A stretch of 64,000 nucleotides of DNA, taken from Escherichia coli (GTDB taxonomy: Bacteria > Pseudomonadota > Gammaproteobacteria > Enterobacterales > Enterobacteriaceae). The notes beneath the pieces were generated by a model. The model did no database searches. It was given only the letters and a program-made list of their open reading frames with translations, and had not been told where the DNA came from. The stretch's first letter is position 1, and each line of letters opens with the position of its first letter. The DNA lies in NCBI RefSeq assembly GCF_001677475.2, contig NZ_CP015229.1. One strand, written 5' to 3'. The translations under genes were made by a program, and so were the position numbers. Of the stretch, positions 1 to 64,000 are shown piece after piece.

Positions 1-555
1 TTCTTCCCAGGCGGACGCGCCGGAAACCACCAGATTGGGGCGGAATTGCTCCATTTTTACACTGGCCGGACAACGTTGTTGGAGATCACGTAACGAGGCT
101 TCGTTAGCAAGAAGGTAAGGATAGCCATCAGCAAATGACAGGGGTACAGTGTTGTGGCGTTTCACGCGCCGCGTCATTTGTGGCCCCACCCAGCGCAACT
201 GCACTTCGCGGGAGAAAAATCCACTTAGCCATTTGTTGATCGCGTCTGGCGCAATTCGCGCGGTAAAATGTGTGCCCCAAACTTCGGTTGGTGCGTCTTG
301 TGTGGCGAAATCAGCAAAACGAACATATGCGCTACTGCCATCTGGTGCGGTGAGATGCAAGCCATCATGCACAGGTGAAGGAGTAAACCGTACCATCTGG
401 GGAAACTGGCGAGCGGTAATAAACGTACCGTCAGGTTCCGTGATCATAAAGATGCGATCGAAGGCCAGACCACTGACATCTGCCAGGGCATGTGTAAGAC
501 CAATGCCGCGCATCGATTTAACAGGATGAATAAAAAGCCGGGTTAATGTCGCCAC
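1..555 (-). CDS. ycbX: YcbX (2Fe-2S/MOSC domain protein), N-terminal part; gene runs off window start
   Basis: Reverse-strand translation from ~555 gives [20 protein letters not shown]...; divergent from rlmL as in K-12; not in ORF track because it is truncated by the window edge. Confidence 0.8.
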
Positions 556-798
556 GGTGCGGTCCTCAAATGAAAATAAGCCCTCAACTTTATGACATGA
601 CGCGCTTATTAGCTATAATGCGCAACAATTTTCTTAGCGCCTGTCCCATTAGGCTATTTTATTTGTCAGTTTGGCCCAGGGAAGTGCTCGAAATCCTCAC
701 GTACTTGTGTACGCTCCGGTTTCTCCGCGCTGTCCATGTCCAGACTGACTGCAACAATTACGCCTACTGCGGTAGGCTCTTAGAGTAAAAGTGACGAT

Positions 799-2907
799 AT
801 GAATTCTCTGTTTGCCAGTACGGCCCGTGGGCTGGAAGAGCTGTTAAAAACTGAACTGGAAAACCTGGGGGCCGTTGAATGCCAGGTGGTTCAGGGTGGG
901 GTCCATTTCAAGGGCGACACACGGCTTGTTTACCAGAGCCTGATGTGGAGCCGCCTGGCCTCGCGTATTATGTTGCCGCTGGGCGAGTGTAAGGTTTACA
1001 GCGATTTAGACCTCTATCTCGGTGTTCAGGCGATCAACTGGACAGAGATGTTTAATCCTGGCGCGACCTTCGCTGTCCACTTCAGTGGTTTGAATGACAC
1101 CATCCGCAACAGTCAGTACGGTGCGATGAAAGTGAAAGACGCGATTGTCGATGCTTTCACGCGGAAAAATCTGCCGCGTCCAAATGTTGATCGCGATGCG
1201 CCGGATATCCGCGTTAACGTCTGGCTGCATAAAGAAACTGCCAGTATCGCCCTTGATCTCAGTGGTGATGGTTTACATCTGCGTGGCTATCGCGATCGTG
1301 CTGGTATTGCGCCGATCAAAGAAACCCTGGCAGCCGCGATTGTTATGCGATCCGGCTGGCAGCCAGGAACACCGCTGCTCGATCCGATGTGTGGTTCCGG
1401 TACGTTGCTGATTGAAGCGGCGATGCTGGCGACCGATCGCGCACCAGGCTTGCACCGTGGGCGTTGGGGCTTTAGCGGCTGGGCGCAGCATGATGAAGCT
1501 ATCTGGCAGGAAGTGAAAGCGGAAGCGCAAACTCGCGCCCGCAAAGGCCTGGCTGAGTATAGCTCTCATTTTTACGGTTCGGACAGCGACGCACGGGTGA
1601 TTCAACGTGCGCGCACTAACGCCCGTCTTGCGGGGATTGGTGAACTGATCACCTTTGAGGTGAAAGATGTCGCGCAACTGACCAATCCGCTGCCGAAAGG
1701 GCCGTACGGTACAGTGTTGAGTAACCCGCCATACGGTGAACGTCTGGACAGCGAACCGGCGCTGATTGCGCTGCATAGTCTGCTGGGCCGAATCATGAAA
1801 AACCAGTTCGGTGGCTGGAATCTCTCTTTGTTTAGTGCCTCGCCGGATCTGCTCAGCTGCCTGCAGCTGCGTGCAGACAAACAGTACAAGGCGAAAAACG
1901 GCCCGCTGGACTGCGTACAGAAAAATTACCACGTTGCCGAAAGCACACCAGACAGCAAACCGGCAATGGTAGCGGAAGACTACGCCAACCGCCTGCGTAA
2001 GAACCTCAAAAAATTCGAGAAGTGGGCTCGCCAGGAAGGGATTGAATGTTACCGCCTGTATGACGCCGATCTGCCGGAATATAATGTTGCCGTTGACCGT
2101 TATGCCGACTGGGTGGTGGTGCAGGAGTATGCGCCGCCAAAAACTATTGATGCGCACAAAGCGCGTCAGCGTCTGTTCGATATTATCGCTGCAACCATTT
2201 CGGTACTGGGGATTGCGCCAAACAAACTGGTACTGAAAACCCGCGAACGCCAGAAGGGCAAAAACCAGTACCAGAAACTGGGCGAGAAGGGCGAGTTTCT
2301 TGAAGTTACCGAATATAACGCTCACTTGTGGGTGAACCTGACGGATTATCTCGATACTGGTCTGTTCCTCGATCACCGTATCGCCCGCCGTATGCTCGGT
2401 CAGATGAGCAAAGGCAAAGATTTCCTCAACCTGTTCTCTTATACCGGCAGTGCCACCGTGCATGCGGGATTAGGCGGTGCACGCAGCACCACCACCGTGG
2501 ATATGTCACGTACTTATCTGGAGTGGGCAGAACGCAACCTGCGTCTGAATGGCCTAACCGGGCGTGCGCATCGCCTGATTCAGGCCGATTGCCTGGCGTG
2601 GCTGCGTGAGGCAAATGAACAGTTCGATCTGATCTTTATCGATCCGCCAACCTTCTCTAACTCAAAACGAATGGAAGATGCGTTTGATGTTCAGCGCGAT
2701 CATCTGGCGCTGATGAAAGATTTGAAACGTCTGCTGCGTGCAGGCGGGACGATCATGTTCTCGAACAACAAACGTGGCTTCCGTATGGATCTCGACGGCC
2801 TGGCAAAACTGGGACTGAAAGCACAAGAAATTACGCAAAAAACGCTCTCCCAGGATTTCGCCCGTAACCGCCAGATCCACAACTGCTGGCTGATTACCGC
2901 AGCCTGA
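799..2907 (+). CDS. rlmL: 23S rRNA m2G2445/m7G2069 methyltransferase RlmKL
   Basis: 702 aa ORF, THUMP plus two SAM-MTase regions ([16 protein letters not shown]), K-12 synteny. Confidence 0.93.
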
Positions 2908-2918
2908 AAGGAATAGTA

Positions 2919-4826
2919 ATGTCATTAATCAGTATGCATGGCGCATGGCTGTCGTTCAGCGACGCGCCGCTTCTCGATAACGCAGAACTGCATATCGAAG
3001 ATAACGAACGTGTTTGTCTGGTGGGCCGCAACGGCGCAGGCAAATCGACGTTAATGAAAATCCTCAACCGTGAACAAGGGCTGGATGACGGTCGCATTAT
3101 TTACGAGCAAGATTTGATTGTAGCTCGTCTGCAACAGGATCCGCCGCGTAACGTTGAGGGGAGTGTTTATGATTTCGTTGCCGAAGGCATTGAAGAACAA
3201 GCGGAATACCTGAAACGCTATCACGATATTTCGCGCCTGGTGATGAACGACCCGAGCGAGAAAAATCTCAACGAACTGGCGAAGGTTCAGGAACAGCTGG
3301 ATCACCACAACCTGTGGCAGCTGGAAAACCGCATCAACGAAGTGCTGGCGCAACTGGGGTTAGATCCTAACGTTGCGCTGTCGTCGCTTTCCGGCGGCTG
3401 GTTGCGTAAAGCGGCATTAGGACGCGCGCTGGTGAGCAATCCGCGCGTATTGCTGCTCGACGAACCGACTAACCACCTGGATATCGAAACCATCGACTGG
3501 CTGGAAGGATTCCTTAAAACCTTCAATGGGACGATAATTTTCATCTCCCACGACCGTTCGTTTATCCGCAATATGGCGACGCGCATTGTTGATCTCGATC
3601 GCGGCAAGCTTGTGACCTATCCTGGGAATTACGACCAGTACCTGCTGGAAAAAGAAGAAGCCCTGCGCGTGGAAGAACTACAAAATGCCGAGTTCGATCG
3701 CAAACTGGCGCAGGAAGAGGTGTGGATCCGCCAGGGGATCAAAGCACGCCGTACCCGTAATGAAGGCCGCGTACGCGCCCTGAAAGCAATGCGTCGCGAG
3801 CGTGGCGAACGTCGCGAAGTGATGGGTACCGCAAAGATGCAGGTGGAAGAGGCCAGCCGTTCCGGTAAGATCGTTTTCGAAATGGAAGACGTTTGCTACC
3901 AGGTCGACGGTAAGCAACTGGTGAAAGATTTTTCGGCCCAGGTTCTACGTGGCGACAAAATTGCCCTGATTGGTCCGAATGGATGCGGCAAAACCACGCT
4001 GCTGAAACTGATGCTCGGTCAGCTTCAGGCGGACAGCGGGCGTATTCACGTTGGCACCAAACTGGAAGTGGCTTATTTCGATCAGCACCGTGCGGAACTG
4101 GATCCCGATAAAACGGTGATGGATAACCTTGCTGAAGGTAAGCAAGAGGTGATGGTTAACGGCAAGCCACGCCATGTTTTGGGCTATTTGCAGGACTTCC
4201 TGTTCCATCCGAAACGGGCGATGACGCCGGTACGTGCGCTTTCTGGCGGTGAGCGTAACCGCTTGTTGTTGGCGCGTTTGTTCCTCAAACCAAGCAACTT
4301 ATTGATTCTTGACGAACCGACCAACGATCTTGATGTTGAAACGCTGGAACTGCTGGAAGAACTGATCGACAGCTACCAGGGCACGGTATTGCTGGTGAGC
4401 CACGATCGTCAGTTTGTCGATAACACCGTTACAGAATGCTGGATCTTCGAAGGCGGCGGTAAAATTGGTCGTTATGTCGGCGGTTATCATGATGCCCGTG
4501 GTCAGCAAGAACAGTATGTGGCGCTCAAACAGCCTGCGGTGAAAAAAATCGAAGAAGCCGCCGCGCCAAAAGCAGAAACTGTAAAACGCAGCAGTAGCAA
4601 ACTAAGCTATAAATTGCAGCGCGAACTGGAGCAGCTACCGCAATTGCTCGAAGATCTGGAGGCGAAGCTGGAAGCCCTACAGACGCAGGTGGCGGATGCT
4701 TCCTTCTTCAGTCAGCCGCATGAGCAGACACAAAAAGTGCTCGCTGATATGGCTGCTGCAGAGCAGGAGCTGGAGCAAGCCTTTGAACGCTGGGAGTATC
4801 TTGAAGCGTTAAAAAATGGTGGCTGA
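2919..4826 (+). CDS. uup: ABC-F family ATPase Uup
   Basis: 635 aa, two ABC cassettes (GRNGAGKST / GPNGCGKTT, LSGGE signatures), C-terminal coiled coil. Confidence 0.93.
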   Translation: MSLISMHGAWLSFSDAPLLDNAELHIEDNERVCLVGRNGAGKSTLMKILNREQGLDDGRIIYEQDLIVARLQQDPPRNVEGSVYDFVAEGIEEQAEYLKRYHDISRLVMNDPSEKNLNELAKVQEQLDHHNLWQLENRINEVLAQLGLDPNVALSSLSGGWLRKAALGRALVSNPRVLLLDEPTNHLDIETIDWLEGFLKTFNGTIIFISHDRSFIRNMATRIVDLDRGKLVTYPGNYDQYLLEKEEALRVEELQNAEFDRKLAQEEVWIRQGIKARRTRNEGRVRALKAMRRERGERREVMGTAKMQVEEASRSGKIVFEMEDVCYQVDGKQLVKDFSAQVLRGDKIALIGPNGCGKTTLLKLMLGQLQADSGRIHVGTKLEVAYFDQHRAELDPDKTVMDNLAEGKQEVMVNGKPRHVLGYLQDFLFHPKRAMTPVRALSGGERNRLLLARLFLKPSNLLILDEPTNDLDVETLELLEELIDSYQGTVLLVSHDRQFVDNTVTECWIFEGGGKIGRYVGGYHDARGQQEQYVALKQPAVKKIEEAAAPKAETVKRSSSKLSYKLQRELEQLPQLLEDLEAKLEALQTQVADASFFSQPHEQTQKVLADMAAAEQELEQAFERWEYLEALKNGG

Positions 4827-4955
4827 TCGCAAAATAGTCGATTTAAACAGAGACAGCTGACAACGGTAAAATTGCCTGATGAATTGGGTTTATCAGGCAT
4901 GAAAACCAACACTTTGTTCGTCATCTGTAAAATAGCGCATCATTAAGGAGTACCA

Positions 4956-6209
4956 ATGTGCGAACATCATCATGCCGCGAAGCACATCCTGTGCTCGCAG
5001 TGTGACATGCTGGTGGCGTTACCGCGCCTTGAGCATGGTCAGAAAGCGGCATGTCCCCGGTGTGGCACAACGTTAACCGTGGCGTGGGATGCCCCTCGGC
5101 AGCGTCCCACCGCCTATGCGTTGGCTGCACTGTTCATGCTGTTGCTGTCCAACTTGTTTCCTTTTGTGAATATGAACGTTGCAGGAGTTACCAGTGAAAT
5201 TACATTACTGGAAATTCCCGGCGTGCTTTTTTCTGAGGACTACGCCAGCCTCGGCACCTTTTTCCTGTTGTTTGTGCAACTGGTTCCCGCGTTTTGTCTG
5301 ATAACCATTCTGTTACTGGTGAATCGCGCGGAATTACCGGTCCGTTTAAAAGAGCAACTGGCACGGGTGCTTTTTCAACTCAAAACCTGGGGAATGGCGG
5401 AGATTTTCCTTGCGGGTGTGCTGGTCAGTTTCGTTAAACTGATGGCCTACGGCAGCATTGGTGTCGGCAGCAGCTTTCTCCCCTGGTGTTTATTTTGTGT
5501 CCTGCAACTGCGCGCCTTTCAGTGCGTTGATCGTCGCTGGTTGTGGGACGATATCGCCCCGATGCCAGAACTGCGCCAGCCGCTAAAACCTGGCGTCACG
5601 GGGATACGTCAGGGGCTGCGTTCTTGCTCCTGTTGTACGGCAATCCTTCCTGCTGATGAACCCGTATGCCCGCGCTGTGGTACTAAAGGGTACGTTCGGC
5701 GTAGAAACAGCCTGCAATGGACACTCGCGCTGCTTGTAACGTCCATCATGCTGTATCTTCCGGCTAATATTTTGCCCATCATGGTGACGGATTTATTAGG
5801 CTCGAAGATGCCATCGACGATTCTCGCTGGGGTCATCCTGTTATGGAGCGAAGGATCTTATCCCGTCGCTGCGGTTATCTTTCTGGCCAGTATTATGGTG
5901 CCAACGTTAAAGATGATCGCCATAGCGTGGTTGTGTTGGGATGCCAAAGGGCATGGCAAGCGCGACAGTGAAAGAATGCATTTGATTTATGAAGTTGTTG
6001 AGTTTGTAGGCCGCTGGTCGATGATTGACGTTTTCGTTATCGCGGTGCTCTCGGCGCTGGTGCGTATGGGAGGTTTAATGAGTATTTATCCGGCAATGGG
6101 TGCATTAATGTTTGCTTTAGTCGTCATAATGACAATGTTTTCTGCTATGACGTTTGACCCGCGTTTGTCGTGGGATCGTCAACCTGAATCAGAGCATGAG
6201 GAGTCCTGA
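4956..6209 (+). CDS. pqiA: Paraquat-inducible membrane protein A
   Basis: 417 aa, N-terminal Cys clusters, polytopic membrane protein, followed by pqiB and pqiC. Confidence 0.9.
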   Translation: MCEHHHAAKHILCSQCDMLVALPRLEHGQKAACPRCGTTLTVAWDAPRQRPTAYALAALFMLLLSNLFPFVNMNVAGVTSEITLLEIPGVLFSEDYASLGTFFLLFVQLVPAFCLITILLLVNRAELPVRLKEQLARVLFQLKTWGMAEIFLAGVLVSFVKLMAYGSIGVGSSFLPWCLFCVLQLRAFQCVDRRWLWDDIAPMPELRQPLKPGVTGIRQGLRSCSCCTAILPADEPVCPRCGTKGYVRRRNSLQWTLALLVTSIMLYLPANILPIMVTDLLGSKMPSTILAGVILLWSEGSYPVAAVIFLASIMVPTLKMIAIAWLCWDAKGHGKRDSERMHLIYEVVEFVGRWSMIDVFVIAVLSALVRMGGLMSIYPAMGALMFALVVIMTMFSAMTFDPRLSWDRQPESEHEES

Positions 6210-6213
6210 CAGT

Positions 6214-7854
6214 ATGGAATCTAATAATGGGGAAGCCAAAATCCAGAAAGTGAAGAACTGGTCTCCCGTGTGGATATTTCCTATCGTCACGGCGCTCATT
6301 GGGGCCTGGGTTCTTTTTTATCATTACAGCCATCAGGGGCCGGAAGTGACCCTGATCACCGCGAATGCGGAAGGAATAGAAGGTGGTAAAACCACCATTA
6401 AAAGCCGTAGCGTTGACGTCGGCGTGGTTGAAAGCGCCACACTGGCTGATGATTTGACGCACGTTGAAATCAAAGCGCGGCTGAATTCCGGTATGGAAAA
6501 ATTGCTGCATAAAGATACCGTCTTTTGGGTGGTGAAACCGCAGATTGGTCGAGAAGGGATTAGCGGCCTGGGAACTCTGCTGTCTGGTGTTTATATCGAA
6601 CTGCAGCCAGGCGCGAAAGGCAGCAAAATGGATAAATACGATTTGCTGGACTCACCACCGTTGGCCCCGCCTGATGCGAAAGGTATCCGTGTGATTCTCG
6701 ATAGCAAAAAAGCCGGGCAGCTCTCGCCAGGAGATCCCGTGCTGTTCCGTGGCTATCGGGTAGGTTCGGTTGAAACCAGCACCTTCGATACGCAAAAACG
6801 CAATATCAGCTATCAACTGTTCATCAATGCACCTTATGACCGACTGGTGACCAGCAATGTTCGCTTCTGGAAAGATAGTGGCATTGCGGTTGATTTGACG
6901 TCAGCGGGAATGCGTGTGGAGATGGGCTCATTGACAACGCTGCTTAGTGGCGGTGTCAGCTTTGATGTGCCGGAAGGTCTGGATTTAGGGCAGCCAGTGG
7001 CACCGAAAACAGCTTTCGTTTTGTATGATGATCAGAAGAGCATTCAGGATTCGTTGTATACCGATCACATTGATTATCTGATGTTCTTTAAAGATTCGGT
7101 ACGCGGTCTGCAACCGGGAGCTCCGGTAGAATTCCGGGGTATTCGCCTGGGTACCGTAAGCAAAGTGCCATTCTTTGCGCCGAATATGCGTCAGACATTT
7201 AACGATGATTACCGTATTCCGGTACTGATTCGTATCGAGCCAGAGCGGCTGAAAATGCAGCTTGGCGAAAATGCGGATGTTGTTGAGCACCTTGGCGAAT
7301 TGTTGAAACGTGGTTTACGCGGATCGCTGAAAACCGGAAACCTGGTCACTGGCGCACTGTATGTTGATCTCGATTTCTATCCAAATACGCCTGCAATAAC
7401 CGGTATTCGTGAATTTAATGGTTATCAGATTATCCCGACCGTTAGCGGCGGTCTGGCGCAAATCCAGCAACGACTGATGGAAGCGTTAGATAAGATCAAC
7501 AAACTGCCATTGAATCCGATGATTGAACAGGCAACCAGTACGCTTTCTGAAAGTCAGCGCACAATGAAAAACCTGCAAACGACGCTGGATAGCATGAACA
7601 AGATCCTCGCCAGCCAGTCGATGCAGCAGTTACCGACGGATATGCAGTCAACGTTGCGTGAATTGAATCGCAGTATGCAGGGCTTCCAGCCTGGCTCCGC
7701 AGCCTACAACAAGATGGTGGCGGATATGCAGCGACTTGATCAGGTGTTGCGAGAACTGCAACCGGTGCTGAAAACGCTCAACGAGAAGAGTAACGCGCTG
7801 GTATTTGAAGCGAAGGACAAAAAAGATCCAGAGCCGAAGAGGGCTAAACAATGA
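6214..7854 (+). CDS. pqiB: MCE-domain lipid transport protein PqiB
   Basis: ORF 6154-7854; likely start at ATG 6214 (MESNNGEAKIQ...), 546 aa. Confidence 0.9.
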   Translation: MESNNGEAKIQKVKNWSPVWIFPIVTALIGAWVLFYHYSHQGPEVTLITANAEGIEGGKTTIKSRSVDVGVVESATLADDLTHVEIKARLNSGMEKLLHKDTVFWVVKPQIGREGISGLGTLLSGVYIELQPGAKGSKMDKYDLLDSPPLAPPDAKGIRVILDSKKAGQLSPGDPVLFRGYRVGSVETSTFDTQKRNISYQLFINAPYDRLVTSNVRFWKDSGIAVDLTSAGMRVEMGSLTTLLSGGVSFDVPEGLDLGQPVAPKTAFVLYDDQKSIQDSLYTDHIDYLMFFKDSVRGLQPGAPVEFRGIRLGTVSKVPFFAPNMRQTFNDDYRIPVLIRIEPERLKMQLGENADVVEHLGELLKRGLRGSLKTGNLVTGALYVDLDFYPNTPAITGIREFNGYQIIPTVSGGLAQIQQRLMEALDKINKLPLNPMIEQATSTLSESQRTMKNLQTTLDSMNKILASQSMQQLPTDMQSTLRELNRSMQGFQPGSAAYNKMVADMQRLDQVLRELQPVLKTLNEKSNALVFEAKDKKDPEPKRAKQ

Positions 7855-8414
7855 AAAAGTGGCTAGTGACAATTGCAGCACTGTGGCTGGCCGGATGCAG
7901 CTCCGGCGAAATTAATAAAAACTATTACCAGTTACCTGTGGTGCAGAGCGGTACACAAAGTACCGCCAGCCAGGGCAATCGCCTGTTATGGGTAGAGCAG
8001 GTCGCTGTACCTGACTATCTGGCGGGGAATGGTGTGGTTTATCAAACCAGTGATGTGAAGTATGTGATTGCCAACAACAACTTGTGGGCCAGCCCGTTGG
8101 ATCAACAGTTGCGCAACACCCTGGTAGCCAACCTGAGCACGCAACTGCCCGGCTGGGTGGTTGCCTCCCAGCCTCTGGGAAGCGCCCAGGATACGCTCAA
8201 TGTTACCGTAACGGAGTTTAACGGGCGCTATGATGGCAAGGTCATTGTCAGTGGTGAGTGGTTGTTGAACCACCAGGGACAACTGATCAAACGTCCGTTC
8301 CGTCTGGAAGGGGTGCAAACTCAGGATGGTTACGATGAAATGGTTAAAGTGCTGGCCAGTGTCTGGAGTCAGGAAGCCGCTTCTATTGCGCAAGAGATAA
8401 AGCGTCTACCGTAA
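7851..8414 (+). CDS. pqiC: Lipoprotein PqiC (YmbA)
   Basis: 187 aa, lipobox LAGCSS, overlaps pqiB stop. Confidence 0.88.
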   Translation: MKKWLVTIAALWLAGCSSGEINKNYYQLPVVQSGTQSTASQGNRLLWVEQVAVPDYLAGNGVVYQTSDVKYVIANNNLWASPLDQQLRNTLVANLSTQLPGWVVASQPLGSAQDTLNVTVTEFNGRYDGKVIVSGEWLLNHQGQLIKRPFRLEGVQTQDGYDEMVKVLASVWSQEAASIAQEIKRLP

Positions 8415-8669
8415 TCATAAAGATTTGTAAATATAACCGTCTCCGGTATGTTGCCTGAGGCGGTTTTTTTGTTTCTAACTTGCGGAAAAAGTTGTTCCTC
8501 TTCACATTTTTTGTACAACCGACATGCCCGTGTAGCTCACAAATATGACAGTGGCGTGAATTTTGCGCATTGACGGCAGTTATGATTCGCGGTATTGCTT
8601 AACTGTGATTGCACATTTAGTAATCACTGTTTTCTTTTCCACCAGAAACCAGTATGAGGGAAACGAGGC

Positions 8670-8837
8670 ATGAAGAGACAAAAACGAGATCGCCTGGAAC
8701 GGGCACATCAACGTGGTTATCAGGCCGGCATCGCCGGACGCTCAAAAGAAATGTGTCCCTATCAGACGCTGAATCAAAGGTCACAATGGCTGGGAGGCTG
8801 GCGAGAAGCCATGGCGGACAGGGTAGTAATGGCCTGA
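8670..8837 (+). CDS. rmf: Ribosome modulation factor
   Basis: 55-aa ORF MKRQKRDRLERAHQRGYQAGIAGRSKEMCPYQTLNQRSQWLGGWREAMADRVVMA; below the 60-aa track threshold. Confidence 0.9.
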   Translation: MKRQKRDRLERAHQRGYQAGIAGRSKEMCPYQTLNQRSQWLGGWREAMADRVVMA

Positions 8838-8854
8838 TTCTGTCTCTTTAAAAA

Positions 8855-8887
8855 GAAACCTCCGCATTGCGGAGGTTTCGCCTTTTG
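8855..8887. terminator. Hairpin terminator between convergent rmf and fabA
   Basis: aaacctccgcattgcggaggttt stem-loop followed by T-run. Confidence 0.7.
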
Positions 8888-8906
8888 ATACTCTGTCTGA
8901 TTATAA

Positions 8907-9425
8907 TCAGAAGGCAGACGTATCCTGGAACAGACCGACTTTCAGGTCGCTGGCGGTATAGATCAGACGACCATCAACCAACACTTCGCCATCTGCCAGA
9001 CCCATAATCAGACGACGATTAACAATGCGTTTAAAGTGAATACGGTAGGTCACTTTTTTCGCTGTCGGCAGTACCTGACCAGTGAATTTCACTTCGCCAA
9101 CGCCCAGCGCGCGGCCTTTACCTTCGCCGCCCAGCCAGCCGAGGTAGAACCCTACCAGCTGCCACATTGCATCCAGGCCCAGGCATCCCGGCATAACCGG
9201 ATCGCCAATGAAGTGGCATCCGAAGAACCACAGATCCGGATTGATATCCAGTTCTGCTTCAACATACCCTTTGTCGAAGTTACCACCCGTTTCGGTCATT
9301 TTGACCACACGGTCCATCATCAGCATGTTCGGTGCTGGCAATTGCGGGCCTTTAGCGCCAAACAGTTCACCGCGACCAGAGGCAAGAAGGTCTTCTTTTG
9401 TATAGGATTCGCGTTTATCTACCAT
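8907..9425 (-). CDS. fabA: 3-hydroxydecanoyl-ACP dehydratase/isomerase FabA
   Basis: ORF 8907-9623; real start at [14 protein letters not shown] (172 aa). Confidence 0.93.
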
Positions 9426-9493
9426 GTTCTCTGTAAGCCTTATTTTATTGAAGCACGCAGGATAGCTAACACGTGTACGCTGAACAAGTCCGA

Positions 9494-11254
9494 TCAGTTC
9501 GGAATAAACCAGTTCAGCCAACGTAATGGCCATGGAAAACGGTGACGTCCTTCCTGTTGCGATGCTTGCGCGATACGTTCCTGGATGGTTTGCATCAGCG
9601 TCGTTTGGCCTTCGCCATCCCACACCAGATTTAATAATAACGGCAGTGCGTCAGTCACATCGTCTACTGCCCAGATGGTGAATTTGCCTTCTTCTACCGC
9701 TTTCACCAGTTCACTGTGAAGACTTAAATGGCGAACGTTAGCTGTGGGGATAATGACACCTTGTTTCCCGGTTAACTCACGTTGCTGGCAAATAGCAAAG
9801 AAGCCTTCGATTTTCTCATTTAAACCACCGACCGGCTGGGCGCGACCGAACTGATCGACTGAACCTGTGATAGCGATACTCTGATTCACCGGCACATCGG
9901 CGAGGGCGCTTATCAGGGCGCAGAGTTCAGCCATCGAGGCACTATCGCCATCCACTTCACTGTATGACTGCTCAAATGTCAGCGATGCTGAGAAGGGGAT
10001 CTGTTGCTCAAGCTGTAGTTCCGACATCAGGAACGCCTGCATGATCATCATCCCTTTCGCATGGATATTGCCGCCAAGCTCCGCTTTGCGTTCGATGTCG
10101 GTGAATTCACCATCGCCAATATGCACAACGCAGCTAATGCGAGAAGGTTCGCCAAAAGCGCGTGGATGACCCGGAAATTCAATGACCGAAAGGGCGTTAA
10201 TTTGCCCGATGCGTTCGCCTTCGGTTTCAATCAGGATTTGCTCCTGAAGGATCTCATCCTGCATGCGTTCAGCGAGGAAACCTTCACGCCATTCACGCTG
10301 CTGCAGCATTAAGTTTAGCTGCTCGCCGGAGAAGGTGTCGCCATCGCACAGGGAGGCGACCTCTTTACACTGGCGGAGGATCCACTGCGGGCTAAGCGGA
10401 AGTGTTTCTTGTTCACCGGTGTAGCGGGCTGCTTCGCGGATAAGTACCGGCCAGGCATCCGCTCCCGGTGCAGGTAAGTGATTATGTCTTGCGGTCAATG
10501 TTACCCAGCGACACCACTGACTTACTGACTCCGCATCGACAATCTGCAGAGTATCTTCAAATTCGCTATAAATAGCCTGCTCTGAAAGCTCTGGTTCCAT
10601 CTCCTGGAAATCAGCCAATGATTCGCGTTCGCCTACCAGAATGACTTTCAGCTTCAATGGCATCGAAGGCACAGAGACGGGGAGAGGGCGCGACTCATCA
10701 AACGCAACCCAGTCAAAACGCTCGCGGTTAACGATATTTTTCAGCCGCATCCACAGCAGAGGTTGCGCCAGCAGTGTACGCAAAGAGATGATGAGAATAC
10801 CGCCATTTGCCTGATGCACCAGACCTGGCTGCAGGGTAATGTCGCCATTAAACTGGCGCAGGCAGCCAAAGAGTTGTTCCGCTTCTACCCAGTCGGCAGC
10901 GACAACTTGCGTTAAAGTCGCAAAATTATCATCTGCACTCACTGCGTTACGTAAGCGGATGGTGTGCCCGGAAACCTCATAGTGACCGCCCACCAGTTGG
11001 CCTGCATCGCTTTGTAGCGCACGCGCGGCATCGGCAATAAGATTCAGATACTCAGACTCTTCCGGGGCCTTCGCCAGCATAAAAGAGGAGGATGCTCGCG
11101 TATGCAGCAGCTGCTCCAGCGCAAATTGCAGCCGCGGTTGAGTATCACTGAATAAAGGATCGTTTTCGTCAATCAAATGTGGCTGAGCAAATATTTCCTG
11201 ATAGCTATCGGTATCAGGAACCAGGTCACGCCATGCAAGTTTCGTAATGGTCAA
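9494..11254 (-). CDS. ycbZ: Lon-like protease YcbZ
   Basis: 586 aa, Lon C-terminal proteolytic-domain-like region, K-12 synteny. Confidence 0.88.
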
Positions 11255-11439
11255 AGTTGATGTTTTTTAGTCTGTTGTCAAAGCCGCGATTATACCGTAA
11301 CCGGCACTGCAGCACACGTATAAAGCACCGACAATACTCCTGGCATGGGCGTTAAAGCTCACAGGATGGAGATTCTTTTCTTCACTGGCCTAAAAAGCTG
11401 ATATTCTGTAAAGAGTTACACGGTAACATTGAGATCGCT

Positions 11440-11892
11440 ATGAAATATCAACAACTTGAAAATCTTGAAAGCGGTTGGAAATGGAAGTATCTGGTGAAGA
11501 AGCATCGCGAAGGGGAGTTAATCACCCGTTACATAGAAGCCAGTGCCGCCCAGGAAGCCGTCGATGTGTTGCTCTCGCTGGAAAATGAACCCGTGCTGGT
11601 CAATGGCTGGATTGACAAGCATATGAATCCGGAACTGGTCAATCGCATGAAGCAAACCATTCGGGCCAGACGGAAGCGCCATTTTAATGCGGAACACCAG
11701 CATACGCGCAAAAAATCGATCGATCTGGAATTTATTGTCTGGCAACGTCTGGCTGGTCTTGCGCAGCGTCGCGGTAAAACGCTTTCTGAAACGATTGTTC
11801 AGCTGATTGAAGATGCGGAAAACAAAGAGAAATACGCGAATAAAATGTCTTCTTTGAAGCAGGATCTGCAGGCATTGCTGGGTAAGGAATAA
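11440..11892 (+). CDS. matP: Macrodomain Ter protein MatP
   Basis: 150 aa [26 protein letters not shown]... Confidence 0.93.
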
Positions 11893-11923
11893 CTGACGAA
11901 AGTCAGTTCAATTTTCTAAAGAC

Positions 11924-11953
11924 GAAAAAAAACCCCGCAGCAGCGGGGTTTTT
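11924..11953. terminator. Bidirectional terminator between matP and ompA
   Basis: aaaaaaaaccccgcagcagcggggtttttt. Confidence 0.75.
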
Positions 11954-11967
11954 TACCAGACGAGAAC

Positions 11968-13020
11968 TTAAGCCTGCGGCTGAGTTACAACGTCTTTGAT
12001 GCCTTTAACTTCGATCTCTACGCGACGATCCGGAGCCAGGCAGTCGATCAGTGCAGCACGCTGTTTCACGTTGTCACAGGTGTTGCCAGTAACCGGGTTG
12101 GATTCGCCCATACCACGTGCGGAGATCTTGTCTGCCGGGATACCTTTGGAGATCAGGTAATCAACAACAGACTGAGCACGGCGCTCGGACAGACCCTGGT
12201 TGTAAGCGTCAGAACCGATGCGGTCAGTGTAACCCAGAACAACTACGGAACCGTCTTTCGGATCCAGGTTGCTCAGCTGGCTGTACAGCTGATCCAGAGC
12301 AGCCTGACCTTCCGGTTTCAGGGTTGCTTTGTTGAAGGTGAACAGAACGTCAGACTTCAGAGTGAAGTGCTTGGTCTGTACTTCCGGTGCCGGAGCTGGA
12401 GCCGGAGCAACTACTGGAGCTGCTTCGCCCTGACCGAAACGGTAGGAAACACCCAGGCTCAGCATGCCGTTGTCCGGACGAGTACCGATGGTGTGTGCGT
12501 CACCGATGTTGTTGGTCCACTGGTATTCCAGACGGGTAGCGATTTCAGGAGTGATCGCGTACTCAACACCGCCAGCGAAAACCGGAGAAACGCCGGTGTC
12601 GTGGTCTTTAAAAGATGCGCCACCAGGTACGTTAGCCTTGGTGTCTGCACGCCATACCATACCACCCAGACGAGTGTAGATGTCCAGATCGTCAGTGATT
12701 GGGTAACCCAGTTTAGCGGTCAGCTGAACGCCCTGAGCTTTGTATGCGCCGTTGATGTTGTCGCCTTTGTACGGCATACGACCTAACCAGTCGTAACCCA
12801 TTTCAAAGCCAACATACGGGTTAACCTGGTAACCACCAAAAGCACCTGCACCCAGTTGGTTTTCGTGGGTCGGACCATTGTTAGGAATAAAACCAGTGTC
12901 ATGGTACTGGGACCAGCCCAGTTTAGCACCAGTGTACCAGGTGTTATCTTTCGGAGCGGCCTGCGCTACGGTAGCGAAACCAGCCAGTGCCACTGCAATC
13001 GCGATAGCTGTCTTTTTCAT
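11968..13020 (-). CDS. ompA: Outer membrane protein A
   Basis: ORF 11968-13092; start at [21 protein letters not shown] signal peptide; 350 aa, slightly longer than the 346 aa I recall for K-12. Confidence 0.93.
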
Positions 13021-13376
13021 TTTTTGCGCCTCGTTATCATCCAAAATACGCCATGAATATCTCCAACGAGATAACACGGTTAAATCCTTCACCGGGGGAT
13101 CTGCTCAATATTAACTCTACCGATATCTTCGGCTTATGCCGAGCACCCCTGGCGATGTAAAGTCTACAACGTAGTTGAAAACTTACAAGTGTGAACTCCG
13201 TCAGGCATATGAAAAAAAAGTCTTGTATAAGGTACGTTTAATCTTTTTTGTCAGCGACAATTTACAGAAGAAAATCGCGGAAACCGCTTCAGACAAGCCT
13301 CTGCAAGGAAAATTAGTCACGACTGAAAGCATTGGCTGGGCGACAAAAAAAGTTCCAGGATTAATCCTAAATTTAC

Positions 13377-13886
13377 TTAATGATACAAATTAGAGTGAAT
13401 TTTTAGCCCGGAAAGTTGTCTCGTTGCGTGAGAGGATGCGCTTACCGGACGCATAATAAACCCCATAGCGTTACCTTCATTTGCCGCATCAACAAGTTCA
13501 GCATGCTCTTCTTCAGTCAAATCATCTGCCAACCAACCGATCACCACACTGTAATTGCCCGTGCGTAAAGCGCGAACCATTGACTCCACGGTGTGGCAAG
13601 GGGAGAGCTGGTTAATCTGCATTACTTTCGTTAAGGGTAGCCCAGATGCCTGAACCCATTCCCGACTCAGTTTTTGTTGCGGTGTTAACCAGAGTTGCCA
13701 GCGCGATTGCTGACCGAGTTGCTGTAACAATGGCAACAGTAGAAGTTGCGTCATCATGGGCTGATCTTCGCGATAGACAACTTCACTGATAAGCCCGGCT
13801 GTAGTGTTTTCCGTAGAGACACGCGCAATTTTACTTGCTGCGGATGAGAACGACGAAGAACGATGTGCATAGCCTGAAGTGTACAT
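13377..13886 (-). CDS. sulA: SOS cell-division inhibitor SulA
   Basis: 169 aa from [15 protein letters not shown]... Confidence 0.93.
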
Positions 13887-13908
13887 AATCAATCCAGCCC
13901 CTGTGAGT

Positions 13909-13928
13909 TACTGTATGGATGTACAGTA
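13909..13928. promoter_or_regulatory. LexA (SOS) box of sulA
   Basis: TACTGTATGGATGTACAGTA, CTGT-N8-ACAG consensus, directly upstream of sulA. Confidence 0.85.
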
Positions 13929-14104
13929 CATCCAGTGACGACAAAGATCAACCCTATTTTCGGAAAGAGCCTCGCAAATTTTGTCGTTGGTGACGGGAAA
14001 ACATAAATTAATCTTGCCCCTTAAGAATAAGTTGCCTATTTTCGTAGTTAACGGATCCGTTAATGTGAATCATTCTTTTACGTTATGATTTTAAAAGGAA
14101 TTTT

Positions 14105-14734
14105 ATGAAAAGCCTCTCCTATAAGCGGATCTATAAATCACAAGAATACCTGGCAACGTTGGGCACAATTGAATACCGATCATTGTTTGGTAGTTACAGC
14201 CTGACCGTTGACGACACGGTGTTTGCGATGGTTTCTGATGGTGAGTTGTATCTTCGGGCTTGTGAGCAAAGTGCACAGTACTGTGTAAAACATCCGCCTG
14301 TCTGGCTGACATATAAAAAGTGTGGCCGATCCGTTACCCTCAATTACTATCGGGTTGATGAAAGTCTATGGCGAAATCAACTGAAGCTGGTGCGTCTGTC
14401 GAAATATTCTCTCGATGCTGCGCTGAAAGAGAAAAGCACGCGCAATACCCGGGAAAGACTGAAAGATTTGCCCAATATGTCTTTTCATCTGGAAGCGATT
14501 CTCGGGGAGGTGGGGATTAAGGATGTACGGGCGTTACGTATACTTGGGGCAAAAATGTGTTGGTTGCGACTGCGGCAGCAAAACAGTCTGGTGACAGAAA
14601 AGATTCTGTTTATGCTTGAAGGGGCCATTATCGGCATTCATGAAGCTGCGCTCCCGGTGGCACGCCGCCAGGAGCTTGCAGAATGGGCTGACTCTCTTAC
14701 GCCGAAACAGGAGTTTCCTGCGGAACTTGAGTAA
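14105..14734 (+). CDS. sxy: Competence regulator Sxy/TfoX
   Basis: 209 aa MKSLSYKRIYKSQEYLATLG... Confidence 0.9.
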   Translation: MKSLSYKRIYKSQEYLATLGTIEYRSLFGSYSLTVDDTVFAMVSDGELYLRACEQSAQYCVKHPPVWLTYKKCGRSVTLNYYRVDESLWRNQLKLVRLSKYSLDAALKEKSTRNTRERLKDLPNMSFHLEAILGEVGIKDVRALRILGAKMCWLRLRQQNSLVTEKILFMLEGAIIGIHEAALPVARRQELAEWADSLTPKQEFPAELE

Positions 14735-16859
14735 TCTGGCGTTGCAGACGACCAATCTCTGGCAGTAATGCAATCAATAACCCAACTTGTTGTACGACCA
14801 GAGGTTCTTTGCTGTCTGCCCGTGGTTCAAGTTGCTGCATCCGCTGTTTCAGGCCAGCTAATGCCTGATTGACGCGTTCTTCATCAGCAGGTTGATGATG
14901 TAACGCGTCATCAACATAGCAAACTGCGTCATCAAGAAACGCCAGAATTTCAGGATTAGTTAACTGCTCCCGGTGAGCACCGAGGGCTGAGATATAGCTG
15001 GTAAACGTATGGTTAAGGCACAGCAACCGAAACGCGGCCTCACTAATTTGCGGGGTAACGTTCGGCTCGCTGGACATATTTGATACCACCGACGCCAGTT
15101 CAGCATCACGGTTGTGTGCATCGCGGCGGGCAATACGATACGCCAGACGGTTATCACGCCCCTGATGGTATTGCTCCAGTATGGCATCGAGATAGCGACA
15201 GTTGGCCTCGGTGGCGCGTTCGAGCATGCGCGGCAGATTGCGAAACTTCCAGTCAGGCCAGATGTAGCTCACCGCCGCCCACGCAATGGCACAACCAATC
15301 AGCGTATCGATTACGCGAGGTAACGCCACTTCAAAACCTTCACCCAGCAAGTTAAAACAAAGTAGCACCAAAAGTGTGATGAACATCGTTGCATGGGCAT
15401 ATTGCACGTTACGGAAGGCAAAAAAGAGCACGCCGGTAATAACCAGTAGCACCAGCTGCCCTTCCAGTGACGGCACAAACCACAGCACAGGAATGCCAAT
15501 GGCGATACCTACCAGCGTCCCAATAATCCTTAACTTCAGGCGGTGGCGAGTGGCGTTATAGTTTGGCTGGCAGACAAACAAACTTGTCAGCAAGATCCAA
15601 TACCCGTGATGCATTCCGGTTATCTGAATGATGGCGTAGCCGAAGCACAACACCAGCGACATTCTTACCGCATGACGGAAGAGGGCGGATTCCGGCGTGA
15701 AGTGACGGCTAAGACGCAGCCAGATATCACTCAATCCGTGCGGGCTGTCATCAGCGAGCTCATTTTCGTCATTATTATGGGGCAGTGCCTGGGCCTGTTC
15801 TGATTCAATTGTTGCCAGTTGGGCATCAATAGCGCGTAAATTGTTCAGCAAAAATCCCAGTGTTTTGAGTAAATCGGCAGGCGCGCCGTTATCGCGCATC
15901 CGCTCCAGCGCAGCATCAATATGCGTAAAAGCGCGCTCAAAATGCGGATCATGTTGATAAGGCTGGCGCAGCAAAATACAGCGTGACAGTTGCTGGCACG
16001 CCTGGCCCTGCATCGACATCAGCCGCTGAAAACGGAACAGCACGTCGCTGTGGCGAAAATGTTCACGCAATGTTTGATACTGAATATGAGAAGAGCTGGC
16101 ACGCTCGTGAATATCCTGCGCGACGAAGTAATAATGCAGCGTGCGACGCGTTCCCCGTTGACCACGATCGCCACGTAAGCGGGTCAGCAGCGAGAGTTTC
16201 GTCTGATTCAATGTCGCCATCAGCTGACCGTTGGCGAGAGCCAAATCGTACAGCGGTGCCTGGCTTTCATCTTCAATATCAGGATCAAACATGCGCGACT
16301 TGAGCTCAAGATAACGCGCCAGTTGTTCATAGCAACGCGCCAGGTTGTCCTGCAGCGGGCGGACCGGGAACAGCAGATGACCAATAAGTGTCAGGACGTT
16401 GTACCAGACGGCACCGGCCAGCAGATACATCGGCTGCTGATACCAGTGCTCATACAGTGATGTTCCCAACATAGTGTAAATGGCGATCAGCAATGCACCG
16501 AAGGCAATTGTTGCATAGCGTTGACCCAGACCGCCGAGCAAAATGAAGCCGCTGGTAGAGAGCGTTAAGCCAATCGCAAATAGCCAGGGCCAGGGAAACA
16601 GCAATTCTACTGAGGCCGAGGCGATAAAAAAGCAGAACAGCGTAATGATGAGGTTACGCAAACGTCCCGCCAGTCGGTCATCGAGATCGGTCAGCGCCGC
16701 TGCCACCATCCCCAGCGTTAGCGGAATCGTCAGTTTTACATCACCCAGCCACCACGGAAACGCTGTGGTTCCACAAAGCGCAATAAAAATACGCGCGTAA
16801 TACAGCCAGGCGCTGTTCCAGGTATAGCGTTTGAGCAAAGGACTTAGCATAAAGGCCAT
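14697..16859 (-). CDS. yccS: Inner membrane protein YccS (FUSC-like)
   Basis: 720 aa polytopic membrane protein, K-12 synteny. Confidence 0.85.
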   Translation of the reverse strand: MAFMLSPLLKRYTWNSAWLYYARIFIALCGTTAFPWWLGDVKLTIPLTLGMVAAALTDLDDRLAGRLRNLIITLFCFFIASASVELLFPWPWLFAIGLTLSTSGFILLGGLGQRYATIAFGALLIAIYTMLGTSLYEHWYQQPMYLLAGAVWYNVLTLIGHLLFPVRPLQDNLARCYEQLARYLELKSRMFDPDIEDESQAPLYDLALANGQLMATLNQTKLSLLTRLRGDRGQRGTRRTLHYYFVAQDIHERASSSHIQYQTLREHFRHSDVLFRFQRLMSMQGQACQQLSRCILLRQPYQHDPHFERAFTHIDAALERMRDNGAPADLLKTLGFLLNNLRAIDAQLATIESEQAQALPHNNDENELADDSPHGLSDIWLRLSRHFTPESALFRHAVRMSLVLCFGYAIIQITGMHHGYWILLTSLFVCQPNYNATRHRLKLRIIGTLVGIAIGIPVLWFVPSLEGQLVLLVITGVLFFAFRNVQYAHATMFITLLVLLCFNLLGEGFEVALPRVIDTLIGCAIAWAAVSYIWPDWKFRNLPRMLERATEANCRYLDAILEQYHQGRDNRLAYRIARRDAHNRDAELASVVSNMSSEPNVTPQISEAAFRLLCLNHTFTSYISALGAHREQLTNPEILAFLDDAVCYVDDALHHQPADEERVNQALAGLKQRMQQLEPRADSKEPLVVQQVGLLIALLPEIGRLQRQITQVPQETPVSA

Positions 16860-16868
16860 ATTAGTGGA

Positions 16869-17315
16869 TTATTGGAAACGACGACGTGCATTGGCTTCAC
16901 GCGCAGCTTGCGCTGTTTCTACCGATACCACGCGACGACCAACCGGCCATAGTGCAATAGCGGCAATTTTAAAGTTCGCAATGCCGACAGGAATGCCAAT
17001 GATTGAAATACATTGTGCGATGCCCGTTGCAATGTGCATCAGGCATAACCACCAGCCAAAGAAAATCAGCCAGAAAATATTCAATACCGTACCGCCAGTA
17101 TTTAGCAGCACATTTTTGCCAGCCGGGTTCAGTTCATCGACATGAATAGCTTCATTGCCATAAGGCACCAGAGACAGTTTAGTGATCTCCCAGCAGGATC
17201 GTGTCAGCGGTAAGGTAAAAATCAGCACAATACTGACCAGAGTCGCCAACAGCCAGCCCAGAGTGGTGGCAAATCCGCCAAGCACAAAGTTCAGAATGTT
17301 CAAAACGGTACGCAT
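16869..17315 (-). CDS. yccF: Inner membrane protein YccF
   Basis: 148 aa hydrophobic, K-12 synteny. Confidence 0.85.
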   Translation of the reverse strand: MRTVLNILNFVLGGFATTLGWLLATLVSIVLIFTLPLTRSCWEITKLSLVPYGNEAIHVDELNPAGKNVLLNTGGTVLNIFWLIFFGWWLCLMHIATGIAQCISIIGIPVGIANFKIAAIALWPVGRRVVSVETAQAAREANARRRFQ

Positions 17316-17437
17316 AAAACCTCGCTTTACTGTGGTTTTCAGTAATGGGCGGCAATTGTAACGTTTTTTTGGGCTGGAGCACGTTTTCTCTGACGGTTAC
17401 ACTGATAAGAAATCATTTCGTGTGGATCTACAGAGTC

Positions 17438-19492
17438 ATGGAACTGAAAGCGACAACGCTTGGAAAACGTCTGGCACAGCACCCTTACGATCGGGCGGTG
17501 ATCCTCAATGCCGGGATTAAAGTCTCCGGCGATCGCCACGAATACCTTATTCCTTTCAATCAATTACTGGCGATTCACTGTAAGCGCGGTCTGGTATGGG
17601 GCGAGCTGGAATTTGTACTGCCGGGCGAAAAAGTGGTGCGTCTGCACGGTACCGAATGGGGCGAGACGCAGCGTTTTTACCATCATCTTGATGCTCACTG
17701 GCGGCGGTGGAGTAGCGAGATGAGCGAAATTGCATCTGGTGTTTTACAGCAGCAACTGGATTTAATTGCCACGCGCACCGGAGAAAATAAATGGCTGACG
17801 CGTGAGCAAACCTCTGGCGTGCAGCAACAAATCCGCCAGGCTTTGTCGGCGTTGCCGTTGCCGGTTAACCGACTGGAAGAATTCGATAACTGCCGTGAGG
17901 CGTGGCGTAAATGTCAGGCCTGGTTGAAAGATATTGAAAGCGCTCGGTTGCAGCATAATCAGGCGTATACCGAAGCCATGCTTACCGAGTATGCGGATTT
18001 TTTCCGCCAGGTCGAGTCTTCACCGCTGAATCCGGCGCAGGCCCGGGCAGTCGTTAATGGCGAGCATTCTTTGTTAGTGCTGGCTGGTGCAGGAAGCGGA
18101 AAAACGTCGGTGCTGGTGGCCCGTGCAGGCTGGTTGCTGGCGCGTGGTGAAGCGTCCCCTGAGCAAATTTTATTGCTGGCGTTTGGTCGCAAAGCCGCTG
18201 AAGAGATGGACGAGCGTATTCGCGAACGGCTACATACCGAAGACATTACCGCACGCACGTTTCATGCGCTGGCGCTGCATATTATTCAGCAGGGCAGCAA
18301 AAAAGTTCCGATAGTCAGCAAACTGGAAAATGATACCGCTGCCCGTCATGAACTCTTTATTGCTGAGTGGCGCAAGCAATGCAGCGAAAAGAAAGCGCAG
18401 GCGAAGGGCTGGCGGCAATGGCTGACGGAAGAAATGCAGTGGTCAGTGCCAGAAGGTAACTTCTGGGATGATGAAAAATTACAGCGTCGTCTTGCCTCAC
18501 GCCTCGATCGTTGGGTAAGTCTGATGCGGATGCACGGTGGTGCACAGGCAGAAATGATTGCCAGTGCACCCGAAGAGATTCGCGATCTGTTCAGTAAACG
18601 TATCAAGTTGATGGCTCCGTTATTAAAAGCCTGGAAAGGTGCGCTGAAGGCAGAAAACGCTGTCGATTTTTCGGGCCTTATTCACCAGGCGATTGTGATT
18701 CTGGAGAAAGGTCGCTTTATCAGCCCGTGGAAGCATATTCTGGTTGATGAATTTCAGGATATCTCGCCGCAGCGCGCAGCGTTGTTAGCGGCATTACGCA
18801 AGCAAAATAGTCAAACGACGTTGTTCGCTGTTGGTGATGACTGGCAGGCGATTTACCGTTTCAGCGGTGCGCAAATGTCGCTCACCACCGCTTTCCATGA
18901 AAACTTTGGTGAAGGCGATCGCTGTGATTTAGACACGACTTACCGTTTTAACAGTCGTATCGGTGAGGTGGCAAACCGTTTTATTCAGCAGAACCCAGGC
19001 CAGCTGAAAAAGCCGCTAAACAGCTTAACCAATGGAGACAAAAAAGCCGTCACGTTATTGGATGAGAGTCAACTTGACGCTTTGCTGGATAAGCTCTCTG
19101 GTTATGCCAAACCGGAAGAGCGCATTCTGATCCTGGCGCGTTATCATCACATGAGGCCTGCCAGCCTGGAAAAAGCGGCAACACGCTGGCCGAAGTTGCA
19201 AATCGACTTTATGACCATTCATGCCAGCAAAGGGCAACAGGCGGATTACGTCATCATCGTTGGCTTGCAGGAGGGGAGTGATGGTTTTCCGGCTGCGGCG
19301 CGGGAGTCGATTATGGAAGAGGCGCTACTACCCCCGGTTGAGGATTTCCCGGACGCTGAAGAACGGCGGTTAATGTACGTGGCGCTGACCCGGGCACGCC
19401 ATCGGGTATGGGCATTATTTAACAAAGAGAATCCCTCTCCCTTTGTCGAAATACTGAAAAATCTGGATGTGCCGGTGGCGAGAAAACCGTAG
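17438..19492 (+). CDS. helD: DNA helicase IV (HelD)
   Basis: ORF 17345-19492; start at MELKATTLGKRLAQ; UvrD-like Walker A AGAGSGKTS; 684 aa. Confidence 0.92.
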   Translation: MELKATTLGKRLAQHPYDRAVILNAGIKVSGDRHEYLIPFNQLLAIHCKRGLVWGELEFVLPGEKVVRLHGTEWGETQRFYHHLDAHWRRWSSEMSEIASGVLQQQLDLIATRTGENKWLTREQTSGVQQQIRQALSALPLPVNRLEEFDNCREAWRKCQAWLKDIESARLQHNQAYTEAMLTEYADFFRQVESSPLNPAQARAVVNGEHSLLVLAGAGSGKTSVLVARAGWLLARGEASPEQILLLAFGRKAAEEMDERIRERLHTEDITARTFHALALHIIQQGSKKVPIVSKLENDTAARHELFIAEWRKQCSEKKAQAKGWRQWLTEEMQWSVPEGNFWDDEKLQRRLASRLDRWVSLMRMHGGAQAEMIASAPEEIRDLFSKRIKLMAPLLKAWKGALKAENAVDFSGLIHQAIVILEKGRFISPWKHILVDEFQDISPQRAALLAALRKQNSQTTLFAVGDDWQAIYRFSGAQMSLTTAFHENFGEGDRCDLDTTYRFNSRIGEVANRFIQQNPGQLKKPLNSLTNGDKKAVTLLDESQLDALLDKLSGYAKPEERILILARYHHMRPASLEKAATRWPKLQIDFMTIHASKGQQADYVIIVGLQEGSDGFPAAARESIMEEALLPPVEDFPDAEERRLMYVALTRARHRVWALFNKENPSPFVEILKNLDVPVARKP

Positions 19493-19523
19493 GAAACAGG
19501 TGGCGTTTGCCACCTGTGCAATA

Positions 19524-19982
19524 TTACTTCAGACGGTCCGCGAGATAACGTTGATAATCGGGGATCAGAATATCGACCGCGTCGTTGAAATGCGGTGACT
19601 GGATAATGAAGTCTGCCGTTGCCACGTTGGTGGCGACCGGAATGTTCCATACCGTCGCCAGACGCAGCAAGGCTTTCACGTCAGGATCGTGCGGCACGGC
19701 ATTTAGTGGATCCCAGAAGAAAATCAATACATCAATTTTCCCTTCTGAGATCAATGCGCCAACCTGCTGGTCACCCCCCATTGGGCCACTCAACATCGCG
19801 TTGACGTTCATGCCGGTCGCGCGGGAAATTAAGTTACCGGTAGTGCCTGTTGCATACAGTACGTGTTGTTCCAGTAACGGTTGATGCCGTTCCACCCAGC
19901 TCATCAGCATTTGTTTGCAGTGATCGTGTGCCACCAGCGCAATATGTTTCCGCGCAGGTAAAGTGCGTGTCGTCAGTTCCAT
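19524..19982 (-). CDS. mgsA: Methylglyoxal synthase
   Basis: 152 aa from [23 protein letters not shown]. Confidence 0.93.
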
Positions 19983-20077
19983 AATGTACATCCGTAGTTA
20001 ACTTTCCTACAGATTACTGTAAGCACTTATCGCTGCAAGATAAAGACCGAAAAAGCCTGCGCACAGGCACAAAAATC

Positions 20078-20740
20078 TCAGGAAGATGGTTGTTTTTCCG
20101 CCCATTGCAGAAAAGTATTTCGCGTTTGTGGGTCAGCCAGTTTAAACCAATACTTCAGCCGTTGTTCTGTGAGCACCTGAGACTGCGGTGGAATAGCATC
20201 CAGCTCGGAAACACCCGAAAGCAGCGTACTGTCATCTGCCATCATCGTGGCAAATTGCGGTAGTGAAGCGCGTTTCGCGGATTTGTTATAGCGTTCAACC
20301 TCGACCTCATAATCAATCGTTTTTGCCGTTGAGGTAATGGCGAGAATATCCAGCTTTACCGGAATCGGCGTCGCATCGCCATCCAACAATTCAAGGCGCG
20401 GCGCGGCATCAAAATGGTTAGCTTCCCGCTCATTCTCCAGGCGAGGCAGGCGAAAATTGACCTGGTTGATGAGCTGGGTATTAAAACTGACCACCAGCGG
20501 TGGGGAGATATACAGCCGTTCTTCACTATTGGAAAGATGAATCGTCTTCTCAACGCGAAACACTAACTGATGCGGTCCGTTATCCAGTTCAATGCTGTCC
20601 GCACCGCGCAGCAGAGAGCTGGAAACCTTCTTGCCGTCGAGTACCAGAAGATCGACATCGGTTGAAAGCCGCAGCGTGGTGGCAAAAACGGATACCGGCA
20701 AACATAATGCAATCAAGGTGGTCACGATGCCGGTTTTCAT
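20078..20740 (-). CDS. yccT: Periplasmic protein YccT
   Basis: 220 aa with signal peptide, K-12 synteny. Confidence 0.85.
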
Positions 20741-20912
20741 AGATAGCTCCTGTCAAAAGACCGCCCGAATAATAATGTGTCAAATTTTTTCTTTAATCAT
20801 ACTTACTAACATATAGACATATTTCCCGCTTTTGCTCTCATTCATTCGTATTAGCTGCATGGTTGGCATGTCGGCTTTGTCGTACACTTTGTTAAACAGT
20901 CTGGAGGAAATA

Positions 20913-21326
20913 ATGAAAGAAACCGATATTGCAGGCATTTTAACGTCCACTCACACCATTGCGCTGGTGGGGGCAAGCGACAAACCCGATCGTCCCAGCT
21001 ATCGCGTGATGAAATATCTACTCGACCAGGGGTATCACGTCATTCCGGTTTCACCAAAAGTTGCCGGCAAAACGCTGCTGGGCCAGCAGGGGTATGGCAC
21101 GCTGGCAGACGTTCCGGAAAAGGTCGATATGGTCGATGTTTTCCGTAATTCAGAAGCAGCGTGGGGCGTGGCGCAGGAAGCGATCGCCATAGGCGCGAAA
21201 ACCCTCTGGATGCAACTGGGGGTGATTAATGAGCAAGCGGCAGTACTGGCACGGGATGCCGGATTAAATGTGGTGATGGATCGCTGCCCGGCTATTGAGA
21301 TCCCTCGCCTGGGCCTGGCCAAATAA
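20913..21326 (+). CDS. yccU: CoA-binding protein YccU
   Basis: ORF 20832-21326; start at [11 protein letters not shown] (137 aa). Confidence 0.85.
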
Positions 21327-21365
21327 AAAATCCCCGGAAGGCTAAAACCTTCCGGGGATTTGTTC
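21325..21365. terminator. Bidirectional terminator between yccU and hspQ
   Basis: aaaaaatccccggaaggctaaaaccttccggggattt. Confidence 0.75.
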
Positions 21366-21370
21366 AGGGA

Positions 21371-21745
<375 letters not shown>

Positions 21746-22936
21746 TTACATGACGCGACAGGCAAACCCTTTCAGATATAGCCCTTCCGGATAGGTAGCG
21801 ATCACCGGATGATCGGCTGCCTGACGGAACTGCTCTATAAATTGTACATCACGACCGGCATCAATTGCGGCATCCGCGATGATTTTCTGAAATAAATCGC
21901 TGGTCATCAGACCGGAACAGGAGAAAGTCAGGAGAATACCGCCTTCATTCAGCAGCTGAATCGCCAGCATGTTGATATCTTTATAACCACGACACGCGCC
22001 CATCAACTGGCTTTTATTCTCAACAAACTTCGGCGGGTCCATCACGATAACGTCAAATTTTTCACCGCGATCGCGATAGGTACGCAGCAATTTAAAGACA
22101 TCATCACGGACAAACTCAGCCTTGCTCAGATCCAGTTTGTTCAGCTCAACGTTCTGCCGTGCAATATCCAGGGCTTCCTGGGAGGTATCAACGCTGACAA
22201 CCTGGCTGCAACCGCCCATCAGTGCCGATACGGCGAAACCACCGGTATAGGAGAAACAGTTCAGTACGCGTTTATTTTCAACGTAGCGGCGGGTAGCCAG
22301 GCGGCTATCACGCTGATCCAGGTAGTAGCCCGTTTTGTGTCCGTGCTGAATATCCACCAGCAGCTTCATGCCGTGTTCTTCAATCGGCAGCAGGGCAGGC
22401 GGCAACTCGCCGGTGACGGGGCCCTGGGTCAGCTCCATCCCTTCTTTTTTACGTACCGCAACATCGCTGCGATCGTAAATCGCACATTCCGGGTACAGCG
22501 TTTGCAGGGCGCTAATTAATGCCGCGCGCTGATATTCTGCGCCAGCACTCAGTAGTTGCAGTACCAGAAAATTACCGAAACGATCGATAGTAATACCCGG
22601 CAGGCCATCAGATTCTCCGGCGATTAAACGATAGCTGTCGAGGCCATCTTTTTGTGCCAGCCAGTCACGCCATTTTTGCGCTTGTTGCAAACGGCGGGTA
22701 AAAAAAGCAATGTCGATAGACTCAGACGGGTCAAACGTCCAGACGCGCGCCCGGATTTGCGAAGCTGGCGAATAAGCGCCGCGTGCTAACCATTTTCCCT
22801 GATGATCAACAATATCGATGGTTTCACCGAGGCTGGCTTTACCTTCCATGCGGGCAACGGCCCCGGAAAAGACCCACGGATGGCGACGAAGTAATGATTT
22901 TTCGCGCCCTTTGGCTAACACTAAACGTACACTCAT
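21746..22936 (-). CDS. rlmI: 23S rRNA m5C1962 methyltransferase RlmI
   Basis: 396 aa, PUA plus SAM-MTase. Confidence 0.92.
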
Positions 22937-23030
22937 AATTTACTTTTCTGTCGATGCAAAGAAATGGGCGTCATTGTCCGGAGTTTTCCATGGATTTGCA
23001 ACGCGTCCATTAAGGATAAGGAGAGCAGCA

Positions 23031-23309
23031 ATGTCGAAAGTCTGCATAATTGCCTGGGTTTACGGGCGAGTTCAGGGCGTAGGATTTCGCTACACCACGC
23101 AGTACGAAGCGAAAAAACTGGGCTTAACCGGGTATGCCAAAAATCTTGACGATGGCAGCGTGGAAGTGGTTGCCAGCGGTGAAGAAGGGCAGGTGGAAAA
23201 ATTAATGCAGTGGTTAAAAAGTGGCGGCCCGCGTTCTGCGCGTGTAGAACGGGTGCTTAGCGAGCCGCATCATCCCTCGGGGGAATTAACCGATTTTCGT
23301 ATCCGTTAA
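23031..23309 (+). CDS. yccX: Acylphosphatase
   Basis: 92 aa [21 protein letters not shown] acylphosphatase signature. Confidence 0.9.
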
Positions 23310-23635
23310 ATACATTTTACCGGTTTAGGCAGGCCAGCAATTTTGGTGGCTTGCTTTGCCGGACCTTTCGGAAACAGTCGGTATAAATAGCGGCTGTTAC
23401 CTTTTTCTTCGCCAAATTTATTCGCCATCGCTTTTACCAGCATACGAATCGCCGGAGAAGTATTGAATTCCAGATAGAAATCACGCACAAAACGCACCAC
23501 TTCCCAGTGTTCTGGCGACAGCGAAATCCCTTCGTTCTCTGCAATCACCACTGCCAGCGGCTCACTCCACTGGCTGCTTTCTTTGAGATAGCCTTCGGTA
23601 TCCGTTTCTATCTCTTTACCTTCGAAGATCAGCAT
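23306..23635 (-). CDS. tusE: Sulfurtransferase TusE
   Basis: 109 aa from [17 protein letters not shown], DsrC-like C-terminal Cys. Confidence 0.9.
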
Positions 23636-23725
23636 AATTATTACTACCTTAATCAGACTGGCGGCAGTGTAACAAAAAACAAAGCCCCGCATAAAGCGAG
23701 GCTCGGTAAGTAACCCTGGGCGAGA

Positions 23726-24385
23726 TTAATCGCGGCTGGCGAAGCCCAGAATGCTCAGCAGGCTGACGAAGATGTTGTACAGCGAAACATACAGGCTAAC
23801 CGTGGCACGAATATAGTTCGTTTCACCGCCATGAATGATGTTGCTGGTTTCAAACAAAATAGCGCCAGAGGAGATCAGAATGAAGACCGCGCTGATCGCC
23901 AGATGCAGAGCAGGCAGTTGCAGGAAGATATTCGCAACCATACCAATCAGCACCACCACAATACCCGCCATCAGCATACCGCCGAGGAACGACATATCTT
24001 TGCGGGTGGTCAGCACATATGCAGAGCAGCAGAAGAACACTAACGCCGTTCCGCCCAGTGCCATCGCGATTACGTCACCCATTCCGGCAGACAGATAGGT
24101 ATTCAGAATTGGTCCGAGGATATAACCCAGAAAACCGGTAAAGGCGAATGCGGAGATAATCCCGGTCGGCTTATTCGCCGTTTTATAGGTCAGGAACATC
24201 AAACCATACATACCCACCAGCGTCAGAATCAGACCCGGAGATGGCAGCATCAGCACCGTACTGGCAGTTGCGGTAATCGCCGAAAAGGCCAGCGTCAGGC
24301 TCAGCAGAAAATAGGTATTACGCAGCACCTTATGGGTGCTAAGCAGTGATGTACGGTCATGTGAAGAACTAACAATACGATCCAT
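23726..24385 (-). CDS. yccA: BAX-inhibitor family membrane protein YccA
   Basis: 219 aa, 7-TM, K-12 synteny. Confidence 0.9.
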
Positions 24386-24554
24386 TGAGTCACTCTCTAT
24401 GACAGATGTAATTAATTAAGCAGCATAATGATAATGCGTAAGGGCACCCAGAAGTTTTACCCATCTTTACGCATTTGATCTGGAACAGGTTTAACAGCGG
24501 ATTATCAGGTCATTAAGCAAATATAACGCCCTGAGAATTTCGACAGGCAAAAGA

Positions 24555-24590
24555 AAAAGGGGTTAGCATTTAGCTAACCCCTTATCTTAT
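24555..24590. terminator. Hairpin downstream of the serT 3' end
   Basis: ggggttagcatttagctaacccc stem-loop. Confidence 0.6.
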
Positions 24591-24591
24591 T

Positions 24592-24651
24592 TGGCGGAAG
24601 CGCAGAGATTCGAACTCTGGAACCCTTTCGGGTCGCCGGTTTTCAAGACCG
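24592..24651 (-). tRNA. serT: 3'-terminal ~60 nt of tRNA-Ser (serT), truncated at the anticodon stem; prophage attachment junction
   Basis: Reverse complement reads CGGTCTTGAAAACCGGCGACCCGAAAGGGTTCCAGAGTTCGAATCTCTGCGCTTCCGCCA; the 5' half (D-arm, acceptor) is absent and replaced by phage DNA. Confidence 0.85.
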
Positions 24652-24792
24652 AAGAAAAATAAAGAAAAATCAGTATAATACGCAAAATAGCCGAAAAGTT
24701 AATCAGACTTAACACCAAGAAAAATCAAGATGTTAGGGAGTTATTCAGAGTTAATATACCAGGTCTTTTTGCCAGAAAATTTTCTGGATTGT

Positions 24793-25812
24793 CTACTTAC
24801 TGACCACAAGCGGCAAATCCAGTGTTGGCGTGATTTTGGTTTTACGATCGTAAATCAACACCTGATTTTCTGTTTTGTGTCCACTGAAAATTTGTTTGTC
24901 GCGACTGCTGCCTTCGTAATCTGAAATCCCTTTGGCTTTTATGTCATGGAAGTTGCACCCAAACGGAACGCCGGCTTTTTGCTCGGCTGCACGTTTAGCC
25001 TGATTCCACCAGTTGTTCAGCGTCTTGGCTATTACCTTCCCGCCTTTGGTTGTGTTGATCACATACTCGCATGTGCCGGAAGATACATTTCGGGCTAACT
25101 GGATCGCCGTACGTAATCGCGGAGACCATTCCTTGATTTGTTTAGTGCCAGTCTTGTTTTGCTCAATGTAAATCCCTTTATCCATAATATCCTGCCATTT
25201 CAGCTCGAGTACATCACCGAGCCTTGCCGCACAAAGATAGGATATCTCCATTGCAATACGTAACTGTGGAATTGCTTCCGCATATATTGCTGCATACTGT
25301 TCATCGGTGATGTAAACAGTACGGGCTTTAAGTGTGAATTTTCTGACACCTTTGCATGGATTATTTTTCACATACCCACGCTCATATCCCCATCCGTATA
25401 CACGGCTCAGACTTGCCAGTTCATGGTTTGCCTGGGTCTTGCTCTCAAGTCCTCGCTTATCCATGAAAATTCTTACCTGTTCAATTTTTACATTATCAGC
25501 AAGCACTTTTCCGAATACTGCCAACAATGCCCTTTGATGTTGCCGATAATCTTTTTGGGTTCGGGGGGCCAGTTCTGTAAATGCAGGGGAGTCCATAAAC
25601 ATGTGCCATAATTTAGCTACTGTCATTATGTTGTGGAGTTTTGCTTTTTCCAGCTCATAATTTTGCCAGACTTTAGCTACGCTGGTTTCCCGCACTCTTC
25701 CGAGCCCTATAGTTCTTGTGCTTCCTTCGGGTTTCCATACGTAACTGTAACCGTTCGATCTAACACGCGGTGGTAGTGCATTATCTTTTTTGTTTTTTCT
25801 TGGTCTTCCCAT
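24793..25812 (-). CDS. int: Prophage tyrosine integrase
   Basis: 339 aa, adjacent to tRNA junction, C-terminal H-x-x-K...GH...Y catalytic pattern. Confidence 0.85.
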   Translation of the reverse strand: MGRPRKNKKDNALPPRVRSNGYSYVWKPEGSTRTIGLGRVRETSVAKVWQNYELEKAKLHNIMTVAKLWHMFMDSPAFTELAPRTQKDYRQHQRALLAVFGKVLADNVKIEQVRIFMDKRGLESKTQANHELASLSRVYGWGYERGYVKNNPCKGVRKFTLKARTVYITDEQYAAIYAEAIPQLRIAMEISYLCAARLGDVLELKWQDIMDKGIYIEQNKTGTKQIKEWSPRLRTAIQLARNVSSGTCEYVINTTKGGKVIAKTLNNWWNQAKRAAEQKAGVPFGCNFHDIKAKGISDYEGSSRDKQIFSGHKTENQVLIYDRKTKITPTLDLPLVVSK

Positions 25813-26032
25813 TGTTCAGCGCCTCAAAATCGGGTTCAGCGGAAACCAGCTCAGGTGCTTTTGGCATCGTTGTCAGTCCGTGTGGAATATCCCTGCGAAG
25901 AACTATTGGTTCGTTTTTAGGACCGATTACAAATGGGATGCCGTGCAGCCTTAACTGGTGTTGCTGTTTTGTGTATCGCTCGTATTTCGTGATCTCTTGA
26001 ATCTCTGCTGGCGATAGAGTTAATTCGTACAT
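25781..26032 (-). CDS. xis: Putative excisionase
   Basis: 83 aa basic protein overlapping the int start; call by position. Confidence 0.5.
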   Translation of the reverse strand: MYELTLSPAEIQEITKYERYTKQQHQLRLHGIPFVIGPKNEPIVLRRDIPHGLTTMPKAPELVSAEPDFEALNNGKTKKKQKR

Positions 26033-26098
26033 GTGGTCACGTGCCTTACAGCATGACCGCCGCCAATATAATTCGGAGACGGCGATCAGGGGTGAACA

Positions 26099-28549
26099 TT
26101 AAAAATCAACCGGATTCGGGATCAGTTTTTGCCAGATTGCTGAAACGTATTTTGCCTGGTAACGAGCGTCATCAAGTGCATTATGGCGCTCACCTTCGAA
26201 TGGGATAGCTGTTCTGGCATCGAAGTCTATGGCTTTCCCCAGCTCAACGATTGTGCGTACATCGCGATCGTTGCAGTAGCGCCAAGGGCAGGGGATACCC
26301 TGTCGTTCGTATGAACGGCGTAAAATCACGTTGTCGAAGTTGGCCCCATTACCCCAGACCTGAACAAAAAATTCACCGGAGTTTTCGTCGATAAATTCCC
26401 GCAATTGCAGCAGTGCATCATCTAACGGGATTTCATCGGTCAGAATGGCAGATTGCGCCTCGCGTGATTGCTTAAGCCACCATTTTATGGTGTCACGATT
26501 AATGACTCCGCCAGCAGTTTCCAGATCGATGGTCTTACTAAATTCCGGCCCCATATCTCCGGTTTGCGGATCGAAAAATATTGCACCTATTGAGATAATC
26601 GGGGCATCGGGATTTTTTCCCATGGTTTCAAGGTCGATCATAAGATGGTCACATGACCTGCTTGTGGATGTGATATTGTGATAACCGTTCACCTTAATTA
26701 AGGGATCTGTTGCTTCGCCAGTTTCATTATCGCTGGCGTGATGCTGATTGCCTCCAGTGTTCTCCTTGTGTGGATGTTCAGCGCCTTCCATTTCCTCCGG
26801 ATCATTCTCCTGAGCTTCAACCTGATTCTCTTCATCGAATGTTTCCTGGTATGTTGCGTTTCCCATGACCGCGCCACAGTCAGGACAGTTGCCGCCGCTG
26901 CTCTGACCGCAGACGGTGCAGACTTTTTCCGGTTCCTGTTGCACTACTGGTTCGGATTGTTTCGTTTCTGGTTCGTTTTGTTGCGCATTTGGGCTGTTTT
27001 GTTCCGCTTTCTGGTCGTTCTGTGCCGTTTCTTGCTGGTTCTGGTTCACAGAATCGCGGGTTTCAATCCCCTTCACCCATTTCGGATCATTCGGGTCGCT
27101 AATCCCTGCAACAAATTCACCACGTGATGCAGCGAGCAACTGACTGGCGTCAGGCAGGCTGATATTGGCTGCCTGCATAATTTTGTTTACTTCGTCAGCG
27201 GTAACTTTTACCTGATTAACCGGATCTATCTGTGCCTGAGTATCCAGCGATTGCGTGTCCTGGCGAAGTTCAGTTGTATCCGGCTCCATTGCTTCAGTCG
27301 TTGCCTGTTCATCTGCCATTGCGTCAGACGGTTGTGATTTTTCATCATTATTTTTTTCTTCTTCTGTTTCGCGTTTAGCAGCCAGTTCGCGGTTAACTTC
27401 TTCCTGGATATCTTTTTCCGGTGTATGTCGTGCAGCAGCGAGAGTTTCTTCGGTAGGGTTCTCGTGATCAGTCTCCGTTAAGTGGGCGTTGATATACTCC
27501 TGAAGGCGTCCCGGGTAGAGATAAAGTTCAGGGTGAGCACTTCGGATAAGTGCAAAAATAGCGGCACGGGAATAATCCAGAATACCAGGGGTTGCGCGAA
27601 GTGCTGCGGACCATTCTTTGAACGGACTTTCTTTCTTCCGGACGACTTCTTTTGCGCGACGATAAACGCTGCCCGGAATTTCATAAATATTAAAATCCAT
27701 CGGAAGTGTGGCCGCTGCAATCTCCACATCCAGCGTATCGAAGGTGTGTACTAAATTCGGATTGCGATCGGTTTTGTTCCCGCCGCCAGCATTAGCACCG
27801 GAAGCCGTGCGGATGATGCGTGAAACACGATTCCCCTTCATCCACTCTTTTGTAAGCAGACCGCGATCGGTGTAGTCAGCGCCCAGGTATGCTTCGAAAA
27901 AAGCAGTCATCAGTCCCAGGTCTGAATTGCCAGGATTAGGGAAAACTTTGTCAGTGTCACGAACCAGTTTGTGGAGATCGCGAATTTCCAGCGGTTCGAG
28001 TTGCGCTGCTTTATTTGAGATGGCCAGCGCGGTAACGGCGGGAAGTTTTTCATCCTGTGCGTTATGTAATGCGCGCAGTTCGCCCCGCGAAACGTGAGTG
28101 ATCGGTTTTTCGCTGCCGTGCTGAGCAAGCCAGCGAATGGGAAGTATCTGGCCAGAAACCGGGAGTAGCATATTCTCCTCAATATCAGTCATGTCTTCGC
28201 CGTTGACGTTGGTATTGTCAGTGCTGGCTGGTTTATCCTGAACAGAGGGCGCGATAAATACCATTGTGATACCATCTTCCCCGCCTTTTTCGTATCGGTT
28301 GCAGAATTCGGTATCAAACACACCTTCCGGAGGCAGGTCATTCACAACGGGTAAATGGACGCGGACGGGTTTTTTAAAGTCGTCTTCATCATAATCGTTG
28401 TCATCCATTGCGGTAATACAACGGGAGATGGCAACAGATAATTTTTTTGCTGTGGTCCAGTAAAAACCACCTTTAATTCCCAGGCGTTTTCTGACTTTGT
28501 CATTTTTTGCTTCGCAATATAGCGCAAATTCTTCTTTTTCAGTGCTCAT
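26099..28549 (-). CDS. Large prophage exonuclease with C-terminal DnaQ-like (DEDDh) 3'-5' exonuclease domain and central acidic/Q-rich region
   Basis: 816 aa; C-terminus LMIDLETMGKN...HNALDDARYQA; CxxC...CxxC zinc ribbon; low-complexity E/Q/N-rich segment. Confidence 0.6.
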   Translation of the reverse strand: MSTEKEEFALYCEAKNDKVRKRLGIKGGFYWTTAKKLSVAISRCITAMDDNDYDEDDFKKPVRVHLPVVNDLPPEGVFDTEFCNRYEKGGEDGITMVFIAPSVQDKPASTDNTNVNGEDMTDIEENMLLPVSGQILPIRWLAQHGSEKPITHVSRGELRALHNAQDEKLPAVTALAISNKAAQLEPLEIRDLHKLVRDTDKVFPNPGNSDLGLMTAFFEAYLGADYTDRGLLTKEWMKGNRVSRIIRTASGANAGGGNKTDRNPNLVHTFDTLDVEIAAATLPMDFNIYEIPGSVYRRAKEVVRKKESPFKEWSAALRATPGILDYSRAAIFALIRSAHPELYLYPGRLQEYINAHLTETDHENPTEETLAAARHTPEKDIQEEVNRELAAKRETEEEKNNDEKSQPSDAMADEQATTEAMEPDTTELRQDTQSLDTQAQIDPVNQVKVTADEVNKIMQAANISLPDASQLLAASRGEFVAGISDPNDPKWVKGIETRDSVNQNQQETAQNDQKAEQNSPNAQQNEPETKQSEPVVQQEPEKVCTVCGQSSGGNCPDCGAVMGNATYQETFDEENQVEAQENDPEEMEGAEHPHKENTGGNQHHASDNETGEATDPLIKVNGYHNITSTSRSCDHLMIDLETMGKNPDAPIISIGAIFFDPQTGDMGPEFSKTIDLETAGGVINRDTIKWWLKQSREAQSAILTDEIPLDDALLQLREFIDENSGEFFVQVWGNGANFDNVILRRSYERQGIPCPWRYCNDRDVRTIVELGKAIDFDARTAIPFEGERHNALDDARYQAKYVSAIWQKLIPNPVDF

Positions 28550-28639
28550 TGATAAACCTCATTACAGATTTAAGGGTGAACAAATCCCTGCCATTGCTGG
28601 CATATAAAAATGAAACCGGATATTTATTACTGTGCTGTT

Positions 28640-28831
28640 TTAAAGTCCTGCCGGGACTTCGTTATTATCCATGCGAATAACTTTATCGACCGGATAACAG
28701 TTACCGGGAATTTTTTGTTCTGCTGCGGCAGCCATGCATTCTTTCATTGAACCGTATAAGCCAGTCACCAGCTCAAGAGATTCGCCGGAAACAAGATAAA
28801 CTGTCAGAACGAGTGCAAATGTTGTATTCAT
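28640..28831 (-). CDS. YdfD-like small protein
   Basis: 63 aa immediately downstream of the dicB-like gene, as in the Qin dicB-ydfD arrangement. Confidence 0.45.
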   Translation of the reverse strand: MNTTFALVLTVYLVSGESLELVTGLYGSMKECMAAAAEQKIPGNCYPVDKVIRMDNNEVPAGL

Positions 28832-29016
28832 TGTTTATATCCTTTTTGCCGCAGGTCCAGACGAGCCAGCATTGAAGGAATGCATACTTCATTTAACAGG
28901 TCCTGCTCGAGTGTTCTCTGCTTAATGGCGTCTTCAATAAATGTTTTGTCTCCGGTGATAACGCCAATTTCGAAACGAAGTTCAGACGTACTGGCATTGC
29001 ATGATAACTTTTCCAT
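28828..29016 (-). CDS. dicB: DicB-like cell division inhibitor
   Basis: 62 aa; FEIGV...EDAI..R...LLN..CI.SMLARL pattern matches DicB as recalled. Confidence 0.75.
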   Translation of the reverse strand: MEKLSCNASTSELRFEIGVITGDKTFIEDAIKQRTLEQDLLNEVCIPSMLARLDLRQKGYKQ

Positions 29017-29190
29017 TATCGCGTCCTCAACAATGAATTTTGTGATGCGGTGCCTGGTGCCTCCAGGTGACGTTAACCAGTTAACAATTAACGCCGGAGT
29101 ATTTCACGTTACGCCAGTAAAGGACCGCTTTACTGTTTTAACTGTTCCGCGTGCGCTTAGCCGCATTCACCGCATCACAAAATTCACTTT

Positions 29191-29245
29191 AAAAAGGGCG
29201 GACATCAGCCAGCAATGAAAACTGATGCCGCCAAAGGTACCAATC
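29191..29245 (-). ncRNA. dicF: DicF-like small RNA with intrinsic terminator
   Basis: Reverse strand reads TTTGGCGGCATCAGTTTTCATTGCTGGCTGATGTCCGCCCTTTTT, close to the recalled DicF sequence, immediately upstream of dicB. Confidence 0.5.
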
Positions 29246-29784
29246 AACATGGAGTGTTGCGGCGGGGTTGTCACTCAGGCGTATGGTCAACCTGACAACC
29301 CGGTGTCACCAGTGGGGGTAAGGAAAACCCCGCCATACTTACCGCCGCGCCATTTCGCGGAGTGCCACAACCGGAAGCGCACGGTCGACGAAAATTTAAC
29401 GACAGGCTATCTATGAACCATAAACCTCGCCGTGCGCTTTCGCGTTATGCCCTGACTTTTCAGGGAAATATCCTTTCAGTAAACTGTCAGTGCCGGATGT
29501 TCACCCGTGTCCGGCGCACGCACTCCACCTCACCCGTGGAGAACCCCTTAATTACCAACCCTCAGGAGAGTGAATGTTAAAATCAACTCTTATTGCTAAA
29601 TGCCTTTATCAAAATCGCATGGTAAGCAGCATTTCAATAGGCGAGTCTGCAGTTAAAAGTATTTTCGAAGAGTTCTTTCCCGGGCATGATTTTAATAAAT
29701 GGAATACCAAATTACCGCCAGCAGTTTCAACGCGTATTCTGAAAGCAACTGAAAGAGCAAGTACAATTCGCGTTAACTATTTCA

Positions 29785-30204
29785 TTAAAGATTTGTGGGA
29801 TCTTTGATATCCACAGAGCCTAAAGTATGTGCATATGGATGTGCTATTGTGCGCCCTCGCAGATTTGCATCATTTTCTAAATTCACTGAACGAAACAGGG
29901 CATCAACAAGGCTCTGTACAATGCAAAGGCAATCGAAGACTGTCGCTGTTTCTGTTTTGATTGATGAAAGAACATGGCCATTCACGCAAACAGAAATTAC
30001 CCGTTCATTAACATCGCTTTCCTGCTTTTGATTATCAGAACTATATAGCCCAGAAAAAGCATTGCGCACATTATGAACCATATTATCGATGGTTTCTTTT
30101 TCTACGGTACTCAGGTCAAGAGTCGCCAGTTGAGAACGAACTATATTCGCTGCCATTTCCTGGAATGGTACTGGTAAATCTTTAAATTCCATCGTCAACC
30201 TCAT
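29785..30204 (-). CDS. Hypothetical prophage early protein
   Basis: 139-aa ORF in the leftward early operon. Confidence 0.4.
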   Translation of the reverse strand: MRLTMEFKDLPVPFQEMAANIVRSQLATLDLSTVEKETIDNMVHNVRNAFSGLYSSDNQKQESDVNERVISVCVNGHVLSSIKTETATVFDCLCIVQSLVDALFRSVNLENDANLRGRTIAHPYAHTLGSVDIKDPTNL

Positions 30205-30207
30205 CAG

Positions 30208-30462
30208 TCAGTGGTTTTCAATCTCTCGTGAAACGTTTAATGCCGCGCTTTTTGCCAGAGTGGTAATATCCAGCTCCGCTGACGCCAGTTCTTTAGAGAG
30301 GTGCTCTTTGTTGTTAGCAGCCTGTTTCAGGTCATTAATGGCGCGTATCTTCCCGAACATCCATTCGTAAATTTCATCATCGGTATAGCCTGGTGCGATG
30401 ATGGTGGGTTCTGGTTTCTGCATGTCAGCTCCTTGTGGTTCGCATTGCCTGCTTTTAACCAC
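30208..30462 (-). CDS. Hypothetical prophage early protein
   Basis: 84-aa ORF; start may be the internal Met (MQKPEPTII). Confidence 0.4.
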   Translation of the reverse strand: MVKSRQCEPQGADMQKPEPTIIAPGYTDDEIYEWMFGKIRAINDLKQAANNKEHLSKELASAELDITTLAKSAALNVSREIENH

Positions 30463-30515
30463 GTCAGGCGAGGTGGTATCCTCTGAGGGGTCTGTTACTC
30501 GAGAGGAAATTGGTT

Positions 30516-30716
30516 ATGAATACAATCAAGTTTTCTTGCCCAGAATGTGGTGGCGAAGTCTTTGACACATCCTTTAAGCCGCAGGGCTCTGACAGTTTCG
30601 CGGGAGCCATCTGCAAAAATTGTGGTCACCTTGTAACTGAAGATGAGTCCTCGCAGTTCGATGACGAAATCGTTGATAATATCTTCGGCGCACTCACCAG
30701 AGATTTCCTGAAGTAA
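30516..30716 (+). CDS. Hypothetical zinc-ribbon protein
   Basis: CPECGG...CKNCGH pattern and GAGAGGAAA RBS; conflicts with antisense ORF 30495-30851. Confidence 0.35.
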   Translation: MNTIKFSCPECGGEVFDTSFKPQGSDSFAGAICKNCGHLVTEDESSQFDDEIVDNIFGALTRDFLK

Positions 30717-31116
30717 AAGCGCATGCCGTTTAGTTACCGCTCTGATCATTCTTACTTGTCCGGTAATGGCGCTGACATCAGTATAAAGCGCCATTGCTGC
30801 TTCTTTGCCGATCCCAGGATGCCTTCCATTCTGATGTTTGACTTCGCCCACTGAGAAATCCTCTGTTTCCCCTTAACGCCGGGGTAGCGGAACAAAAACC
30901 TGCTGCATAGTTAAAGTTGAACCCTGCCGTCATGTTCTTACGCCTCGGGCTGGCTACTTAACCCCTGACCACTGCCTGGTAACTCGAAGTATTGCCCTGC
31001 GTTTTGTGGGGCGGGGTGGGTTAGTAAAAATAGTTTATACAAAAATAAACTAAACAGTCAATATGCAACTTAACTCTTTGGCGAGGATAACCCCTGTTGA
31101 GAGGGGCTTCGGGGGA

Positions 31117-31404
31117 TTAAGGTGTTACAGGGAACTGTCGGCGGGCGTGAACTACGCTAACAATTTCAATGCCTGAAATTGTCACGCGGTATAGAATTAT
31201 GTAATTGGGGTGAGCAACAATTTCACGCAAACCCGGAACTCTGTCGCTTGGCGGGTATAAATACGGATGCTCAGATAATGGCAGGACGCAAGTCCTTAAG
31301 CGTTTCCACAAACGTTCTGCCGCATCTATATCAAAACGAGCAATATAGCTAGTTATATCATCCAAGTCGGCATCTGCGCTTTCGAGCCATAAAACCGGTA
31401 ACAT
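31117..31404 (-). CDS. RelE/ParE-family toxin
   Basis: 95 aa, small basic protein immediately downstream of a small antitoxin-like ORF. Confidence 0.6.
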   Translation of the reverse strand: MLPVLWLESADADLDDITSYIARFDIDAAERLWKRLRTCVLPLSEHPYLYPPSDRVPGLREIVAHPNYIILYRVTISGIEIVSVVHARRQFPVTP

Positions 31405-31596
31405 TTACTGCTTGCTCCGTTCCTTGCGCATGTTAGCAAAGCGTTCAGCCATTCTGCGTTCAACTTCGTCATGTGGGATGGCTGGACGTGGATCAGCAAG
31501 GCTTGCGGCCACTTTTGCACGCAGCCATTCGTTATAACTATTTTCTTGCTCGATGGTTTCAAATTCAGAAACCATTGGTGAAAGGGCTGTGTTCAT
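31405..31596 (-). CDS. Cognate antitoxin (small acidic DNA-binding protein)
   Basis: 63 aa from MNTALSPMVSEFE...; abuts the toxin start. Confidence 0.5.
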   Translation of the reverse strand: MNTALSPMVSEFETIEQENSYNEWLRAKVAASLADPRPAIPHDEVERRMAERFANMRKERSKQ

Positions 31597-31631
31597 GGCG
31601 AACCTCGTTTTGTAAGTGCTGGTAATTCTGC

Positions 31632-32027
31632 CTAGGTAACTTTTTGTTGTGCTGCTAGCCACCTTGCAACTATACGATCCATTGTCTCTTTTTTTTCCTT
31701 CATATCTTTAAGTATTTGCTGTTGATCTTCCTCTGGAAATGCCTCAAATGTTTGAAGTAGCTCCTTTTGCTTAGGAGATATTTTTAATATATCCTGTGTT
31801 TTGTCTTCTTTTTCTTCATTTAATGGTAAGAAAAACCAATGTTGGGGAAAACCCGTTACTTCAGATAGTTTATCTAGATTAGCTGCTGTAGGGCTTGATA
31901 TACCACAAACCCACCTTTGGACGGATTGTTGAGCAATACCAATTCTGCGCGCAAGCTCTGCTTGACTCCAGCCTTTTTCTAATAGAAGCATCTTAATTCT
32001 AAGAGCACTAATTTCGAGTACGCCCAT
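31632..32027 (-). CDS. XRE-family HTH repressor (CI/RacR-like), paralog A
   Basis: N-terminal HTH LRIKMLLLEKGWSQAELARRIGIAQQSVQRW; C-terminal domain shared with the next ORF. Confidence 0.65.
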   Translation of the reverse strand: MGVLEISALRIKMLLLEKGWSQAELARRIGIAQQSVQRWVCGISSPTAANLDKLSEVTGFPQHWFFLPLNEEKEDKTQDILKISPKQKELLQTFEAFPEEDQQQILKDMKEKKETMDRIVARWLAAQQKVT

Positions 32028-32057
32028 CTGATATCTCTTGTTCCAGTATGTATCCCG

Positions 32058-32429
32058 TCAGGCTCGGCGACCTTGTCGCGCCAACCAACGTGCAACAAGA
32101 TCTTCCATTGCCTCTTTTTTATTTCTTAGTTCTTTTATGATCTCCTGCTGTTCATTATCAGGAAAAGCACTAAATATTTGTAGTAATTCCAATTGGTTAG
32201 GGGTTAATGCCATAGATCTTGATGACGAAGATTCTGTTGTGTCTTCAGGTTCCATATCAAGATAACCCCCAGGCATCCCATATGTTTGCTCAATACGTCT
32301 AGCTGCCTTTTCGCCAAACGTAGATTTACCGCTCATTAACTGAGATAAGTAACTTTTCTCTTTAGGCGGCAAAGTCCTGTCTTTGAACCACTCTTTGAGG
32401 CGTAAACGCCGAATCTCTTTTGTTTCCAT
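32058..32429 (-). CDS. HTH repressor, paralog B, divergent from cro-like gene
   Basis: C-terminus LTPNQLELLQIFSAFPDNEQQEIIKELRNKKEAMEDLVARWLA parallels paralog A. Confidence 0.6.
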   Translation of the reverse strand: METKEIRRLRLKEWFKDRTLPPKEKSYLSQLMSGKSTFGEKAARRIEQTYGMPGGYLDMEPEDTTESSSSRSMALTPNQLELLQIFSAFPDNEQQEIIKELRNKKEAMEDLVARWLARQGRRA

Positions 32430-32531
32430 ACATTCATTATCTTTAGTAATTGCAAAACAAGCAAATACTTGACTGGTTTATTTAGTTGCGTATAAACTTT
32501 CGCTTGTTCTAAATGTGCTGAGATAAAAATT
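32430..32531. promoter_or_regulatory. Divergent promoter/operator region of the immunity switch
   Basis: AT-rich intergenic region between divergent repressor and cro-like genes; AACAAGC/GCTTGTT inverted half-sites. Confidence 0.4.
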
Positions 32532-32819
32532 ATGACGCTAAAGGAATTCATCAAATCATTAAAAATTGGAGAAGCAAAAAAATTTGCGACCAACCTTGGT
32601 GTGTCTCCATCCTTCTTGTCCCAAATGGCATCTGGAACTTCACCTGTGTCTCCTGTTCGTGCGTTGATGATAGAAGCAGAAACTGGAGGACACGTTACAA
32701 GACGCGAATTGAGACCTAATGACTGGGAGCTTATATGGCCCGAATACACTGGAATCACGTCCCCTTCACGTCACAAATATGAACTTAACACCAAAAAGGC
32801 TGATGGGGTTGACTCATGA
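32532..32819 (+). CDS. Cro/YdaS-like HTH protein
   Basis: 95 aa; position and HTH as for Rac YdaS. Confidence 0.55.
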   Translation: MTLKEFIKSLKIGEAKKFATNLGVSPSFLSQMASGTSPVSPVRALMIEAETGGHVTRRELRPNDWELIWPEYTGITSPSRHKYELNTKKADGVDS

Positions 32820-33241
32820 TAATCAAGCATGAACACATCCGCATGGCGATGAATGCATGGGCGCATCCGGACGGTGAAAAAGTTCCGGCAGCTGAAATAA
32901 CCCGGGCTTATTTTGAGCTGGGTATGACGTTCCCGGAGCTATATGACGACAGGCATCCGGAAGCGCTGGCTCGTAATACCCAGAAAATTTTCCGCTGGCT
33001 GGATAAAGACACCCCTGATGCGGTTAAAAAAATTCAGGCGTTGTTACCAGCTATCGAAAAAGCAATGCCGCCTCTGCTGGTGGCCCGAATGCGCAGCCAC
33101 AGTTCAGCCTATTTTCGGGAACTGGTGGAGACGCGGGAACGACTGGTGAGAGACGCTGATGATTTTGTCGCAGTGGCGATCGCTGGTTTCAATCAGATGA
33201 ATCGTGGTGGTCCGGCGGGAAATGCCGTGGTGATGCACTAA
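32816..33241 (+). CDS. YdaT-like / CII-position protein
   Basis: 141 aa immediately after the cro-like gene. Confidence 0.4.
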   Translation: MIIKHEHIRMAMNAWAHPDGEKVPAAEITRAYFELGMTFPELYDDRHPEALARNTQKIFRWLDKDTPDAVKKIQALLPAIEKAMPPLLVARMRSHSSAYFRELVETRERLVRDADDFVAVAIAGFNQMNRGGPAGNAVVMH

Positions 33242-33248
33242 AAGCACG

Positions 33249-34232
33249 GTGTTCGGGGGTTTTATGAGCAGCAAGCTTCATGGTCTTGTCTGGGAAGGGT
33301 GCGCCTTCACTGGCATGATCTTATCCAGGGTGGCGGTTATGGCCCGTCTTGCAGACTACAGCAATGACGAGGGCGTGTCATGGCCTGCCATTGAAACTAT
33401 CCGGCGTCAGATCGGTGCAAGAAGTGAATCCACCGTGAAATCTGCTATTGCAGAACTGGCGAAAGAGGGCTGGCTGACGAAGGAAGAGCGTAAGGTCGGT
33501 GGGCGTAACGTAAGCAATATCTATCGGCTTAATGTGGAAAAACTCGAAGCAGCTGCAGCGGCGGCGCGTGAGGCATATAAACCGAAAAGAAAAATTAGCC
33601 CGGCAAAAAATGACCAGTTAACAGTTGACCAGTCAAATATTGCCCCATCAATGGTTGGCCCGTCAAATTTTGATGGATCAACTGTTGATAAAAAACTGCC
33701 GATTAGGGGGACGATGATTGACCCCGATCAGTCATTATTAAAACCTGATCCGTCAGATGAAAGATCTTCTTGTCCTGACGTTTCACTGCCGGACAAAAAA
33801 CAATCATCACCAGTTGAGCGATTTCTGGAGAAACACCCGGATGCGCATACCTGGAATGTGCAGAAGCGACAGTGGGGTACCCGTGAGGATGTCGCCTGTG
33901 CGCAGTGGATTTGGGGACGGGTTGTTGCGTTGTATGAACAGGCCGCCAGTGATGATGGTGAGGTATCACGCCCCAGAGAACCTAACTGGACGACCTGGGC
34001 GAATGATGTGCGCATGATGCGTATGCTGGATGGACGTAGTCACCGGCAGATTTGTGAAATGTTTGGGCGTGTCCAGCGGGATTCGTTCTGGGTAAAAAAC
34101 ATCATGAGTCCGGCAAAACTCCGGGAAAAATGGGATGAGCTGGTTATTCGTCTGGGGCGTTCGCCTGTACAGCGTTGCGTGAATCACATTTCTGAACCGG
34201 ATACCGAAATTCCGCCGGGGTTCAGGGGGTAA
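33249..34232 (+). CDS. Putative replication initiation protein (YdaU-like, N-terminal winged HTH)
   Basis: 327 aa; position in early-right operon. Confidence 0.45.
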   Translation: MFGGFMSSKLHGLVWEGCAFTGMILSRVAVMARLADYSNDEGVSWPAIETIRRQIGARSESTVKSAIAELAKEGWLTKEERKVGGRNVSNIYRLNVEKLEAAAAAAREAYKPKRKISPAKNDQLTVDQSNIAPSMVGPSNFDGSTVDKKLPIRGTMIDPDQSLLKPDPSDERSSCPDVSLPDKKQSSPVERFLEKHPDAHTWNVQKRQWGTREDVACAQWIWGRVVALYEQAASDDGEVSRPREPNWTTWANDVRMMRMLDGRSHRQICEMFGRVQRDSFWVKNIMSPAKLREKWDELVIRLGRSPVQRCVNHISEPDTEIPPGFRG

Positions 34233-34274
34233 GTGCTGATTTGAGGTCATGAAGTTATTTTCTCAGGAGAGTTT

Positions 34275-34676
34275 ATGGGGGCTATTTATACCGAAGAACA
34301 GCGGGAAAGGTTACAGCGTCACATCGTTGACCTTGTACGTAAAAACGGGCGTATGACAATGCCACAACTGGCATCGGCAACATATGCTTCACATGATTCC
34401 ATTCGCCGGTACCTGAAGATGCTGGTGAGCCAGGGCGAAGTGTATGTTGTCAGCGGAAAAGGGGTATTCCTTTCAGAGAGAGTTTACCGTGAATGGCTGG
34501 CAAGTTCGGCAAAAAAATCAAGGGTTATCCGCAAACCAGCACAAAAACAGGGTAAGGCCGGAGTACAACCCTACGACCGGCACCAGAACGTAATTTGCCG
34601 GGAATGTCGTAACAGCGAATCAATGCAGCGGGTACTGGCTTTTTACAGGGGTGGATTTCAGGAGCTCGTATCGTGA
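34275..34676 (+). CDS. Hypothetical protein
   Basis: 133-aa ORF. Confidence 0.4.
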   Translation: MGAIYTEEQRERLQRHIVDLVRKNGRMTMPQLASATYASHDSIRRYLKMLVSQGEVYVVSGKGVFLSERVYREWLASSAKKSRVIRKPAQKQGKAGVQPYDRHQNVICRECRNSESMQRVLAFYRGGFQELVS

Positions 34677-34981
34677 AAAAGTGGGTGCGTGCCGAGATAC
34701 TGATTCTACGGCAGTGTGCGGGAACAATGACGGTGGAATGCATCGGGATGCTTATTGGTCGTAGTGAGGCTGCGGTCAGAACGAAAGCGCGGGAACTGGG
34801 TATTAGTATGATGTTACGGGGTGATTATCACCAGTCAGCAAAATATCCGCAGAGTGATATTGAGCTGGCGCGACAGCTGCATCAGCGTGGCGTGTCCAGG
34901 AGAGAAATCGCCAGAAAATTTGGAATGCCGCTGCGCACAGTGAATAACTACGTTTATTTCGACAGGAGGGTGTCTGCGTGA
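34673..34981 (+). CDS. Hypothetical HTH protein
   Basis: 102-aa ORF, overlapping stop/start. Confidence 0.4.
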   Translation: MKKWVRAEILILRQCAGTMTVECIGMLIGRSEAAVRTKARELGISMMLRGDYHQSAKYPQSDIELARQLHQRGVSRREIARKFGMPLRTVNNYVYFDRRVSA

Positions 34982-35223
34982 AAATCCTGTATCAGGATTA
35001 CGGCCCGGTGGGACAGGTGGTTATCAGCAGTACTGTAATGGAGTTCCGGAAGCATAACCGTGTGGTGGATGCAGTGCTGTTAGCCTGTCCGGGGATATCG
35101 GCGAGCCGTGCAGGTGTGTTTTTTATGAAGACGAAGTTATATGGCAGTACAGCGTGGATAAAGAAGGCGTACCGGGTAGCGTTGCAGGAGGTAAACAGTG
35201 AGCGAATCGGCAACCATTCTTGA
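34978..35223 (+). CDS. Hypothetical protein
   Basis: 81-aa ORF. Confidence 0.35.
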   Translation: MKILYQDYGPVGQVVISSTVMEFRKHNRVVDAVLLACPGISASRAGVFFMKTKLYGSTAWIKKAYRVALQEVNSERIGNHS

Positions 35224-35686
35224 TATGTCCTGTGGCAGTCGTATGTTCTGGTTCGATAAGAATGACGACCGGGCGATATTTAGCGATATCAGAAAAGAAG
35301 AGCACACATTATGTGATGGACGACGCCTGATAATTAGCCCTGACCTGATAGCAGATTTTCGTGCATTACCATTTGCAGACGCATCGTTTCCGGTTGTTGT
35401 ATTCGACCCTCCGCATCTTGAGCGTGTTGGTGATAACGCCTGGATGGGAAAGAAATATGGACGGCTGAATAAAGATACCTGGCGTGATGATTTGCGGCAG
35501 GGATTTAAAGAAGCCTTTCGTGTGTTGTGGCCACACGGTGTTCTGATTTTTAAATGGAATGAAACGCAAATACCTGTCCGCCAGATATTGGCACTAACCG
35601 ACGCGAAACCAATCATCAGCCAGCGCACCGGTAAGAACGATAAAACACATTGGATTATTTTTGTGAAGGAAGCGACCAGTGGGTAA
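35198..35686 (+). CDS. Small orphan DNA methyltransferase (DPPH motif)
   Basis: 162 aa; VVVFDPPHLER motif IV-like; no adjacent restriction gene. Confidence 0.55.
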   Translation: MSESATILDMSCGSRMFWFDKNDDRAIFSDIRKEEHTLCDGRRLIISPDLIADFRALPFADASFPVVVFDPPHLERVGDNAWMGKKYGRLNKDTWRDDLRQGFKEAFRVLWPHGVLIFKWNETQIPVRQILALTDAKPIISQRTGKNDKTHWIIFVKEATSG

Positions 35687-35933
35687 ATCAAAATGCCAGG
35701 TTTATGGCAACAAGATAGAACCGAGTACGGCACTGGCAAACTCCCTTGAGCATGATGCTGAATACACGACGCGAAAAGGTCTGCTGATATACAAAATCTG
35801 GAATGAGAGTTTAACTCGCGACCCTGATTTGGTGATGTTGCGTTCCGGTGAATTTTCTAAATCACCAGTGCGGGTTTCATTTTGTCCGTTCTGTGGTGAA
35901 AGTCTGAAAACGTGGGAGAACAGAAATGAATGA
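35679..35933 (+). CDS. Hypothetical protein (CxxC)
   Basis: 84-aa ORF. Confidence 0.35.
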   Translation: MGKSKCQVYGNKIEPSTALANSLEHDAEYTTRKGLLIYKIWNESLTRDPDLVMLRSGEFSKSPVRVSFCPFCGESLKTWENRNE

Positions 35934-36237
35934 AATTAAAGAAATACCAGTAGTACGTGATGAATATGGCTGCTGGACGCATCCTGAATATGAAAAATTC
36001 TGTGATGGTAGAGAACATATTTCAACGGAAGAGTTTAACGCCTGGATGGAGGAAAATAATCTTCAATGGACCATCAGAACTATGGATGAAGATGATTTTA
36101 ATCTGGACGCAGATGGTCCCGATATTGCCTCCTGGAAACCGGAGCGCCCGGAAGGTGAAGGCTGGTTCATTGGTTCAATTCATGACACTGAAGATGGTCC
36201 GGTTTGTGTATGGCTGAGAAATAAGGTTGAAGCATAA
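35926..36237 (+). CDS. Hypothetical acidic protein
   Basis: 103-aa ORF. Confidence 0.35.
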   Translation: MNEIKEIPVVRDEYGCWTHPEYEKFCDGREHISTEEFNAWMEENNLQWTIRTMDEDDFNLDADGPDIASWKPERPEGEGWFIGSIHDTEDGPVCVWLRNKVEA

Positions 36238-36368
36238 AGGCGATAAACCACCTGACAACAAAACACTGAAAAATTTAAATCAGAAGTGAATTTTATTAAA
36301 TCCTTAACCGGAGGGATTCCTGCACTCTCAGAACATCAGGAGACCGCCCGAAAGGGCGGTAATGAAAA

Positions 36369-36836
36369 ATGGCTGAATTAACCAAATGGCTACAAAACAC
36401 GATTACCGGAATTGAAACGGTAGTAGACGATAAATCGTTTGTATGTGATGAAATAGTATTCAAAATCGATGTGGTTAAAAACGTACTTACCGCATTTAAA
36501 GTCGCGCTGGCATCGCTGGAAGCCGAACCGGTGACATGGCGATATCGCTACGTGAGAAAAGGCGTTACGAACTTTCAGGAGAAGCCGTGGGTTGGTGACT
36601 GGAAATATGTACCGACAAAAGAGGATTGCAACGACAGACCGAACTATGAAATTCAGGCGTTATTCACGGCCCAGCCTGTGCCACTGACACCCGAAGGATT
36701 GATTAAAGCGGTGCGCTTCTATGAACAGGTTAAGAGTGAAAATCCGCCAGTCGAAACCGGAGCATGGAAAGACGCTGTTGACTGGGTGCTCAAAGAGGCT
36801 TGTCAGGCTGTAAACATTGGCATCAAAGGAGAGTGA
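36369..36836 (+). CDS. Hypothetical protein
   Basis: 155-aa ORF; N-terminal WLQNTIT motif shared with ORF 37032. Confidence 0.4.
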   Translation: MAELTKWLQNTITGIETVVDDKSFVCDEIVFKIDVVKNVLTAFKVALASLEAEPVTWRYRYVRKGVTNFQEKPWVGDWKYVPTKEDCNDRPNYEIQALFTAQPVPLTPEGLIKAVRFYEQVKSENPPVETGAWKDAVDWVLKEACQAVNIGIKGE

Positions 36837-36837
36837 G

Positions 36838-37029
36838 ATGAACGGACAAATATCAATTGTTCGACCGGGAGCATGTGACGATCGCGAGATACGAATGATT
36901 ATTCGTCTGGCGATGGGGAAAACAATAACTGCTCTCATTACTCCTGAAAATCTCGCATTAGCATTAACAGGAAAGTCAGACCTGCCAATAGAGCTAAAGC
37001 TGCGAAATGTTGAGATTAAGGTGAAATAG
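36838..37029 (+). CDS. Hypothetical small protein
   Basis: ORF 36817-37029, start at MNGQISIV. Confidence 0.3.
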   Translation: MNGQISIVRPGACDDREIRMIIRLAMGKTITALITPENLALALTGKSDLPIELKLRNVEIKVK

Positions 37030-37031
37030 TT

Positions 37032-37244
37032 ATGAATACTCTTACCAAAGAATGGTTACAGAACACGATTACCAGCATTGAGTCAGCACGGGATGAAATA
37101 CCATTCGGACTCGATGAAGATCAAAGCAACATGCTTACCGCATTTACATTCCGGCGAGGAGAAGCAACGATTAAGCCGGGTAATGGTATTGAGCAGGCAA
37201 CTCACAGGATGAAATTACCGGAACCGCCGCAGGAGGTGAACTGA
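37032..37244 (+). CDS. Hypothetical protein
   Basis: 70-aa ORF; N-terminus paralogous to ORF 36369. Confidence 0.35.
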   Translation: MNTLTKEWLQNTITSIESARDEIPFGLDEDQSNMLTAFTFRRGEATIKPGNGIEQATHRMKLPEPPQEVN

Positions 37245-37639
37245 TGAAAGATGAAGTCGACAATGTTATCACCCTGGTACAGCCAAAATCAGAGGAGGAA
37301 GGACTCCTCAACGTTGTGATAACCGACAGAAAAAGCGGCGAGCAAAAATGCTGTCAGCATATCCGTACAACAATTTCAGAAGTGAATCGTACGATTACCT
37401 GCAACCGGTGTGGATTAGCTTTAGAGCCATTCGAGTTTATTCTCGATCGTGCGAGAAACGGTGAAAACATCGTGTCTGAGATTAAATCACTCTATGCAAA
37501 GCGGGATGCTCTTCGTGAAGCTGTGGCAAAACTTGAACGTGAAGAGAAAAACGCCAAAGCCCGGTTACGAGCAGCCAGGACAGCAATACTGTATGCGGAA
37601 AATGACCTTAAAAATATTGAGCAGGAGGTGAATCGATGA
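37244..37639 (+). CDS. Hypothetical protein with CxxC zinc motif and coiled coil
   Basis: 131-aa ORF. Confidence 0.4.
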   Translation: MKDEVDNVITLVQPKSEEEGLLNVVITDRKSGEQKCCQHIRTTISEVNRTITCNRCGLALEPFEFILDRARNGENIVSEIKSLYAKRDALREAVAKLEREEKNAKARLRAARTAILYAENDLKNIEQEVNR

Positions 37640-37719
37640 CCTGGCCTGAGGCATTCACCACGGTAGGAATTGCGATGGCGGTGGCGCTGGTGGTGTATTC
37701 GATTTGCCGCTGGGGATAA
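37636..37719 (+). CDS. Possible 27-aa hydrophobic peptide
   Basis: MTWPEAFTTVGIAMAVALVVYSICRWG, ATGA overlap with upstream gene. Confidence 0.25.
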   Translation: MTWPEAFTTVGIAMAVALVVYSICRWG

Positions 37720-37843
37720 ATCGCCGAAAAAAGATCCCGACACAAACATGAGCCGGGATCTTTGATTTATATAGCCTACGAATCCGCCAGTAAGAGAGGG
37801 GGCGGATGGTTTATTCTACCACCGGAATGATGTGGGTAAAAAT

Positions 37844-38143
37844 TTATAAGAAATCGGTTTCATAACTTTGCCCACCATGATAGATACCGACAATAAAGAC
37901 TTTTCTGCCATCAACGGCAAAAGCAATAATCGTTCTGTGGCGGAAATGAGTTACCCGCATCCCCTGGCGAATATCATCGCGTTTATTGCCCCGATGCGGG
38001 AATGTAGAAAACCCATCAAGATAATCAAGAAGCGCATTGGCATAATTGTCAGCAATGACGTTCCCTGCTTTCTCCGTTATATATCTGTGCAGGTTGATTA
38101 TTTGTTGTTCGGCCTCAGGAGTAATGATGACTTCATATGTCAT
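37844..38143 (-). CDS. ParE/RelE-family toxin
   Basis: 99 aa; paired with upstream ParD-like gene. Confidence 0.65.
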   Translation of the reverse strand: MTYEVIITPEAEQQIINLHRYITEKAGNVIADNYANALLDYLDGFSTFPHRGNKRDDIRQGMRVTHFRHRTIIAFAVDGRKVFIVGIYHGGQSYETDFL

Positions 38144-38148
38144 GCAGA

Positions 38149-38406
38149 TTACTTCCCGGATCGAATCGCGGCGCGAACCTGTGAAATGGAGCGTCCGTTG
38201 TTTGGATTTTCGCGGATAGAATCAAGAGAGGGGGCGGCTGAATGCGTTAACCACGCTTCGATTGCTTTATCGCGCTCATTCAGTGCGCGAAGCCCTTCAC
38301 GAATGACCTCGCTTTCTGAAGCATAGGCACCGGAAGCCACACGGGCGCGCACCATGTCAGCCATCTCGTTAGTTAATGTAATGCTGAATTGTTGGGTTGT
38401 ACGCAT
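38149..38406 (-). CDS. ParD-like ribbon-helix-helix antitoxin
   Basis: From MRTTQQFSITLTNEMADMVRARVASGAYASESEVIREGLRAL. Confidence 0.65.
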   Translation of the reverse strand: MRTTQQFSITLTNEMADMVRARVASGAYASESEVIREGLRALNERDKAIEAWLTHSAAPSLDSIRENPNNGRSISQVRAAIRSGK

Positions 38407-38487
38407 GGTAAACCTCACGGAGTAGGATAGAACACCATTCGATGATAGCACGTTGCCTGTTGACGACAACAGAAATCAGAGACAATA

Positions 38488-38820
38488 TTGCCGCACGCCA
38501 GCCTGAACAACTGGCACCTGCTGCGCCAGCAGAGACAACCGATGGCGCACGATACCAAATTACACAATTCTGATGATTCTGCCGTCTTTGCCAGCAGGCA
38601 CGGGCGGCGTTCCTGCACTTTCAAATCTGACTGGTTCCAGCATGACCCATGCACTGAAGAACAGGCCGAGTGGCTGATTCAGTGCTACCGCAGACACGGA
38701 TACGAGATTAAGAAAGCCCTCAGCCTCGATTATCGTCACTGGATAATCTCCGTCAGGCTTCCTTACTCTGAACGCCCACCACGTCCATCCCGCACATTCC
38801 AGCAACGCATCTGGAGGTAA
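38488..38820 (+). CDS. Hypothetical protein
   Basis: 110-aa ORF. Confidence 0.35.
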   Translation: MPHASLNNWHLLRQQRQPMAHDTKLHNSDDSAVFASRHGRRSCTFKSDWFQHDPCTEEQAEWLIQCYRRHGYEIKKALSLDYRHWIISVRLPYSERPPRPSRTFQQRIWR

Positions 38821-38821
38821 C

Positions 38822-39880
38822 ATGCGGGTATTGCTTCGACCTGTTCTGGTACCGGAACTCGGACTGGTTATCGTTAAGCCAGGCCGTGAATCCATGCAGG
38901 TATTCCATAACGGCAGAGTACTGGTGGAACCGGAACCGAAAAGTATGCGCGGTCTGCCGTCCGGAGTCGTTCCTGCCGTTCGCCAGCCGCTGGAGGAGGA
39001 TAAATCATTACTGCCGTTTTTCAGTAACGCACGGGTGATTCGTGCTGCTGGTGGTGCTGGTGCATTGTCTGACTGGCTGTTGCGCCATATTAAATCCTGC
39101 CAGTGGCCACACGGCGATTATCACCACAGTGAAACCGTCATTCACCGTTATGGCGCTGGCGCGATGGTGTTGTGCTGGCACTGCGACAACCAGTTGCGTG
39201 ACCAGACAGCCGAATCACTCGAGCAACTTGCTCATCAAAACCTGTCAGCATGGATGATTGACGTCATCCGTCACGCAATGAATGGCACACAGGAGCGGGA
39301 ATTATCGCTGGCTGAATTATCCTGGTGGGCAGTCTGCAATCAGGTGGCGGACGCGCTACCGGAGACAGTATTACGTCGTTCTCTGAGGTTACGTGCGGAA
39401 AAAATCCGCTCGGTGTATCGCGAAAGCGACATCGTACCGGGAGAGCAGACCGCCACCAGCATACTAAAGCAGCGCACAAAAAATCTTGCGCCGTTGCCTC
39501 ACTCTCATCAGCAACAGAACCCGCCACAGGAAAAGACGGTGGTCAGCATTGCCGTTGATCCGGAGTCACCGGCTCAGTATCTCCAGCGCCAGAAACCACA
39601 ACGGGAAGAGATGCCCGTATACACGCGCTGGGTAAAAACGCAGAAATGCATGACGTGCGGTAATCAGGCAGATGATCCGCATCACATCATTGGTCATGGA
39701 CTGGGAGGGATGGGAACAAAGGCTGATGATTTGTTTGTTATTCCGCTGTGCCGTAAATGTCATAACGAACTGCACGCCGGGGTAAAAGATTTTGAAGAAA
39801 AACACGGCAGCCAGCTGTTGTTGCTGATTCGTTTTTTAATGCACGCGAGAAATTCGGGTGTCCTGAAGTGGAAAGCATGA
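38822..39880 (+). CDS. YdfU-like (DUF968-type) protein with C-terminal Cys/His zinc motif
   Basis: 352 aa; CMTCGN...HHIIGHG...CRKCHNELH. Confidence 0.5.
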   Translation: MRVLLRPVLVPELGLVIVKPGRESMQVFHNGRVLVEPEPKSMRGLPSGVVPAVRQPLEEDKSLLPFFSNARVIRAAGGAGALSDWLLRHIKSCQWPHGDYHHSETVIHRYGAGAMVLCWHCDNQLRDQTAESLEQLAHQNLSAWMIDVIRHAMNGTQERELSLAELSWWAVCNQVADALPETVLRRSLRLRAEKIRSVYRESDIVPGEQTATSILKQRTKNLAPLPHSHQQQNPPQEKTVVSIAVDPESPAQYLQRQKPQREEMPVYTRWVKTQKCMTCGNQADDPHHIIGHGLGGMGTKADDLFVIPLCRKCHNELHAGVKDFEEKHGSQLLLLIRFLMHARNSGVLKWKA

Positions 39881-40261
39881 ATGACTGAACGCATAGAATT
39901 TGTTTTGCCTTACCCGCCGACGGTAAACACCTACTGGAGACGTCATGGCAATACGTATTTCATCTCGGAAGTCGGAAAGCGTTATCGCCGTGATGTGGCT
40001 CTAATTGTTCGCCAGCAGCGACTGAAATTAAACCTGTCCGGAAGGCTGGCGATAAAGATTATTGCAGAGCCACCGGATAAGCGCCGTCGTGACCTGGACA
40101 ATATCCTGAAAGCACCGCTGGATGCGTTGACGCATGCGGGACTGCTTATCGACGACGAGCAGTTTGATGAAATCAATATTGTGCGCGGTCAGCTTGTTCC
40201 TGGTGGTCGGCTGGGCGTGAAGATTGACGAAATAATGCATGACGGGCAGGTCCAAAAATGA
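39881..40261 (+). CDS. rusA: Holliday junction resolvase RusA
   Basis: 126 aa; PPTVNTYWRRHGN...RRRDLDNILKAPLDALTHAGLLIDDEQ. Confidence 0.85.
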   Translation: MTERIEFVLPYPPTVNTYWRRHGNTYFISEVGKRYRRDVALIVRQQRLKLNLSGRLAIKIIAEPPDKRRRDLDNILKAPLDALTHAGLLIDDEQFDEINIVRGQLVPGGRLGVKIDEIMHDGQVQK

Positions 40262-41079
40262 AACTGGAAGATTTACCGAAATACTATTCCCCAAAATCGC
40301 CAGGCCTGACTGATGCATCCGCCTCGACGTCAAAAGATGCGCTGAGTATCACTGATGTGATGGCTGCGCAGGGTATGACACAGAACCGGGCTGAGATGGG
40401 ATTTTCTGCGTTCCTGGGGAAAATGGGCATTAGTATGAATGACAGGGCGCGGGCAACAGAATTACTGGCAGATTATGCATTAAGTCAGTGCGGTCGTGTG
40501 GCTGCGTTAAGAAAACTTCCGGCAGAGATAAAACCGGCAGTGATGCGCATTATGGCTTCGTACGCTTTTGAGGATTATGCCCGCAGCGCAGCGAGTAAAA
40601 AGCAATGCCCTTGTTGCCGAGGGGAAAAATTTATTGAAAGCGAGGTTTTTACAAACAAGGTTCAGTATCCGGATGGTAAGCCGCCAGTATGGGCAAAGTG
40701 TACAAAAGGCGTGTATCCGTCTTACTGGGAAGAATGGAAAAAAATCCGGGAGGTGGTGAAGGTTTCCTGTCCTGAATGTAAAGGGAAGGGAGAGATTTCG
40801 ACCGCCTGTAAAGACTGCCGTGGGCGTGGTGTAGCCATTCATCGTGAAGAGTCAGAAAAACGGGGTATGCCTGTTATCAGGGACTGCCAGCGTTGTGGCG
40901 GTCGTGGCTATGAAAGACAGCCGTCGACGGAGGCATTTAATGCCATATGTGAGGTGACAAATCAAATAACACGCGCGTCATGGGAAAAAACGGTTAAGCA
41001 ATTCTATGACACTCTGGTGGTTCGGTTTGACATTGAAGAGGCATGGGCGGAGCGGCAGTTAAAAAAGGTAACCAGATAA
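40258..41079 (+). CDS. Putative late-gene antiterminator (Q-like) with zinc-finger cysteines
   Basis: 273 aa; position after rusA and before tR'-like terminator and lysis genes. Confidence 0.5.
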   Translation: MKLEDLPKYYSPKSPGLTDASASTSKDALSITDVMAAQGMTQNRAEMGFSAFLGKMGISMNDRARATELLADYALSQCGRVAALRKLPAEIKPAVMRIMASYAFEDYARSAASKKQCPCCRGEKFIESEVFTNKVQYPDGKPPVWAKCTKGVYPSYWEEWKKIREVVKVSCPECKGKGEISTACKDCRGRGVAIHREESEKRGMPVIRDCQRCGGRGYERQPSTEAFNAICEVTNQITRASWEKTVKQFYDTLVVRFDIEEAWAERQLKKVTR

Positions 41080-41084
41080 CAAGG

Positions 41085-41186
41085 TTGATTTTTCCGGAAT
41101 CTGTGGTAAATTTTCCCTAACGATGGGCGTTTTATGCCTGACGTTAGGATGATTTTTACAACCCGCCGTTGAGCGGGTTTTTTATT
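41085..41186 (+). promoter_or_regulatory. Candidate late promoter with tR'-like terminator
   Basis: TTGATT-N17-TAAATT-like promoter, then hairpin aacccgccgttgagcgggtttttta ~60 nt downstream. Confidence 0.4.
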
Positions 41187-41305
41187 GCCCGAAAAACGGT
41201 ACAGGACGTTAAACGCCCTGGTGGTTATGAATACAGTCTTTCAGCTTGCTGGCTTTTTCGACAAGAGTTATTGGTGTGTCACGTTAACCAGAAAAGGGAA
41301 AAGGC

Positions 41306-41503
41306 ATGCTAAAACAGCAGGATATGACCGAAACCGCCAGAGCCGTGTTTAATGAATTAAGCGTCACCGAACCGGCGACAGTCGGGGAGATTGCTCAGAA
41401 TACTTACCTTTCACGCGAACGCTGTCAGTTAATACTGACCCAGCTTGTTATGGCGGGTCTGGCAGATTATCAGTTCGGTTGTTACAGACGCCTTCCGCAG
41501 TGA
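41306..41503 (+). CDS. Hypothetical small protein
   Basis: 65-aa ORF. Confidence 0.35.
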   Translation: MLKQQDMTETARAVFNELSVTEPATVGEIAQNTYLSRERCQLILTQLVMAGLADYQFGCYRRLPQ

Positions 41504-41639
41504 AGGCTTTTTTATTTGTGGTAATGGGCGGCTGGTGGGTGTTAGCGGCACCTGTCAGTCATGCTCTTATGTGTTGATGAGAATTTACCTTTTGGGGCTA
41601 TAATTGAGCCAACCAATTGCTAATTAAAGTAAAATTATA

Positions 41640-42353
41640 ATGGCTGTTGTCTGTTCAGTTATCATGGTTTGCTCCCCAATTAATATTTTTCTTGAAAAGG
41701 ATAAGTTGTCACTTAAGCCCGGCTCAGTCGTTCTGGCCACCAAATGCATCAGGGAGCTGTTCCTTATGCATTATGGCAAAGTTAAAATTGTCGATATAAA
41801 CCATTCCATAGTAAGTCAATATCTGGAAAGTCAGCATAAGCTGACGAGGACTCGTCTGACTGACATTCCGCTTTACCTGTTCCTGGAACCCAACAATCCT
41901 GCGTTGGCTGCGGCTTTAATTACCAGCCAGAGATTTTACGGAGATACCACGGATATGTTTCTTATGATGGCCTGCCTGTCGCTGTTTGAATCAGATGAAC
42001 GGATGTCATTATTTTTAAGTGGATGTTTATCCAGTATAAGTGCCAAAGTCAGAGCGATAATTCAAACAGATATATCTGCAAACTGGATGCTCGGTGCGAT
42101 TGCGTTACGCCTGCATATGAGTGAGAGTTTGTTAAAGATAAAACTGAAAAATGAAGGGCATATGTTCAGTCGCTTGTTGCTGGAAGAGCGGATGCGGGTT
42201 GCTGTAAATATGTTATGTTCCCGGGATGGGTATGGACAGACAGTGGCAGAAAAATGCGGTTATTCAAGTAGGTCCTATTTTATCTCTGTATTTCACCGCT
42301 ATTATGGCTTCCCGCCAGACAGATATGTATCTATGCAAGGGCTTGATTTTTGA
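41640..42353 (+). CDS. AraC-family transcriptional regulator (prophage cargo)
   Basis: C-terminal AraC HTH (...GYSSRSYFISVFHRYYGFPPDRY); AT-rich; start may be internal Met. Confidence 0.6.
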   Translation: MAVVCSVIMVCSPINIFLEKDKLSLKPGSVVLATKCIRELFLMHYGKVKIVDINHSIVSQYLESQHKLTRTRLTDIPLYLFLEPNNPALAAALITSQRFYGDTTDMFLMMACLSLFESDERMSLFLSGCLSSISAKVRAIIQTDISANWMLGAIALRLHMSESLLKIKLKNEGHMFSRLLLEERMRVAVNMLCSRDGYGQTVAEKCGYSSRSYFISVFHRYYGFPPDRYVSMQGLDF

Positions 42354-42379
42354 TTTCATCTGATTATTATTTTCGGCCC

Positions 42380-42455
42380 GGCCCTTTAGCTCAGTGGTGA
42401 GAGCGAGCGACTCATAATCGCCAGGTCGCTGGTTCAAATCCAGCAAGGGCCACCA
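42380..42455 (+). tRNA. tRNA with CAT anticodon (Met or Ile2-lysidine; ileZ-like)
   Basis: 76 nt cloverleaf, anticodon loop CTCATAA, terminal CCA. Confidence 0.8.
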
Positions 42456-42460
42456 CCTTA

Positions 42461-42541
42461 CCGCCATTAGCTCATCGGGAAGAGCAAATGACATGATAAC
42501 AGGGTTGTTGGTGCGGGGTTCGAGTCCTCGATGGCGGTCCA
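42461..42541 (+). tRNA. tRNA-like sequence (argN-like; non-canonical anticodon arm)
   Basis: Acceptor stem CCGCCAT/ATGGCGG, D-arm and T-arm (GGTTCGAGTCC) present, terminal CCA; anticodon stem does not fold canonically. Confidence 0.5.
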
Positions 42542-42554
42542 TTATCTGCATCAT

Positions 42555-42631
42555 GCGTTGTTAGCTCAGTCGGACAGAGCAATTGCCTTCTAAGCAATCG
42601 GTCACTGGTTCGAATCCAGTACAACGCGCCA
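42555..42631 (+). tRNA. tRNA-Arg (anticodon TCT; argO-like)
   Basis: 77 nt, anticodon loop CTTCTAA, GGTTCGAATCC T-loop, terminal CCA. Confidence 0.8.
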
Positions 42632-42804
42632 TACTTATTTTCCTGGCTCGCTTTTGCGGGCCTTTTTTGTATCCGCGCCACGCCCGGCGCATATCAAAAA
42701 CCACAGAGCCTTTCAGGGGTGAGCTTACGGGATGGTCAGTGTGACTTTCTCTGTGGGCTGGTCACCCCCGGGCGCAGGCTCACCCACTAAAAGGAAAAGT
42801 CACG

Positions 42805-43230
42805 ATGTTTGGTATTTTTAAAAAGAAAACCCGCAAGGCCATTACCGAAGTGAAGAAGATGGAGAACCGCGACGCAGTGGAGGCGACCGTCTGGGGTGCG
42901 TATTCCATTGCATACGCTGACGGCACCTGTGACGCGAAAGAAATCGCAGTGCTGGAGAAAACCATTGCAGCACTTCCTGCCTTTGCGCCGTTCTCCGGTG
43001 AGATTGCACAAATGAGTGCAAATATCCGCGCCCGTTATGAAGCGTCACCGCGTTCTGCCAATGCCGAAGCCCTTCGTCAGCTGGCTGATGTTGCCGGTAC
43101 TGATGATGCAGTTAATGTGCTGTGCCTGTGTCTGGATATCGCTGACCAGGACGGCATTGGCCCGGATGAAGAAGCGCAGCTCAAGAAAATTGCTCAGGCG
43201 CTGCAGTTGCCGCTGGAGCAGTACCTGTGA
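42805..43230 (+). CDS. TerB-like domain protein
   Basis: 141-aa acidic helical protein between tRNA cluster and holin; family assignment is tentative. Confidence 0.4.
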   Translation: MFGIFKKKTRKAITEVKKMENRDAVEATVWGAYSIAYADGTCDAKEIAVLEKTIAALPAFAPFSGEIAQMSANIRARYEASPRSANAEALRQLADVAGTDDAVNVLCLCLDIADQDGIGPDEEAQLKKIAQALQLPLEQYL

Positions 43231-43491
43231 AAAGTGCGCGCCTTGTGCTGGCTGCCATCCTGCTGTTTCTGGTAGTGGTGGTGGATTTTACCGGACGGCT
43301 GATGTCGGTACTGGCAGATGGTGTGCTGGTGGTGATGGTGCTGGTCGTGCTCCGGCCTTTACTGCGCAAATCTGAATAACACCACGCAAAAGGCATCTGC
43401 GGGTGCCTTTGATTGGGTGTTGTTTTTACGGGCCGCTGGTGGCCTTTTTTTGTTTCCATTACACAACGCCCGCATCTGCGAGGTGGGGGTT

Positions 43492-43707
43492 ATGAAATCC
43501 ATGGACAAAATTTCAACGGGCATTGCCTATGGCACCTCCGCAGGCAGTGCTGGCTACTGGTTTTTACAGTGGCTTGATCAGGTCAGTCCGTCACAGTGGG
43601 CTGCGATTGGTGTATTGGGGAGTCTGGTTCTGGGCTTCCTGACTTATCTGACAAATCTGTACTTCAAAATCAGAGAAGACAGAAGAAAGGCTGCGAGAGG
43701 TGAATAA
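43492..43707 (+). CDS. Pinholin (phage 21 S-like) with dual-start motif
   Basis: [29 protein letters not shown]...; two Met codons three residues apart. Confidence 0.8.
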
Positions 43708-44204
43708 TGCCTCCATCATTACGAAAAGCCGTTGCTGCTGCTATTGGTGGCGGGGCTATTGCTATAGCATCTGTGTTAATCACTGGCCCAGGTGGTAACG
43801 ATGGTCTGGAAGGTGTCAGTTACATACCATACAAAGATATTGTTGGTGTATGGACTGTATGCCACGGACACACCGGAAAAGACATCATGCTCGGTAAAAC
43901 GTATACCGAAGCAGAATGCAAAGCCCTCCTGAATAAAGACCTTTCCACGGTCGCCAGACAAATTAACCCGTACATCAAAGTCGATATACCGGAAACAATG
44001 CGCGGCGCTCTTTACTCGTTCGTTTACAACGTGGGTGCTGGCAATTTCAGAACATCGACTCTTCTTCGCAAAATAAACCAGGGTGATATCAAAGGCGCAT
44101 GTGATCAGCTACGGCGCTGGACATACGCTGGCGGTAAGCAATGGAAAGGGCTGATGACCCGTCGTGATATTGAGCGTGAAGTCTGTTTGTGGGGGCAGCA
44201 ATGA
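43707..44204 (+). CDS. SAR endolysin (T4-lysozyme fold)
   Basis: 165 aa; N-terminal Gly/Ala-rich SAR segment [18 protein letters not shown]. Confidence 0.8.
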
Positions 44205-44665
44205 GCAGGGTAACCGCGATTATCTCCGCTCTGGTTATCTGCATCATTGTCTGCCTGTCGTGGGCGGTCAATCATTACCGTGATAACGCCATCGCCTACA
44301 AAGAACAGCGTGATAAAAAAGTCAGTGAGCTGAAGCAGGCAATCGCCACCATCGCTGACATGCAGCAGCGTCAGCGTGATGTTGCTGCGCTCGATGCAAA
44401 GTACTCGAGAGAATTAGCCAATGCGAAAGCTGAAAATGAAACTCTGCGCGCTGATGTTGCCGCTGGTCGTCGTCGGTTGCACATCAAAGCAGTCTGTCAG
44501 TCAGTGCGTGAAGCCACCACCGCCTCCGGCGTGGATAATGCAACCAGCCCCCGACTGGCAGACACCGCTGAACGGGATTATTTCACCCTCAGAGAGCGGC
44601 TGATGACGATGCAGATGCAACTGGAAGGGGCACAGGAGTATATCCGCACTCAGTGCATTAAGTAG
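44201..44665 (+). CDS. Spanin inner-membrane subunit Rz
   Basis: N-terminal TM, coiled coil, overlaps endolysin stop. Confidence 0.75.
44421..44603 (+). CDS. Spanin outer-membrane lipoprotein Rz1, embedded in Rz
   Basis: 60 aa in +1 frame inside Rz; lipobox VVGC; PPPPP tract. Confidence 0.75.
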
Positions 44666-44707
44666 CCTTTTTATCGTGGTAAACATTTCGCAGGGTATGA
44701 GGTATTT

Positions 44708-45058
44708 ATGCCATCACGAATCCCACGCGCCTGCCGTAAGCGTGGATGTGCAGGTACAACCACAGACAGTTCTGGTTACTGCGATAAACATCGTGGCGAA
44801 GGATGGGTACAGCATCAACGCGGACTGAGCCGCCACCAGCGTGGCTATGGCTCGAAATGGGATGCCATACGTGCGCGCATACTGAAGCGTGATAATCATC
44901 TGTGTCAGAACTGCCTGCGCAATGGGAGAGCCGTTGAAGCCAGAACTGTGGACCACATCATTCCGAAAGCTCATGGTGGCACGGATGCAGACAGTAACCT
45001 GCAGAGTCTGTGCTGGCCCTGTCATAAAGCAAAAACAGCGCGCGAACGCATCAATTGA
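44708..45058 (+). CDS. HNH endonuclease (terminase-associated)
   Basis: 116 aa; HIIPKAHGG...CWPCH motif; directly upstream of terS. Confidence 0.75.
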   Translation: MPSRIPRACRKRGCAGTTTDSSGYCDKHRGEGWVQHQRGLSRHQRGYGSKWDAIRARILKRDNHLCQNCLRNGRAVEARTVDHIIPKAHGGTDADSNLQSLCWPCHKAKTARERIN

Positions 45059-45206
45059 TAACAGTTCCCATCTGTAGGGGAGGGGCGGGTCAAATCTCTG
45101 CAACCCTGGCTGCTCAGTACCGCCGCCTGACCCTTCTTCACATCGCCGCAGGTTCGAAAACTTTTTTTTGGAAATGTGAACAAACGATTGATAGGTAAGG
45201 CCGATT

Positions 45207-45689
45207 ATGTCAGGACCTCCGAAAACCCCGCCACGCCTGCATTTGATACGAGGCAACCCCTCAAAGCGCCCCGTTAAAGACCACAAAAAAACCGCTAAAA
45301 AGGATGAAAAAGGTCTTCCTAAAATTCCGCAGCATTTAGGGGCTCAGGGGAAGTACTGGTTCAGGCGAATGGCGGAAGAGCTGAATGCGGAAGGGATCAT
45401 TTCTCAGCTTGATGCGCGTGCACTCGAGTTGCTGGTGGAAGCCTACACCGAATATCGGCATCACTGCGAAACACTCGATGTTGAGGGGTATACCTACCGC
45501 ACGGAAACGCAGAGCGGTGATGTACTGATTAAGGCGCACCCCGCGGCGGCAATGAAAGCGGATGCCTGGAAGCGGATCCGGGCAATGCTTGCAGAGTTTG
45601 GTATGTCACCGGCAAGCCGGGCTAAAGTAAATATCGCCGGACCGGATGATGTTGATCCGCTGGCGGAGCTTTTAAAAGCGAGAGACTGA
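45207..45689 (+). CDS. Terminase small subunit (P27-family-like)
   Basis: 160 aa; homologous to the satellite TerS at 59601. Confidence 0.7.
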   Translation: MSGPPKTPPRLHLIRGNPSKRPVKDHKKTAKKDEKGLPKIPQHLGAQGKYWFRRMAEELNAEGIISQLDARALELLVEAYTEYRHHCETLDVEGYTYRTETQSGDVLIKAHPAAAMKADAWKRIRAMLAEFGMSPASRAKVNIAGPDDVDPLAELLKARD

Positions 45690-46716
45690 TGGCAAAAGTG
45701 GCTGACGGGATCCGCTACGCCGAACGTGTTGTTGCAGGAGAAATTGTTGCTGGCGAATTTGTCCGCCTGGCCTGCCAGCGTTTTCTTGATGATCTGAAGT
45801 ACGGCGAAGAGCGGGGGATTTATTTCAGTGAACCCCGTGCGCAGCACATCCTGAATTTCTACAAATTTGTGCCTCATGTAAAAGGGGCGCTGGCAGGCCA
45901 GCCCATTGAGTTGATGGACTGGCATGTATTTATTCTCATTAATATTTTTGGTTTTGTCATTCCGCTGGTCAATGAAGAGACCGGGGAAGTTGTCATGCGC
46001 AGCGATGGCAGTGGACGTCCGGTGATGGTGCGCCGGTTCCGGACGGCGTACAACGAAGTCGCTCGTAAAAACGCAAAATCAACTCTGTCATCGGGTATCG
46101 GCCTGTATATGACGGGGGCAGATGGTGAAGGCGGAGCTGAGGTGTATTCAGCCGCAACCACGCGTGACCAGGCCAGAATCGTGTTTGAAGACGCCAAAAA
46201 TATGGTCAGAAAAGCCCGGTCGACACTCGGGCGGTTGTTTGATTTCAACAAGCTGGCGATTTACCAGGAGCAGAGCGCATCAAAATTTGAACCGCTTTCT
46301 TCGGATGCAAACAACCTAGACGGTCTGAACATCCACTGCGCCATTATTGATGAGCTGCATGCACATAAAACCCGCGACGTGTGGGACGTTCTGGAAACGG
46401 CAACCGGTGCCCGTCTGCAGTCCCTGTTATTTGGTATCACCACGGCGGGCTTTAACAAGGAAGGGATTTGTTACGAGCAACGCGATTACGCCATCAAGGT
46501 ATTGCGAGGCTATAACAGCGACGTGGAGGGCGCGGTAAAAGACGACTCCTACTTTGCGATTATTTACACGCTCGATGAGGGAGATGATCCGTTTGATGAA
46601 ACGGTCTGGCAGAAAGCGAATCCGGGCCTGGGCATCTGTAAACGCTGGGATGATCTGCGTCGTCTGGCGAAAAAAGCGAAGGAGCAGGTCTCGGCGCGGG
46701 TGAATTTTTTCACGAA
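45689..46716 (+). pseudogene. Prophage terminase large subunit, N-terminal ~343 codons, interrupted by satellite insertion
   Basis: Aligns with satellite TerL N-terminus (PHVKGA..G.PIEL..W); frame runs into unrelated satellite DNA and stops at 46882. Confidence 0.8.
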
Positions 46717-46845
46717 GAAAGTAACATCACGCCGTAACAACAGTGCAGTCTGTCCTGATTTTTTTAGTAACCAAATGAAAGAAAAAGATTTTTTCTTGTT
46801 CGTCGTTTTTGTTTTTTCTGGATGGTTCTGGCTGTTTTCATCATT

Positions 46846-46867
46846 TGTGTATTGCACTGTGTATTGC
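46846..46867. repeat. Tandem GTGTATTGC repeats near satellite left end
   Basis: tgtgtattgcactgtgtattgc; near-identical copy at 62023-62043. Confidence 0.6.
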
Positions 46868-46887
46868 AAAAACGGGTTATAAATCAC

Positions 46888-48111
46888 ATGGCGCTAAACA
46901 AACTGAGCGATAAAAAACTTCGTTCCCTGCTTGGACGCAGGAGTGAGAGACAGGAAACCATCGCTGATGGTAACGGGCTTTCGGTACGGGTCAGTAAATA
47001 CGGATGTGTTAGTTTTGTTTTCTTTTACAGACTGGCGGGAAGGGGAACCGCGCCCATCTGGCTGACACTTGGAAAATATCCTGATCTGAGTCTCAAATCA
47101 GCGAGAGAGATGCGCGATCAGTGTCGAACCTGGCTTGCGGAGGGCAGAGATCCACGGATTCAGATAAAAATTGAACGGGAAGCCACCTTGCAACCTGTTA
47201 CCGTTCGTGAGGCACTTGAATACTGGCTTGATAATTATGCAATGGATAAGCGTAGGGGAGCAGAACATATCAGGCAGTGCTTTGGTAAACATATTTATCC
47301 GGTGATTGGTCATGTACCACTTAGTGATTGCTCTATATCTATGTGGATTAAGTGTTTTGACAAAATAAAAAAAGTAGCACCTGTACAGGCCGGAGCTTTG
47401 TTGCGTATATCAAAACAGGCGCTTAAATTTTGTAGGGTAAGAAAATACGCGATTAGTCATGAAATTGATGATCTTGAGGTCTGTGATGTGGGAAAAAAGT
47501 CTGCGCGAAGAAGCAGGGTTTTAACAGATGATGAAATCAGAGATTTATGGCGAAGTATTAATACTGATTATGACAATCACGAATTATCATATGAAAACCG
47601 AATTATTTTACGTTTCCTGGTAGTTTTTGGTTGCCGACTGTCAGAAGTATTACTGTCGTCCTGGGGAGAGTGGGATTTTGATAAGAAATTATGGCGCGTT
47701 CCCGCTGAACATAGCAAAAATGGCAGGGAAATAATCAGACCGATTCCTGATGGCATGTTTAACTGGTTAGTTACGTTAAAAAAAATAACAGGTAACAAAG
47801 AAAATGTGATTGGGTTTGATATGCGTCAGTGTACGGCAAGCGTAACTATCGGTAAGACATGGAAAAGGATGAAACACTCGGAGAAATGGACGGCGCATGA
47901 TATGCGAAGAGTGTTTGCCACAAAACTAAGTGATCATGGTTTTGAACATAATGTGGTTGAACAGTTGCTTGGGCACACATTAGGCGGTGTTGCCGGGGTT
48001 TATAACAGAAGCCAGTATATGGACAGAAAAAAAGAAGCTATGAACTGGTGGTACGACTATCTGAATAAGCAAATTAGTGGTGACGGTAATGATTCAAATA
48101 GTTACGCGTGA
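46888..48111 (+). CDS. int: P4-type tyrosine integrase
   Basis: 407 aa from MALNKLSDKKLRSLLGRR..GLSVRVSKYG (typical P4-family N-terminus); HDMRRVFAT...LGH...Y. Confidence 0.85.
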   Translation: MALNKLSDKKLRSLLGRRSERQETIADGNGLSVRVSKYGCVSFVFFYRLAGRGTAPIWLTLGKYPDLSLKSAREMRDQCRTWLAEGRDPRIQIKIEREATLQPVTVREALEYWLDNYAMDKRRGAEHIRQCFGKHIYPVIGHVPLSDCSISMWIKCFDKIKKVAPVQAGALLRISKQALKFCRVRKYAISHEIDDLEVCDVGKKSARRSRVLTDDEIRDLWRSINTDYDNHELSYENRIILRFLVVFGCRLSEVLLSSWGEWDFDKKLWRVPAEHSKNGREIIRPIPDGMFNWLVTLKKITGNKENVIGFDMRQCTASVTIGKTWKRMKHSEKWTAHDMRRVFATKLSDHGFEHNVVEQLLGHTLGGVAGVYNRSQYMDRKKEAMNWWYDYLNKQISGDGNDSNSYA

Positions 48112-48142
48112 AGAACTTGAAAATGATAAAACAATCGACAGG

Positions 48143-48310
48143 ATGATTAAGGAAGATGAATGTGCATGGTTAACCGCTCTTGGCAGGAGACACAGATCGT
48201 TACTTGAAAAGGAAGGAAAATTTCCACGAAAAATATGTATTGGTCCACAAACAAAAGTCTGGCGCTTATCTGAGGTGCTGGAATGGGTAAAAGGTGAATG
48301 GAAACCCTGA
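48143..48310 (+). CDS. AlpA-family DNA-binding protein, copy 1
   Basis: ORF 48077-48310; start at the internal Met (MIKEDECAWLTALG...); LSEVLEWV. Confidence 0.6.
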   Translation: MIKEDECAWLTALGRRHRSLLEKEGKFPRKICIGPQTKVWRLSEVLEWVKGEWKP

Positions 48311-48333
48311 GCTAAATTAAATGAGATATAATC

Positions 48334-48357
48334 AACCCGTCTTTTGGCGGGTTTTTT
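48334..48357 (+). terminator. Intrinsic terminator
   Basis: aacccgtcttttggcgggttttttt. Confidence 0.6.
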
Positions 48358-48373
48358 TATAGGTGATATTTTT

Positions 48374-48652
48374 ATGCAAAAATTTATTTATCCTACACCC
48401 GAAGAACGCATTCAGATTCTGAAAGATCATGGCGAACCGTATGATCGCCGTATACGCGAACATGAGTGTGCCAATCGTACCGGGCTTTCAAGAAGCAGAC
48501 GTTGGGTACTTGAACAGGAGGGAGCATTTCCTGCTCGTGCTCATTTAGGGAAAGTGTCTGTTTCCTGGTTGCTCTCTGATGTGCTCTGGTGGGTTATGCA
48601 TCCGCCAGGAGTAAAGGAAGTAAACAGCCCATACAAAAACGCCAATAAGTAA
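48374..48652 (+). CDS. AlpA-family DNA-binding protein, copy 2
   Basis: From MQKFIYPTPEER; ECANRTGLSRSRRWVLEQEGAFPA. Confidence 0.6.
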   Translation: MQKFIYPTPEERIQILKDHGEPYDRRIREHECANRTGLSRSRRWVLEQEGAFPARAHLGKVSVSWLLSDVLWWVMHPPGVKEVNSPYKNANK

Positions 48653-48660
48653 TTACCGAC

Positions 48661-48690
48661 AACCCCGCACCACGCAATGCGGGGTTTTTT
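48661..48690 (+). terminator. Intrinsic terminator
   Basis: aaccccgcaccacgcaatgcggggtttttt. Confidence 0.65.
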
Positions 48691-48706
48691 GTATGTGAGG
48701 TAGAAA

Positions 48707-49303
48707 GTGATGAATAAAAATATTGCCGTGACGGGCAAGGGTGACGCACGTCATGTGAAAAAATTCTGTGATATTCGTGATCTGGTCGTTCTGCGCTTTG
48801 ATAGTGTGAACGTTCGCGTGGTGTATCTGAACGGCGATCCGTGGTTTGTTGGCGCTGATGTGTGTGCGGCGCTGGAAATTAGCAACGTTACCGATGCTGT
48901 TTCAGTTCTGGATAACGATGAGGTAATGACCCTAGCTTTAACCGAGGGTCATTCAGGTAAGCGTGGTGGTGCCAGAAGTTGGAATGTTGTATCAGAATCA
49001 GGTTTTTACAAGTTGATCGCCAGAAGTCGCAAAGCTGTTAATCCTGGCACGTTCGCCCATCGTTTCAGTAATTGGGTATTCAGAAATGTGATACCGGGTA
49101 TCAGAAAAACGGGGGCTTATGGTATCCCGTGGGGCGCATTACAGGATTTTTCCCGCCGCAAAGAGCAATATCAGGTAAGTGCCAGCGAGAAGGGGAGGGA
49201 GCTACAGGCATGTAAGCGCAAAAAGCGTGAGCTAGAGGAAGAAGAAAAAAGGCTGATACGTGAATATCAGCCTGAGTTTTACTTTGGTGAGCGTATTCAG
49301 TAA
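48707..49303 (+). CDS. Bro-N domain protein (antirepressor-like)
   Basis: 198 aa; N-terminal ...VYLNGDPWFVGADVCAALEISNVTDAVSVLDNDE. Confidence 0.6.
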   Translation: MMNKNIAVTGKGDARHVKKFCDIRDLVVLRFDSVNVRVVYLNGDPWFVGADVCAALEISNVTDAVSVLDNDEVMTLALTEGHSGKRGGARSWNVVSESGFYKLIARSRKAVNPGTFAHRFSNWVFRNVIPGIRKTGAYGIPWGALQDFSRRKEQYQVSASEKGRELQACKRKKRELEEEEKRLIREYQPEFYFGERIQ

Positions 49304-49915
49304 CCACACGCGGTGCTGATTATACGGTACATCGTGTTAACCGAGAAGCTACCCACCAGCAAGGCAAAATCTTCTGCTAAAAAATGACATATGGCCAGTC
49401 GTCTGGAAAGCATGAAATTTTACAAAAATGGAAAATGAAGATTTTTATTGTGCTGGTGGGTAAAAACAAAAAGCGCCCCGTTGCCGGAGCGCCCTTGCGA
49501 ACAATTAACCTACTGCGCAAAAAAATGAATCTGTGCAGGGGGATTATATCAACCGTGTGACGAAGCGCCACAATTGCCGGATAACAGGCAAAGAAAAGGC
49601 CACCCGCTACGGTGGCCCTTCGACACAAGCTACACGTTATCCCCAACGCATGAGCGTCGCCAACAATGCCACATTTGCGGCTGGTGGGCAATGTGATCAG
49701 TGTGCTGGCTTGCTGGTGGGCTATTCCTGCTCTTTGGCCTTGCGTTGCTTTAGTGCTGCACGAGCTAATCAATCATTGTATATGAGGCGTGGAATCTTTT
49801 TTTCATCACTCCTGCATACACGCTCATTACTGACGTGTTCATTGCTGATGCAATTTCCCAGGAGGAAAGCAAATAAAAACAAAGAGCCAAGCCAGTATAG
49901 TACTTGCTGCATAAG

Positions 49916-50101
49916 TTATTCCTTATCTGATTCTTTGGTTTTTTTCCGTTGGCGGCGTTTGATCTCGCCACGCATGGCTGCGCTTATAAACTGCCCTGTA
50001 CTTTCGCCATCTTCTTTCACGTTTTCCATGCCTTCAATAATTTCATGGGCAATACGTGCAGTTACAGATTGTGATTTTGCATTCTTTGGACCTGTTGCCA
50101 T
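49916..50101 (-). CDS. Small putative ribbon-helix-helix regulator
   Basis: 61 aa from MATGPKNAKSQSVTARIAHEIIEG; GAGGGG RBS; divergent from rightward operon. Confidence 0.4.
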   Translation of the reverse strand: MATGPKNAKSQSVTARIAHEIIEGMENVKEDGESTGQFISAAMRGEIKRRQRKKTKESDKE

Positions 50102-50122
50102 GTCTAACCCCTCATGTTTTTG

Positions 50123-50204
50123 GTGTAAGACAATATACACGAAAAAAAACTATTTTAAAGGGTTGACGTGTAAGACACTGTTGTTTTATGTTGTGTCTTA
50201 CACC
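50123..50204. promoter_or_regulatory. Candidate operator array: three GTGTAAGACA(C) sites
   Basis: Sites at 50123-50132, 50168-50178 and inverted 50194-50204 (11-bp palindrome, 15-bp spacer) overlapping a TTGACG -35-like hexamer. Confidence 0.5.
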
Positions 50205-50300
50205 TTGAGTGTTCAAGGTTCAGAAACTGCGAAGCCCGTAGGTGCCGCTAACACCCACAGGCTTCTAACCACCAACGATAGTAATAGTATCGAGGCAGCT

Positions 50301-50504
50301 ATGAGAAATCATACCACACACCCGCAAGGGCGGGACTCGCACAACCTGAATAAATACATCTGGCGTTTTATCGCCCTGAGCACGGCACAACCGCGCGTAA
50401 TTCACATCGTGGCCACCAGCGAACAGGAAGCGCGTCAGCAATCTCCTGATGGCTGCGTGATGGTATTCGCCGCCCGTATTCGTCAGGGGTCACATCATGC
50501 GTAA
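50301..50504 (+). CDS. Small Icd-like/Ash-family-like protein, copy 1 (tentative)
   Basis: C-terminal WRF...ATSEQEARQQ...VFAARIRQG motif shared with the next ORF. Confidence 0.35.
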   Translation: MRNHTTHPQGRDSHNLNKYIWRFIALSTAQPRVIHIVATSEQEARQQSPDGCVMVFAARIRQGSHHA

Positions 50505-50790
50505 AAACCGCTTGCAAAAAATTATCACGGGACTGTATGCTTCCCGCGTCACCCACATGGTGACCGGGTTTGACAGCCTGAATACTACAGCGGACAGCCG
50601 CTTACATTCCGATATGCGGTTTTTTTGTGTCCGTAAACCTACCCATACCCGCATTATGGCGGGGCGTAACGGGGGAGCCTTTGCGCTCGCTGGTTCCTGT
50701 AGTGCCAGTCTGTCAACCCTGTTACGTCTCGCCACCATGTTTGACAGCGTAGTAGCGAGACTCCTTAATTTCACTACAGGAGCCTTTCAC

Positions 50791-50964
50791 ATGGCTGTAT
50801 CCACACGCCCTTATTTTGTCTGGCGCTTCATGCAGTGCCATGAAAAACAAACCTCACTCTTTACCGTCACGGCTGCCACTGAGCGCGAAGCACGCGCGCA
50901 GCTGCCGCACGCACATCTGATTTTTGTCGCCCGTATCCGTCAGGGGGTAAACCATGTTCAGTAA
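50791..50964 (+). CDS. Small Icd-like/Ash-family-like protein, copy 2 (tentative; may extend upstream to 50497)
   Basis: C-terminal VWRF...AATEREARAQ...IFVARIRQG. Confidence 0.35.
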   Translation: MAVSTRPYFVWRFMQCHEKQTSLFTVTAATEREARAQLPHAHLIFVARIRQGVNHVQ

Positions 50965-51175
50965 CAACACACCGGACGCAGCCGCAAAAGCGTTAACCAC
51001 GCTGATGCACGCGCTGATTGATATTGAATGCACGGCAGAGCTTGCGCAGAACAAAGGGAAGGAAGATTACACCGCGTTCTGCCTGGAATGTATCCGCTAT
51101 ATTTCTTCCCGCTCTCTGGATGAGGCTAAAAATATTCTTATTGCTGATTGTGAAAATGGGGGGGGTTATGCGTGA
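50954..51175 (+). CDS. Hypothetical protein
   Basis: 73-aa ORF. Confidence 0.3.
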   Translation: MFSNNTPDAAAKALTTLMHALIDIECTAELAQNKGKEDYTAFCLECIRYISSRSLDEAKNILIADCENGGGYA

Positions 51176-51391
51176 TGATCGTTTTAATTCCCTGAAACAG
51201 GAATTTTCCGGCGTGCCTGATGATGCGGCTGATGCGCTTTCGTCAATATCTGAAATAATGAGGGCGGCTTTTTTTCTTTCTTTGCACTGATGAGCACAGG
51301 GATACAGGGTTAAATATTCTTGATATCGCCGCTAACTATGCTGACTTCGTAACGGAAGCAGCGTCAAGAAAAACAACGGGTGGGGATTAAT

Positions 51392-51625
51392 ATGCGTGAT
51401 ATTTACATTGAAACAATAGACCGCGTATTTCTTGCACTTTCTCACAGTGAAAACATGCTGGAAATATTACGCATATGGCTTGAAACGCTTGGAGATAATG
51501 AACGTGATAAACAGAAATCCAGAATTGCCACGGCATTAATAACGCTTCTTGAGCCTGTAATAAATGAGTTACAGGAAATAGAGACATTACACGACAGATA
51601 TAAAGAACAGCACACCGGAGAATAA
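51392..51625 (+). CDS. Hypothetical protein
   Basis: ORF 51380-51625, start at MRDIYIETID. Confidence 0.35.
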   Translation: MRDIYIETIDRVFLALSHSENMLEILRIWLETLGDNERDKQKSRIATALITLLEPVINELQEIETLHDRYKEQHTGE

Positions 51626-51630
51626 AAATA

Positions 51631-51930
51631 ATGAAACTTAAATATTCTGGCTTAACTGCCAGCGGCCCCGCTCGGCCTGAAATCCGTAACGGCGATATTT
51701 ACCGCGACCAGTACGGTGGCACGGTAATGATTAAGGGCGTGGCGGGACGGTGCGTTACCTACCGCCGTGAAGGTTACGAATATGACTGCGTGATGCCTGT
51801 TTATCAGTTCCGGCGTGATTTTTCTCTGGTACAGGCAGCGCAACGCGGTAAGCCCACCAGCAACGCCAGGGCACGTGCAAACATCCAGAAACTGAAAACC
51901 ATGATTAACGGATTCAGGGGTAAAAAATGA
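51631..51930 (+). CDS. Hypothetical protein
   Basis: 99-aa ORF upstream of the rep gene. Confidence 0.35.
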   Translation: MKLKYSGLTASGPARPEIRNGDIYRDQYGGTVMIKGVAGRCVTYRREGYEYDCVMPVYQFRRDFSLVQAAQRGKPTSNARARANIQKLKTMINGFRGKK

Positions 51931-53336
51931 AACTGGCACCGAACGTAAAACTATTACCGAAAGATAAGCACACAGAAGCGATTATTTTCGCGGGTGTTGA
52001 TGCTCACTCATTTGCAGAGCACTACATCATTGCACAGGCCAAAAAGGCGGGAGACCCGACGCCTCCCGTTTACCTGGGCCGTTATCAGTTAAGCGAACTG
52101 GATAACTTGCAGATTGTTGATGAGGGGCGGTACAGGGCGACAGTGATACGCGCCGGAAATATTGACGAAGCGCAGCTGCTAACCATCGCGACGAAACTGG
52201 CGATCGCCGGAGTCCAGGAAGCGCGGCTGCTTTCTGAAAATTTCGAATTGCTGGAGAAATGGACCGACCAGCTACCACGGTTGCGGGAGACATGGGAGAG
52301 AGGGGAAAGCCTGGTAATGGCAAAAAACCCCCAACGAAACACCACGCTACCGATGAGCGTTGGATCTGCCGGATACGACACGCAGCTGGATTACGTGGTT
52401 AAGGGCATTATTCCGGCGTCGTCGCTGTGCAGCATATACGGGGCGAGCGGTTCCTATAAATCATTCCTTGCGGGTTCGTGGGCGTGTCACGTTTCCACGG
52501 GCCGCCAGTGGGGAGGCCGCAGGGTTGCGCATGGTGCCGTTCTCTATGTGGTTGGTGAAGGCGGTATTGGTGTACCACGTCGTGTAAAAGCCTGGGAGGT
52601 TGTGCACGATGTACAGGTGAAAAATCTGTACCTGGTAAACCGCCCCGTCTTTCCGGCGGTCCCGCTTGATGTTGATGAAATGGTTATCGCTGCCCGTCAG
52701 GTGGAGCGGGAAACGGGTAAACCTGTACGCATGATTATTCTGGATACGCTGGCGCGTTGCTTTGGCGGCAATGATGAAAATGATTCCCGTGATATGGGGG
52801 CGTTTATCCGTGGGTGTGACGAACTGAAACGACGCACAGGGGCTACGGTGCTGGTGGTTCACCATTCCGGCAAGGATGAGACGAAAGGCGCGCGAGGTTC
52901 CAGTGCATTCCGTGCGTCACTGGATGCCGAATACCGGATACGCAGAGAGGACGCAGGAAGCGAGGCGCTGGTAATCTCATGTACCAAAATGAAGGACGCG
53001 GAGGAACTTAAAGAAGCCGCCTACGATTTGCGGGTGGTGGAGCTATTTACCGACGCTGACGGCGAATTAATTACGTCGCTGGTGGTGGTGGATAAGCCGC
53101 GTCCTCCCGTTGAACTGGAGCGCATCGAGGAGGCAGGCAACAAGACGGAAAACCATACCGCGTTATGGGGGTGCATCCGGTCGCGCACACAGAACGGTGA
53201 TAAGTGCACTATTGCGCTGTTACGTGACGATATGAAAAAGCTGGGGTATGAGATGAAGCACTTCAGCCGCTGGTTACGCAAGCTGGAAAAAGACGGGGTT
53301 ATTTATATCGACGGTGATGACGTAGGCACGCTGTAA
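51927..53336 (+). CDS. Replication protein: RepA-like RecA-fold helicase/ATPase with C-terminal DNA-binding region
   Basis: 469 aa; Walker A GASGSYKS, Walker B MIILD, HHSGKDETKGARGSSA; iterons immediately downstream. Confidence 0.7.
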   Translation: MKLAPNVKLLPKDKHTEAIIFAGVDAHSFAEHYIIAQAKKAGDPTPPVYLGRYQLSELDNLQIVDEGRYRATVIRAGNIDEAQLLTIATKLAIAGVQEARLLSENFELLEKWTDQLPRLRETWERGESLVMAKNPQRNTTLPMSVGSAGYDTQLDYVVKGIIPASSLCSIYGASGSYKSFLAGSWACHVSTGRQWGGRRVAHGAVLYVVGEGGIGVPRRVKAWEVVHDVQVKNLYLVNRPVFPAVPLDVDEMVIAARQVERETGKPVRMIILDTLARCFGGNDENDSRDMGAFIRGCDELKRRTGATVLVVHHSGKDETKGARGSSAFRASLDAEYRIRREDAGSEALVISCTKMKDAEELKEAAYDLRVVELFTDADGELITSLVVVDKPRPPVELERIEEAGNKTENHTALWGCIRSRTQNGDKCTIALLRDDMKKLGYEMKHFSRWLRKLEKDGVIYIDGDDVGTL

Positions 53337-53530
53337 AAAGTGGGGTGCAAAAGTGGGGAGAGTGAGCAAAACGCCCGAAAAACGCCATTATTCCCCACTT
53401 TTCAACGTATATATACCCAAAAAAGTGGGGAGTAAAAAAATCTTTATGAAACAGCACGATAAAAATCAAAAACTCCCCACCTGTAACGAGGTGGGGAAGT
53501 GTAAAAAGTGGGGCGCAAAAGTGGGGAGTG
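53336..53530. repeat. Iteron array, candidate satellite replication origin
   Basis: Eight or more copies of AAAGTGGGG / CCCCACTTT in both orientations within ~195 bp. Confidence 0.7.
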
Positions 53531-53786
53531 ATGGGGAAATGACCAGAATACGCAGAGACAGAACAGAGCCGAAATATAAAGCGTTAGACATGACAGAGCT
53601 TTCCTTAACGGTGGCAATCAAAGCGATAGACCGCCACACGCGGGAAGGATACGCGAAGGAACATCCCGAACTGATAAGCGCATTCATGGCCGCAGCGGCT
53701 GCAAACTTTGCCACGCTGACAGAACGGGAGACAGCCGAGGCAGAACAGGTAACAACCATCAACGTTAAAACCGGAGGGGTGGAATC

Positions 53787-54212
53787 ATGACGGCACAGAT
53801 AGCAGCTTACGGGCGGCTGGTGGAGGACCCGCAGGTAAAACAGACCAGCAAGGGAACACCCATGACGCTGGCGAGTATGGCGGTTCCCCTGCCATGCAGC
53901 CAGGCAGATGACGGAACGGCGACGATGTGGTTATCCGTCCTGGCGTTTGGCAGACAGGCCGACGCACTGGCAAAACACCGCAAAGGCGAACTGGTGAGCG
54001 TGGCGGGTAACATGCAGGTAAGCCAGTGGACAGGGCAGAACGGCGAAACGCGGCAGGGCTGGCAGGTTATTGCAGACAGCGTAATCAGTGCGCGAACGGC
54101 GCGACCGGGCGGCAAAAAAGGCCAACAGGGGCAGGCCACTGACGCACTGAACAGGGCAAAACAACAGACAGGCCAGCACGATGATCCGTACGGGGACGGG
54201 ATACCGTTTTAA
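53787..54212 (+). CDS. ssb: Single-stranded DNA-binding protein
   Basis: 141 aa; OB-fold-like N-terminus, Gly/Gln-rich linker, acidic tail ending DDPYGDGIPF. Confidence 0.7.
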   Translation: MTAQIAAYGRLVEDPQVKQTSKGTPMTLASMAVPLPCSQADDGTATMWLSVLAFGRQADALAKHRKGELVSVAGNMQVSQWTGQNGETRQGWQVIADSVISARTARPGGKKGQQGQATDALNRAKQQTGQHDDPYGDGIPF

Positions 54213-54227
54213 GCAGTGAGGTACAGC

Positions 54228-54509
54228 ATGATTAAAGACAGCAAAGCGGAAGAACTGGAGGCTAAAGGGCTGTACCGGAGAGCGGCGGCACGTTGGGCTG
54301 ATGTTATGTGGCTGGTGAGCACTGACAAGGAGCGCGAACAAGTGGCAAAGCGTCGCGCGGAATGTATCCGTAAGGCAGCACGCCCACCAGTCATACCGGA
54401 TAATTTCGGAATACTGAAAGAGGCCATAAACCGCACACATACCGGGATGGGCTTACAGAAGCCTGGCGGTGAGATGTTCAGGAACTACCCGAAAAAAGGG
54501 GATAATTGA
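54228..54509 (+). CDS. Hypothetical small basic protein (possibly PerC-like regulator; tentative)
   Basis: ORF 54216-54509; KGLYRRAAARWADVMW motif. Confidence 0.3.
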   Translation: MIKDSKAEELEAKGLYRRAAARWADVMWLVSTDKEREQVAKRRAECIRKAARPPVIPDNFGILKEAINRTHTGMGLQKPGGEMFRNYPKKGDN

Positions 54510-54554
54510 TAACGGTTGTTAACTGTTTCTGGTATCGTGGTAGCAGGAGGAAAC

Positions 54555-54803
54555 ATGCCAGTGACATTTGAAGAAGTCCAGCAACATAAAAAGCTTCATG
54601 GTTTTGATGATCTGGAAACCACGACAGCAAAAAAATATCGCCGGCTGCTTTCTTCCGATGCGTTATTTTTTGTGGATCATCATGATTTTCTGCGTAGCTC
54701 ACTGACCGGGGAAATTTTCGCAACCAACCGTGAGCAGGTGGAAGCGATGATCGAATATCTGTGGAAAATAAGGCGCAGAATGCGTGATCCCGTGAAACGG
54801 TAG
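54555..54803 (+). CDS. Hypothetical protein
   Basis: ORF 54516-54803, start at MPVTFEEVQQ. Confidence 0.35.
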   Translation: MPVTFEEVQQHKKLHGFDDLETTTAKKYRRLLSSDALFFVDHHDFLRSSLTGEIFATNREQVEAMIEYLWKIRRRMRDPVKR

Positions 54804-54811
54804 AATAATAA

Positions 54812-54842
54812 TGGCCTGGTATTTTCCAGGCCATTTTTTTTT
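54812..54842 (+). terminator. Intrinsic terminator
   Basis: ggcctggtattttccaggcc followed by T-run. Confidence 0.7.
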
Positions 54843-55314
54843 AGAAGTCGATCTCTGTATCGCGATTAAATTCATCGCTAAGGTAAAGTGCTTCGCTTGG
54901 GCATTTTCCGTTTTCCAGTAATGTTTCCCAGAAATCTTTATCGAAACACCCCTCAAGATACAGATAGCGGCAGATGTGAAGTAAATCACTTCGTGTCCAT
55001 CCGTGCATGCTGCTACTTGTTACACCATATTCACTTTCTAGTTTATAGAATGTGAGCGCCTCCCGGTCGTGCCAGGCTTTGCACAGACGATCGTATATCT
55101 TTTTAGCTTTGTTTTTAGATGTGCCGAAAAACTCTTCGTAAATTTCATGTGGGCGAGTAGGAATACTTCCGTCGCCATCCTGCAAGAAAGGATAAACATC
55201 TGCCTCCCAGGCATACACGTAAGAATCGCTGAACTCATCATAGTGTTTACCAAGGTGGAGAATCTGCAATCGTTGCTGAATGAACATTGCTTTTTTCAGT
55301 TCATTTTCTGACAT
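54841..55314 (-). CDS. Hypothetical 157-aa protein on the opposite strand (candidate accessory/cargo gene)
   Basis: Only minus-strand gene within the replication-packaging span; no family recognised. Confidence 0.5.
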   Translation of the reverse strand: MSENELKKAMFIQQRLQILHLGKHYDEFSDSYVYAWEADVYPFLQDGDGSIPTRPHEIYEEFFGTSKNKAKKIYDRLCKAWHDREALTFYKLESEYGVTSSSMHGWTRSDLLHICRYLYLEGCFDKDFWETLLENGKCPSEALYLSDEFNRDTEIDF

Positions 55315-55608
55315 AGTTCGTTCCTCCTGATTAACGAGCAGAAAATGTACGGAACAGCTTATTTATTTTTTCAGGTTTTGTAAGTTATTTGTTCGTGGTT
55401 GTTCCAGGTTGTTCGGTGATTCTGGCTGATGTTTACATACTGATTTTTATGTATATGTTGGCGTGTGGCACTCAGACGTGAGCCGCCACAATGCCGCCTG
55501 ACCCCCTGCGCGATGCCGGGTTGATCTGCGAGATGCCGAGAGTGTCGGGCGGCGCTCCCTCCGTGTTGGTTTCACGTCCTGAATCTTAACCAATACGAGA
55601 AAACCTTC

Positions 55609-56754
55609 ATGAAGAAATTAATCGAACTCCGCCAGCAAAAAACCGCCCTGAAAAACCAGATGCGATCCCTGCTGGAAAAAGCCGACAGTGAAAACCGCAG
55701 CCTGAACGATGACGAAGGCAAACAGTTTGATGAACTGCGTGCAAAAGCCGATTCCCTCGACACAGAAATCTCCCGTCTTGAAGCTGTTGCGGATGAAGAA
55801 CGTAACCAGCCAGGTGTTTGCGTCGAAGAGAAAATTACCAAAGACGAACTGCGCTCTTACATTCTGACCGGGGAAACCCGCAACCTGTCCGGCAGTGTTC
55901 CGGCTGATGGTGGTTATACGGTTATCCCGGAACTGAACAGAGAAATTATGCGTCAGCTTTCTGATGAATCGGTGATGCGTAAAATCTGTACTGTTAAAAC
56001 CATTCACAGCAATGAATTTAAGCAACTGGTTTCTGCCGGGGGCGCGGTCGTTGAACACGGTGAAGAAGGCACTACACGTAACCAGACGGCAACCCCAAAA
56101 CTGAATGAAGTCAGTATCCGCCTGTATCCGATCTACGCTTACCCGAAAACCACTCAGGAAATTATCGATTTTTCCGAAGTCGATATTATGGGCTGGTTAT
56201 CTTCTGAAATTGGCGACACTTTCGTTGATACCGAAGAAACGGATCTGGTTTCTGGTGATGGCGAGAAAAAAGCTAAAGGTTTCCTGGCTTTTCCGCGCAC
56301 TGAGGATAACGACAAAACCCGTCCTTTCGGTACGCTCCAGACGAAAAAAGTTACTGGCAGTCTTAGCGCCGACATGCTGATTGACCTGAAATTTACGCTG
56401 CGCAATAAGTACCGCAAAAAAGCTGTATGGGTGATGAACTCAAATACAGCCGCCTCCGCACAAAAACTGAAAAATGCCACTGGTGATTACATCTGGCGCG
56501 ATCGTTTACAGGCTGGTGATCCTGATTCTCTGCTGGGGCTTCCGGTTGAATATCTGGAATTTATGCCGGACGGTGTGATTGCAGTAGGTGACTTTAAGCG
56601 CGGTTATTTCATCGTTGACCATGAAACCGGTACGCGTACCCGTCCGGATTTCAGCGAACCTGGATTCATTAACATCTATACCCAGAAATATCTGGGCGGT
56701 GGTGTGGTGGATTCGAACGCCATCAAGATTCTGGAAATTCAGGCTGGCAAGTAA
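55609..56754 (+). CDS. Major capsid protein (HK97 fold)
   Basis: 381 aa; N-terminal coiled-coil delta region; hairpin after stop. Confidence 0.8.
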   Translation: MKKLIELRQQKTALKNQMRSLLEKADSENRSLNDDEGKQFDELRAKADSLDTEISRLEAVADEERNQPGVCVEEKITKDELRSYILTGETRNLSGSVPADGGYTVIPELNREIMRQLSDESVMRKICTVKTIHSNEFKQLVSAGGAVVEHGEEGTTRNQTATPKLNEVSIRLYPIYAYPKTTQEIIDFSEVDIMGWLSSEIGDTFVDTEETDLVSGDGEKKAKGFLAFPRTEDNDKTRPFGTLQTKKVTGSLSADMLIDLKFTLRNKYRKKAVWVMNSNTAASAQKLKNATGDYIWRDRLQAGDPDSLLGLPVEYLEFMPDGVIAVGDFKRGYFIVDHETGTRTRPDFSEPGFINIYTQKYLGGGVVDSNAIKILEIQAGK

Positions 56755-56803
56755 TGAGCAAAGGGGGCTTCGGCCTCCTTTTTCAGCTTTATGGAGTACA
56801 CCG

Positions 56804-57364
56804 ATGAAAAACACCGATTTTGAAATCCGTACATCTGAACTGACCGCCAGCGATAAAAAACTGGTGGGTTATGCCGTTCGCTGGAACAGCCTTTCAGAAA
56901 TTATTTGGGACGAATTCCGCGAACAGTTCACGCCGGGGGCTTTTGCTGACTATCTGGCGGCGGGTAATGATGTGCGCTGCCTGTATGAGCATGACTATAC
57001 CCGACTGCTGGGGCGCACCAAATCCGGAACACTGGTACTGACTGAGGACAACACCGGGCTACGTTTTGAACTGACACCGCCTGATACCCAGCTTGGAAAA
57101 GATGTGCTTACGCTGGTGGAGCGTGGCGACATTACAGGAATGAGCTTTGGCTTTCGCGCATTATGCGAAGAGTGGAATATCGCGCAAAAACCGTATCTGC
57201 GCACTGTTACCGCCGCAGAACTCCGTGAAATCACGATAACGTCGATGCCTGCTTATCCCGAATCTGGCGTGGAGATTGCCCACCGTTCGTTGTTTGCACA
57301 GCACCCTGAATTACGCCCGGCAGGAAATAATCGTCATCGCTGGGCTGAACTGGCGGGGTTGTGA
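56804..57364 (+). CDS. Prohead maturation protease (HK97 family)
   Basis: 186 aa from MKNTDFEIRTSELTASDKKLVGYAVRWNS. Confidence 0.75.
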   Translation: MKNTDFEIRTSELTASDKKLVGYAVRWNSLSEIIWDEFREQFTPGAFADYLAAGNDVRCLYEHDYTRLLGRTKSGTLVLTEDNTGLRFELTPPDTQLGKDVLTLVERGDITGMSFGFRALCEEWNIAQKPYLRTVTAAELREITITSMPAYPESGVEIAHRSLFAQHPELRPAGNNRHRWAELAGL

Positions 57365-57365
57365 T

Positions 57366-58580
57366 ATGTGGTGGCCTTTTAGTCGTAAAAAAAGCGATCT
57401 GCGTAACCTGTCCATTGATGATTTTCTGGCGCTGTCCGGCGTACCGAATACCGGATCCGGAGAATATGTTTCTGCCGGGACGGCTGAATCATTGCCTGCT
57501 GTGATGAACGCGGTTTCTGTCATCGCTGAGGCGGTGGCCACGATGCCGTGTTATCTGTATCTGGTACGCAATGATAAGGGCAGGGAGGCGCGGGAGTGGC
57601 TGGACAGTCATCCGGTCGATATTCTGCTGAATGAGCAGCCTAATTCGTGCCAGACACCTTACCAGTTTAAACGCACAATGATGCGTCACTGCCTGCTGAA
57701 CGGTAACGCCTATGCGGTTATTGAGTGGGGGCGGGACGGTCAGCCAAAATCACTTCATCCTTATGCGCCGGGGTGTGTTGTACCGGAACGCACTGGCGCG
57801 CACAAATACCGCTATACCATCACCGAACCCTATACAGGAACGGTGCGCACGTATTTACAGGAAGAAGTCCTGCATCTCCGCTATGCCTCGGATGATGGCT
57901 TTCTGGGACGTTCCCCCGTCACGATTTGCCGTGAGGCGCTGGGGCTTGGCCTTGCTCAACAGCGTCACGGAGCCAGCATTATGAAAGATGGCATGATGGC
58001 GGCAGGGATTATCACGTCAGGCGAATGGCTGGACGGTGTGAAAGGTAAACAGGCATTAGACGCCCTGGAACGCTACAAGGGGGCGAAAAATGCCGGAAAA
58101 ACGCCAATCCTTGAAGGGGGCATGGATTACAAGCAACTGGGGATGAGTAACCAGGATGCGGAATGGCTGGCCTCCCGTCGCTTCTCCATTGAAGACATCG
58201 CCCGGATGTTCAACGTGTCGCCGATTTTTCTTCAGGAATACAGCAACAGCACCTACAGCAATTTCAGTGAGGCAAGCCGCGCGTTTCTGACCATGACAAT
58301 GCGCCCATGGCTGGCGAACTTCGAACAGCAAATTAAGGCCGCTTTGCTGGTGGCTTCTCCCGTACCTGGTACCCGTTATCTGGTTGAGTTTGATTCAGCC
58401 GATTTACTGCGCGCTACTCCAACCGAGCGTTACGCCACGTATGAGAAAGGGATTAAGAACGGGATCATGAATCCGAACGAAGCCCGCGAACGTGAGGGGA
58501 TGCCGCCGCGTGAAGGTGGCGACGAATTCAGCCAGGCATGGAAGCAGACGGTGGAAATTAAAGGTGAAAAAGATGAGTGA
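57366..58580 (+). CDS. Portal protein (HK97 family)
   Basis: 404 aa from MWWPFSRKK; homologous to the prophage portal at 63049. Confidence 0.8.
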   Translation: MWWPFSRKKSDLRNLSIDDFLALSGVPNTGSGEYVSAGTAESLPAVMNAVSVIAEAVATMPCYLYLVRNDKGREAREWLDSHPVDILLNEQPNSCQTPYQFKRTMMRHCLLNGNAYAVIEWGRDGQPKSLHPYAPGCVVPERTGAHKYRYTITEPYTGTVRTYLQEEVLHLRYASDDGFLGRSPVTICREALGLGLAQQRHGASIMKDGMMAAGIITSGEWLDGVKGKQALDALERYKGAKNAGKTPILEGGMDYKQLGMSNQDAEWLASRRFSIEDIARMFNVSPIFLQEYSNSTYSNFSEASRAFLTMTMRPWLANFEQQIKAALLVASPVPGTRYLVEFDSADLLRATPTERYATYEKGIKNGIMNPNEAREREGMPPREGGDEFSQAWKQTVEIKGEKDE

Positions 58581-58872
58581 AGAAAAAATTACACCTGATG
58601 AAGTCAGGGCACATCTTCGCCTTGATGACTTTTCCGGAGAGGGCGAACTTCTGAAAATGTATACCGATGCGGCGCTGGAAGCCTGCCAGAAGCATATCGG
58701 GAAACGTTTTGAAGACGGCCTGGAATTTACCCCGGCAATACGTGTTGGTTGCCTGATGTACATTGCTTTCCTGTACGAGAACAGGGAAGCGGTTTCACCT
58801 GTGGAGCAGTCTGAACTGCCTATGGCTATTTCTGCGCTCTGGTCGGTTTATCGTGATGTGGGGGTGTACTGA
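58573..58872 (+). CDS. Head-tail connector/adaptor (gp6-like)
   Basis: 99 aa from MSEEKITPDEVRAHLRLDDFSGEGELL. Confidence 0.6.
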   Translation: MSEEKITPDEVRAHLRLDDFSGEGELLKMYTDAALEACQKHIGKRFEDGLEFTPAIRVGCLMYIAFLYENREAVSPVEQSELPMAISALWSVYRDVGVY

Positions 58873-59312
58873 TGCCGTGGCAACCATTAAGGCGATGCAC
58901 TGAGCCGGGCTGTAATAAGCGCGTGAAGTCCGGCAAGTGTGAAGAGCACAGGCGGGCTGCATGGCGTGCAGAGGATGCCAGACGGGGACACCGCCGCGCG
59001 CGCGGGTATTCCCGACAGTGGGACAAATACCGCGCCCTGTACCTGAGCAAAAACCCGTTATGCGTGCGTTGTCTGGCTAAGGGGATTTATACGCCAGCTC
59101 TTGTGGTGGATCACATCATTCCCATCAATGGCGGCGGTGATGTTCTCTTCTGGCCTGAGTGGAACCACCAGGCATTGTGCCAGACGTGCCACAACCGTAA
59201 GACGACACGGGAAGACCCAGCCACGAAAGCGAACCGTAAGGCGGGCATGTATCGCGAGCAGGAAGAACGGGCGGCACACCGTAACGACTGGATGTATGGC
59301 GATGATGACTGA
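58872..59312 (+). CDS. HNH endonuclease (terminase-associated)
   Basis: 146 aa; CVRCL...VDHIIPINGGG...CQTCHNRKT. Confidence 0.75.
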   Translation: MPWQPLRRCTEPGCNKRVKSGKCEEHRRAAWRAEDARRGHRRARGYSRQWDKYRALYLSKNPLCVRCLAKGIYTPALVVDHIIPINGGGDVLFWPEWNHQALCQTCHNRKTTREDPATKANRKAGMYREQEERAAHRNDWMYGDDD

Positions 59313-59481
59313 ACATGAGCAAAACAGGCTGATACGTGGACTGATAAGGCAACGTGACTTATGGAAGACACAGGAGACAGGGCACAAAGCCAACAGGACA
59401 GGGCGCACAGAACGCACCACAGCGAAGCGATTAACCGACCGTGACCGCGAGGTCATGGAATGTTTTCGCAATCGCTGGTGA
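59302..59481 (+). CDS. Hypothetical small basic protein
   Basis: ~59 aa Arg-rich ORF between HNH and terS. Confidence 0.3.
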   Translation: MMTEHEQNRLIRGLIRQRDLWKTQETGHKANRTGRTERTTAKRLTDRDREVMECFRNRW

Positions 59482-59600
59482 GGCTGTCAGAGGGGGTGGG
59501 GGAGGTTTTCAGGACGAAACCGTCCCTGCCGGACACCGACCGCCTCCTCAAATTTTTGTGCACGGTAATTTTTTTGAAAATAATTGGGCGAAAAAAGAAC

Positions 59601-59957
59601 ATGGCAAGACCACCAAAAGCCCCCGCTTACCTGGATGAAATCGCGGTCAGGCAGTGGAAGGAAAAATCGCGCCAGCTTTCCGTGCGGGAAGACCTTACCC
59701 CCGCCGACTGGAGCAATCTGGAACTGTATTGTGTTAACTACTCCATATACCGCAAAGCCGTCGAAGACCTTGCGACGCGCGGGTTCAGCATTGTTAACAG
59801 TCAGGGCAGCGAGAGCAGAAACCCCGCCCTGAGCGCAAAGGCTGACGCGGAAAGAATAATGATCAAAATGGCTTCTTTGCTGGGTTTTGACCCGGTAAGC
59901 CGCCGCAGAAATCCACCGGAAACAGAGGAAGAGGACGAGCTTGACCGCCTGGCATGA
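59601..59957 (+). CDS. Terminase small subunit (P27-family-like)
   Basis: From MARPPKAPAYLDEIAV; same M-x-x-PPK-xP start as prophage TerS. Confidence 0.7.
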   Translation: MARPPKAPAYLDEIAVRQWKEKSRQLSVREDLTPADWSNLELYCVNYSIYRKAVEDLATRGFSIVNSQGSESRNPALSAKADAERIMIKMASLLGFDPVSRRRNPPETEEEDELDRLA

Positions 59958-61602
59958 GTACGCAGAAGGCGTAAAAAACGGCAAAATTACGGCCTGTAAA
60001 CGACTGAAACAGGCCGTTAAACGGTATTTTTCTGACCTTGAAAACCCCCTTTACACGTTCGAGCCGGAGGTCGTGGAGCGGTTTATTGCCTTTTCCAGGG
60101 TGTGTCCGCACGTAAAAGGCGCAATGCGCGGTAGCCCCATTGAGCTGGAGCCGTGGCAGCAGTTCGCCTTTGCGTGCATCCTGGGCTTTAAGGTTAAGGC
60201 CACCGGACGGCGCAAATACACCAGCGCATTCATTGAAGTACCGCGTAAAAATGCCAAATCCACGGTCGCCGCTATCCTGGCTAACTGGTTTCTGGTTATG
60301 GAAAACGGGCAGCAGGATATTTACACCGCCGCCGTGAGTCGTGATCAGGCGCGGATCGTGTTTGATGATGCGCGTCAGATGTGCCTTTTATCCCGACCGT
60401 TACGAAAGCGGGTAAATATTCAGGCACACAAGGTGATACACCCGAAAACCAACAGCCTGTTAAAGCCACTGGCAGCAAAAGCGGCAACCATTGAAGGTAC
60501 AAACCCGAGTCTTGCTATTGTGGATGAATATCACCTGCACCCTGACAACGGGGTTTATTCCGCGCTTGAACTGGGAATGGGGGCGCGTCCGGAGGGGTTA
60601 TTATTTGCCATCACCACATCGGGGAGCAACGTTGTTTCAGCCTGTAAACAACACTACGACTATTGCTGCCAGATACTGGATGGTGAAGAGGTGAACGAAT
60701 CCATGTTCGTGCTGATTTACGAGCTGGATGATGAAAGCGAGGTTGACGATCCGGCGATGTGGATAAAGGCGAATCCCAATATCGATGTTTCCGTCGATCG
60801 TGAAAAACTGGCCTCAACCATCCAGAAAGCGCGGGGTATTCCGTCGCAGTGGGTGGAGATGCTCACCAAGCGATTCAATATCTGGTGTCAGGGGGCTACG
60901 CCGTGGATGGGTAACGGTGCATGGGCGGAGTGCGCCGGAACGTTCGCGGAGGCGGATTTATACGGGCAGGAGTGCTACGCGGGGCTGGACTTATCATCAA
61001 CCAGCGATATTTCCAGCGTGTGCTATGCCTTTCCGGTCGGTAAAAAGATTATGCTGGTTTCCCGTCACTATCTGCCGGAATTTCAGCTACAGAACCCCGC
61101 CAATAAAAACCGCGCCATCTATCGCCAGTGGGTAAAGGCGGGCTGGATACGCACAACACCGGGTGACTGCATTGATTATGACCGTATCCGTGATGACATC
61201 ATGGCGGATGCAGAGAATTTCAATATCAGGCTGGTGGGCTTCGATACATGGAACGCCACGCACCTGAGGACGCAGCTACAGGGCGCAGGATTTGAGGTGG
61301 AGCCGTTCCCGCAAACATACCTTCGTTTCAGTCCGGCGGCGAAATCGTTCGAAGTTTTTGTTAACCGGAAGGTGATTGTGCATCGTGGTGATCCGGTGCT
61401 GGCCTGGTCAATGAGTAATGTTGTGATGCAGAGTGACGCGAACGCCAATATCAAGCCGAACAAGAAAAAATCATCCAACAAGATAGACCCGAGCGTTGCG
61501 GCGCTGATGGCGTTTGGCACATTCCAGGCAGAGCATGAGGAATTTGCATTCGATATGAGCGACAGCCACAAAGAGCGGCTTGCGGCGTTTGATGGTGTGT
61601 AA
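59941..61602 (+). CDS. Terminase large subunit (intact, satellite-encoded)
   Basis: 553 aa; collinear homolog of the two prophage terL fragments. Confidence 0.85.
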   Translation: MTAWHEYAEGVKNGKITACKRLKQAVKRYFSDLENPLYTFEPEVVERFIAFSRVCPHVKGAMRGSPIELEPWQQFAFACILGFKVKATGRRKYTSAFIEVPRKNAKSTVAAILANWFLVMENGQQDIYTAAVSRDQARIVFDDARQMCLLSRPLRKRVNIQAHKVIHPKTNSLLKPLAAKAATIEGTNPSLAIVDEYHLHPDNGVYSALELGMGARPEGLLFAITTSGSNVVSACKQHYDYCCQILDGEEVNESMFVLIYELDDESEVDDPAMWIKANPNIDVSVDREKLASTIQKARGIPSQWVEMLTKRFNIWCQGATPWMGNGAWAECAGTFAEADLYGQECYAGLDLSSTSDISSVCYAFPVGKKIMLVSRHYLPEFQLQNPANKNRAIYRQWVKAGWIRTTPGDCIDYDRIRDDIMADAENFNIRLVGFDTWNATHLRTQLQGAGFEVEPFPQTYLRFSPAAKSFEVFVNRKVIVHRGDPVLAWSMSNVVMQSDANANIKPNKKKSSNKIDPSVAALMAFGTFQAEHEEFAFDMSDSHKERLAAFDGV

Positions 61603-61681
61603 CGGAATGGATGAGAGAGGACAATGCTCATTTAATGGAATAAATTTTCAGTATTACCGGCACCCACTTTCAGGGATGTTT

Positions 61682-61837
61682 TTGCGGGTTATTTGAGGGG
61701 TGTTTGCGGGTTATTTTGAATGTCTTGCGGGTTACATTCTGGCTGATATTTAAATACGTTGTTTTTTTAACGTATTGATATTAAAGAGTAAAAGATAATT
61801 AGCACGCGAAGATAACCCGCTAACCCGCATAACCCGC
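61682..61837. repeat. Symmetric repeat array near satellite right end
   Basis: Three direct TTGCGGGTTA and three inverted TAACCCGC copies flanking an AT-rich palindrome (aatacgtt...aacgtatt). Confidence 0.6.
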
Positions 61838-62022
61838 ACTGTTTTGTATATATATACGAAAAATTGCATTCAGGGGGGATCGAAATTTCTACTGCCTCTT
61901 ATCTCTTTGAGTGCTCACCTCGTCAGATTGTTACACACAAGAAATAAAAAATGCTTCGCGATGGTAGGTCGAATCACTGTATCAAAAAACGGTGTGTATC
62001 AGCATTAAAACAATACAGATAC

Positions 62023-62043
62023 GTGTATTGCGCTGTGTATTGC
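62023..62043. repeat. Tandem GTGTATTGC repeats near satellite right end
   Basis: gtgtattgcgctgtgtattgc, matching 46846-46867. Confidence 0.6.
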
Positions 62044-62118
62044 TCGATGATTTATAAAGACTGTTTTTTCATGTTAAACGATTGATATACAGACGATTTT
62101 AAAAAGCTTGAAATATTC

Positions 62119-62855
62119 TCACGAAACACATGAATGTGTGGGTCACTGCCGAATCGGCCTGGATGGACATGATTAAGTGGGAGAAGTGCGAATACATCGC
62201 TCCACAGCATGAGCTGAAAACGTATCCCATGTGGGTCGGCGTCGACCTTGCACATAAGATTGATATCTGTGCGGCGGCAAAACTCTGGCGAACGGATAAC
62301 GGGCATGTTCATGCCGATTTTAAATTCTGGCTTCCGGAAGGGCGACTGGAACGGTGTTCACGGCAGCAGGCAGAACTTTACCGGAAGTGGGCGGAGATGG
62401 ATAAGCTCATCCTGACGGATGGTGATGTTATCGATCATGCTCAGATAAAAAGTGACTTACTGGAATGGATTGGTGGTGAAAACCTCAGGGAACTGGGATT
62501 TGACCCGTGGAGCGCGATGCAGTTCAGCCTGGCACTGGCTGAAGAAGGGATACCGCTGGTGGAGGTTCCGCAGACGGTCCGCAATCTGTCAGAGGCCATG
62601 AAGGAAACGGAATCACTGGTCTATGCCGGACGTTTCCACCACAGCAATCACCCGGTCATGAACTGGATGATGTCTAACGTTACGGTGAAACCGGACAAAA
62701 ACGACAATATCTTCCCGAATAAATCCACGCCGGAAGCCAAAATCGACGGCCCTGTTGCGATGTTTACAGCAATGAGCCGGATGCTGGTCAATGGCGGTGA
62801 ACCGGAGCCGGATCTGTCTGAACACCTGATCAGTGTTGGTATCCGCTCGCTTTAA
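62119..62855 (+). pseudogene. Prophage terminase large subunit, C-terminal ~245 codons (resumes after satellite)
   Basis: LTKHMNVWVTAESAWM aligns with satellite TerL LTKRFNIWCQGATPWM. Confidence 0.8.
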
Positions 62856-62866
62856 CTGAGGGCATT

Positions 62867-63049
62867 ATGTTTCTGATAATTCTCACGCCACTGGTGGGCG
62901 TGCTGGGGGCGCTTTTGCTGTCGTATGGCACATGGCTGATTTATCCCCCGGCAGGTTTTGTTGTTGCCGGGGGGCTGTGCCTGTGCTGGTCGTGGCTGGT
63001 TGCGCGATATCTCGACCGTACACAGCCGTCTGTCGGCGGAGGTAAATAG
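62867..63049 (+). CDS. Small hydrophobic protein
   Basis: 60 aa, two predicted TM segments, between terL and portal. Confidence 0.4.
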
Positions 63050-64000
63050 TGTTCTTTTCGGGATTATTTCAACGAAAAAGTGACGCGCCGGTGACCACGC
63101 CAGCAGAGCTGGCGGATGCCATCGGGTTGTCCTACGACACCTATACCGGAAAGCAGATCAGCAGTCAGCGGGCCATGCGACTGACGGCGGTGTATTCCTG
63201 TGTCAGGGTGCTGGCTGAGTCTGTTGGTATGCTGCCCTGCAGTCTCTACAAAATCAGCGGCACCCTTAAAACACGGGCGGTGGATGAACGACTGCATAAG
63301 CTGGTTTCGGCAAAACCTAATGGCTACATGACGCCGCAGGAATTCTGGGAACTGGTCATTGTCTGCCTGTGTCTGCGGGGGAATTTTTACGCCTACAAGG
63401 TAAAGGCACTGGGGGAAGTGGTGGAGCTTCTCCCGATAGATCCGGGCTGTGTGGAACCGAAGCTGAACAGCCAGTGGCAGCCGGTTTATCAGGTGACGTT
63501 TCCGGATGGTTCCGTGGATGTGTTGACCCAGGATGAAATCTGGCATGTGCGCACCCTGACGCTGGATGGACTTGTCGGTCTGAATCCCATTGCGTATGCG
63601 CGTGAGGCCATTTCACTGGCAGCGGCAACCGAGGAGCACGGCGCCAGGCTGTTTGGTAACGGCGCTGTGACATCCGGTGTGTTGCGTACAGAACAAAAGC
63701 TCACGCCGGATGCTTATGAGCGCATGAAGAGGGATTTTGAGGAGCGTCATCTTGGGCTGGGTAATGCGCACCGTCCGATGATTCTGGAAATGGGGCTGGA
63801 CTGGAAGCCGGTGGCACTGAATGCCGAGGACAGCCAGTTCCTGGAAACCCGCAAGTTTCAGCTGGAAGAAATCTGTCGCCTGTTCCGCGTTCCGCTGCAT
63901 ATGGTGCAGAACACTGATCGCGCCACCTTCAACAATATTGAAGAGCTGGGGCTTGGCTTCATTAACTATTCCCTTGTGCCGTATCTGACCCGTATTGAAC
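63049..64000 (+). CDS. Prophage portal protein (HK97 family), N-terminal part; runs off window end
   Basis: Open frame from GTG 63049 with GGAGG RBS; ...MRLTAVYSCVRVLAESVGMLPCSLYKI...; homologous to satellite portal. Confidence 0.8.
   Translation, partial: MFFSGLFQRKSDAPVTTPAELADAIGLSYDTYTGKQISSQRAMRLTAVYSCVRVLAESVGMLPCSLYKISGTLKTRAVDERLHKLVSAKPNGYMTPQEFWELVIVCLCLRGNFYAYKVKALGEVVELLPIDPGCVEPKLNSQWQPVYQVTFPDGSVDVLTQDEIWHVRTLTLDGLVGLNPIAYAREAISLAAATEEHGARLFGNGAVTSGVLRTEQKLTPDAYERMKRDFEERHLGLGNAHRPMILEMGLDWKPVALNAEDSQFLETRKFQLEEICRLFRVPLHMVQNTDRATFNNIEELGLGFINYSLVPYLTRIE

Follow-up and report, generated by a model that had tools for sequence, protein, structure and literature searches.

A lambda-like prophage junction inside the tRNA-Ser gene serT of Escherichia coli, with a satellite nested in terL

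Gene content of the locus

The stretch of Escherichia coli DNA considered here, referred to below as the window, is 64,000 nucleotides long and runs from host chromosome into a prophage. To the left of the junction the host synteny is normal for E. coli over 23 kb, in the order uup-pqiABC-rmf-fabA-...-tusE-yccA, and yccA is the last host gene ahead of the phage (Table 1). It is followed by the native intrinsic terminator of serT, which has a predicted folding energy of -21.6 kcal/mol (z = -5.2), and by a piece of the serT gene itself. Phage DNA starts at position 24652, which places the left boundary of the prophage at 24651/24652.

On the phage side, a short arm leads from the att core to an integrase gene, and the region downstream of this gene has a complete lambdoid gene order. 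The early, regulatory and lysis region holds (i) repressor-like genes, a CII-like gene, an O-like replication initiator and a Ren-like gene, (ii) DUF968/HNH, RusA and Q genes, the genes for a tRNA-Met and a tRNA-Arg, and a TerB-family moron, and (iii) genes for an endolysin, Rz, HNH and TerS. Within the window, int, the xis-like gene and the early, lysis and packaging genes all have undamaged reading frames. The terL gene follows in two parts separated by a satellite, with the C-terminal part resuming exactly where the N-terminal part breaks off. The portal gene has not closed where the window ends, and the prophage therefore extends further.

Table 1. Features at the serT junction and in the adjoining prophage, in window coordinates
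Feature	Position	Strand	Remarks
yccA, last host gene ahead of the junction	23726..24385	-	219-aa open reading frame; annotated yccA at the equivalent place in A36, UMNF18 and K-12
Native serT intrinsic terminator, host B arm	24557..24583	-	11-bp stem followed by a U-run; identical to K-12
att core, 65-bp identity block	24587..24651		TTATT trailer plus 60 nt of serT; identical in attL, attR, attB and attP
Displaced serT 3' fragment, nt 29-88	24592..24651	-	By comparison with K-12; without 5' half and without promoter
Anticodon-loop heptamer CTTGAAA, putative 7-bp overlap region	24641..24647	-	Inverted repeat of the anticodon stem on both sides
Phage P' arm, core to int	24652..24792		Near-identical to the right arm of phage Evi attP; one TATACCA, 24755-24761
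Integrase, 339 aa, full-length lambda-Int homologue	24793..25812	-	PF00589; arm-binding N-domain and catalytic domain
DUF4224 protein	25781..26032	-	PF13986; overlaps the int start
Exonuclease, 816 aa, first early-left gene	26099..28549	-	Exonuc_VIII N-terminal part and Rv2179c-like 3'-5' exonuclease domain
Lambdoid early/regulatory/lysis region	28550..45689		PHROGs matches; tRNA calls
Prophage terL, N-terminal part	45689..46716	+	PF03354 TerL_ATPase and PF20441 profile positions 2-64 only
Helper-embedded PICI, site type A_Terminase_1_246, ~15.4 kb	46710..62125	+	7-bp repeats, domains, doubled motif
Prophage terL, C-terminal part	62119..62855	+	PF20441 profile positions 64-283, at 62130-62855
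Prophage portal gene	63049..64000	+	317 codons without stop, open at window end; 93% identical to the portal of the AH19B041 prophage

A displaced 3' fragment of serT

On the minus strand, positions 24592-24651 reproduce the 3' 60 nt of K-12 serT, the gene for tRNA-Ser UGA, with 0 mismatches. The fragment reads CGGTCTTGAAAACCGGCGACCCGAAAGGGTTCCAGAGTTCGAATCTCTGCGCTTCCGCCA, occurs once in the window, and found no match in any of 100 shuffled sequences. Its first base is linear nt 29 of the 88 nt in the gene, the second position on the 5' side of the anticodon stem (CCGGT-CTTGAAA-ACCGG); from there it covers the anticodon loop, the variable arm, the T arm and the 3' strand of the acceptor stem before ending in CCA. 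The preliminary description of this DNA had reported a tRNA-Ser truncated at the anticodon stem, with only its 3' ~60 nt left beside the host terminator, and this observation is confirmed by the exact match at 60 of 60 nt, its start at the second stem base and the terminator that adjoins it. The integrase had been put 140 bp away and its stop codon is measured at 141 nt from the fragment; the interval 24555-25812 given for the junction is likewise accurate.

The remainder of the gene is absent from the window. The 5' half of serT (GGAAGTGTGGCCGAGCGGTTGAAGGCAC) does not occur anywhere in it, even when 3 mismatches are allowed, and the flank to the right of the fragment is the P' arm of phage Evi, in keeping with the earlier claim that phage DNA had replaced the 5' half. 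Across the whole window ARAGORN calls no tRNA-Ser, at the fragment or elsewhere, and reports only the phage tRNA-Met and tRNA-Arg at 42380-42631. A search of the junction against Rfam returns no tRNA match because the gene is truncated here. A sub-threshold Rfam match to ctRNA_p42d, scoring 20 bits where the gathering threshold is 50, corresponds merely to the terminator hairpin and was rejected as meaningless. The 3' end of serT is single-copy in the window and no second serT-derived core is found in it, and therefore the far junction of the prophage lies beyond the window.

Without its 5' half and promoter, the fragment is non-functional as a tRNA gene. A promoter scan around the junction gave 2 sites against 1.0 +/- 0.8 expected, which is at chance level; one of the sites, a weak one with 9 of 12 matches on the minus strand at 24702-24675, faces the fragment. 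A promoter that expresses the fragment was rejected as a candidate, the sites being no more frequent than chance. The fragment does lie downstream of int on the same strand, 141 nt from it and with the native terminator after it, and so could form part of the int 3' UTR in the lysogen. It is very doubtful that it influences RNA processing or stability there in the manner of a tRNA, or that it gives rise to a tRNA-derived fragment. The retroregulation of lambda int by sib is a loose analogy for a control of int by the serT fragment that is linked to the integration state, but the free phage would have a very similar hairpin at the same place, which argues against a state-specific effect. This piece of serT is best seen as an inert scar.

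The four att sites and the probable crossover

The relation of the junction to its parental sites is given by an alignment of four att sites: attB from K-12, attP from the free phage Evi, attL from the window, and attR from UMNF18 and AH19B041. In K-12 yccA, serT and hyaA are contiguous, which represents the uninterrupted attB. The window is identical to this unoccupied site over an unbroken 144 bp that ends at ...CAAGACCG, past which K-12 enters the 5' half of serT and the window enters AT-rich foreign DNA. The preliminary description had proposed a comparison with a strain that lacks the prophage, and with K-12 this comparison gives identity up to the core boundary followed by divergence. 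The right junction of UMNF18 has the complementary layout: it equals K-12 from the core rightwards, and on its left it is foreign and equals Evi attP. The right flank of the window is in turn identical to the P' arm of Evi attP. Evi attP thus consists of the left arm of UMNF18 attR, the 65-bp core and the right arm of the window.

The longest identical run between the attL of the window and the attR of UMNF18 comprises 65 columns, at 24587-24651. This core runs TTATTTGGCGGAAGCG...CAAGACCG, and its boundary within serT lies 4 nt to the 5' side of the anticodon loop. As aligned, the four att sites fit the Campbell model without residue. Strand exchange most probably takes place in the 7-nt anticodon loop, with which this boundary is consistent. 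The core itself is identical at all four sites. An anticodon-centred crossover is the commonest class among tDNA integrases (Islander paper, PMC4383910; also a Klebsiella tDNA study).

The arms of attP carry two further features. In the 7.5-kb Evi locus the heptamer TATACCA occurs 5 times against 0.52 expected, with all copies in the attP arms (4 in P and 1 in P'). From this distribution the copies are plausible candidates for the arm-type sites to which Int would bind. The P arm of the phage also carries a trailer of 5 nt and a terminator hairpin built like that of the host, from which it differs by compensated changes in the stem. At -20.7 kcal/mol against -21.6 kcal/mol, the phage-borne terminator and the host terminator are equally stable. 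Since the P arm brings a terminator of its own, the rebuilt serT would retain one.

Integrase and neighbouring early genes

The integrase scores 34.6 bits against PF00589, for which the cutoff is 27.1, and aligns over its full length to structures of lambda Int (E = 5e-18). Residues 1-60 align to the N-domain of lambda Int, with a weak match to 1kjk. The predicted catalytic residues are R197, K220, H289, K292, H312 and Y321. Five of these, R197, K220, H289, H312 and Y321, correspond to lambda R212, K235, H308, H333 and Y342, and at the position of the second catalytic Arg, lambda R311, the protein has a Lys, K292.

Taken alone, K292 might point to a reduced activity. In 26 homologues, with identities down to 55%, the predicted catalytic residues do not vary, K292 included; the homologues come from Citrobacter, Klebsiella, Salmonella, Dickeya and Sodalis. 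Because of this invariance K292 is a trait of the family. A natural Lys at the second-Arg position is rare (0.5% of the family) but documented, and Cre R292K is active. The idea that K292 might be an inactivating lesion was rejected, given that the residue is invariant in the family and the substitution is tolerated in Cre. Judged by these alignments, the integrase is a member of the lambda-Int type with a rare variant residue.

The DUF4224 gene that overlaps the int start is presumed to encode the excisionase or directionality factor, by analogy of its position and overlap with lambda xis. The exonuclease gene that follows is annotated as an exonuclease in the proxy genomes as well.

A satellite nested in terL

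The two parts of terL are separated by an element of a different kind. It lies inside a late gene of the prophage, is co-oriented with it and has a short identity block at each end, in the form of the 7-bp repeat TCACGAA at 46710-46716 and 62119-62125. The insertion point was set by this direct repeat together with published attL and attR alignments, the terL of A36 being too divergent. If terL were restored across the satellite site, it would read ...TTTTTCACGAAACACATG...

The genes of the element are, in order, Int, AlpA, Bro-N, a C4 RNA, an AAA_25 helicase, SSB and a late zone with capsid, protease, portal, TerS and TerL. Its Int has the domains Arm-DNA-bind_3 and Phage_integrase, and the RNA is of the C4 antisense type. 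This order fits the zones of a PICI, namely int and AlpA, Bro-N and the immunity RNA, replication, and late genes. A doubled TGTATTGC motif is present at 46847-46867 and 62023-62043; the left copy starts 134 bp after the centre of the left core and the right copy ends 79 bp before the centre of the right one. In published helper-embedded PICIs a doubled tgTGTATTGCantgTGTATTGCa motif lies ~132 bp downstream and ~81 bp upstream of the attP centre (PMC10111431), and the doubled TGTATTGC motif is diagnostic of these elements. The site type A_Terminase_1_246 is listed with TCACGAA and TTACCAA identity variants in the supplement of Tommasini et al. 2023 (PMC10111431), where the same attL and attR sequences also appear. 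The copy in UMNF18 is catalogued inside a helper named 'Eco146.58.S' (PMC10111431). The 'S' in this name is taken to denote a tRNA-Ser target, which agrees with the serT site in UMNF18.

The interruption of terL is a precise and reversible satellite insertion and not a sign of decay. Because the satellite interrupts terL, the phage would be unable to package until the satellite excises. In the order of events that has been published, the composite excises first, replication follows, and the satellite excises last. The insertion also changes how the size of the prophage is to be read. The preliminary description had assigned at least 39 kb to a single prophage; two elements were conflated, since the 15.4 kb at 46710-62125 are a separate satellite. 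Only ~24 kb of the 39 kb are therefore the serT prophage proper.

The far junction in related genomes

The distal end of the prophage can be followed in two proxy genomes. UMNF18 has the same left junction, and its prophage runs on for ~58 kb and stops at an intact, annotated tRNA-Ser (1147238-1147325) immediately upstream of hyaA. AH19B041, the complete genome that is closest overall to the prophage of the window, has an intact tRNA-Ser at 3054348-3054435 that adjoins hyaA, ~57 kb from its left junction and ~18 kb beyond the point equivalent to the window end. At the far ends of both, the same 65-bp core is fused to the 5' half of serT. By analogy with these genomes, a rebuilt serT would be expected at the far junction of the present genome, ~18 kb past the window.

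A wider view comes from 5,426 complete E. coli genomes, which were surveyed with junction-type queries. The attL-type junction is present in 742 of them and the attR-type junction in 747, or ~14% of genomes, and at least 80% of the empty-site query, representing an uninterrupted attB, is covered in 4,704. The near-equal counts of the attL and attR types are as expected of paired junctions. Among the complete E. coli genomes there is no exact copy of the mosaic prophage of the window; the best matches reach 99.0% identity at the junction, with a coverage of 56% in the early region and 83% in the late region. With the best coverage of the early region at 56%, what the proxies have in common with the window is the int-attP module and the late region, not the whole phage.

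In E. coli K-12, tRNA-Ser(UGA) is known to be encoded by serT alone. The gene is essential, and the temperature-sensitive allele divE42 maps to it. As the gene is both sole and essential, its regeneration at attR is effectively obligatory.

Origin of the junction

The locus is almost certainly the product of a lambda-like temperate phage that integrated, in the manner of Campbell, into serT in the yccA|hyaA interval. The attP of such a phage would duplicate the final 60 nt of serT and add a trailer of 5 nt and a phage-borne terminator hairpin, and an integrase of the lambda-Int type would recombine it with serT. The crossover would probably fall within the 7-nt anticodon loop, between the inverted repeats of the anticodon stem. 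The 3' part of the host serT and the native terminator would then be shifted to the int-proximal end as attL, and the host promoter and the 5' half of serT would join the phage 3' copy at the distal attR. With the host promoter and 5' half fused to the phage 3' copy, a functional serT would be kept. The reading offered in the preliminary description, a prophage junction inside serT with the intact gene rebuilt at the other end, is supported, the far junction being seen by proxy only.

It is unlikely that two or more elements are stacked at serT. In such an array the next core would be another truncated fragment, at a hybrid junction between two phages, and the intact serT would come further on. 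Tandem serT prophages (patterns serT_1-3) are published for STEC CC119, and in the survey some genomes match the junction queries at as many as 4 places. The median is 1 place per genome, however, and UMNF18 and AH19B041 each have a single composite of ~57-58 kb that ends at an intact serT. An array would in any case alter only the distance to the intact serT and would leave the mechanism unchanged.

That the prophage is instead a decayed remnant, with its distal attR deleted or rearranged and the fragment left as an orphan scar without a partner, is highly improbable. The far end lies outside the window, terL is interrupted, and the relative in UMNF18 has several frameshifted genes and an IS679 insertion, all of which such a history would accommodate. 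Against it, the loss of the rebuilt serT should be lethal, the gene being sole and essential; the phage open reading frames in the window are intact, with the portal open to the window end; and the break in terL is accounted for by the reversible satellite. A reading in which the tRNA-like segment is phage-borne, or resembles serT by chance, and marks no junction with a host gene has a negligible probability. Phages do carry tRNA genes, this one having two at 42380-42631, but the segment matches serT at 60 of 60 positions and then passes into the host terminator and host synteny, and it belongs to the 144 bp contiguous with K-12 up to a sharp breakpoint, with no match in 100 shuffles. The att alignments exclude both the chance and the phage-borne origin.

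Comparison with known systems

The junction at serT is of a kind already known. Prophage integration into a tRNA gene that regenerates the gene and leaves a 3' fragment displaced was reportedly described by Reiter et al. in 1989 and is said to have been textbook material since; the sublocation classes of tDNA integration are reportedly due to Williams in 2002. Every defining feature of a tDNA-integrated prophage that was tested is found here. The value of the junction lies in that it fixes the left boundary of the prophage exactly, explains the missing tRNA call and predicts that serT is regenerated at the other end. For annotation it follows that the 60-nt fragment need cause no concern as a pseudogene, and that the 39 kb to its right are a composite of a helper prophage and an embedded satellite, not one phage. 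Beyond correct annotation it has little significance. A satellite that gates the terL of its helper is biologically a more interesting feature than the junction, and was itself published in 2023, also for this site.

Among described classes, the anticodon-centred class of tDNA-integrated elements (Islander, PMC4383910) corresponds closely to the present case. It has the same split gene, in which attP restores the 3' part and the displaced fragment lies int-proximal, the same identity block between the anticodon stem and the 3' end, and an adjacent tyrosine integrase. The combination of a regenerated gene and a displaced fragment is the basis of the Islander algorithm (PMC4383910). The block in the window differs in that it extends 5 nt past CCA, and the phage arm carries a diverged copy of the serT terminator, both of which are normal variations. 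At the level of the gene, serT is a published prophage site in STEC lineages, where the prophages are sometimes in tandem.

The closest composite is that of UMNF18, where the helper Eco146.58.S and the satellite Eco146.15.A_Terminase_1_246 (PMC10111431) occupy the same yccA|serT...hyaA site; the combination of helper and satellite at serT was thus catalogued in 2023. The integrases of UMNF18 and the window are 100% identical, and UMNF18 has the same HNH-TerS-TerL module, in which a satellite of the same type occupies the same codon of terL. In contrast, the early region of the window is a different mosaic, with tRNA-Met and tRNA-Arg in place of tRNA-Thr and tRNA-Gly and with other genes for repression and replication; IS679 is absent from it. 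The satellites differ as well, the att of the window being TCACGAA and not TTACCAA, and its helicase AAA_25 and not DUF927.

Phage Evi (LR597642.1) has the same module of int, DUF4224 and exonuclease genes at 96% nucleotide identity, together with an intact attP with the 65-bp core. Its 40-kb record differs from the window in having a lambda-type tail fibre, Lom and EspV-like genes beside attP, and a different late region. Phage lambda itself is a more distant point of reference. Its target is a 15-bp core between gal and bio, whereas that of the window phage is a tRNA gene with a 65-bp block; the integrase of the window has Lys for the second Arg, and the putative excisionase is a DUF4224 protein and no homologue of lambda Xis. 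Lambda likewise has a heterobivalent tyrosine integrase, an xis-like gene that overlaps int and arm motifs on both arms of attP, and its prophage has the same order, attL-int-xis-exo...Q-lysis-terminase.

Integration and the attachment site

The integrase of the serT prophage (24793-25812, minus strand; all coordinates refer to the window unless stated otherwise) carries the motif HDIK in place of HxxR, so that the second catalytic arginine, R311 in lambda Int, is a lysine (K292). K292 is kept in all 26 homologues, at identities down to 55%. A lysine at this position occurs in ∼0.5% of natural tyrosine recombinases; a rare variant is therefore used by a whole clade of putatively active integrases. 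In Cre, the equivalent Arg-to-Lys change slows ligation.

The P arm of the phage attP, which gives the rebuilt serT its terminator, bears a diverged homologue of the host serT terminator. It lies at 2995-3025 of L005, the attP-bearing locus of phage Evi (LR597642.1), and at 10300-10335 of L003, a second locus with this arm. The P-arm terminator reads GGGGCTACC...GGTAACCCC, against GGGGTTAGC...GCTAACCCC in the host (24557-24583), and the stem changes are mostly compensated. From sequence comparison, this divergence suggests that another enterobacterium's serT locus was the source of the attP copy, terminator included.

Variable genes of the prophage

The two neighbouring repressor-like ORFs share a PHROG transcriptional-regulator family and may represent an immunity repressor, either duplicated or split. 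The serT prophages of A36 and of E. coli UMNF18 have tRNA-Thr and tRNA-Gly where the window has its phage-borne tRNA pair; such differences among related serT prophages are typical mosaicism of the Q-to-lysis moron region.

Features of the serT prophage and its satellite
Feature	Position	Strand	Details
Two repressor-like ORFs	31632-32429	-	131 aa and 123 aa; both match phrog_5736
tRNA-Met(CAU), tRNA-Arg(UCU)	42380-42631	+	Phage-borne; downstream of Q antiterminator gene
TerB-family gene	42805-43230		Within Q-to-lysis moron region
Helper-embedded PICI satellite	46710-62125		∼15.4 kb; within prophage terL, at 7-bp repeat TCACGAA
C4 antisense RNA (Rfam RF01695)	50652-50739	+	72 bits; gathering score 45

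A satellite within terL

The helper cannot produce TerL before the satellite excises. The satellite encodes its own integrase, AlpA, Bro-N, a helicase, SSB and a complete capsid-protease-portal-TerS-TerL set. Iteron-like repeats directly after the helicase gene (53332-53553; AAAAAGTGGGG three times at ∼84-bp spacing, contained in two 54-nt repeats) probably mark the satellite's replication origin. Directly past the stop codon of the satellite terL, TGCGGGTTA occurs six times (61682-61838): three direct copies at 61682, 61704 and 61725, spaced 21-22 bp, and three inverted copies at 61812-61838, spaced 8-9 bp, with copies on both sides of a small palindrome (61748-61781). The array and palindrome may form a packaging (cos/pac) or regulatory site.

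Doubled TGTATTGC motifs, diagnostic for helper-embedded PICIs (Tommasini et al. 2023, PMC10111431), are found at 46847-46867 and 62023-62043, and the insertion site agrees with the published type A_Terminase_1_246 (PMC10111431). The late zone resembles that of cf-PICIs. The C4 RNA of the satellite, flanked by the Bro-N zone on one side and the replication genes on the other, is an immunity RNA of the P1/P7 type, and a C4-type immunity RNA is mentioned for the 'dynamic zone' of helper-embedded PICIs (PMC10111431).

Follow-up and report, generated by a model that had tools for sequence, protein, structure and literature searches.

The gene described here lies on the minus strand of a 64,000-nucleotide window of Escherichia coli DNA (contig NZ_CP015229.1, assembly GCF_001677475.2), in the early region of a lambdoid prophage (Table 1). 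It runs from ATG to stop and encodes a protein of 816 aa. The local gene order is dicB–DUF1482–exo–xis–int, which makes the exonuclease gene the last of the early-left operon, before xis and int. Phage mEp460 and E. coli prophages share the order dicB–ydfD–exo–xis–int. A scan for promoters and terminators gave site counts no higher than in shuffled controls, and an Rfam search of 24–34 kb gave no family at threshold and no DicF beside dicB. The gene order suggests that the exonuclease gene is transcribed together with dicB from the repressor-controlled early-left promoter.

Table 1. Features of the exonuclease gene and its neighbours, in window positions
Feature	Position	Strand	Basis
Tyrosine integrase adjoining chromosomal yccA	24793..25812	-	Pfam; annotated orthologous site
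Excisionase-like DUF4224 gene, directly downstream of the exonuclease gene	25781..26032	-	Pfam; same order in relatives
Whole exonuclease gene, 816 aa + stop	26099..28549	-	ORF list
Predicted DEDDh 3'-5' exonuclease head, aa 633-816, DexA/Rv2179c-like	26102..26653	-	PF16473, catalytic residues, Foldseek, dN/dS
Acidic, Q/N-rich, mostly disordered linker, aa 403-632, common to RecE	26654..27343	-	Composition, pLDDT, alignment
CxxC-x7-CxxC four-cysteine knuckle, aa 544-558	26876..26920	-	Cys 544, 547, 555, 558
Q/N-rich stretch, aa 493-543, 33% Q+N	26921..27073	-	Composition
Short helical island, aa 449-492, with conserved LLAASRGEFVxGISDPNDPKW	27074..27205	-	AF2, conservation
Folded module of the RecE N-terminal type, aa 1-402 (PF06630, or YdfE_N/YdfE_C in newer Pfam)	27344..28549	-	
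Shine-Dalgarno GAGG, 8 nt 5' of ATG	28557..28560	-	Direct sequence reading
DUF1482 (YdfD-like) and DicB genes, directly upstream	28640..29016	-	Pfam; order in relatives

The 816-aa reading frame proposed in an earlier, sequence-only reading of this DNA is a real gene, with a Shine-Dalgarno site and the marks of purifying selection. A protein in the NCBI database that is 100% identical is already named “exonuclease [Escherichia coli]”, and both the exact protein and the gene type are known and annotated in E. coli prophages. Measured against an orthologue that is 93% identical and lies at the same yccA site, the whole-gene dN/dS is 0.17, with values of 0.14 for the N-terminal module, 0.31 for the linker and 0.08 for the C-terminal head, so that all three modules are under purifying selection. 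A second, 98%-identical copy gave too few substitutions for an informative dN/dS.

The C-terminal head matches Pfam family PF16473 at aa 635–806 (E 1.2e-67; 227.5 bits vs a cutoff of 27), covering positions 2–177 of the 177 in the profile. The catalytic set comprises D639 and E641 (the DxE of Exo I), D739 (Exo II), and H789 and D794 (the H-x4-D of Exo III), and these five columns are invariant in an alignment that includes T2 DexA, ST64B Sb30 and an EcD-type protein, among others. The AF2 model of the head has pLDDT values mostly of 84–95, dropping to 62–77 at aa ~681–710 and 731–740. Its top Foldseek matches in the PDB are T4 DexA (8kel, E 7e-8), RNase T, Orn and Cap18, and a DnaQ domain is also among the matches. 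The head is thus predicted to have an RNase H-like DnaQ fold with an intact two-metal DEDDh catalytic set. The sequence-only reading had placed a DnaQ-type exonuclease, distinct from the RecE and lambda-Exo types, at the C-terminus; domain search and structure prediction both gave a DEDDh head in the last ~185 aa, with T4 DexA as the best structural match. By analogy with DexA, RNase T and Rv2179c, the head probably trims nucleotides from free 3'-OH ends, a polarity that is predicted; the sequence by itself does not discriminate between DNA and RNA, or between single and double strands, as the substrate.

It is conceivable, but improbable, that the substrate is RNA, i.e., that the head is an exoribonuclease like Rv2179c or the ISG20-type TONDO proteins, which would restrict RNA phages or else process or degrade host or phage transcripts or small RNAs. 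PF16473 takes its name from the Mycobacterium tuberculosis 3'-5' exoribonuclease Rv2179c, many database entries read “3'-5' exoribonuclease”, and RNase T and Orn are among the structural neighbours. Rv2179c belongs to the same Pfam family as the head and shares its DEDDh chemistry, but it is a cellular, stand-alone exoribonuclease; a PDB sequence search at E ≤ 0.01 did not recover it, and it is therefore more distant than DexA. A 2026 preprint describes TONDOs, DEDDh exonucleases that are carried by prophages and plasmids, differ in their auxiliary domains and block MS2 and Qbeta by 3' UTR trimming (PMC13344964). The 816-aa protein has a DEDDh domain and a large auxiliary region. However, the TONDOs were chosen as homologues of the ISG20/RNase_T type, and the PF00929 RNase_T score of the 816-aa protein is 21.2 bits, below the gathering cutoff of 24. 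Among solved and characterised proteins, those closest to it in sequence as well as in structure are the DNA exonucleases T4 DexA and EcD, and the gene fills a lambdoid DNA-recombination slot and carries RecE N-terminal modules.

Most of the protein ahead of the head is related to RecE, the exonuclease of the Rac prophage. By BLASTP, aa 58–618 align to aa 50–591 of K-12 Rac RecE at 56% identity, with nothing beyond. K-12 RecE has 866 aa, and its head, at aa ~600–866, is a PDDEXK domain (PF12684) that a Pfam search did not find in the 816-aa protein. The PD-(D/E)XK head is the sole nuclease-active part of RecE. At the nucleotide level, identity to Rac recE is a mosaic, in which patches of 88–95% lie beside patches of 45–60%; it is 88–92% at aa 561–600 and falls to noise after aa ~615–620. 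The two proteins share the folded N-terminal module and the acidic linker with its DPNDPKW island and CxxC-x7-CxxC knuckle, and the gene of each lies ahead of xis–int in a lambdoid early-left operon. The proteins differ in their first ~57 aa and, above all, in the head, which is a PD-(D/E)XK 5'-3' nuclease in RecE and a predicted DEDDh 3'-5' nuclease here. Since the homology to RecE ends where the PD-(D/E)XK nuclease starts, the nuclease head has been swapped, and the 816-aa protein is a RecE chimera.

Phage records annotate proteins of this kind as exodeoxyribonuclease VIII, which would make the gene a true RecE orthologue encoding a 5'-3' dsDNA exonuclease for RecET-type recombination. The N-terminal 600 aa do match PF06630 and the NCBIfam RecE equivalog model, NF007259. 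However, that match scores 874.8 bits vs a cutoff of 1269 and covers only positions 1–603 of the 877 in the model, the PD-(D/E)XK head is absent, and no RecT is present. Orthology is thus extremely improbable and, at the level of sequence comparison, already refuted.

The surroundings differ from those of recE as well: neither recT, ralR nor rcbA lies downstream of the 816-aa gene, and a search of the prophage ORFs from int to Q revealed neither RecT nor another annealase. In DEDDh-headed relatives at 40–46% identity, xis–int always comes next, without RecT, whereas RecT follows the head gene in Rac and in one PDDEXK-headed relative.

The N-terminal module is a confidently predicted fold (mean pLDDT 92.8 in the AlphaFold model over aa 1–~400) for which no structural relative was found; within it, PF06630 (Exonuc_VIII) matches at aa 57–187 (E 3e-26). 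The view that everything ahead of the exonuclease domain is E/Q/N-rich does not hold for the first ~400 residues, which are folded and homologous to the RecE N-terminus; an acidic, Q/N-rich region does exist at aa 361–632, with a net charge of -38, 21% D+E and 18% Q+N. In the linker, pLDDT falls below 50 at aa 404–448 and 493–628. Between these segments lies the island, with helices at 451–460 and 468–475 (pLDDT ~70–79), whose LLAASRGEFVxGISDPNDPKW motif Rac RecE and the mEp460 exonuclease have kept.

The four-cysteine knuckle (CTVC...CPDC) sits inside a low-confidence segment of the model and also occurs in Rac RecE and mEp460; it may bind a metal such as zinc, to judge from the motif. What had been called a zinc ribbon does contain the CxxC...CxxC pattern, but it amounts to a 15-residue motif that is rare among relatives: of 36 nuclease-headed representatives of the family, five have it (3 of the 15 with a DEDDh head and 2 of the 21 with a PDDEXK head). 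The DNA span at ~26880–27070 corresponds to aa 493–558, i.e., the Q/N stretch plus the cysteine motif. The suggestion that this part is encoded by repetitive DNA found little backing: Tandem Repeats Finder detected a single 27-nt array in the gene (27017–27043, score 33), and a repeat finder gave one pair of 21-mers at 71% identity. The bias of the DNA there is compositional and is not due to a repeat array.

Genes with the DEDDh head are very common. Of 5426 complete E. coli genomes, 4062 (75%) contain DNA of the head, in 8092 copies overall and with up to seven copies in multi-prophage genomes; the gene is also present in EHEC O157. The head of Rac RecE occurs in 1736 of the same genomes (32%). 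The sequence-only reading was right that the nuclease differs from the RecE/lambda-Exo type, but a DEDDh head is not unusual at this prophage position: it outnumbers the Rac RecE head in E. coli and occupies the corresponding slot of functional phages such as mEp460 and ST64B. The architecture of a RecE-type N-terminus joined to a DEDDh head is kept down to ~34–46% identity among 15 DEDDh-headed representatives, at the same genomic position.

Given how mosaic lambdoid prophages are, a decaying or accidental recombinant between recE and an unrelated exonuclease, with no selected function for the fusion, might be suspected. The mosaic identity to Rac recE does show recent recombination, and the gene is split into two CDSs in one phage record. 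Nevertheless, dN/dS values of 0.08–0.31 across the modules, the persistence of the architecture at the same position in distant relatives, and the occurrence of the gene in thousands of genomes and, intact, in functional phages already disfavour such an origin, which seems very improbable.

Several known proteins resemble the head. DexA of phages T4 and T2 (8KEL/8KEN) is its best PDB match in both sequence and structure and is likewise phage-encoded; D7, E9, D119, H186 and D191 of DexA align to D639, E641, D739, H789 and D794. However, the identity is only ~23–26%, and DexA is a stand-alone protein of 227 aa with extra loops, from a virulent phage with modified DNA. EcD, or HREX (HAK9828821.1; Kang et al. 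2025, PMC12153337), comes from mobile DNA of E. coli and has a DEDDh domain like that of DexA; of the relatives whose biological role has been tested by experiment, it is the nearest. The EcD-type sequence used for comparison, of 189 aa, was recovered via a published primer and carries the reported A78; it is 38% identical to the head over 183 aa. EcD stands alone, whereas here 630 aa of RecE-type sequence come in front.

Sb30, a 189-aa protein of the Salmonella phage ST64B, has 58% identity to the head and occupies the same slot, directly upstream of xis–int, but is without the N-terminal and linker modules. The 823-aa exonuclease of mEp460, encoded in the same gene order, has the region of aa ~445–816 in common at >90% identity, while its N-terminal ~245 aa are unlike those of the 816-aa protein. 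No functional characterisation of either protein was located in the literature, and the publications on Rv2179c, YdfE and HREX held no biochemical or genetic data on the 816-aa protein or on a RecE-N/DEDDh fusion. The K-12 gene exoD, in the DLP12 prophage, was considered as a possible fragment of the same type of exonuclease, but BLASTP gave no similarity.

EcD degrades the 5hmC-containing DNA of T4, but not unmodified dsDNA, and its expression from a plasmid protects against T4 (PMC12153337). The 816-aa protein might likewise be an HREX-like nuclease that serves prophage-encoded defence or superinfection exclusion; its DexA-like head would degrade incoming phage DNA from its 3' ends, e.g., hitting modified T-even DNA while sparing that of the host, with the N-terminal and linker modules as an auxiliary targeting domain. 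The similarity to the EcD-type protein and the retention of the DexA-like catalytic residues are in keeping with this, as are the strong purifying selection and the frequency of the head, which 75% of the complete E. coli genomes carry, often more than once. However, the 5hmC-recognition residues do not appear to be conserved: W152 and D169 of DexA, which are W and E in EcD, align with C759 and K772 here, although at 23–38% identity a shift of a few residues in this alignment is possible (W756 lies three residues upstream of C759). The EcD type is defined by the loss of the tetramer-forming D90 of DexA, which is A78 in EcD; here D90 aligns with an aspartate, D711, while DexA S87 corresponds to P708. 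In addition, neither the exonuclease nor its small neighbours matched any PADLOC defence model, EcD is not a fusion, and the gene comes last in a repressed early-left operon, where no promoter of its own is evident. Defence of this kind is rather unlikely, although warding off other phages is the chief alternative to a role in lytic growth.

The explanation that we favour, and consider probable, is a phage exonuclease built of three modules, a member of the RecE family with an exchanged head. The RecE-type folded domain (aa 1–~400) and the acidic, largely disordered RecE-type linker (aa ~403–632), with its helical island and four-cysteine knuckle, would tether, target or oligomerise the head, as they presumably do for RecE; a DexA/Rv2179c-type DEDDh exonuclease (aa 633–816) takes the place of the RecE PD-(D/E)XK 5'-3' nuclease. 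The protein would be made mainly after induction or infection, through early-left transcription together with dicB. RecET-type single-strand-annealing recombination would not be possible, because the predicted polarity is the opposite one and there is no annealase partner. The role is more tentatively seen as trimming or degradation of 3' DNA ends on behalf of the phage during lytic growth, analogous to that of T4 DexA. This could serve scavenging or the removal of recombinogenic or defence-triggering 3' tails. No lambdoid phage is known to degrade host DNA; scavenging would therefore meet no obvious need, which counts against it. The commonness of the gene and its up to seven copies per genome are compatible, too, with a gene that benefits the host through defence.

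The N-terminal domain of RecE is dispensable for basic RecET recombination but boosts linear–linear recombination (PMC11611040). The head swap bears on the old question of what this “dispensable” 600-residue part is for, and the retention of the N-terminal and linker modules before unrelated heads argues for a function of their own. At least two non-nuclease tails (“ALQGLCANPA...” and “EYAKYLEGRL...”) recur behind RecE-type modules. A speculative and rather doubtful extension is that these modules form a portable targeting or tethering platform, which lambdoid prophages equip with interchangeable heads, i.e., a 5'-3' PD-(D/E)XK nuclease with RecT, a 3'-5' DEDDh nuclease without a partner, and the non-nuclease tails, in which the DEDDh version would be a widespread but so far unrecognised exclusion or anti-recombination nuclease and not a recombination enzyme. 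Of these heads, the DEDDh version is the commonest in E. coli. If the platform exists, it would bring the DEDDh version to the DNA ends or host partner used by RecE, and the two proteins might co-assemble where a strain has both.

In many records of phages and genomes, the protein is described as “exodeoxyribonuclease VIII/RecE” owing to its N-terminal 600 residues. It should not be counted as a RecET-type recombination system, because it is without the RecE nuclease, has the opposite predicted polarity and is accompanied by no RecT. The gene is among the most common E. coli prophage genes and is under purifying selection, and phage mEp460 offers a tractable system for the function of the N-terminal and linker modules.

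The exonuclease is encoded by an ORF with a Shine-Dalgarno GAGG 8 nt 5' of its ATG, and its extent is as the sequence-only reading had placed it. The protein matches two Pfam families, PF06630 (Enterobacterial exodeoxyribonuclease VIII) at aa 57-187 (E 3e-26) and PF16473 (Rv2179c-like 3'-5' exoribonuclease domain) at aa 635-806 (E 1.2e-67). Aa 58-618 pair with aa 50-591 of RecE from the K-12 Rac prophage at 56% identity, and the two proteins share an acidic linker, an island reading 'LLAASRGEFVxGISDPNDPKWVKG' and a four-Cys motif. No alignment is found past aa 618 of the exonuclease (aa 591 of RecE), where RecE continues into a PD-(D/E)XK nuclease (PF12684, aa 615-850) and the exonuclease has a DEDDh head instead. 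At the DNA level the match to recE is a mosaic, with 88-95% identity over aa 181-260, 88-92% over aa 561-600 and 45-60% in the rest, and it drops to noise beyond aa ~615-620. Since protein alignment and DNA identity both end there, and the RecE head belongs to PF12684, this is a RecE-family gene with its nuclease head exchanged at the domain boundary. A true RecE orthologue is scarcely credible: PF06630 and the NCBIfam RecE equivalog NF007259 match the N-terminal part, but NF007259 aligns with aa 1-619 over only model positions 1-603 of 877 and scores 875, under its curated cutoff of 1269, and both the PD-(D/E)XK head and RecT are missing.

A full-length AlphaFold2 model, built on a 54-sequence alignment, has confidently folded residues at aa 1-400, a small helical island at aa 449-492 and a folded domain at aa 634-810, with pLDDT <50 at aa 404-448 and 493-628. 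Modelled by itself on a 70-sequence alignment, the N-terminal module (aa 1-402) reaches a mean pLDDT of 92.8. All Foldseek matches to the PDB fall within the C-terminal ~200 residues, the best being T4 DexA (8kel, E 7e-8), followed by RNase T, a DnaQ domain, oligoribonucleases and Cap18. DexA residues D7, E9, D119, H186 and D191 correspond to D639 and E641 (Exo I), D739 (Exo II), and H789 and D794 (Exo III) of the head. In alignments, this set is invariant across T2 DexA, ST64B Sb30, a Pseudoalteromonas phage homologue, the mEp460 protein, an EcD-type protein and diverged fusions. The two-metal DEDDh active site is thus intact on a DexA-like fold. With PF16473, this fold and the DEDDh set, the main proposal of the sequence-only reading, a DnaQ-type C-terminal head, holds.

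The same reading took the rest of the protein to be low in complexity, which is wrong for the first ~400 residues, as these are folded. Aa 361-632 are indeed strongly acidic and rich in Q and N (net charge -38, 21% D+E, 18% Q+N; 33% Q+N at aa 493-543). Repetitive DNA had been proposed at ~26880-27070, corresponding to aa 493-558. This finds little support, as Tandem Repeats Finder gives one 27-nt array (score 33) and a repeat finder one 21-mer pair of 71% identity; the bias of the linker DNA is compositional rather than repeat-structural. The proposed cysteine ribbon motif is there, as CTVC-x7-CPDC at aa 544-558. Of 36 representatives with a nuclease head, only 5 have it; it is a sporadic linker feature, not a family hallmark.

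The RecE-N family is narrow: when 1.84 billion cluster representatives were searched exhaustively with aa 1-620 (HMMER), only 263 proteins had E<=1e-3. Among representatives of at least 450 aa, 15 have a DEDDh head, 21 a RecE PD-(D/E)XK head and 46 neither, some of the latter being fragments. Several tails recur in those without a nuclease head, among them one ending '...AALQGLCANPA...DD[IL]P.MA' and one of 270-410 aa ending '...EYAKYLEGRL.RLEEVK', and Pfam recognises nothing in them. Examples of the non-nuclease-tailed proteins (loci L039 and L040) are a first set (P0122, P0134, P0175, P0179, P0189, P0213, P0216, P0219, P0227, P0229, P0233, P0234, P0244, P0259, P0265, P0268) and a second (P0128, P0184, P0191, P0194, P0201, P0226, P0262). 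In L040, the gene with the '...EYAKYLEGRL.RLEEVK' tail is followed by a Sipho_Gp157 gene. RecT is fused in two family members and follows one PDDEXK-headed relative. Three DEDDh-headed relatives (40-46% identity) directly precede xis or int and have no RecT, and one head-less variant is followed by DUF1187-xis-int.

The exonuclease of phage mEp460 (823 aa, L041:3645-6116) retains aa ~445-816 of the window protein at >90% identity, but its N-terminal ~245 aa are unrelated. Linker and head thus move together behind different N-terminal modules, and a second recombination breakpoint lies ahead of the linker, giving three modules, N, M (the linker) and C (the head). It is highly improbable that the result is a non-functional mosaic. 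The patchwork identity to recE would fit, as would the orthologue in phage vB_EcoM-606R7 (L042:4001-6444), whose record divides it into two CDSs (4001-4921 and 5077-6444), indicating a frameshift, stop codon or sequencing error in the linker region. However, dN/dS against a 93%-identical orthologue at the yccA site of another E. coli is 0.14 in N, 0.31 in the linker and 0.08 in the head; the gene is real and under purifying selection.

The gene is also very common. NCBI protein P0001 ('exonuclease [Escherichia coli]') is the exact window protein, and a 92%-identical protein cluster is found on at least 1000 contigs. Among 5426 complete E. coli genomes, 1271 carry the whole gene (>=80% covered, copies not counted), 4062 (75%) carry DEDDh head DNA (8092 copies, up to 7 per genome) and 1736 (32%) Rac RecE PD-(D/E)XK head DNA (1827 copies). 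Head homologues, stand-alone or fused, occur in 1537 phage records, including dexA of T-even phages. Far from being unusual at this position, as had been supposed, the DEDDh type is the usual occupant of this slot in E. coli. Novelty is accordingly low, the gene being already catalogued and its domain architecture known.

Features of the prophage and its junction (window coordinates)
Feature	Position	Strand	Remark
yccA-int interval	24386-24792		no tRNA gene detected
int	24793-25812	-	
xis-like DUF4224	25781-26032	-	
exonuclease	26099-28549	-	816 aa, ATG to stop (ORF list)
DUF1482/YdfD	28640-28831	-	
DicB	28828-29016	-	
interval 5' of dicB	29016-29785		~770 bp, no convincing minus-strand ORF
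ORF matching phrog_21318	30495-30851	-	118 aa
ORF with two CxxC pairs	30510-30716	+	68 aa
RelE/ParE-like pair	31117-31662	-	95 aa (toxin), 85 aa (antitoxin-like, upstream)
repressor-like gene	31632-32027	-	HTH_3 recognisable
repressor-like gene	32058-32429	-	HTH_3 not recognisable
HNH endonuclease and RusA-like resolvase	38822-40261	+	nin region; HNH 352 aa, phrog_96
Q-like antiterminator	40258-41079		
tRNA-Met(CAT), tRNA-Arg(TCT)	42380-42631	+	3' of Q-like gene

In the window, a lambdoid prophage follows chromosomal E. coli DNA (rlmI-yccX-tusE-yccA), which is ~99% identical to that of other E. coli genomes. At the corresponding junction in strain AH19B041, no tRNA is annotated either. In K-12, serT adjoins yccA, which would suggest that the attachment site has its tRNA end at the far side of the prophage, outside the window. 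The dicB-ydfD-exo-xis-int order recurs in other E. coli prophages, mEp460 and vB_EcoM-606R7. Past DicB come small genes of unassigned function, a RelE/ParE pair, two HTH repressor-like genes and a divergent cro/YdaT/O-like operon. DicF, the sRNA that lies near dicB in Qin-type prophages, was sought with Rfam, and no family reached the gathering threshold in the whole 24-34 kb. The 68-aa ORF, with weak zinc-ribbon Pfam matches, is antisense within the 118-aa ORF, and either could be the real gene. The overlapping RelE/ParE-like ORFs, between early-left and repressor-like genes, look like a candidate toxin and antitoxin; PADLOC gives no match, and a 'RelE/ParE family toxin' is annotated in the corresponding region of a related E. 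coli prophage. The adjoining repressor-like genes, 36% identical over their C-terminal ~75 aa (E 1e-18), resemble a tandem duplication within the immunity region. tRNA genes downstream of Q are known from many Stx-type and lambdoid phages.

From int to the Q antiterminator, no ORF was found that belongs to RecT, Bet, Erf or any other annealase family. The RusA-like (Holliday-junction) resolvase and the HNH endonuclease are the only recombination-related genes there, and the only other DNA-processing enzymes found in the early region. The head would hydrolyse nucleic acid from 3'-OH ends. RecE and lambda Exo work with the polarity opposite to this predicted one, and the prophage region has no annealase. 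The protein should therefore be unable to produce 3' tails and pass them on to single-strand annealing, and would not be a RecET-type recombination system, although it is often labelled 'exodeoxyribonuclease VIII'. The molecular description, a RecE-type N-terminal part and linker with a DexA-like DEDDh head outside RecET recombination, is very probably correct. Its place as last gene of the early-left operon is conserved; the gene would be expressed with dicB on derepression, and the N and M modules may tether, target or oligomerise. The favoured but tentative role is on the phage side, where the protein may trim or degrade 3' DNA ends in lytic growth.

A defence or exclusion nuclease is rather unlikely. 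The T4 DexA structure (8KEL) was solved by Kang et al. 2025 (PMC12153337), who describe an E. coli DexA homologue, EcD ('HREX'), that degrades 5hmC-containing T4 DNA, leaves unmodified dsDNA undegraded and shields cells from T4 (PMC12153337). The EcD-type family, 189-aa proteins from viral contigs carrying the reported A78, was found via the published EcD cloning primer (supplement of PMC12153337) and is 38% identical to the window head. However, in a low-identity alignment, the DexA residues to which the authors assign 5hmC recognition, W152 and D169 (W and E in EcD-type proteins), fall on C759 and K772, and D90, whose loss defines the EcD type, is retained as D711. The head thus appears to lack the sequence features specific to HREX, and no PADLOC defence model matches the exonuclease. 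RNA-directed activity is improbable. TONDO proteins, which are ISG20-like DEDDh exonucleases, often prophage-borne and differing in their auxiliary domains, block RNA phages (2026 preprint, PMC13344964). The head of the present protein scores under the RNase_T cutoff.

One point of interest is that a gene carried by three-quarters of E. coli genomes is frequently mis-named. Basic RecET recombination works without the RecE N-terminal domain, which boosts linear-linear recombination (PMC11611040). Since unrelated heads are found behind a retained RecE N-terminal part and linker, the old question of what the front part of RecE does is now experimentally approachable.

What the first reader, a model, noticed from the sequence alone, without database searches (positions are those of the whole stretch)
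28640..29250. Complete dicF-dicB-ydfD-like division-inhibition module
A DicB-like 62-aa protein is preceded by a DicF-like sRNA with its terminator hairpin and followed by a YdfD-like gene. In K-12 this module lives in the defective Qin prophage; here it sits in an apparently complete prophage.
Basis: partly seen in the sequence, partly recalled or inferred. Interest (0 to 1): 0.5.

Follow-up and report, generated by a model that had tools for sequence, protein, structure and literature searches.

The report
Prophage dicB-ydfD cassette, variant DicF
This is the ordinary, very widespread cell-division-inhibition cassette (dicB and ydfD behind a small-RNA hairpin) of an E. coli lambdoid prophage, except that the small RNA here is an uncommon allele that has lost the sequences the classic DicF uses to silence ftsZ, and the prophage is not intact because another mobile element sits inside its terminase gene.

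Summary
The three features are on the minus strand at the stated coordinates. They are ydfD-like (28640-28831), dicB-like (28828-29016) and a DicF-position terminator hairpin (29196-29245).

DicB passes NCBIfam's curated cut-off, at 53% identity to K-12. YdfD is a DUF1482 protein, at 65% identity.

The locus is homologous to K-12 Qin dicF-dicB-ydfD: the flanks are 84-99% identical. However, the DicF-equivalent segment is only 59% identical and scores 44.1 bits in Rfam DicF, below the gathering score of 48; K-12 DicF scores 76.7.

Both target-recognition parts of DicF are replaced. An accessibility-corrected pairing model recovers the known K-12 DicF sites on ftsZ and xylR. It gives no favourable pairing for the window allele.

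The module is commonplace. It matches 4753 of 5426 complete E. coli genomes and many isolated lambdoid phages.

The prophage, integrated at serT, is not "apparently complete". Its terL gene is split by a 15.4-kb satellite-like insertion, and the window ends before its head and tail genes.

Verdict: an ordinary known module with a minor-allele sRNA. Interest is low.

The parts
28640..28831 (-). ydfD-like gene (63 aa, DUF1482). Its start overlaps the dicB stop by ATGA.
   Evidence: Pfam DUF1482 E=1.3e-20. phrog_1092. 65% identical to K-12 YdfD. K-12 ydfD is annotated 'lysis protein'.
28828..29016 (-). dicB-like gene (62 aa).
   Evidence: NCBIfam NF049927 at 117.4 bits, above the cut-off of 100. 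phrog_1251. 53% identical to K-12 DicB.
29017..29195 (-). Structured leader between the hairpin and dicB. A long-range helix (arms 29168-29190 and 29032-29052) encloses small hairpins. The GAGGA Shine-Dalgarno sequence lies just 3' of the helix. The U-run is 29191-29195.
   Evidence: Fold of 29010-29340(-): -128.9 kcal/mol, z=-4.9. Sub-threshold Rfam STnc100 match at 29039-29184 (38 bits, gathering score 47), also seen in the K-12 spacer. The 3' 77 nt are 99% identical to K-12 and the 5' 66 nt are 92% identical.
29196..29250 (-). DicF-position RNA: a terminator hairpin (stem GGCGGCAUCAG/CUGAUGUCCGCC, loop UUUUCAUUGCUGG) plus a 5' tail. It is a non-K-12 allele.
   Evidence: Rfam DicF 44.1 bits, below the gathering score of 48. 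59% identical to K-12 DicF. MFE -20.1 kcal/mol. No favourable ftsZ, xylR or pykA pairing.
29265..29301 (-). Conserved upstream hairpin (GGGUUGUCA...UGACAACCC) in the untranslated stretch 5' of the DicF position.
   Evidence: 84% identical to K-12 across 29251-29318. Paired in the MFE structure.
29785..31404 (-). Upstream small ORFs of the same leftward operon: 29785-30204, 30208-30462, 30495-30851 and 31117-31404. They are not ydfA/B/C homologues.
   Evidence: PHROG families of unknown function. No NCBIfam names.
31632..32429 (-). Two tandem HTH repressor genes distantly related to DicA (31632-32027 and 32058-32429), at the head of the leftward operon.
   Evidence: phrog_5736 transcriptional regulator. 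NCBIfam DicA subfamily at only 56 and 32 bits, against a cut-off of 101.
32532..33241 (+). Divergent Cro-like gene (32532-32819) and CII-like gene (32816-33241): the start of the rightward operon.
   Evidence: phrog_35 and phrog_163.
24587..24651 (-). Left prophage end: a 65-nt exact copy of the 3' part of tRNA-Ser (serT), next to yccA.
   Evidence: blastn 65/65 against the ETEC1748 tRNA-Ser region. Context yccA...serT.
24793..28549 (-). Integrase (24793-25812) and an 816-aa exonuclease (26099-28549), downstream of ydfD in the same leftward operon.
   Evidence: phrog_1/7244 integrase and phrog_607/20376 exonuclease.
45689..46716 (+). N-terminal part of the prophage's terminase large-subunit gene, cut off by the insertion.
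   Evidence: phrog_9 positions 169-448. The in-silico join gives a 585-aa ORF. The joined junction matches as one uninterrupted piece in 905 genomes.
46717..62125 (+). A 15,409-bp nested element, like a capsid-forming PICI. It encodes an integrase, an anti-repressor, repressors, a C4 RNA, a primase/helicase-like protein, a major head protein, a portal and its own TerL. The 7-bp core TCACGAA is present at both ends.
62126..62855 (+). C-terminal part of the prophage's terminase large-subunit gene.
   Evidence: phrog_9 positions 449-673..

Best explanation
The region is the division-inhibition cassette of the early-left (P_L-type) operon of a lambdoid prophage integrated at serT in E. coli.

**Proposed mechanism.** When the DicA-like repressor is inactivated, leftward transcription runs through small ORFs, then a conserved hairpin, then the DicF-position terminator hairpin, then a highly conserved structured leader, and then dicB, ydfD, exo and int.

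**Inferred from the K-12 homologues.**
- DicB (62 aa) recruits MinC to the division ring and blocks Z-ring assembly. It may also block superinfection through ManYZ.
- YdfD (DUF1482) is the co-translated small membrane/lysis protein.

**The RNA at the DicF position.** It is a true positional and structural homologue of DicF: same locus, same GGCGG/CCGCC terminator stem, same U-tail and same processing context. However, it is a different allele. The 5' tail and the apical/3' arm, which K-12 DicF uses to pair with xylR and ftsZ, are replaced.

**Conclusion.** Division inhibition by this prophage therefore most likely rests on DicB, not on antisense silencing of ftsZ. The hairpin acts as an intra-operon terminator and processing element. 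It possibly also yields an sRNA with other, unknown targets.

**Shown and inferred.** Shown: homology, anatomy, allele replacement and loss of predicted pairing. Inferred: expression, processing and protein activities.
For: **Anatomy and homology**
- Coordinates and ORFs.
- DicB passes the NCBIfam cut-off. YdfD is DUF1482. Identities to K-12 are 53% and 65%.
- Alignment with K-12 Qin. Segment identities are 84% for the upstream hairpin, 59% for the DicF equivalent, 92% and 99% for the leader ends, 72% for dicB and 78% for ydfD.

**Rfam scores**
- 44.1 bits for the window against 76.7 bits for K-12, with a gathering score of 48.

**Pairing model (duplex energy plus opening energies)**
- K-12 DicF-ftsZ: -9.1 kcal/mol at -28..-7.
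- K-12 DicF-xylR: -8.5 kcal/mol, through DicF nt 6-18 at +6..+19. This agrees with PMC5069750.
- Window allele: +2.9 to +5.9 kcal/mol for ftsZ, xylR and pykA.

**Alleles in 120 IMG/VR loci** (51 distinct over the 58-nt stretch modelled; 55 over a longer 78-nt stretch)
- All 20 alleles with ACUCCGU (62 loci) pair favourably, 19 of them at the ftsZ ribosome-binding site.
- All 9 window-type alleles (15 loci) do not.

**Operon context**
- DicA-like repressors lie upstream on the same strand, with divergent cro- and cII-like genes. Exonuclease and integrase lie downstream.
- Basal stem variants GGCGG/CCGCC, GGUGG.CCGCC and GGUGG/CCACC indicate that the structure is maintained.
Against: - No expression data are available.
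- The pairing model is simple. It ignores Hfq and used the K-12 ftsZ leader rather than this host's.
- A weak manX interaction (-2.5 kcal/mol) is predicted.
- DicB is only 53% identical to the tested K-12 protein, so MinC/ZipA targeting is assumed, not shown.
- The IMG/VR sample was restricted to loci with an exact 26-mer anchor and was capped at 120 loci.
Confidence: 0.75

Rival explanations
1. Canonical reading: the hairpin RNA is a functional DicF that represses ftsZ translation by antisense pairing, so the module carries two division inhibitors as in Qin.
For: - The locus, terminator stem and U-tail are the same as for DicF. Rfam DicF is the best family match, with E=4.5e-8 locally.
- The flanks are homologous to K-12.
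Against: - The score is below Rfam's gathering threshold.
- The anti-Shine-Dalgarno core ACUCCG is replaced by CAUUGC.
- The best predicted ftsZ interaction is unfavourable (+2.9 to +5.9 kcal/mol) and lies away from the ribosome-binding site. The same model gives -9.1 kcal/mol at the ribosome-binding site for K-12 DicF.
- All 9 window-type alleles behave the same way.
Confidence: 0.08
2. The hairpin RNA is a trans-acting, Hfq-type sRNA with a different seed and therefore different host or phage targets. The seed would be the conserved loop (C/A)AUUGCUGG and/or the 5' tail. On this view the DicF position is a swappable sRNA cassette.
For: - The locus carries discrete allele classes. Their loops are conserved within a class, while the 5' tails next to them are mosaic.
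- The hairpin segment is the least conserved non-coding stretch (59%), lying between 84-99% identical flanks.
- The terminator, the U-tail and the U-rich stretch 5' of the stem, which are typical of Hfq-binding sRNAs, are retained.
Against: - No target was identified. The window holds no convincing complementary site.
- The stem is stronger than in K-12 (-20.1 against -15.9 kcal/mol), leaving only the loop accessible.
- Loop conservation within a class could simply reflect recent common descent.
Confidence: 0.35
3. The hairpin is only a cis element. It would be an intrinsic terminator or attenuator and RNase processing signal that gates read-through into dicB-ydfD, with no trans-acting role. 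Its variable apical sequence would be neutral.
For: - It is a strong GC stem plus a U-run placed directly before a conserved 21-bp helix that looks like an RNase III substrate.
- The basal stem is maintained by wobble and compensatory changes, while the apical part varies freely between classes.
- Some alleles are reduced to a short hairpin, for example GGCGGAAACGGAUAUCCGCC.
Against: - The K-12 allele of the same element is a proven trans-acting sRNA (PMC5069750).
- Loop sequences are conserved within allele classes.
Confidence: 0.4

Closest known systems
E. coli K-12 Qin prophage dicBF operon (ydfABC-dicF-dicB-ydfD)
   Same: - The order is the same: hairpin RNA, structured leader, dicB, then ydfD with an ATGA overlap.
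- The flanks and leader are 84-99% identical.
- DicB and YdfD are homologues, at 53% and 65% identity.
- A DicA-type repressor lies upstream on the same strand, with a divergent cro-like gene.
   Different: - The sRNA allele has a different 5' tail and a different apical/3' arm. It is 59% identical, scores below the Rfam gathering score, and has no predicted ftsZ or xylR pairing.
- The upstream ORFs are not ydfA/B/C.
- The repressors are only distantly DicA-like.
- Downstream, exo-xis-int are intact rather than IS-disrupted.
dicF/dicB copies in other lambdoid prophages and isolated phages (EHEC O157 prophages; phages Tritos, mEp460, HannyBb, PPompW/Stx2a phages; the Stx2g prophage of strain MFDS1019527)
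   Same: - The same cassette sits in the same operon position.
- MFDS1019527 carries a 99% identical copy, including the identical sRNA allele, in an Stx2g prophage at another integration site.
   Different: - Most copies carry the K-12-type DicF: 3953 genomes and 6604 places.
- The window allele type was found in only 84 genomes, which is a lower bound.
Rac prophage kilR cassette (and, by position, lambda kil)
   Same: In related IMG/VR loci the same hairpin position and the same conserved leader precede a 73-77-aa KilR-like protein instead of dicB-ydfD. The division-inhibitor gene behind the leader is therefore interchangeable.
   Different: The window carries dicB-ydfD, not kilR. KilR is unrelated in sequence to DicB.
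Rfam RF02076 STnc100 (gammaproteobacterial sRNA candidate)
   Same: The dicF-dicB leader matches this model in both the window (38 bits) and K-12 (34.4 bits), including the closing helix.
   Different: Both scores are below the gathering score of 47, so the match indicates similarity, not membership.

Membership tests
DicF sRNA (Rfam RF00039) | Score at or above Rfam's curated gathering threshold (48 bits). | tested here: not met
   The window scores 44.1 bits and was not reported in the gathering-mode scan. The K-12 control scores 76.7 bits.
DicF sRNA (Rfam RF00039) | Location inside the dicB operon, immediately 5' of the conserved leader and dicB. | tested here: met
   Alignment with K-12 Qin. 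The flanks are 84-99% identical.
DicF sRNA (Rfam RF00039) | Rho-independent terminator hairpin with a U-tail forming the 3' end. | tested here: met
   GGCGGCAUCAG...CUGAUGUCCGCC followed by UUUUU, -20.1 kcal/mol.
DicF sRNA (Rfam RF00039) | A 3' region complementary to the ftsZ ribosome-binding site (the division-inhibiting activity). | tested here: not met
   ACUCCGUGACUGCUCUGCC is replaced by CAUUGCUGGCUGAUGU-CC. Net interaction is +2.9 to +5.9 kcal/mol, against -9.1 for K-12. All 9 window-type alleles give positive values.
DicF sRNA (Rfam RF00039) | A 5' region pairing with xylR (and pykA). | tested here: not met
   K-12 nt 6-18 pair with xylR at +6..+19 at -8.5 kcal/mol. The window gives +4.3 for xylR and +4.5 for pykA.
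DicF sRNA (Rfam RF00039) | Hfq dependence and RNase E/RNase III processing to RNAs of about 53 and 72 nt. | not testable with these tools
   This needs Northern blots or CLIP. Only the 21-bp helix 3' of the hairpin, a plausible RNase III substrate, is seen.
DicB cell-division inhibitor (NCBIfam NF049927) | Full-length match above the curated cut-off, for a protein of about 62 aa. | tested here: met
   117.4 bits against a cut-off of 100, covering 1-62/62. 53% identical to K-12 DicB.
DicB cell-division inhibitor (NCBIfam NF049927) | MinC-dependent, ZipA-targeted block of Z-ring assembly. | not testable with these tools
   This is known for K-12 DicB (my recollection of the literature, not checked here). 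No residue-level determinants were available to check.
YdfD / DUF1482 (Pfam PF07358) | A DUF1482 domain covering a protein of about 63 aa, encoded immediately after dicB. | tested here: met
   Pfam E=1.3e-20, covering 2-57/57. 65% identical to K-12 YdfD. ATGA overlap with dicB.
Intact (inducible) lambdoid prophage | Uninterrupted packaging and morphogenesis genes, and both attachment sites. | tested here: not met
   terL is split at 46716/62126 by a 15.4-kb insert. attL is present. Portal, head and tail genes and attR lie beyond the window, so they are not assessable.

The most novel reading that the evidence does not exclude
The DicF position of lambdoid early-left operons may be a hot-swappable sRNA cassette.

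- A fixed terminator stem and a nearly invariant processing leader would carry interchangeable 5' tails and apical loops.
- The window's minor allele (loop UUUUCAUUGCUGG, no ftsZ or xylR pairing) would then be a distinct prophage sRNA that reprogrammes a different, still unknown host or phage mRNA.
- This sRNA position is combined with interchangeable division inhibitors (dicB-ydfD or kilR).
Probability: 0.3. Interest if true: 0.5.

Novelty: new member of a known kind. Interest (0 to 1): 0.2.

Why it matters
As reported, the finding changes little. The dicBF cassette is one of the commonest prophage modules in E. coli, and its presence in functional lambdoid phages is already documented.

The useful correction concerns annotation. 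A 'DicF' call by position or by weak covariance-model hit should not be read as 'ftsZ antisense RNA'. In this sample of the locus, only alleles with the ACUCCGU core are predicted to pair with the ftsZ ribosome-binding site, and roughly half of the sampled loci carry other alleles.

If those other alleles are active sRNAs, prophages would supply a set of different post-transcriptional regulators from one conserved scaffold.

Tried and rejected
1. **Plain duplex folding.** RNAduplex of the whole sRNA against a 120-nt ftsZ leader did not discriminate. K-12 itself reached only z=-1.1 against shuffles. I replaced it with windowed duplex energies plus opening energies, which recovered the published K-12 sites.
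2. **Search for a target inside the window.** The complement of the loop, with up to 3 mismatches, gave 10 hits against 3.2 expected. Apart from the locus itself, none is a convincing site at a translation start. A genome-wide target search was not possible with these tools.
3. **AgvB-like anti-sRNA idea.** I asked whether the C/A-rich stretch 5' of the hairpin could be an AgvB-like anti-GcvB sponge. I rejected this because AgvB-type dyads lie between the late promoter and the lysis genes, not here (PMC7873438).
4. **Papers not held.** Melson & Kendall 2019 (EHEC dicF copies) and Faubladier & Bouché 1994 (dicF-like prophage sequences) were not in the library. I therefore could not check whether non-ftsZ alleles were already described there. 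Searches for 'DicF-like' and for DicF variants found nothing explicit.
5. **Terminator scan.** The simple terminator scan does not flag the DicF hairpin, because its loop exceeds the scan's 8-nt limit. That is not evidence against the hairpin.
6. **Duplication as the cause of the split terL.** I rejected this. The two fragments are only 29-33% identical to the insert's own TerL, and they abut exactly at one residue.

Full report
**1. What is there**

On the minus strand the window holds the following features, in 5'-to-3' order:
- a conserved hairpin at 29265-29301;
- a terminator-type hairpin RNA at the DicF position, at 29196-29245, with a U-run at 29191-29195;
- a structured leader at 29017-29190;
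- a 62-aa ORF at 28828-29016;
- an overlapping 63-aa ORF at 28640-28831.

The 62-aa protein matches NCBIfam 'cell division inhibition protein DicB' over its full length. It scores 117.4 bits against a curated cut-off of 100 and is 53% identical to K-12 DicB.

The 63-aa protein is a DUF1482 protein (Pfam E=1.3e-20). It is 65% identical to K-12 YdfD, which RefSeq annotates as 'lysis protein'.

The RNA matches Rfam DicF end to end, with E=4.5e-8 in a 1.2-kb search. Its score of 44.1 bits is below the family's gathering score of 48, so the whole-window gathering-mode scan did not list it. K-12 DicF scores 76.7 bits in the same test.

**2. Homology with K-12 Qin, segment by segment**

An alignment of window 28600-29330(-) with K-12 dicF-dicB-ydfD gives these identities:

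| Segment | Identity to K-12 |
|---|---|
| Upstream hairpin region | 84% |
| 5' part of the leader | 92% |
| 3' 77 nt of the leader, up to the dicB start | 99% |
| dicB | 72% |
| ydfD | 78% |
| DicF-equivalent segment | 59% |

The terminator base (UUUGGCGG...CCGCCCUUUUU) is kept. The 5' tail differs: K-12 has UUUCUGGUGACG and the window has GAUUGGUACC. The apical/3' arm also differs: K-12 has ACUCCGUGACUGCUCUGCC and the window has CAUUGCUGGCUGAUGU-CC.

According to Balasubramanian et al. 2016 (PMC5069750), the 3' region of DicF pairs with the ftsZ ribosome-binding site and the 5' end pairs with xylR. These are exactly the two parts that are replaced here.

**3. Does the window RNA keep the DicF 'seed'?**

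A plain duplex calculation was uninformative. I therefore scored windowed duplex energies plus the cost of opening both partners.

For K-12 DicF the model recovers two published interactions and predicts a site on a third published target:
- ftsZ at -28..-7, through DicF nt 32-53, at -9.1 kcal/mol;
- xylR at +6..+19, through DicF nt 6-18, at -8.5 kcal/mol;
- a site at the pykA ribosome-binding site, at -12.1 kcal/mol. The pykA site was not compared with the published one.

For the window allele the best values are +2.9 to +5.9 for ftsZ (away from the ribosome-binding site), +4.3 for xylR, +4.5 for pykA and a weak -2.5 for manX.

The caveats are that the model ignores Hfq and that it used the K-12 ftsZ leader.

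**4. The DicF position is mosaic**

The stretch upstream of the anchor falls into 55 distinct alleles over 78 nt, or 51 over the 58-nt stretch used for modelling. These form discrete classes:
- the K-12/ftsZ type, with the ACUCCGU core, in 62 loci;
- a class with ...CUUGAAGUUCG..., in 29 loci;
- the window type, with ...AUUGCUGGCUGAUG..., in 15 loci;
- several others, including very short hairpins.

All 20 ACUCCGU alleles give favourable net energies (-12.0 to -1.9 kcal/mol), 19 of them at the ftsZ ribosome-binding site. All 9 window-type alleles, and both other main classes, give positive values.

The basal stem is maintained through GGCGG/CCGCC, GGUGG.CCGCC and GGUGG/CCACC.

Behind the same leader the gene is either dicB-ydfD or a 73-77-aa KilR-like protein, depending on the locus. 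The cassette is therefore modular: a variable RNA head, a near-invariant leader and an interchangeable division inhibitor.

The leader folds into a long-range 21-bp helix directly after the terminator and directly before the dicB Shine-Dalgarno sequence (z=-4.9). This fits the RNase III processing described for the K-12 operon (PMC9438474). The leader gives sub-threshold Rfam STnc100 hits in both the window and K-12.

**5. How common is it?**

- The 1.1-kb region matches 4753 of 5426 complete E. coli genomes, with a median of 2 places per genome.
- It also matches 59 deposited phage records, including Tritos, where DicF is annotated. Further lambdoid and Stx phages appear.
- K-12-type DicF is present in 3953 genomes, at 6604 places.
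- The window's allele type was found in 84 genomes. This is a lower bound, because megablast needs a 28-nt exact word.
- An identical copy occurs in one genome, in an Stx2g prophage of strain MFDS1019527 at a different chromosomal site.
- The literature already notes dicBF in multiple prophage contexts and in multiple copies in O157 (PMC5069750; PMC7873438).

Presence of the module in a non-Qin prophage is therefore not new.

**6. Context, and the 'complete prophage' claim**

The host is E. coli: window 1-25000 is 98.9% identical to E. coli chromosomes and includes genes such as helD; yccA next to the prophage end is placed by the ETEC1748 annotation.

The prophage's left end is a 65-nt copy of the 3' part of tRNA-Ser (serT) at 24587-24651. 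Strain ETEC1748 has a degraded prophage at the same yccA-serT site.

The layout is lambdoid:
- integrase and an 816-aa exonuclease downstream of ydfD;
- two tandem DicA-like repressors and divergent cro- and cII-like genes;
- an O-like replication gene, a Q antiterminator and two tRNAs;
- holin, endolysin and Rz;
- terS.

However, the terminase large-subunit gene is split. Its N-part (45689-46716) and C-part (62126-62855) abut at one residue when compared with a TerL homologue. They join in silico to a 585-aa ORF. The joined junction matches as one uninterrupted piece in 905 genomes, where it is annotated 'terminase large subunit'.

The 15,409-bp insert (46717-62125, with the core TCACGAA at both ends) encodes:
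- an integrase;
- an anti-repressor and repressors;
- a C4 antisense RNA;
- a primase/helicase-like protein;
- a major head protein and a portal;
- its own TerL.

No tail gene was seen among the larger ORFs scanned. The related element in E. coli 042 occupies the same position. It is annotated with capsid, protease, portal, connector, HNH, TerS and TerL, and also has no tail genes. This gene content is that of capsid-forming PICIs (PMC10085698).

The same terL-to-integrase junction occurs in 35 genomes.

The prophage is thus not intact as it stands, and the window ends before its own portal, head and tail genes.

**7. Verdict**

The reading is partly supported.
- **dicB and ydfD:** true members of their families.
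- **The RNA:** a positional and structural homologue of DicF. It fails three tested defining features: the Rfam threshold, ftsZ complementarity and xylR complementarity.
- **The prophage:** not complete.

The finding is an ordinary, already well-known module. The only mildly interesting point is the allele diversity at the DicF position.

Noticed in passing
window 45689-62855 (insert 46717-62125): A 15.4-kb element resembling a capsid-forming PICI is integrated inside the prophage's terminase large-subunit gene.

- It encodes an integrase, an anti-repressor, repressors, a C4 RNA, a primase/helicase-like protein, iteron-like repeats AAAAAGTGGGG at 53335, 53420 and 53503, a major head protein, a portal and its own TerL. 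No tail gene was seen among the ORFs scanned.
- It has a 7-bp core, TCACGAA, at both ends.
- The in-silico repaired junction is uninterrupted in 905 E. coli genomes. The same occupied junction occurs in 35 genomes. E. coli 042 has a related element at the same position.
- I found no explicit statement in the papers I read that this satellite family uses prophage terL as its attachment site.
   Followed up: partly
window 50652-50739 (+): There is an Rfam C4 antisense RNA (72.3 bits, gathering score 45) inside the nested element, overlapping repressor-like ORFs. The related element in E. coli 042 has an Icd-like 'host cell division inhibitor' gene in the corresponding region. This would be a second, unrelated division-inhibition function in the same window.
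   Followed up: no
window 29017-29195 (-); K-12 L001:4433-4642: The dicF-dicB leader is more conserved than the genes it separates. Its 3' 77 nt are 99% identical to K-12, against 72% for dicB. It gives sub-threshold Rfam STnc100 matches in both genomes. It is closed by a 21-bp long-range helix.
   Followed up: partly
IMG/VR loci L003-L122 (for example L005, L006, L008): In many related loci the same hairpin position and leader precede a KilR-like 73-77-aa protein instead of dicB-ydfD. All 27 assessable loci of the CUUGAAGUUCG allele class lack DicB and YdfD.
   Followed up: partly
window 31632-32027 and 32058-32429 (-): Two tandem paralogous HTH repressor genes (both phrog_5736, weakly DicA-like) stand where a single dicA/cI-type gene is expected.
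   Followed up: no
window 29574-29807 (+): A 77-aa ORF with a full-length PHROG match (phrog_10348, E=8e-47) lies in the opposite orientation inside the leftward operon, just upstream of the DicF-position untranslated region.
   Followed up: no
window 42380-42455 and 42555-42631 (+): tRNA-Met(CAT) and tRNA-Arg(TCT) lie downstream of the Q antiterminator (40258-41079). This is the position where Stx phages carry tRNAs and stx genes. No stx genes are present here. The near-identical dicB module of strain MFDS1019527 lies in an Stx2g prophage.
   Followed up: no
window 24587-24651 (-): An exact 65-nt copy of the 3' part of tRNA-Ser (serT) marks the left prophage end next to yccA. ARAGORN finds no complete tRNA there.
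   Followed up: yes

Follow-up and report, generated by a model that had tools for sequence, protein, structure and literature searches.

The early-left transcript of an N-less Rac/Qin-type lambdoid prophage of Escherichia coli begins with a conserved leader RNA of ~156–160 nt. It is encoded at positions 30866–31021 on the minus strand of the window (the whole 64-kb stretch of DNA that was analysed) and starts shortly downstream of the transcription start, reaching as far as the ribosome-binding site of the first cistron. Judging from the comparison of its variants, the leader is a well-supported and widespread structured RNA. It probably controls the expression of the early-left operon and adds a new, apparently undescribed family to the regulatory leaders known from the early operons of phages. 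Both its conservation and its covariation exceed what is expected by chance, and neither was visible to the sequence-only reading of this DNA.

Organization of the Locus

The segment 30717–31116 was shown to be the place where the immunity region of the prophage meets its early-left operon. Four separate items were found on its minus strand, namely a hairpin following the ParE gene, a PL-like promoter with its operator, the ~160-nt leader, and the start of the first cistron. The sequence-only reading had placed the segment inside the early-left operon. This has to be corrected, as the segment spans the tail of the immunity/toxin–antitoxin transcript, the promoter/operator of PL, and the 5' leader that opens the early-left transcript.

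The immunity region encodes a DicA/CI-like repressor (32058–32429), and a three-component toxin–antitoxin set consists of a PaaR2-like protein (31632–32027), PaaA2 (31405–31662), and the ParE toxin (31117–31404, with the stop codon at 31117). YdaS/Cro-like, YdaT/cII-like, and O-like genes are present on the rightward side. The early-left genes in the window are located on the minus strand. The candidate first cistron of the operon is an ORF of 118 aa (30495–30851), which has a GUG start at 30851 and the sequence AGAGGA 8 nt upstream of it. The operon also contains a YdfC-like ORF (84 aa), DicF (29196–29245), which is encoded 1.6 kb downstream of the leader, DicB (28828–29016), a DUF1482/YdfD-like ORF listed after DicB, exonuclease VIII (26099–28549), an excisionase-like ORF, and, at the early-left end, the integrase (24793–25812). 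A strong bidirectional terminator (24557–24583) marks the host junction. Inside the operon, the DicF terminator hairpin is strong and is followed by CUUUUU; it lies upstream of dicB, exo, xis, and int.

The annotation of the first cistron differs between the records. The 118-aa ORF is present in some phage records, and RefSeq gives instead the ECs_2282-family zinc-ribbon gene (30516–30716, plus strand), which overlaps this ORF on the opposite strand. The search of Pfam and NCBIfam with the 118-aa product gave zero matches. Neither the 84-aa YdfC-like ORF nor the 139-aa early-left ORF matched Pfam, and the former had no match in NCBIfam either. Among the remaining early-left ORFs, the Pfam matches were to DicB, DUF1482, and DUF4224. 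No protein of the N family was detected downstream of PL among the early-left ORFs by Pfam/NCBIfam. The earlier statement that the segment lacks ORFs of 60 aa or more holds on both strands for 30852–31116 and fails for 30717–30851, which is overlapped by the 118-aa ORF of the minus strand.

The hairpin that the sequence-only reading had quoted as its example does exist (CCCCT-GTTGAG-AGGGG at 31091–31106; CCCCU[CUCAAC]AGGGG in the minus-strand RNA) and is located directly 3' of the ParE stop codon. As it lies between this stop codon and the −35 hexamer of the promoter, it is outside the early-left transcript, and it is likewise outside the conserved leader. The minus-strand RNA of the hairpin has a folding energy of −13.5 kcal/mol (z = −1.9), and 8 of 200 shuffled sequences fold as well. 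When examined as an intrinsic terminator, it shows the G+C-rich stem and lacks the U-tract, its tail being UUAUCCUC. The scan for terminators over 30000–33000 of the minus strand returned zero terminator-like sites, the quoted hairpin included, and in the alignment the Evi and O157 loci, which are homologous, have no such hairpin. It forms a weak, terminator-like end to the repressor/PaaR2–PaaA2–ParE transcript and is a local feature of little interest.

Distribution and Conservation of the Leader

A 1-kb query around the segment had matches in 4061 of the 5426 complete E. coli genomes, most of which matched only over ~160 bp, corresponding to 30866–31026 of the window, where no feature was annotated. 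The 96-nt core of the leader was found with 90–99% identity at 6078 places in 3698 of the 5426 genomes, with at most six copies per genome; none of the 12 sampled matches had an annotated feature under it. The K-12 copy is located in Rac between racR and a ydaG-like gene. The trac Rho terminator of Rac is inside racR, that is, upstream of the leader (PMC4150792). In O157 Sakai (NC_002695.2), prophage Sp12 carries a copy at 2249647–2249742, with the leader strand being the plus strand of that record. The leader is also present in functional phages, including Evi, Tritos, and several vB_Eco isolates, and divergent copies were found in five other genera of Enterobacterales: Superficieibacter, Pectobacterium (two species), Prodigiosinella (two copies), Serratia, and Winslowiella. 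Altogether, the pattern scans of the viral and genome collections yielded 98–120 distinct leader variants.

A covariance model of the leader, R1, scored the window copy at 114 bits (E = 4e-34) and detected no other copy in the 64-kb window. The members of the family scored from 82 to 114 bits, and chance pattern matches in unrelated genomes reached at most 26 bits. It should be noted that the scan of genome contigs with a 17-base pattern returned mostly chance matches in GC-rich genomes, which are separated from the members by R1. The complete Tritos genome contained one R1 match, with none on the PR side. Phage mEp460_ev081, which has an operon of the ydfA–dicB type, has kept only the last ~30 nt of the leader, so that at least one phage can do without the 5' domain and the core. 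The comparison across related prophages that the sequence-only reading had proposed thus shows the structure to be present in them, and the absence of conservation, which that reading had considered as an outcome, is clearly contradicted.

Promoter, Operator, and First Genes

The PL-like sigma-70 promoter is located on the minus strand at 31031–31061, with the −35 hexamer TTGACT at 31061–31056 and the −10 region TATAAA/TAAACT at 31039–31032. It is overlapped by a perfect palindrome, TAGTTTAT-N6-ATAAACTA, at 31031–31052, which from its sequence is likely the OL operator. Transcription from PL would start near 31025. The PR promoter at 32469–32498 has the same TTGACT...TATAAACT hexamers as PL and a related spacer, as would be expected for PL/OL and PR/OR of one immunity type.

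The position of the leader relative to the promoter was compared across its copies. Most of the 121 distinct upstream sequences contain a promoter of the form TTGACx-N16–18-TAxxxT, whose −10 hexamer ends 12–17 nt before the first paired base of the leader. More than 20 unrelated operator/promoter types were found upstream at this distance from the leader, which indicates that the RNA element starts within ~5–10 nt of the transcription start. At the other end, the first start codon follows the last hairpin by 10–21 nt in nearly all contexts. At least 12 unrelated families are represented among the first genes downstream, for example YdfA/DUF1391, YdaG, YdfC-like proteins, and the 118-aa ORF. 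The alignment of eight loci showed sharp block boundaries, with unrelated promoters and operators upstream and divergence beginning at the ribosome-binding site downstream. The leader therefore behaves as a portable module, upstream and downstream of which operators and genes, respectively, are freely exchanged. Since both have been swapped, this module is tied to the start of the PL transcript and not to a particular gene or repressor.

Structure of the 5' Domain

The sequence-only reading had pointed to several G/C-rich hairpins in the segment. This evidence did not hold up, since the hairpin it quoted lies outside the conserved element and the leader folds no better than shuffled sequences do (z = +1.47 for the leader over 173 nt, with −0.53 for its 5' domain and +0.82 for its 3' part). 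Thermodynamic stability was therefore set aside as uninformative, and the case for the structure comes from the comparison of variants. RNAalifold applied to a plain MAFFT alignment of the whole element yielded no more than fragments, as the alignment had put the variable helices out of register, and it was replaced by anchored ungapped alignments.

The covariation in the ungapped alignments points to one long hairpin of three parts in the 5' domain (30961–31017, minus strand). The first helix, P1a, has 5 bp (31017–31013 with 30965–30961) and is followed by a 3 × 3 internal loop. The second, P1b, has 4 bp (31009–31006 with 30972–30969) and is followed by 4–5 unpaired nucleotides on the 5' side only. 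The third, P2, has 7 bp (31001–30995 with 30979–30973); the middle of P2 in the window copy holds a tandem A.G/G.A. The hairpin is closed by a conserved 15-nt terminal loop, CAAUAC-NNN-GAGUUA (30980–30994), in which 11 of the 12 outer positions are invariant and one is at least 90% conserved; the three middle positions are free.

Two alignments were used for the measurement of covariation. The first was anchored on the terminal loop and consisted of 31 ungapped nucleotides of 47 variants. In this alignment, all seven pairs of P2 showed compensatory changes, for example GCCGGG/CCCGGC, ACGAAG/CUUCGU, CGCUGAG/CUCAGCG, and CAUCAGG/CUUGAUG. The covariation score of P2 was 0.458, compared with 0.217 for shuffled alignments (none of 500 reached the observed score) and at most 0.153 for slid registers. 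The second alignment, A4, which comprised 96 nt of 40 variants and came gap-free from MAFFT, covered the 16 pairs of the three-helix hairpin. In it, 85% of the cells were paired and 15 of the 16 pairs had compensatory changes; the score was 0.396, compared with 0.185 ± 0.011 for shuffled alignments (again reached by none of 500) and at most 0.124 for slid controls. P1b was paired in 97% of the cells of A4, and all four of its pairs covaried. In addition, the minimum-energy folds of ~80 variants, each computed independently, gave the same 5' architecture in nearly every case.

These results bear on an alternative explanation of the conserved block, according to which it is a functionless mosaic linker, a recombination joint, or a DNA-level site that is conserved by descent only. 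The 90–99% identity of the E. coli copies and the sharp mosaic boundaries are what such a joint would show. The helices of the leader, however, are kept by compensatory changes in divergent copies from five other genera and ~45 positions are invariant, which is unlike neutral DNA, and we regard this explanation as extremely improbable.

Core, Variable Stem, and 3' Hairpins

The 5' domain is followed by a near-invariant core of ~37 nt (30924–30960, minus strand) with the consensus YUAAGUAGCCAGCCYGAGGCNNNNGAACAUGACGGCRG, which is mostly unpaired. The core contains a possible 3-bp hairpin, GCC[AGCCYGA]GGC, the sequence GAGG, and an AUG (30933–30931) within GAACAU. The motif YUAAGUAGCCAGCCYGAGGC-N4-GAACAUGACGGC remained near-invariant, and the core was found to be conserved whichever of its halves served as the search pattern. 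In the loop and core, possible contacts GUA/UAC and GUUA/UGAC were also noted; all the bases of both are invariant.

GAAC of the core (30937–30934) may pair with GUUC (30893–30890) in a helix spanning 30890–30937, which would enclose the hypervariable region 30923–30894. Both tetranucleotides are invariant, and the distance between them ranges from ~40 to ~170 nt across the variants. In the variants that are not of the E. coli type, a stem called P3, UUGYUG/CAGYAG, forms in the hypervariable region, and its variation comprises only changes from G-C to G.U. In the Pectobacterium-type variants the P3 loop holds an insertion of ~120 nt, which folds into a hairpin of about −85 kcal/mol; the rest is retained. 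The GAAC/GUUC helix and P3 show no true compensatory pairs and are inferred from this invariance and these wobble changes. A synthetic anchored alignment of P3 and of the 3' hairpin (b), described below, had too few distinct rows to add to this.

The variation of P3 is also informative about the strand. The wobble cells of the 5' domain leave the strand unsettled, as G.U (22 cells) is not more frequent than A.C (33 cells). Meanwhile, the promoter context and the G-C/G.U variation of P3, which on the opposite strand would read as A.C mismatches, point to the minus strand as the leader strand.

The 3' part, beside the first ribosome-binding site, can form two mutually exclusive hairpins (30869–30889, minus strand). 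In hairpin (b), CGCU (30889–30886) pairs with GGCG (30880–30877) around the loop ACCCC; in hairpin (a), CCCC (30884–30881) pairs with GGGG (30872–30869) around the loop GGCGUUAA. Hairpin (b), in general CGCY[ACCC]GGCG, is kept in other variants as CACC/GGUG, CGGC/GCCG, CGCU/AGCG, and UUCC/GGGA, and hairpin (a) is kept as ACCC/GGGU, GCCG/CGGC, and GCCAG/CUGGC. Three further readings were rejected. A long-range pairing of GGCR in the core with CGCY is broken in the same variants where hairpin (b) covaries. A pseudoknot between the loop GGCGUUAA and UUAAGUAGCC was discarded because the GGCGACAA variants keep the same core. The reading of GCGCAGUAG/GCAGCAGG as an element similar to the ops site of RfaH was dropped on inspection, as the key ops bases differ and the motif varies between the types.

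Riboswitches and leader RNAs such as those of mgtA, corA, and ribB gate Rho-dependent termination via the translation of the first short ORF. The present leader shares with leaders of this type the long structured 5' region, the invariant junction nucleotides, a variable stem, and alternative hairpins at the ribosome-binding site, and differs from them in that its linking helix is without covariation support and no Rho site is defined in it. Read as a riboswitch-like sensor, the 5' domain, the core, and the GAAC/GUUC helix would form an aptamer for a small molecule, an ion, or a host RNA or protein, the binding of which would select hairpin (a) or (b) and thus switch the translation of the first cistron and, via polarity, the operon. 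The aptamer-like anatomy, with covarying helices, ~45 invariant junction and loop nucleotides, and a stem of variable length, fits such a sensor, as do the mutually exclusive hairpins that abut the ribosome-binding site, a 3' end that always adjoins a translation start, and the retention of the platform part alone in mEp460. However, the pairing that would join the aptamer to the platform (GGCR/CGCY) fails exactly where hairpin (b) covaries, and the true Shine–Dalgarno sequence of ydfA is outside hairpin (a). Moreover, the first genes are heterogeneous, no candidate ligand is at hand, and Rfam gave no riboswitch match. A sensor of this kind therefore seems unlikely.

Upstream Open Reading Frame

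The invariant AUG of the core, which has GAGG 9 nt upstream, opens an ORF of 51 codons in the window copy (30778–30933, minus strand). Across the variants this upstream ORF has 86 distinct products of 4–134 aa, in which MTA(G/V) alone is conserved. Its frame and stop codon are switched by 1-nt indels in the C-run among close relatives, and in one variant AUG is replaced by AUA. The variable length and the switching of the frame by indels make a functional peptide unlikely, and on the sequence variation the upstream ORF is probably incidental. As a conserved coding unit, it was rejected together with the N-terminal extension of ydfA, since length, frame, and sequence all vary.

Attenuation by a leader peptide was weighed against the same data. 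It would require that the short ORF opened by GAGG-N9-AUG-ACG-GC (MTA...) is translated and that its translation governs the access of Rho or the downstream structure. Nearly all variants have the Shine–Dalgarno-like GAGG and the AUG unchanged and 9 nt apart, and in some phages gene callers extend ydfA from this AUG. Meanwhile, an ORF of 4–134 codons with three conserved codons, a flipping frame and stop, and AUA in one variant speaks against it. A leader peptide also fails to explain the conservation, since the flanking non-coding positions are equally invariant: neither coding nor ribosome-binding constraints account for the invariance of the spacer and of ~20 nt upstream. We consider this mechanism very unlikely.

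Of the contents that the sequence-only reading had proposed for the segment (an sRNA, a terminator/antiterminator site, or small peptides), the last has thus lost ground; a conserved structured RNA is nevertheless present, and it occupies the slot of nutL and putL.

Comparison with Known Systems

A permissive scan of 29000–33500 with Rfam 15 (E up to 1) detected only DicF and STnc100, both outside the leader. A search of the literature, motif sequences included, found no description of the leader. AgvB, AsxR, and Pas were rejected as counterparts, as they are late-region sRNAs; AgvB and AsxR have Rfam models. DicF is encoded in the same operon and on the same strand as the leader. It is an antisense sRNA, processed to 53 nt, for which Rfam has a separate family; it has no similarity to the leader. 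The EAR (eps-associated RNA) of Bacillus, an element of ~120 nt in a long operon, is credited with processive antitermination that requires no protein of its own. EAR comes from another phylum and is located inside its operon rather than at the 5' end, and the leader has no similarity to it (no Rfam match).

Like lambda nutL, the leader is placed between PL and the gene that comes first in the early-left operon, and a long operon ending with xis and int follows it. In contrast to nutL, it has no boxA, no boxB-type hairpin (which has a conserved GNRA-like pentaloop), and no N gene. The boxA sequence (YGCUCUUUA/CGCUCUUA) is absent near PL, and GCTCTTWA occurs once in the window, at 44007 on the plus strand. 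In the annotation of phage Tritos, Q is present and N is absent. The identity of the leader with nut/boxA was therefore rejected, as there is neither a boxA near PL nor an N gene.

As Rfam 15 is without a put model, the put elements were compared directly. The immunity region of HK022, including putL and putR, was not matched by R1 or nhmmer, and blastn-short found words of at most 10 nt. The whole HK639 genome, with its annotated putL-like RNA, gave no R1 match at E up to 10. Homology to put was thus rejected by covariance model, nhmmer, and blastn. What the leader has in common with putL/putR of HK022 and the putL-like RNA of HK639 is a structured RNA encoded just downstream of PL in an N-less lambdoid phage, near the start of the PL transcript (for the leader, the −10 hexamer ends 12–17 nt before the first paired base in most upstream sequences); in both cases the region is annotated as a non-coding leader and a NANNAT-type hexamer is followed by G. 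The differences are that put is ~70 nt long (126 nt annotated in HK639), consists of two stems, and is present in both the PL and the PR operons, whereas the leader is ~160 nt long, has another architecture, and is single-copy in the 64-kb window and in Tritos.

On these grounds, a strict put-like element, that is, a processive antiterminator that acts on RNA polymerase alone and has no role in translation, appears quite unlikely. It would suit N-less phages with an internal terminator in the operon. The leader is promoter-proximal in the PL transcript, as putL is, and its invariant GAACAU fits the −10-like NANNAT pattern of putL (PMC9378689). Nevertheless, GAACAU is ~95 nt from the start, far beyond the +23–28 of putL. 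The missing similarity to the HK022 and HK639 put elements in sequence and structure, the lack of a PR copy, and the loss of the element from mEp460 also stand against such an antiterminator.

The comparison with DicF, and with the P4 CI and P1 c4 RNAs, suggests another role, in which the leader or its 5' domain would be cut from the PL transcript and act in trans as a stable sRNA, a decoy, or an exclusion factor. A precedent for a processed RNA exists in the operon itself, in DicF; the conservation is independent of the downstream genes, and possible seed regions are offered by the conserved loop and by the 5' strand, which is rich in C and A. We find this role decidedly improbable, as the hairpins are without a U-tract and neither a terminator nor a 3' end is defined, and the fixed adjacency to the transcription start and to the first ribosome-binding site suggests action in cis. 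Nor does the leader appear among the RNAs reported to bind Hfq in O157 Sakai: in the Hfq-CRAC table of Tree et al. (2014) there is no entry at the Sp12 copy, where PL is expected to be repressed in lysogens.

Discussion

A role in termination or antitermination is plausible for the leader by analogy with the elements that occupy the same slot. Our preferred reading, which we hold tentatively and at somewhat less than even confidence, is that it acts in cis and decides whether transcription from PL gives a productive full-length early-left message, namely the one that carries the small first genes, DicF, dicB, exonuclease VIII, xis, and int. In this reading, the elongating RNA polymerase or a host factor would recognise the folded 5' domain together with the invariant core, and the alternative 3' hairpins would couple the resulting state to the loading of ribosomes on the first cistron. 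This loading would in turn protect the transcript from premature termination, either Rho-dependent or intrinsic. The leader would thus be a functional counterpart of lambda nutL and HK022 putL, unrelated to either of them.

We favour this cis-acting leader because of the nutL/putL slot, the N-less carriers, the long operon with the DicF terminator, and the hairpins at the first ribosome-binding site. Against it stand the absence of a PR copy, the lack of a reported Hfq-crosslink peak at the Sp12 copy in Sakai lysogens, the short leader of mEp460_ev081, the ordinary fold energies, and the fact that neither a terminator nor an unambiguous sequestering platform has been defined.

A bolder statement, possible and on balance doubtful, is that a previously unrecognised class of regulatory leaders, present in most E. 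coli including K-12, works either by reprogramming RNA polymerase or blocking Rho without a phage protein, or as a riboswitch-like sensor through which N-less lambdoid prophages gate their toxic early-left genes (kil, dicB, DicF) together with the genes of recombination and excision. If the leader is functional, it would be a third solution, beside N/nut and put, for the long early operons of N-less phages, or else a new sensory RNA.

For annotation, the PL start of Rac/Qin-type prophages can be recognised with the aid of the R1 model and of the motif AAGUAGCCAGCCYGAGGC-N4-GAACAUGACGGC. If the leader is functional, its ~6000 unannotated copies in 5426 complete genomes would place it among the commonest conserved non-coding elements of E. 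coli. As it heads an operon with the cell-division inhibitors DicB, DicF, and Kil, a RecE-type exonuclease, and xis/int, it could then set how both cryptic and active prophages turn on host killing, recombination, and excision.

Variation of the leader and its possible resemblance to antiterminator RNAs

The leader, the conserved folded RNA directly downstream of PL, differs in length among its carriers. In five variants from Pectobacterium and related viral contigs (L246, L253, L255, L267 and L268), the variable stem carries in its loop an inserted hairpin of ~120 nt (about -85 kcal/mol), about 20-150 nt after the GACGGC motif, and the leader outside this insertion is intact. In phage mEp460_ev081 (L322 2430-2530), whose PL-ydfA-dicB operon is similar to that of the leader carriers, the leader is represented only by its final ~30 nt (GUUCCGCUACCCCGGCGUUAAGGGG). 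This short form is a natural deletion or an alternative module and could act as a control.

The PL leader of phage HK639 (L324 34313-34385 (-)) contains AAGUUAGCCAGC, similar to the invariant AAGUAGCCAGC of the leader core, and this stretch lies upstream of the annotated putL-like RNA of that phage. In comparison, the put RNAs have AACCAUGCG and the leader of the window has GAACAUGACG. The resemblance of these short motifs to the core may be due to chance; the covariance model built from the leader variants did not detect the HK639 stretch L324 34313-34385 (-).

E. coli-type copies of the element were also found on contigs binned as Collinsella, Nanosynbacter and Lachnospiraceae MAGs (L151, L175, L232, L233 and L244), and a Rac-like genome (L007) bears the name 'Actinobacillus phage vB_Apl-pPE4' in its deposited record. 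These labels probably reflect mis-binning or host mislabelling.

Genes and small RNAs around the leader

A three-component toxin-antitoxin module (31117-32027 (-)) encodes a PaaR2-like HTH regulator, the PaaA2 antitoxin and the ParE toxin. The module separates the prophage repressor from PL as an insertion at the place where lambda has rexAB. The DicA model matched two neighbouring paralogous ORFs: the first (31632-32027 (-)) has a clear HTH, while in the second (32058-32429 (-)), for which Pfam gave no match, similarity to DicA is confined to the C-terminal part.

Two matches to small-RNA families scored below the Rfam gathering scores, a DicF homologue (29196-29245 (-); 44.1 bits against 48) and an STnc100-like match (29039-29184 (-); 38 bits against 47), and both would be overlooked by default annotation. 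Just past the integrase gene, a perfect 11-bp bidirectional terminator (24557-24583) lies at the prophage/host boundary, adjoining yccA-like and tusE-like host genes.

The annotations conflict downstream of the leader. Phage records annotate a 118-aa ORF (30495-30851 (-)) with a good start context and no family match, whereas RefSeq annotates a 66-aa CxxC...CxxC zinc-ribbon ORF (30516-30716 (+); NCBIfam ECs_2282 family, 57 bits), wholly overlapped by the former on the opposite strand. Should the zinc-ribbon ORF prove to be a true gene, it would be antisense to the early-left operon that surrounds it.
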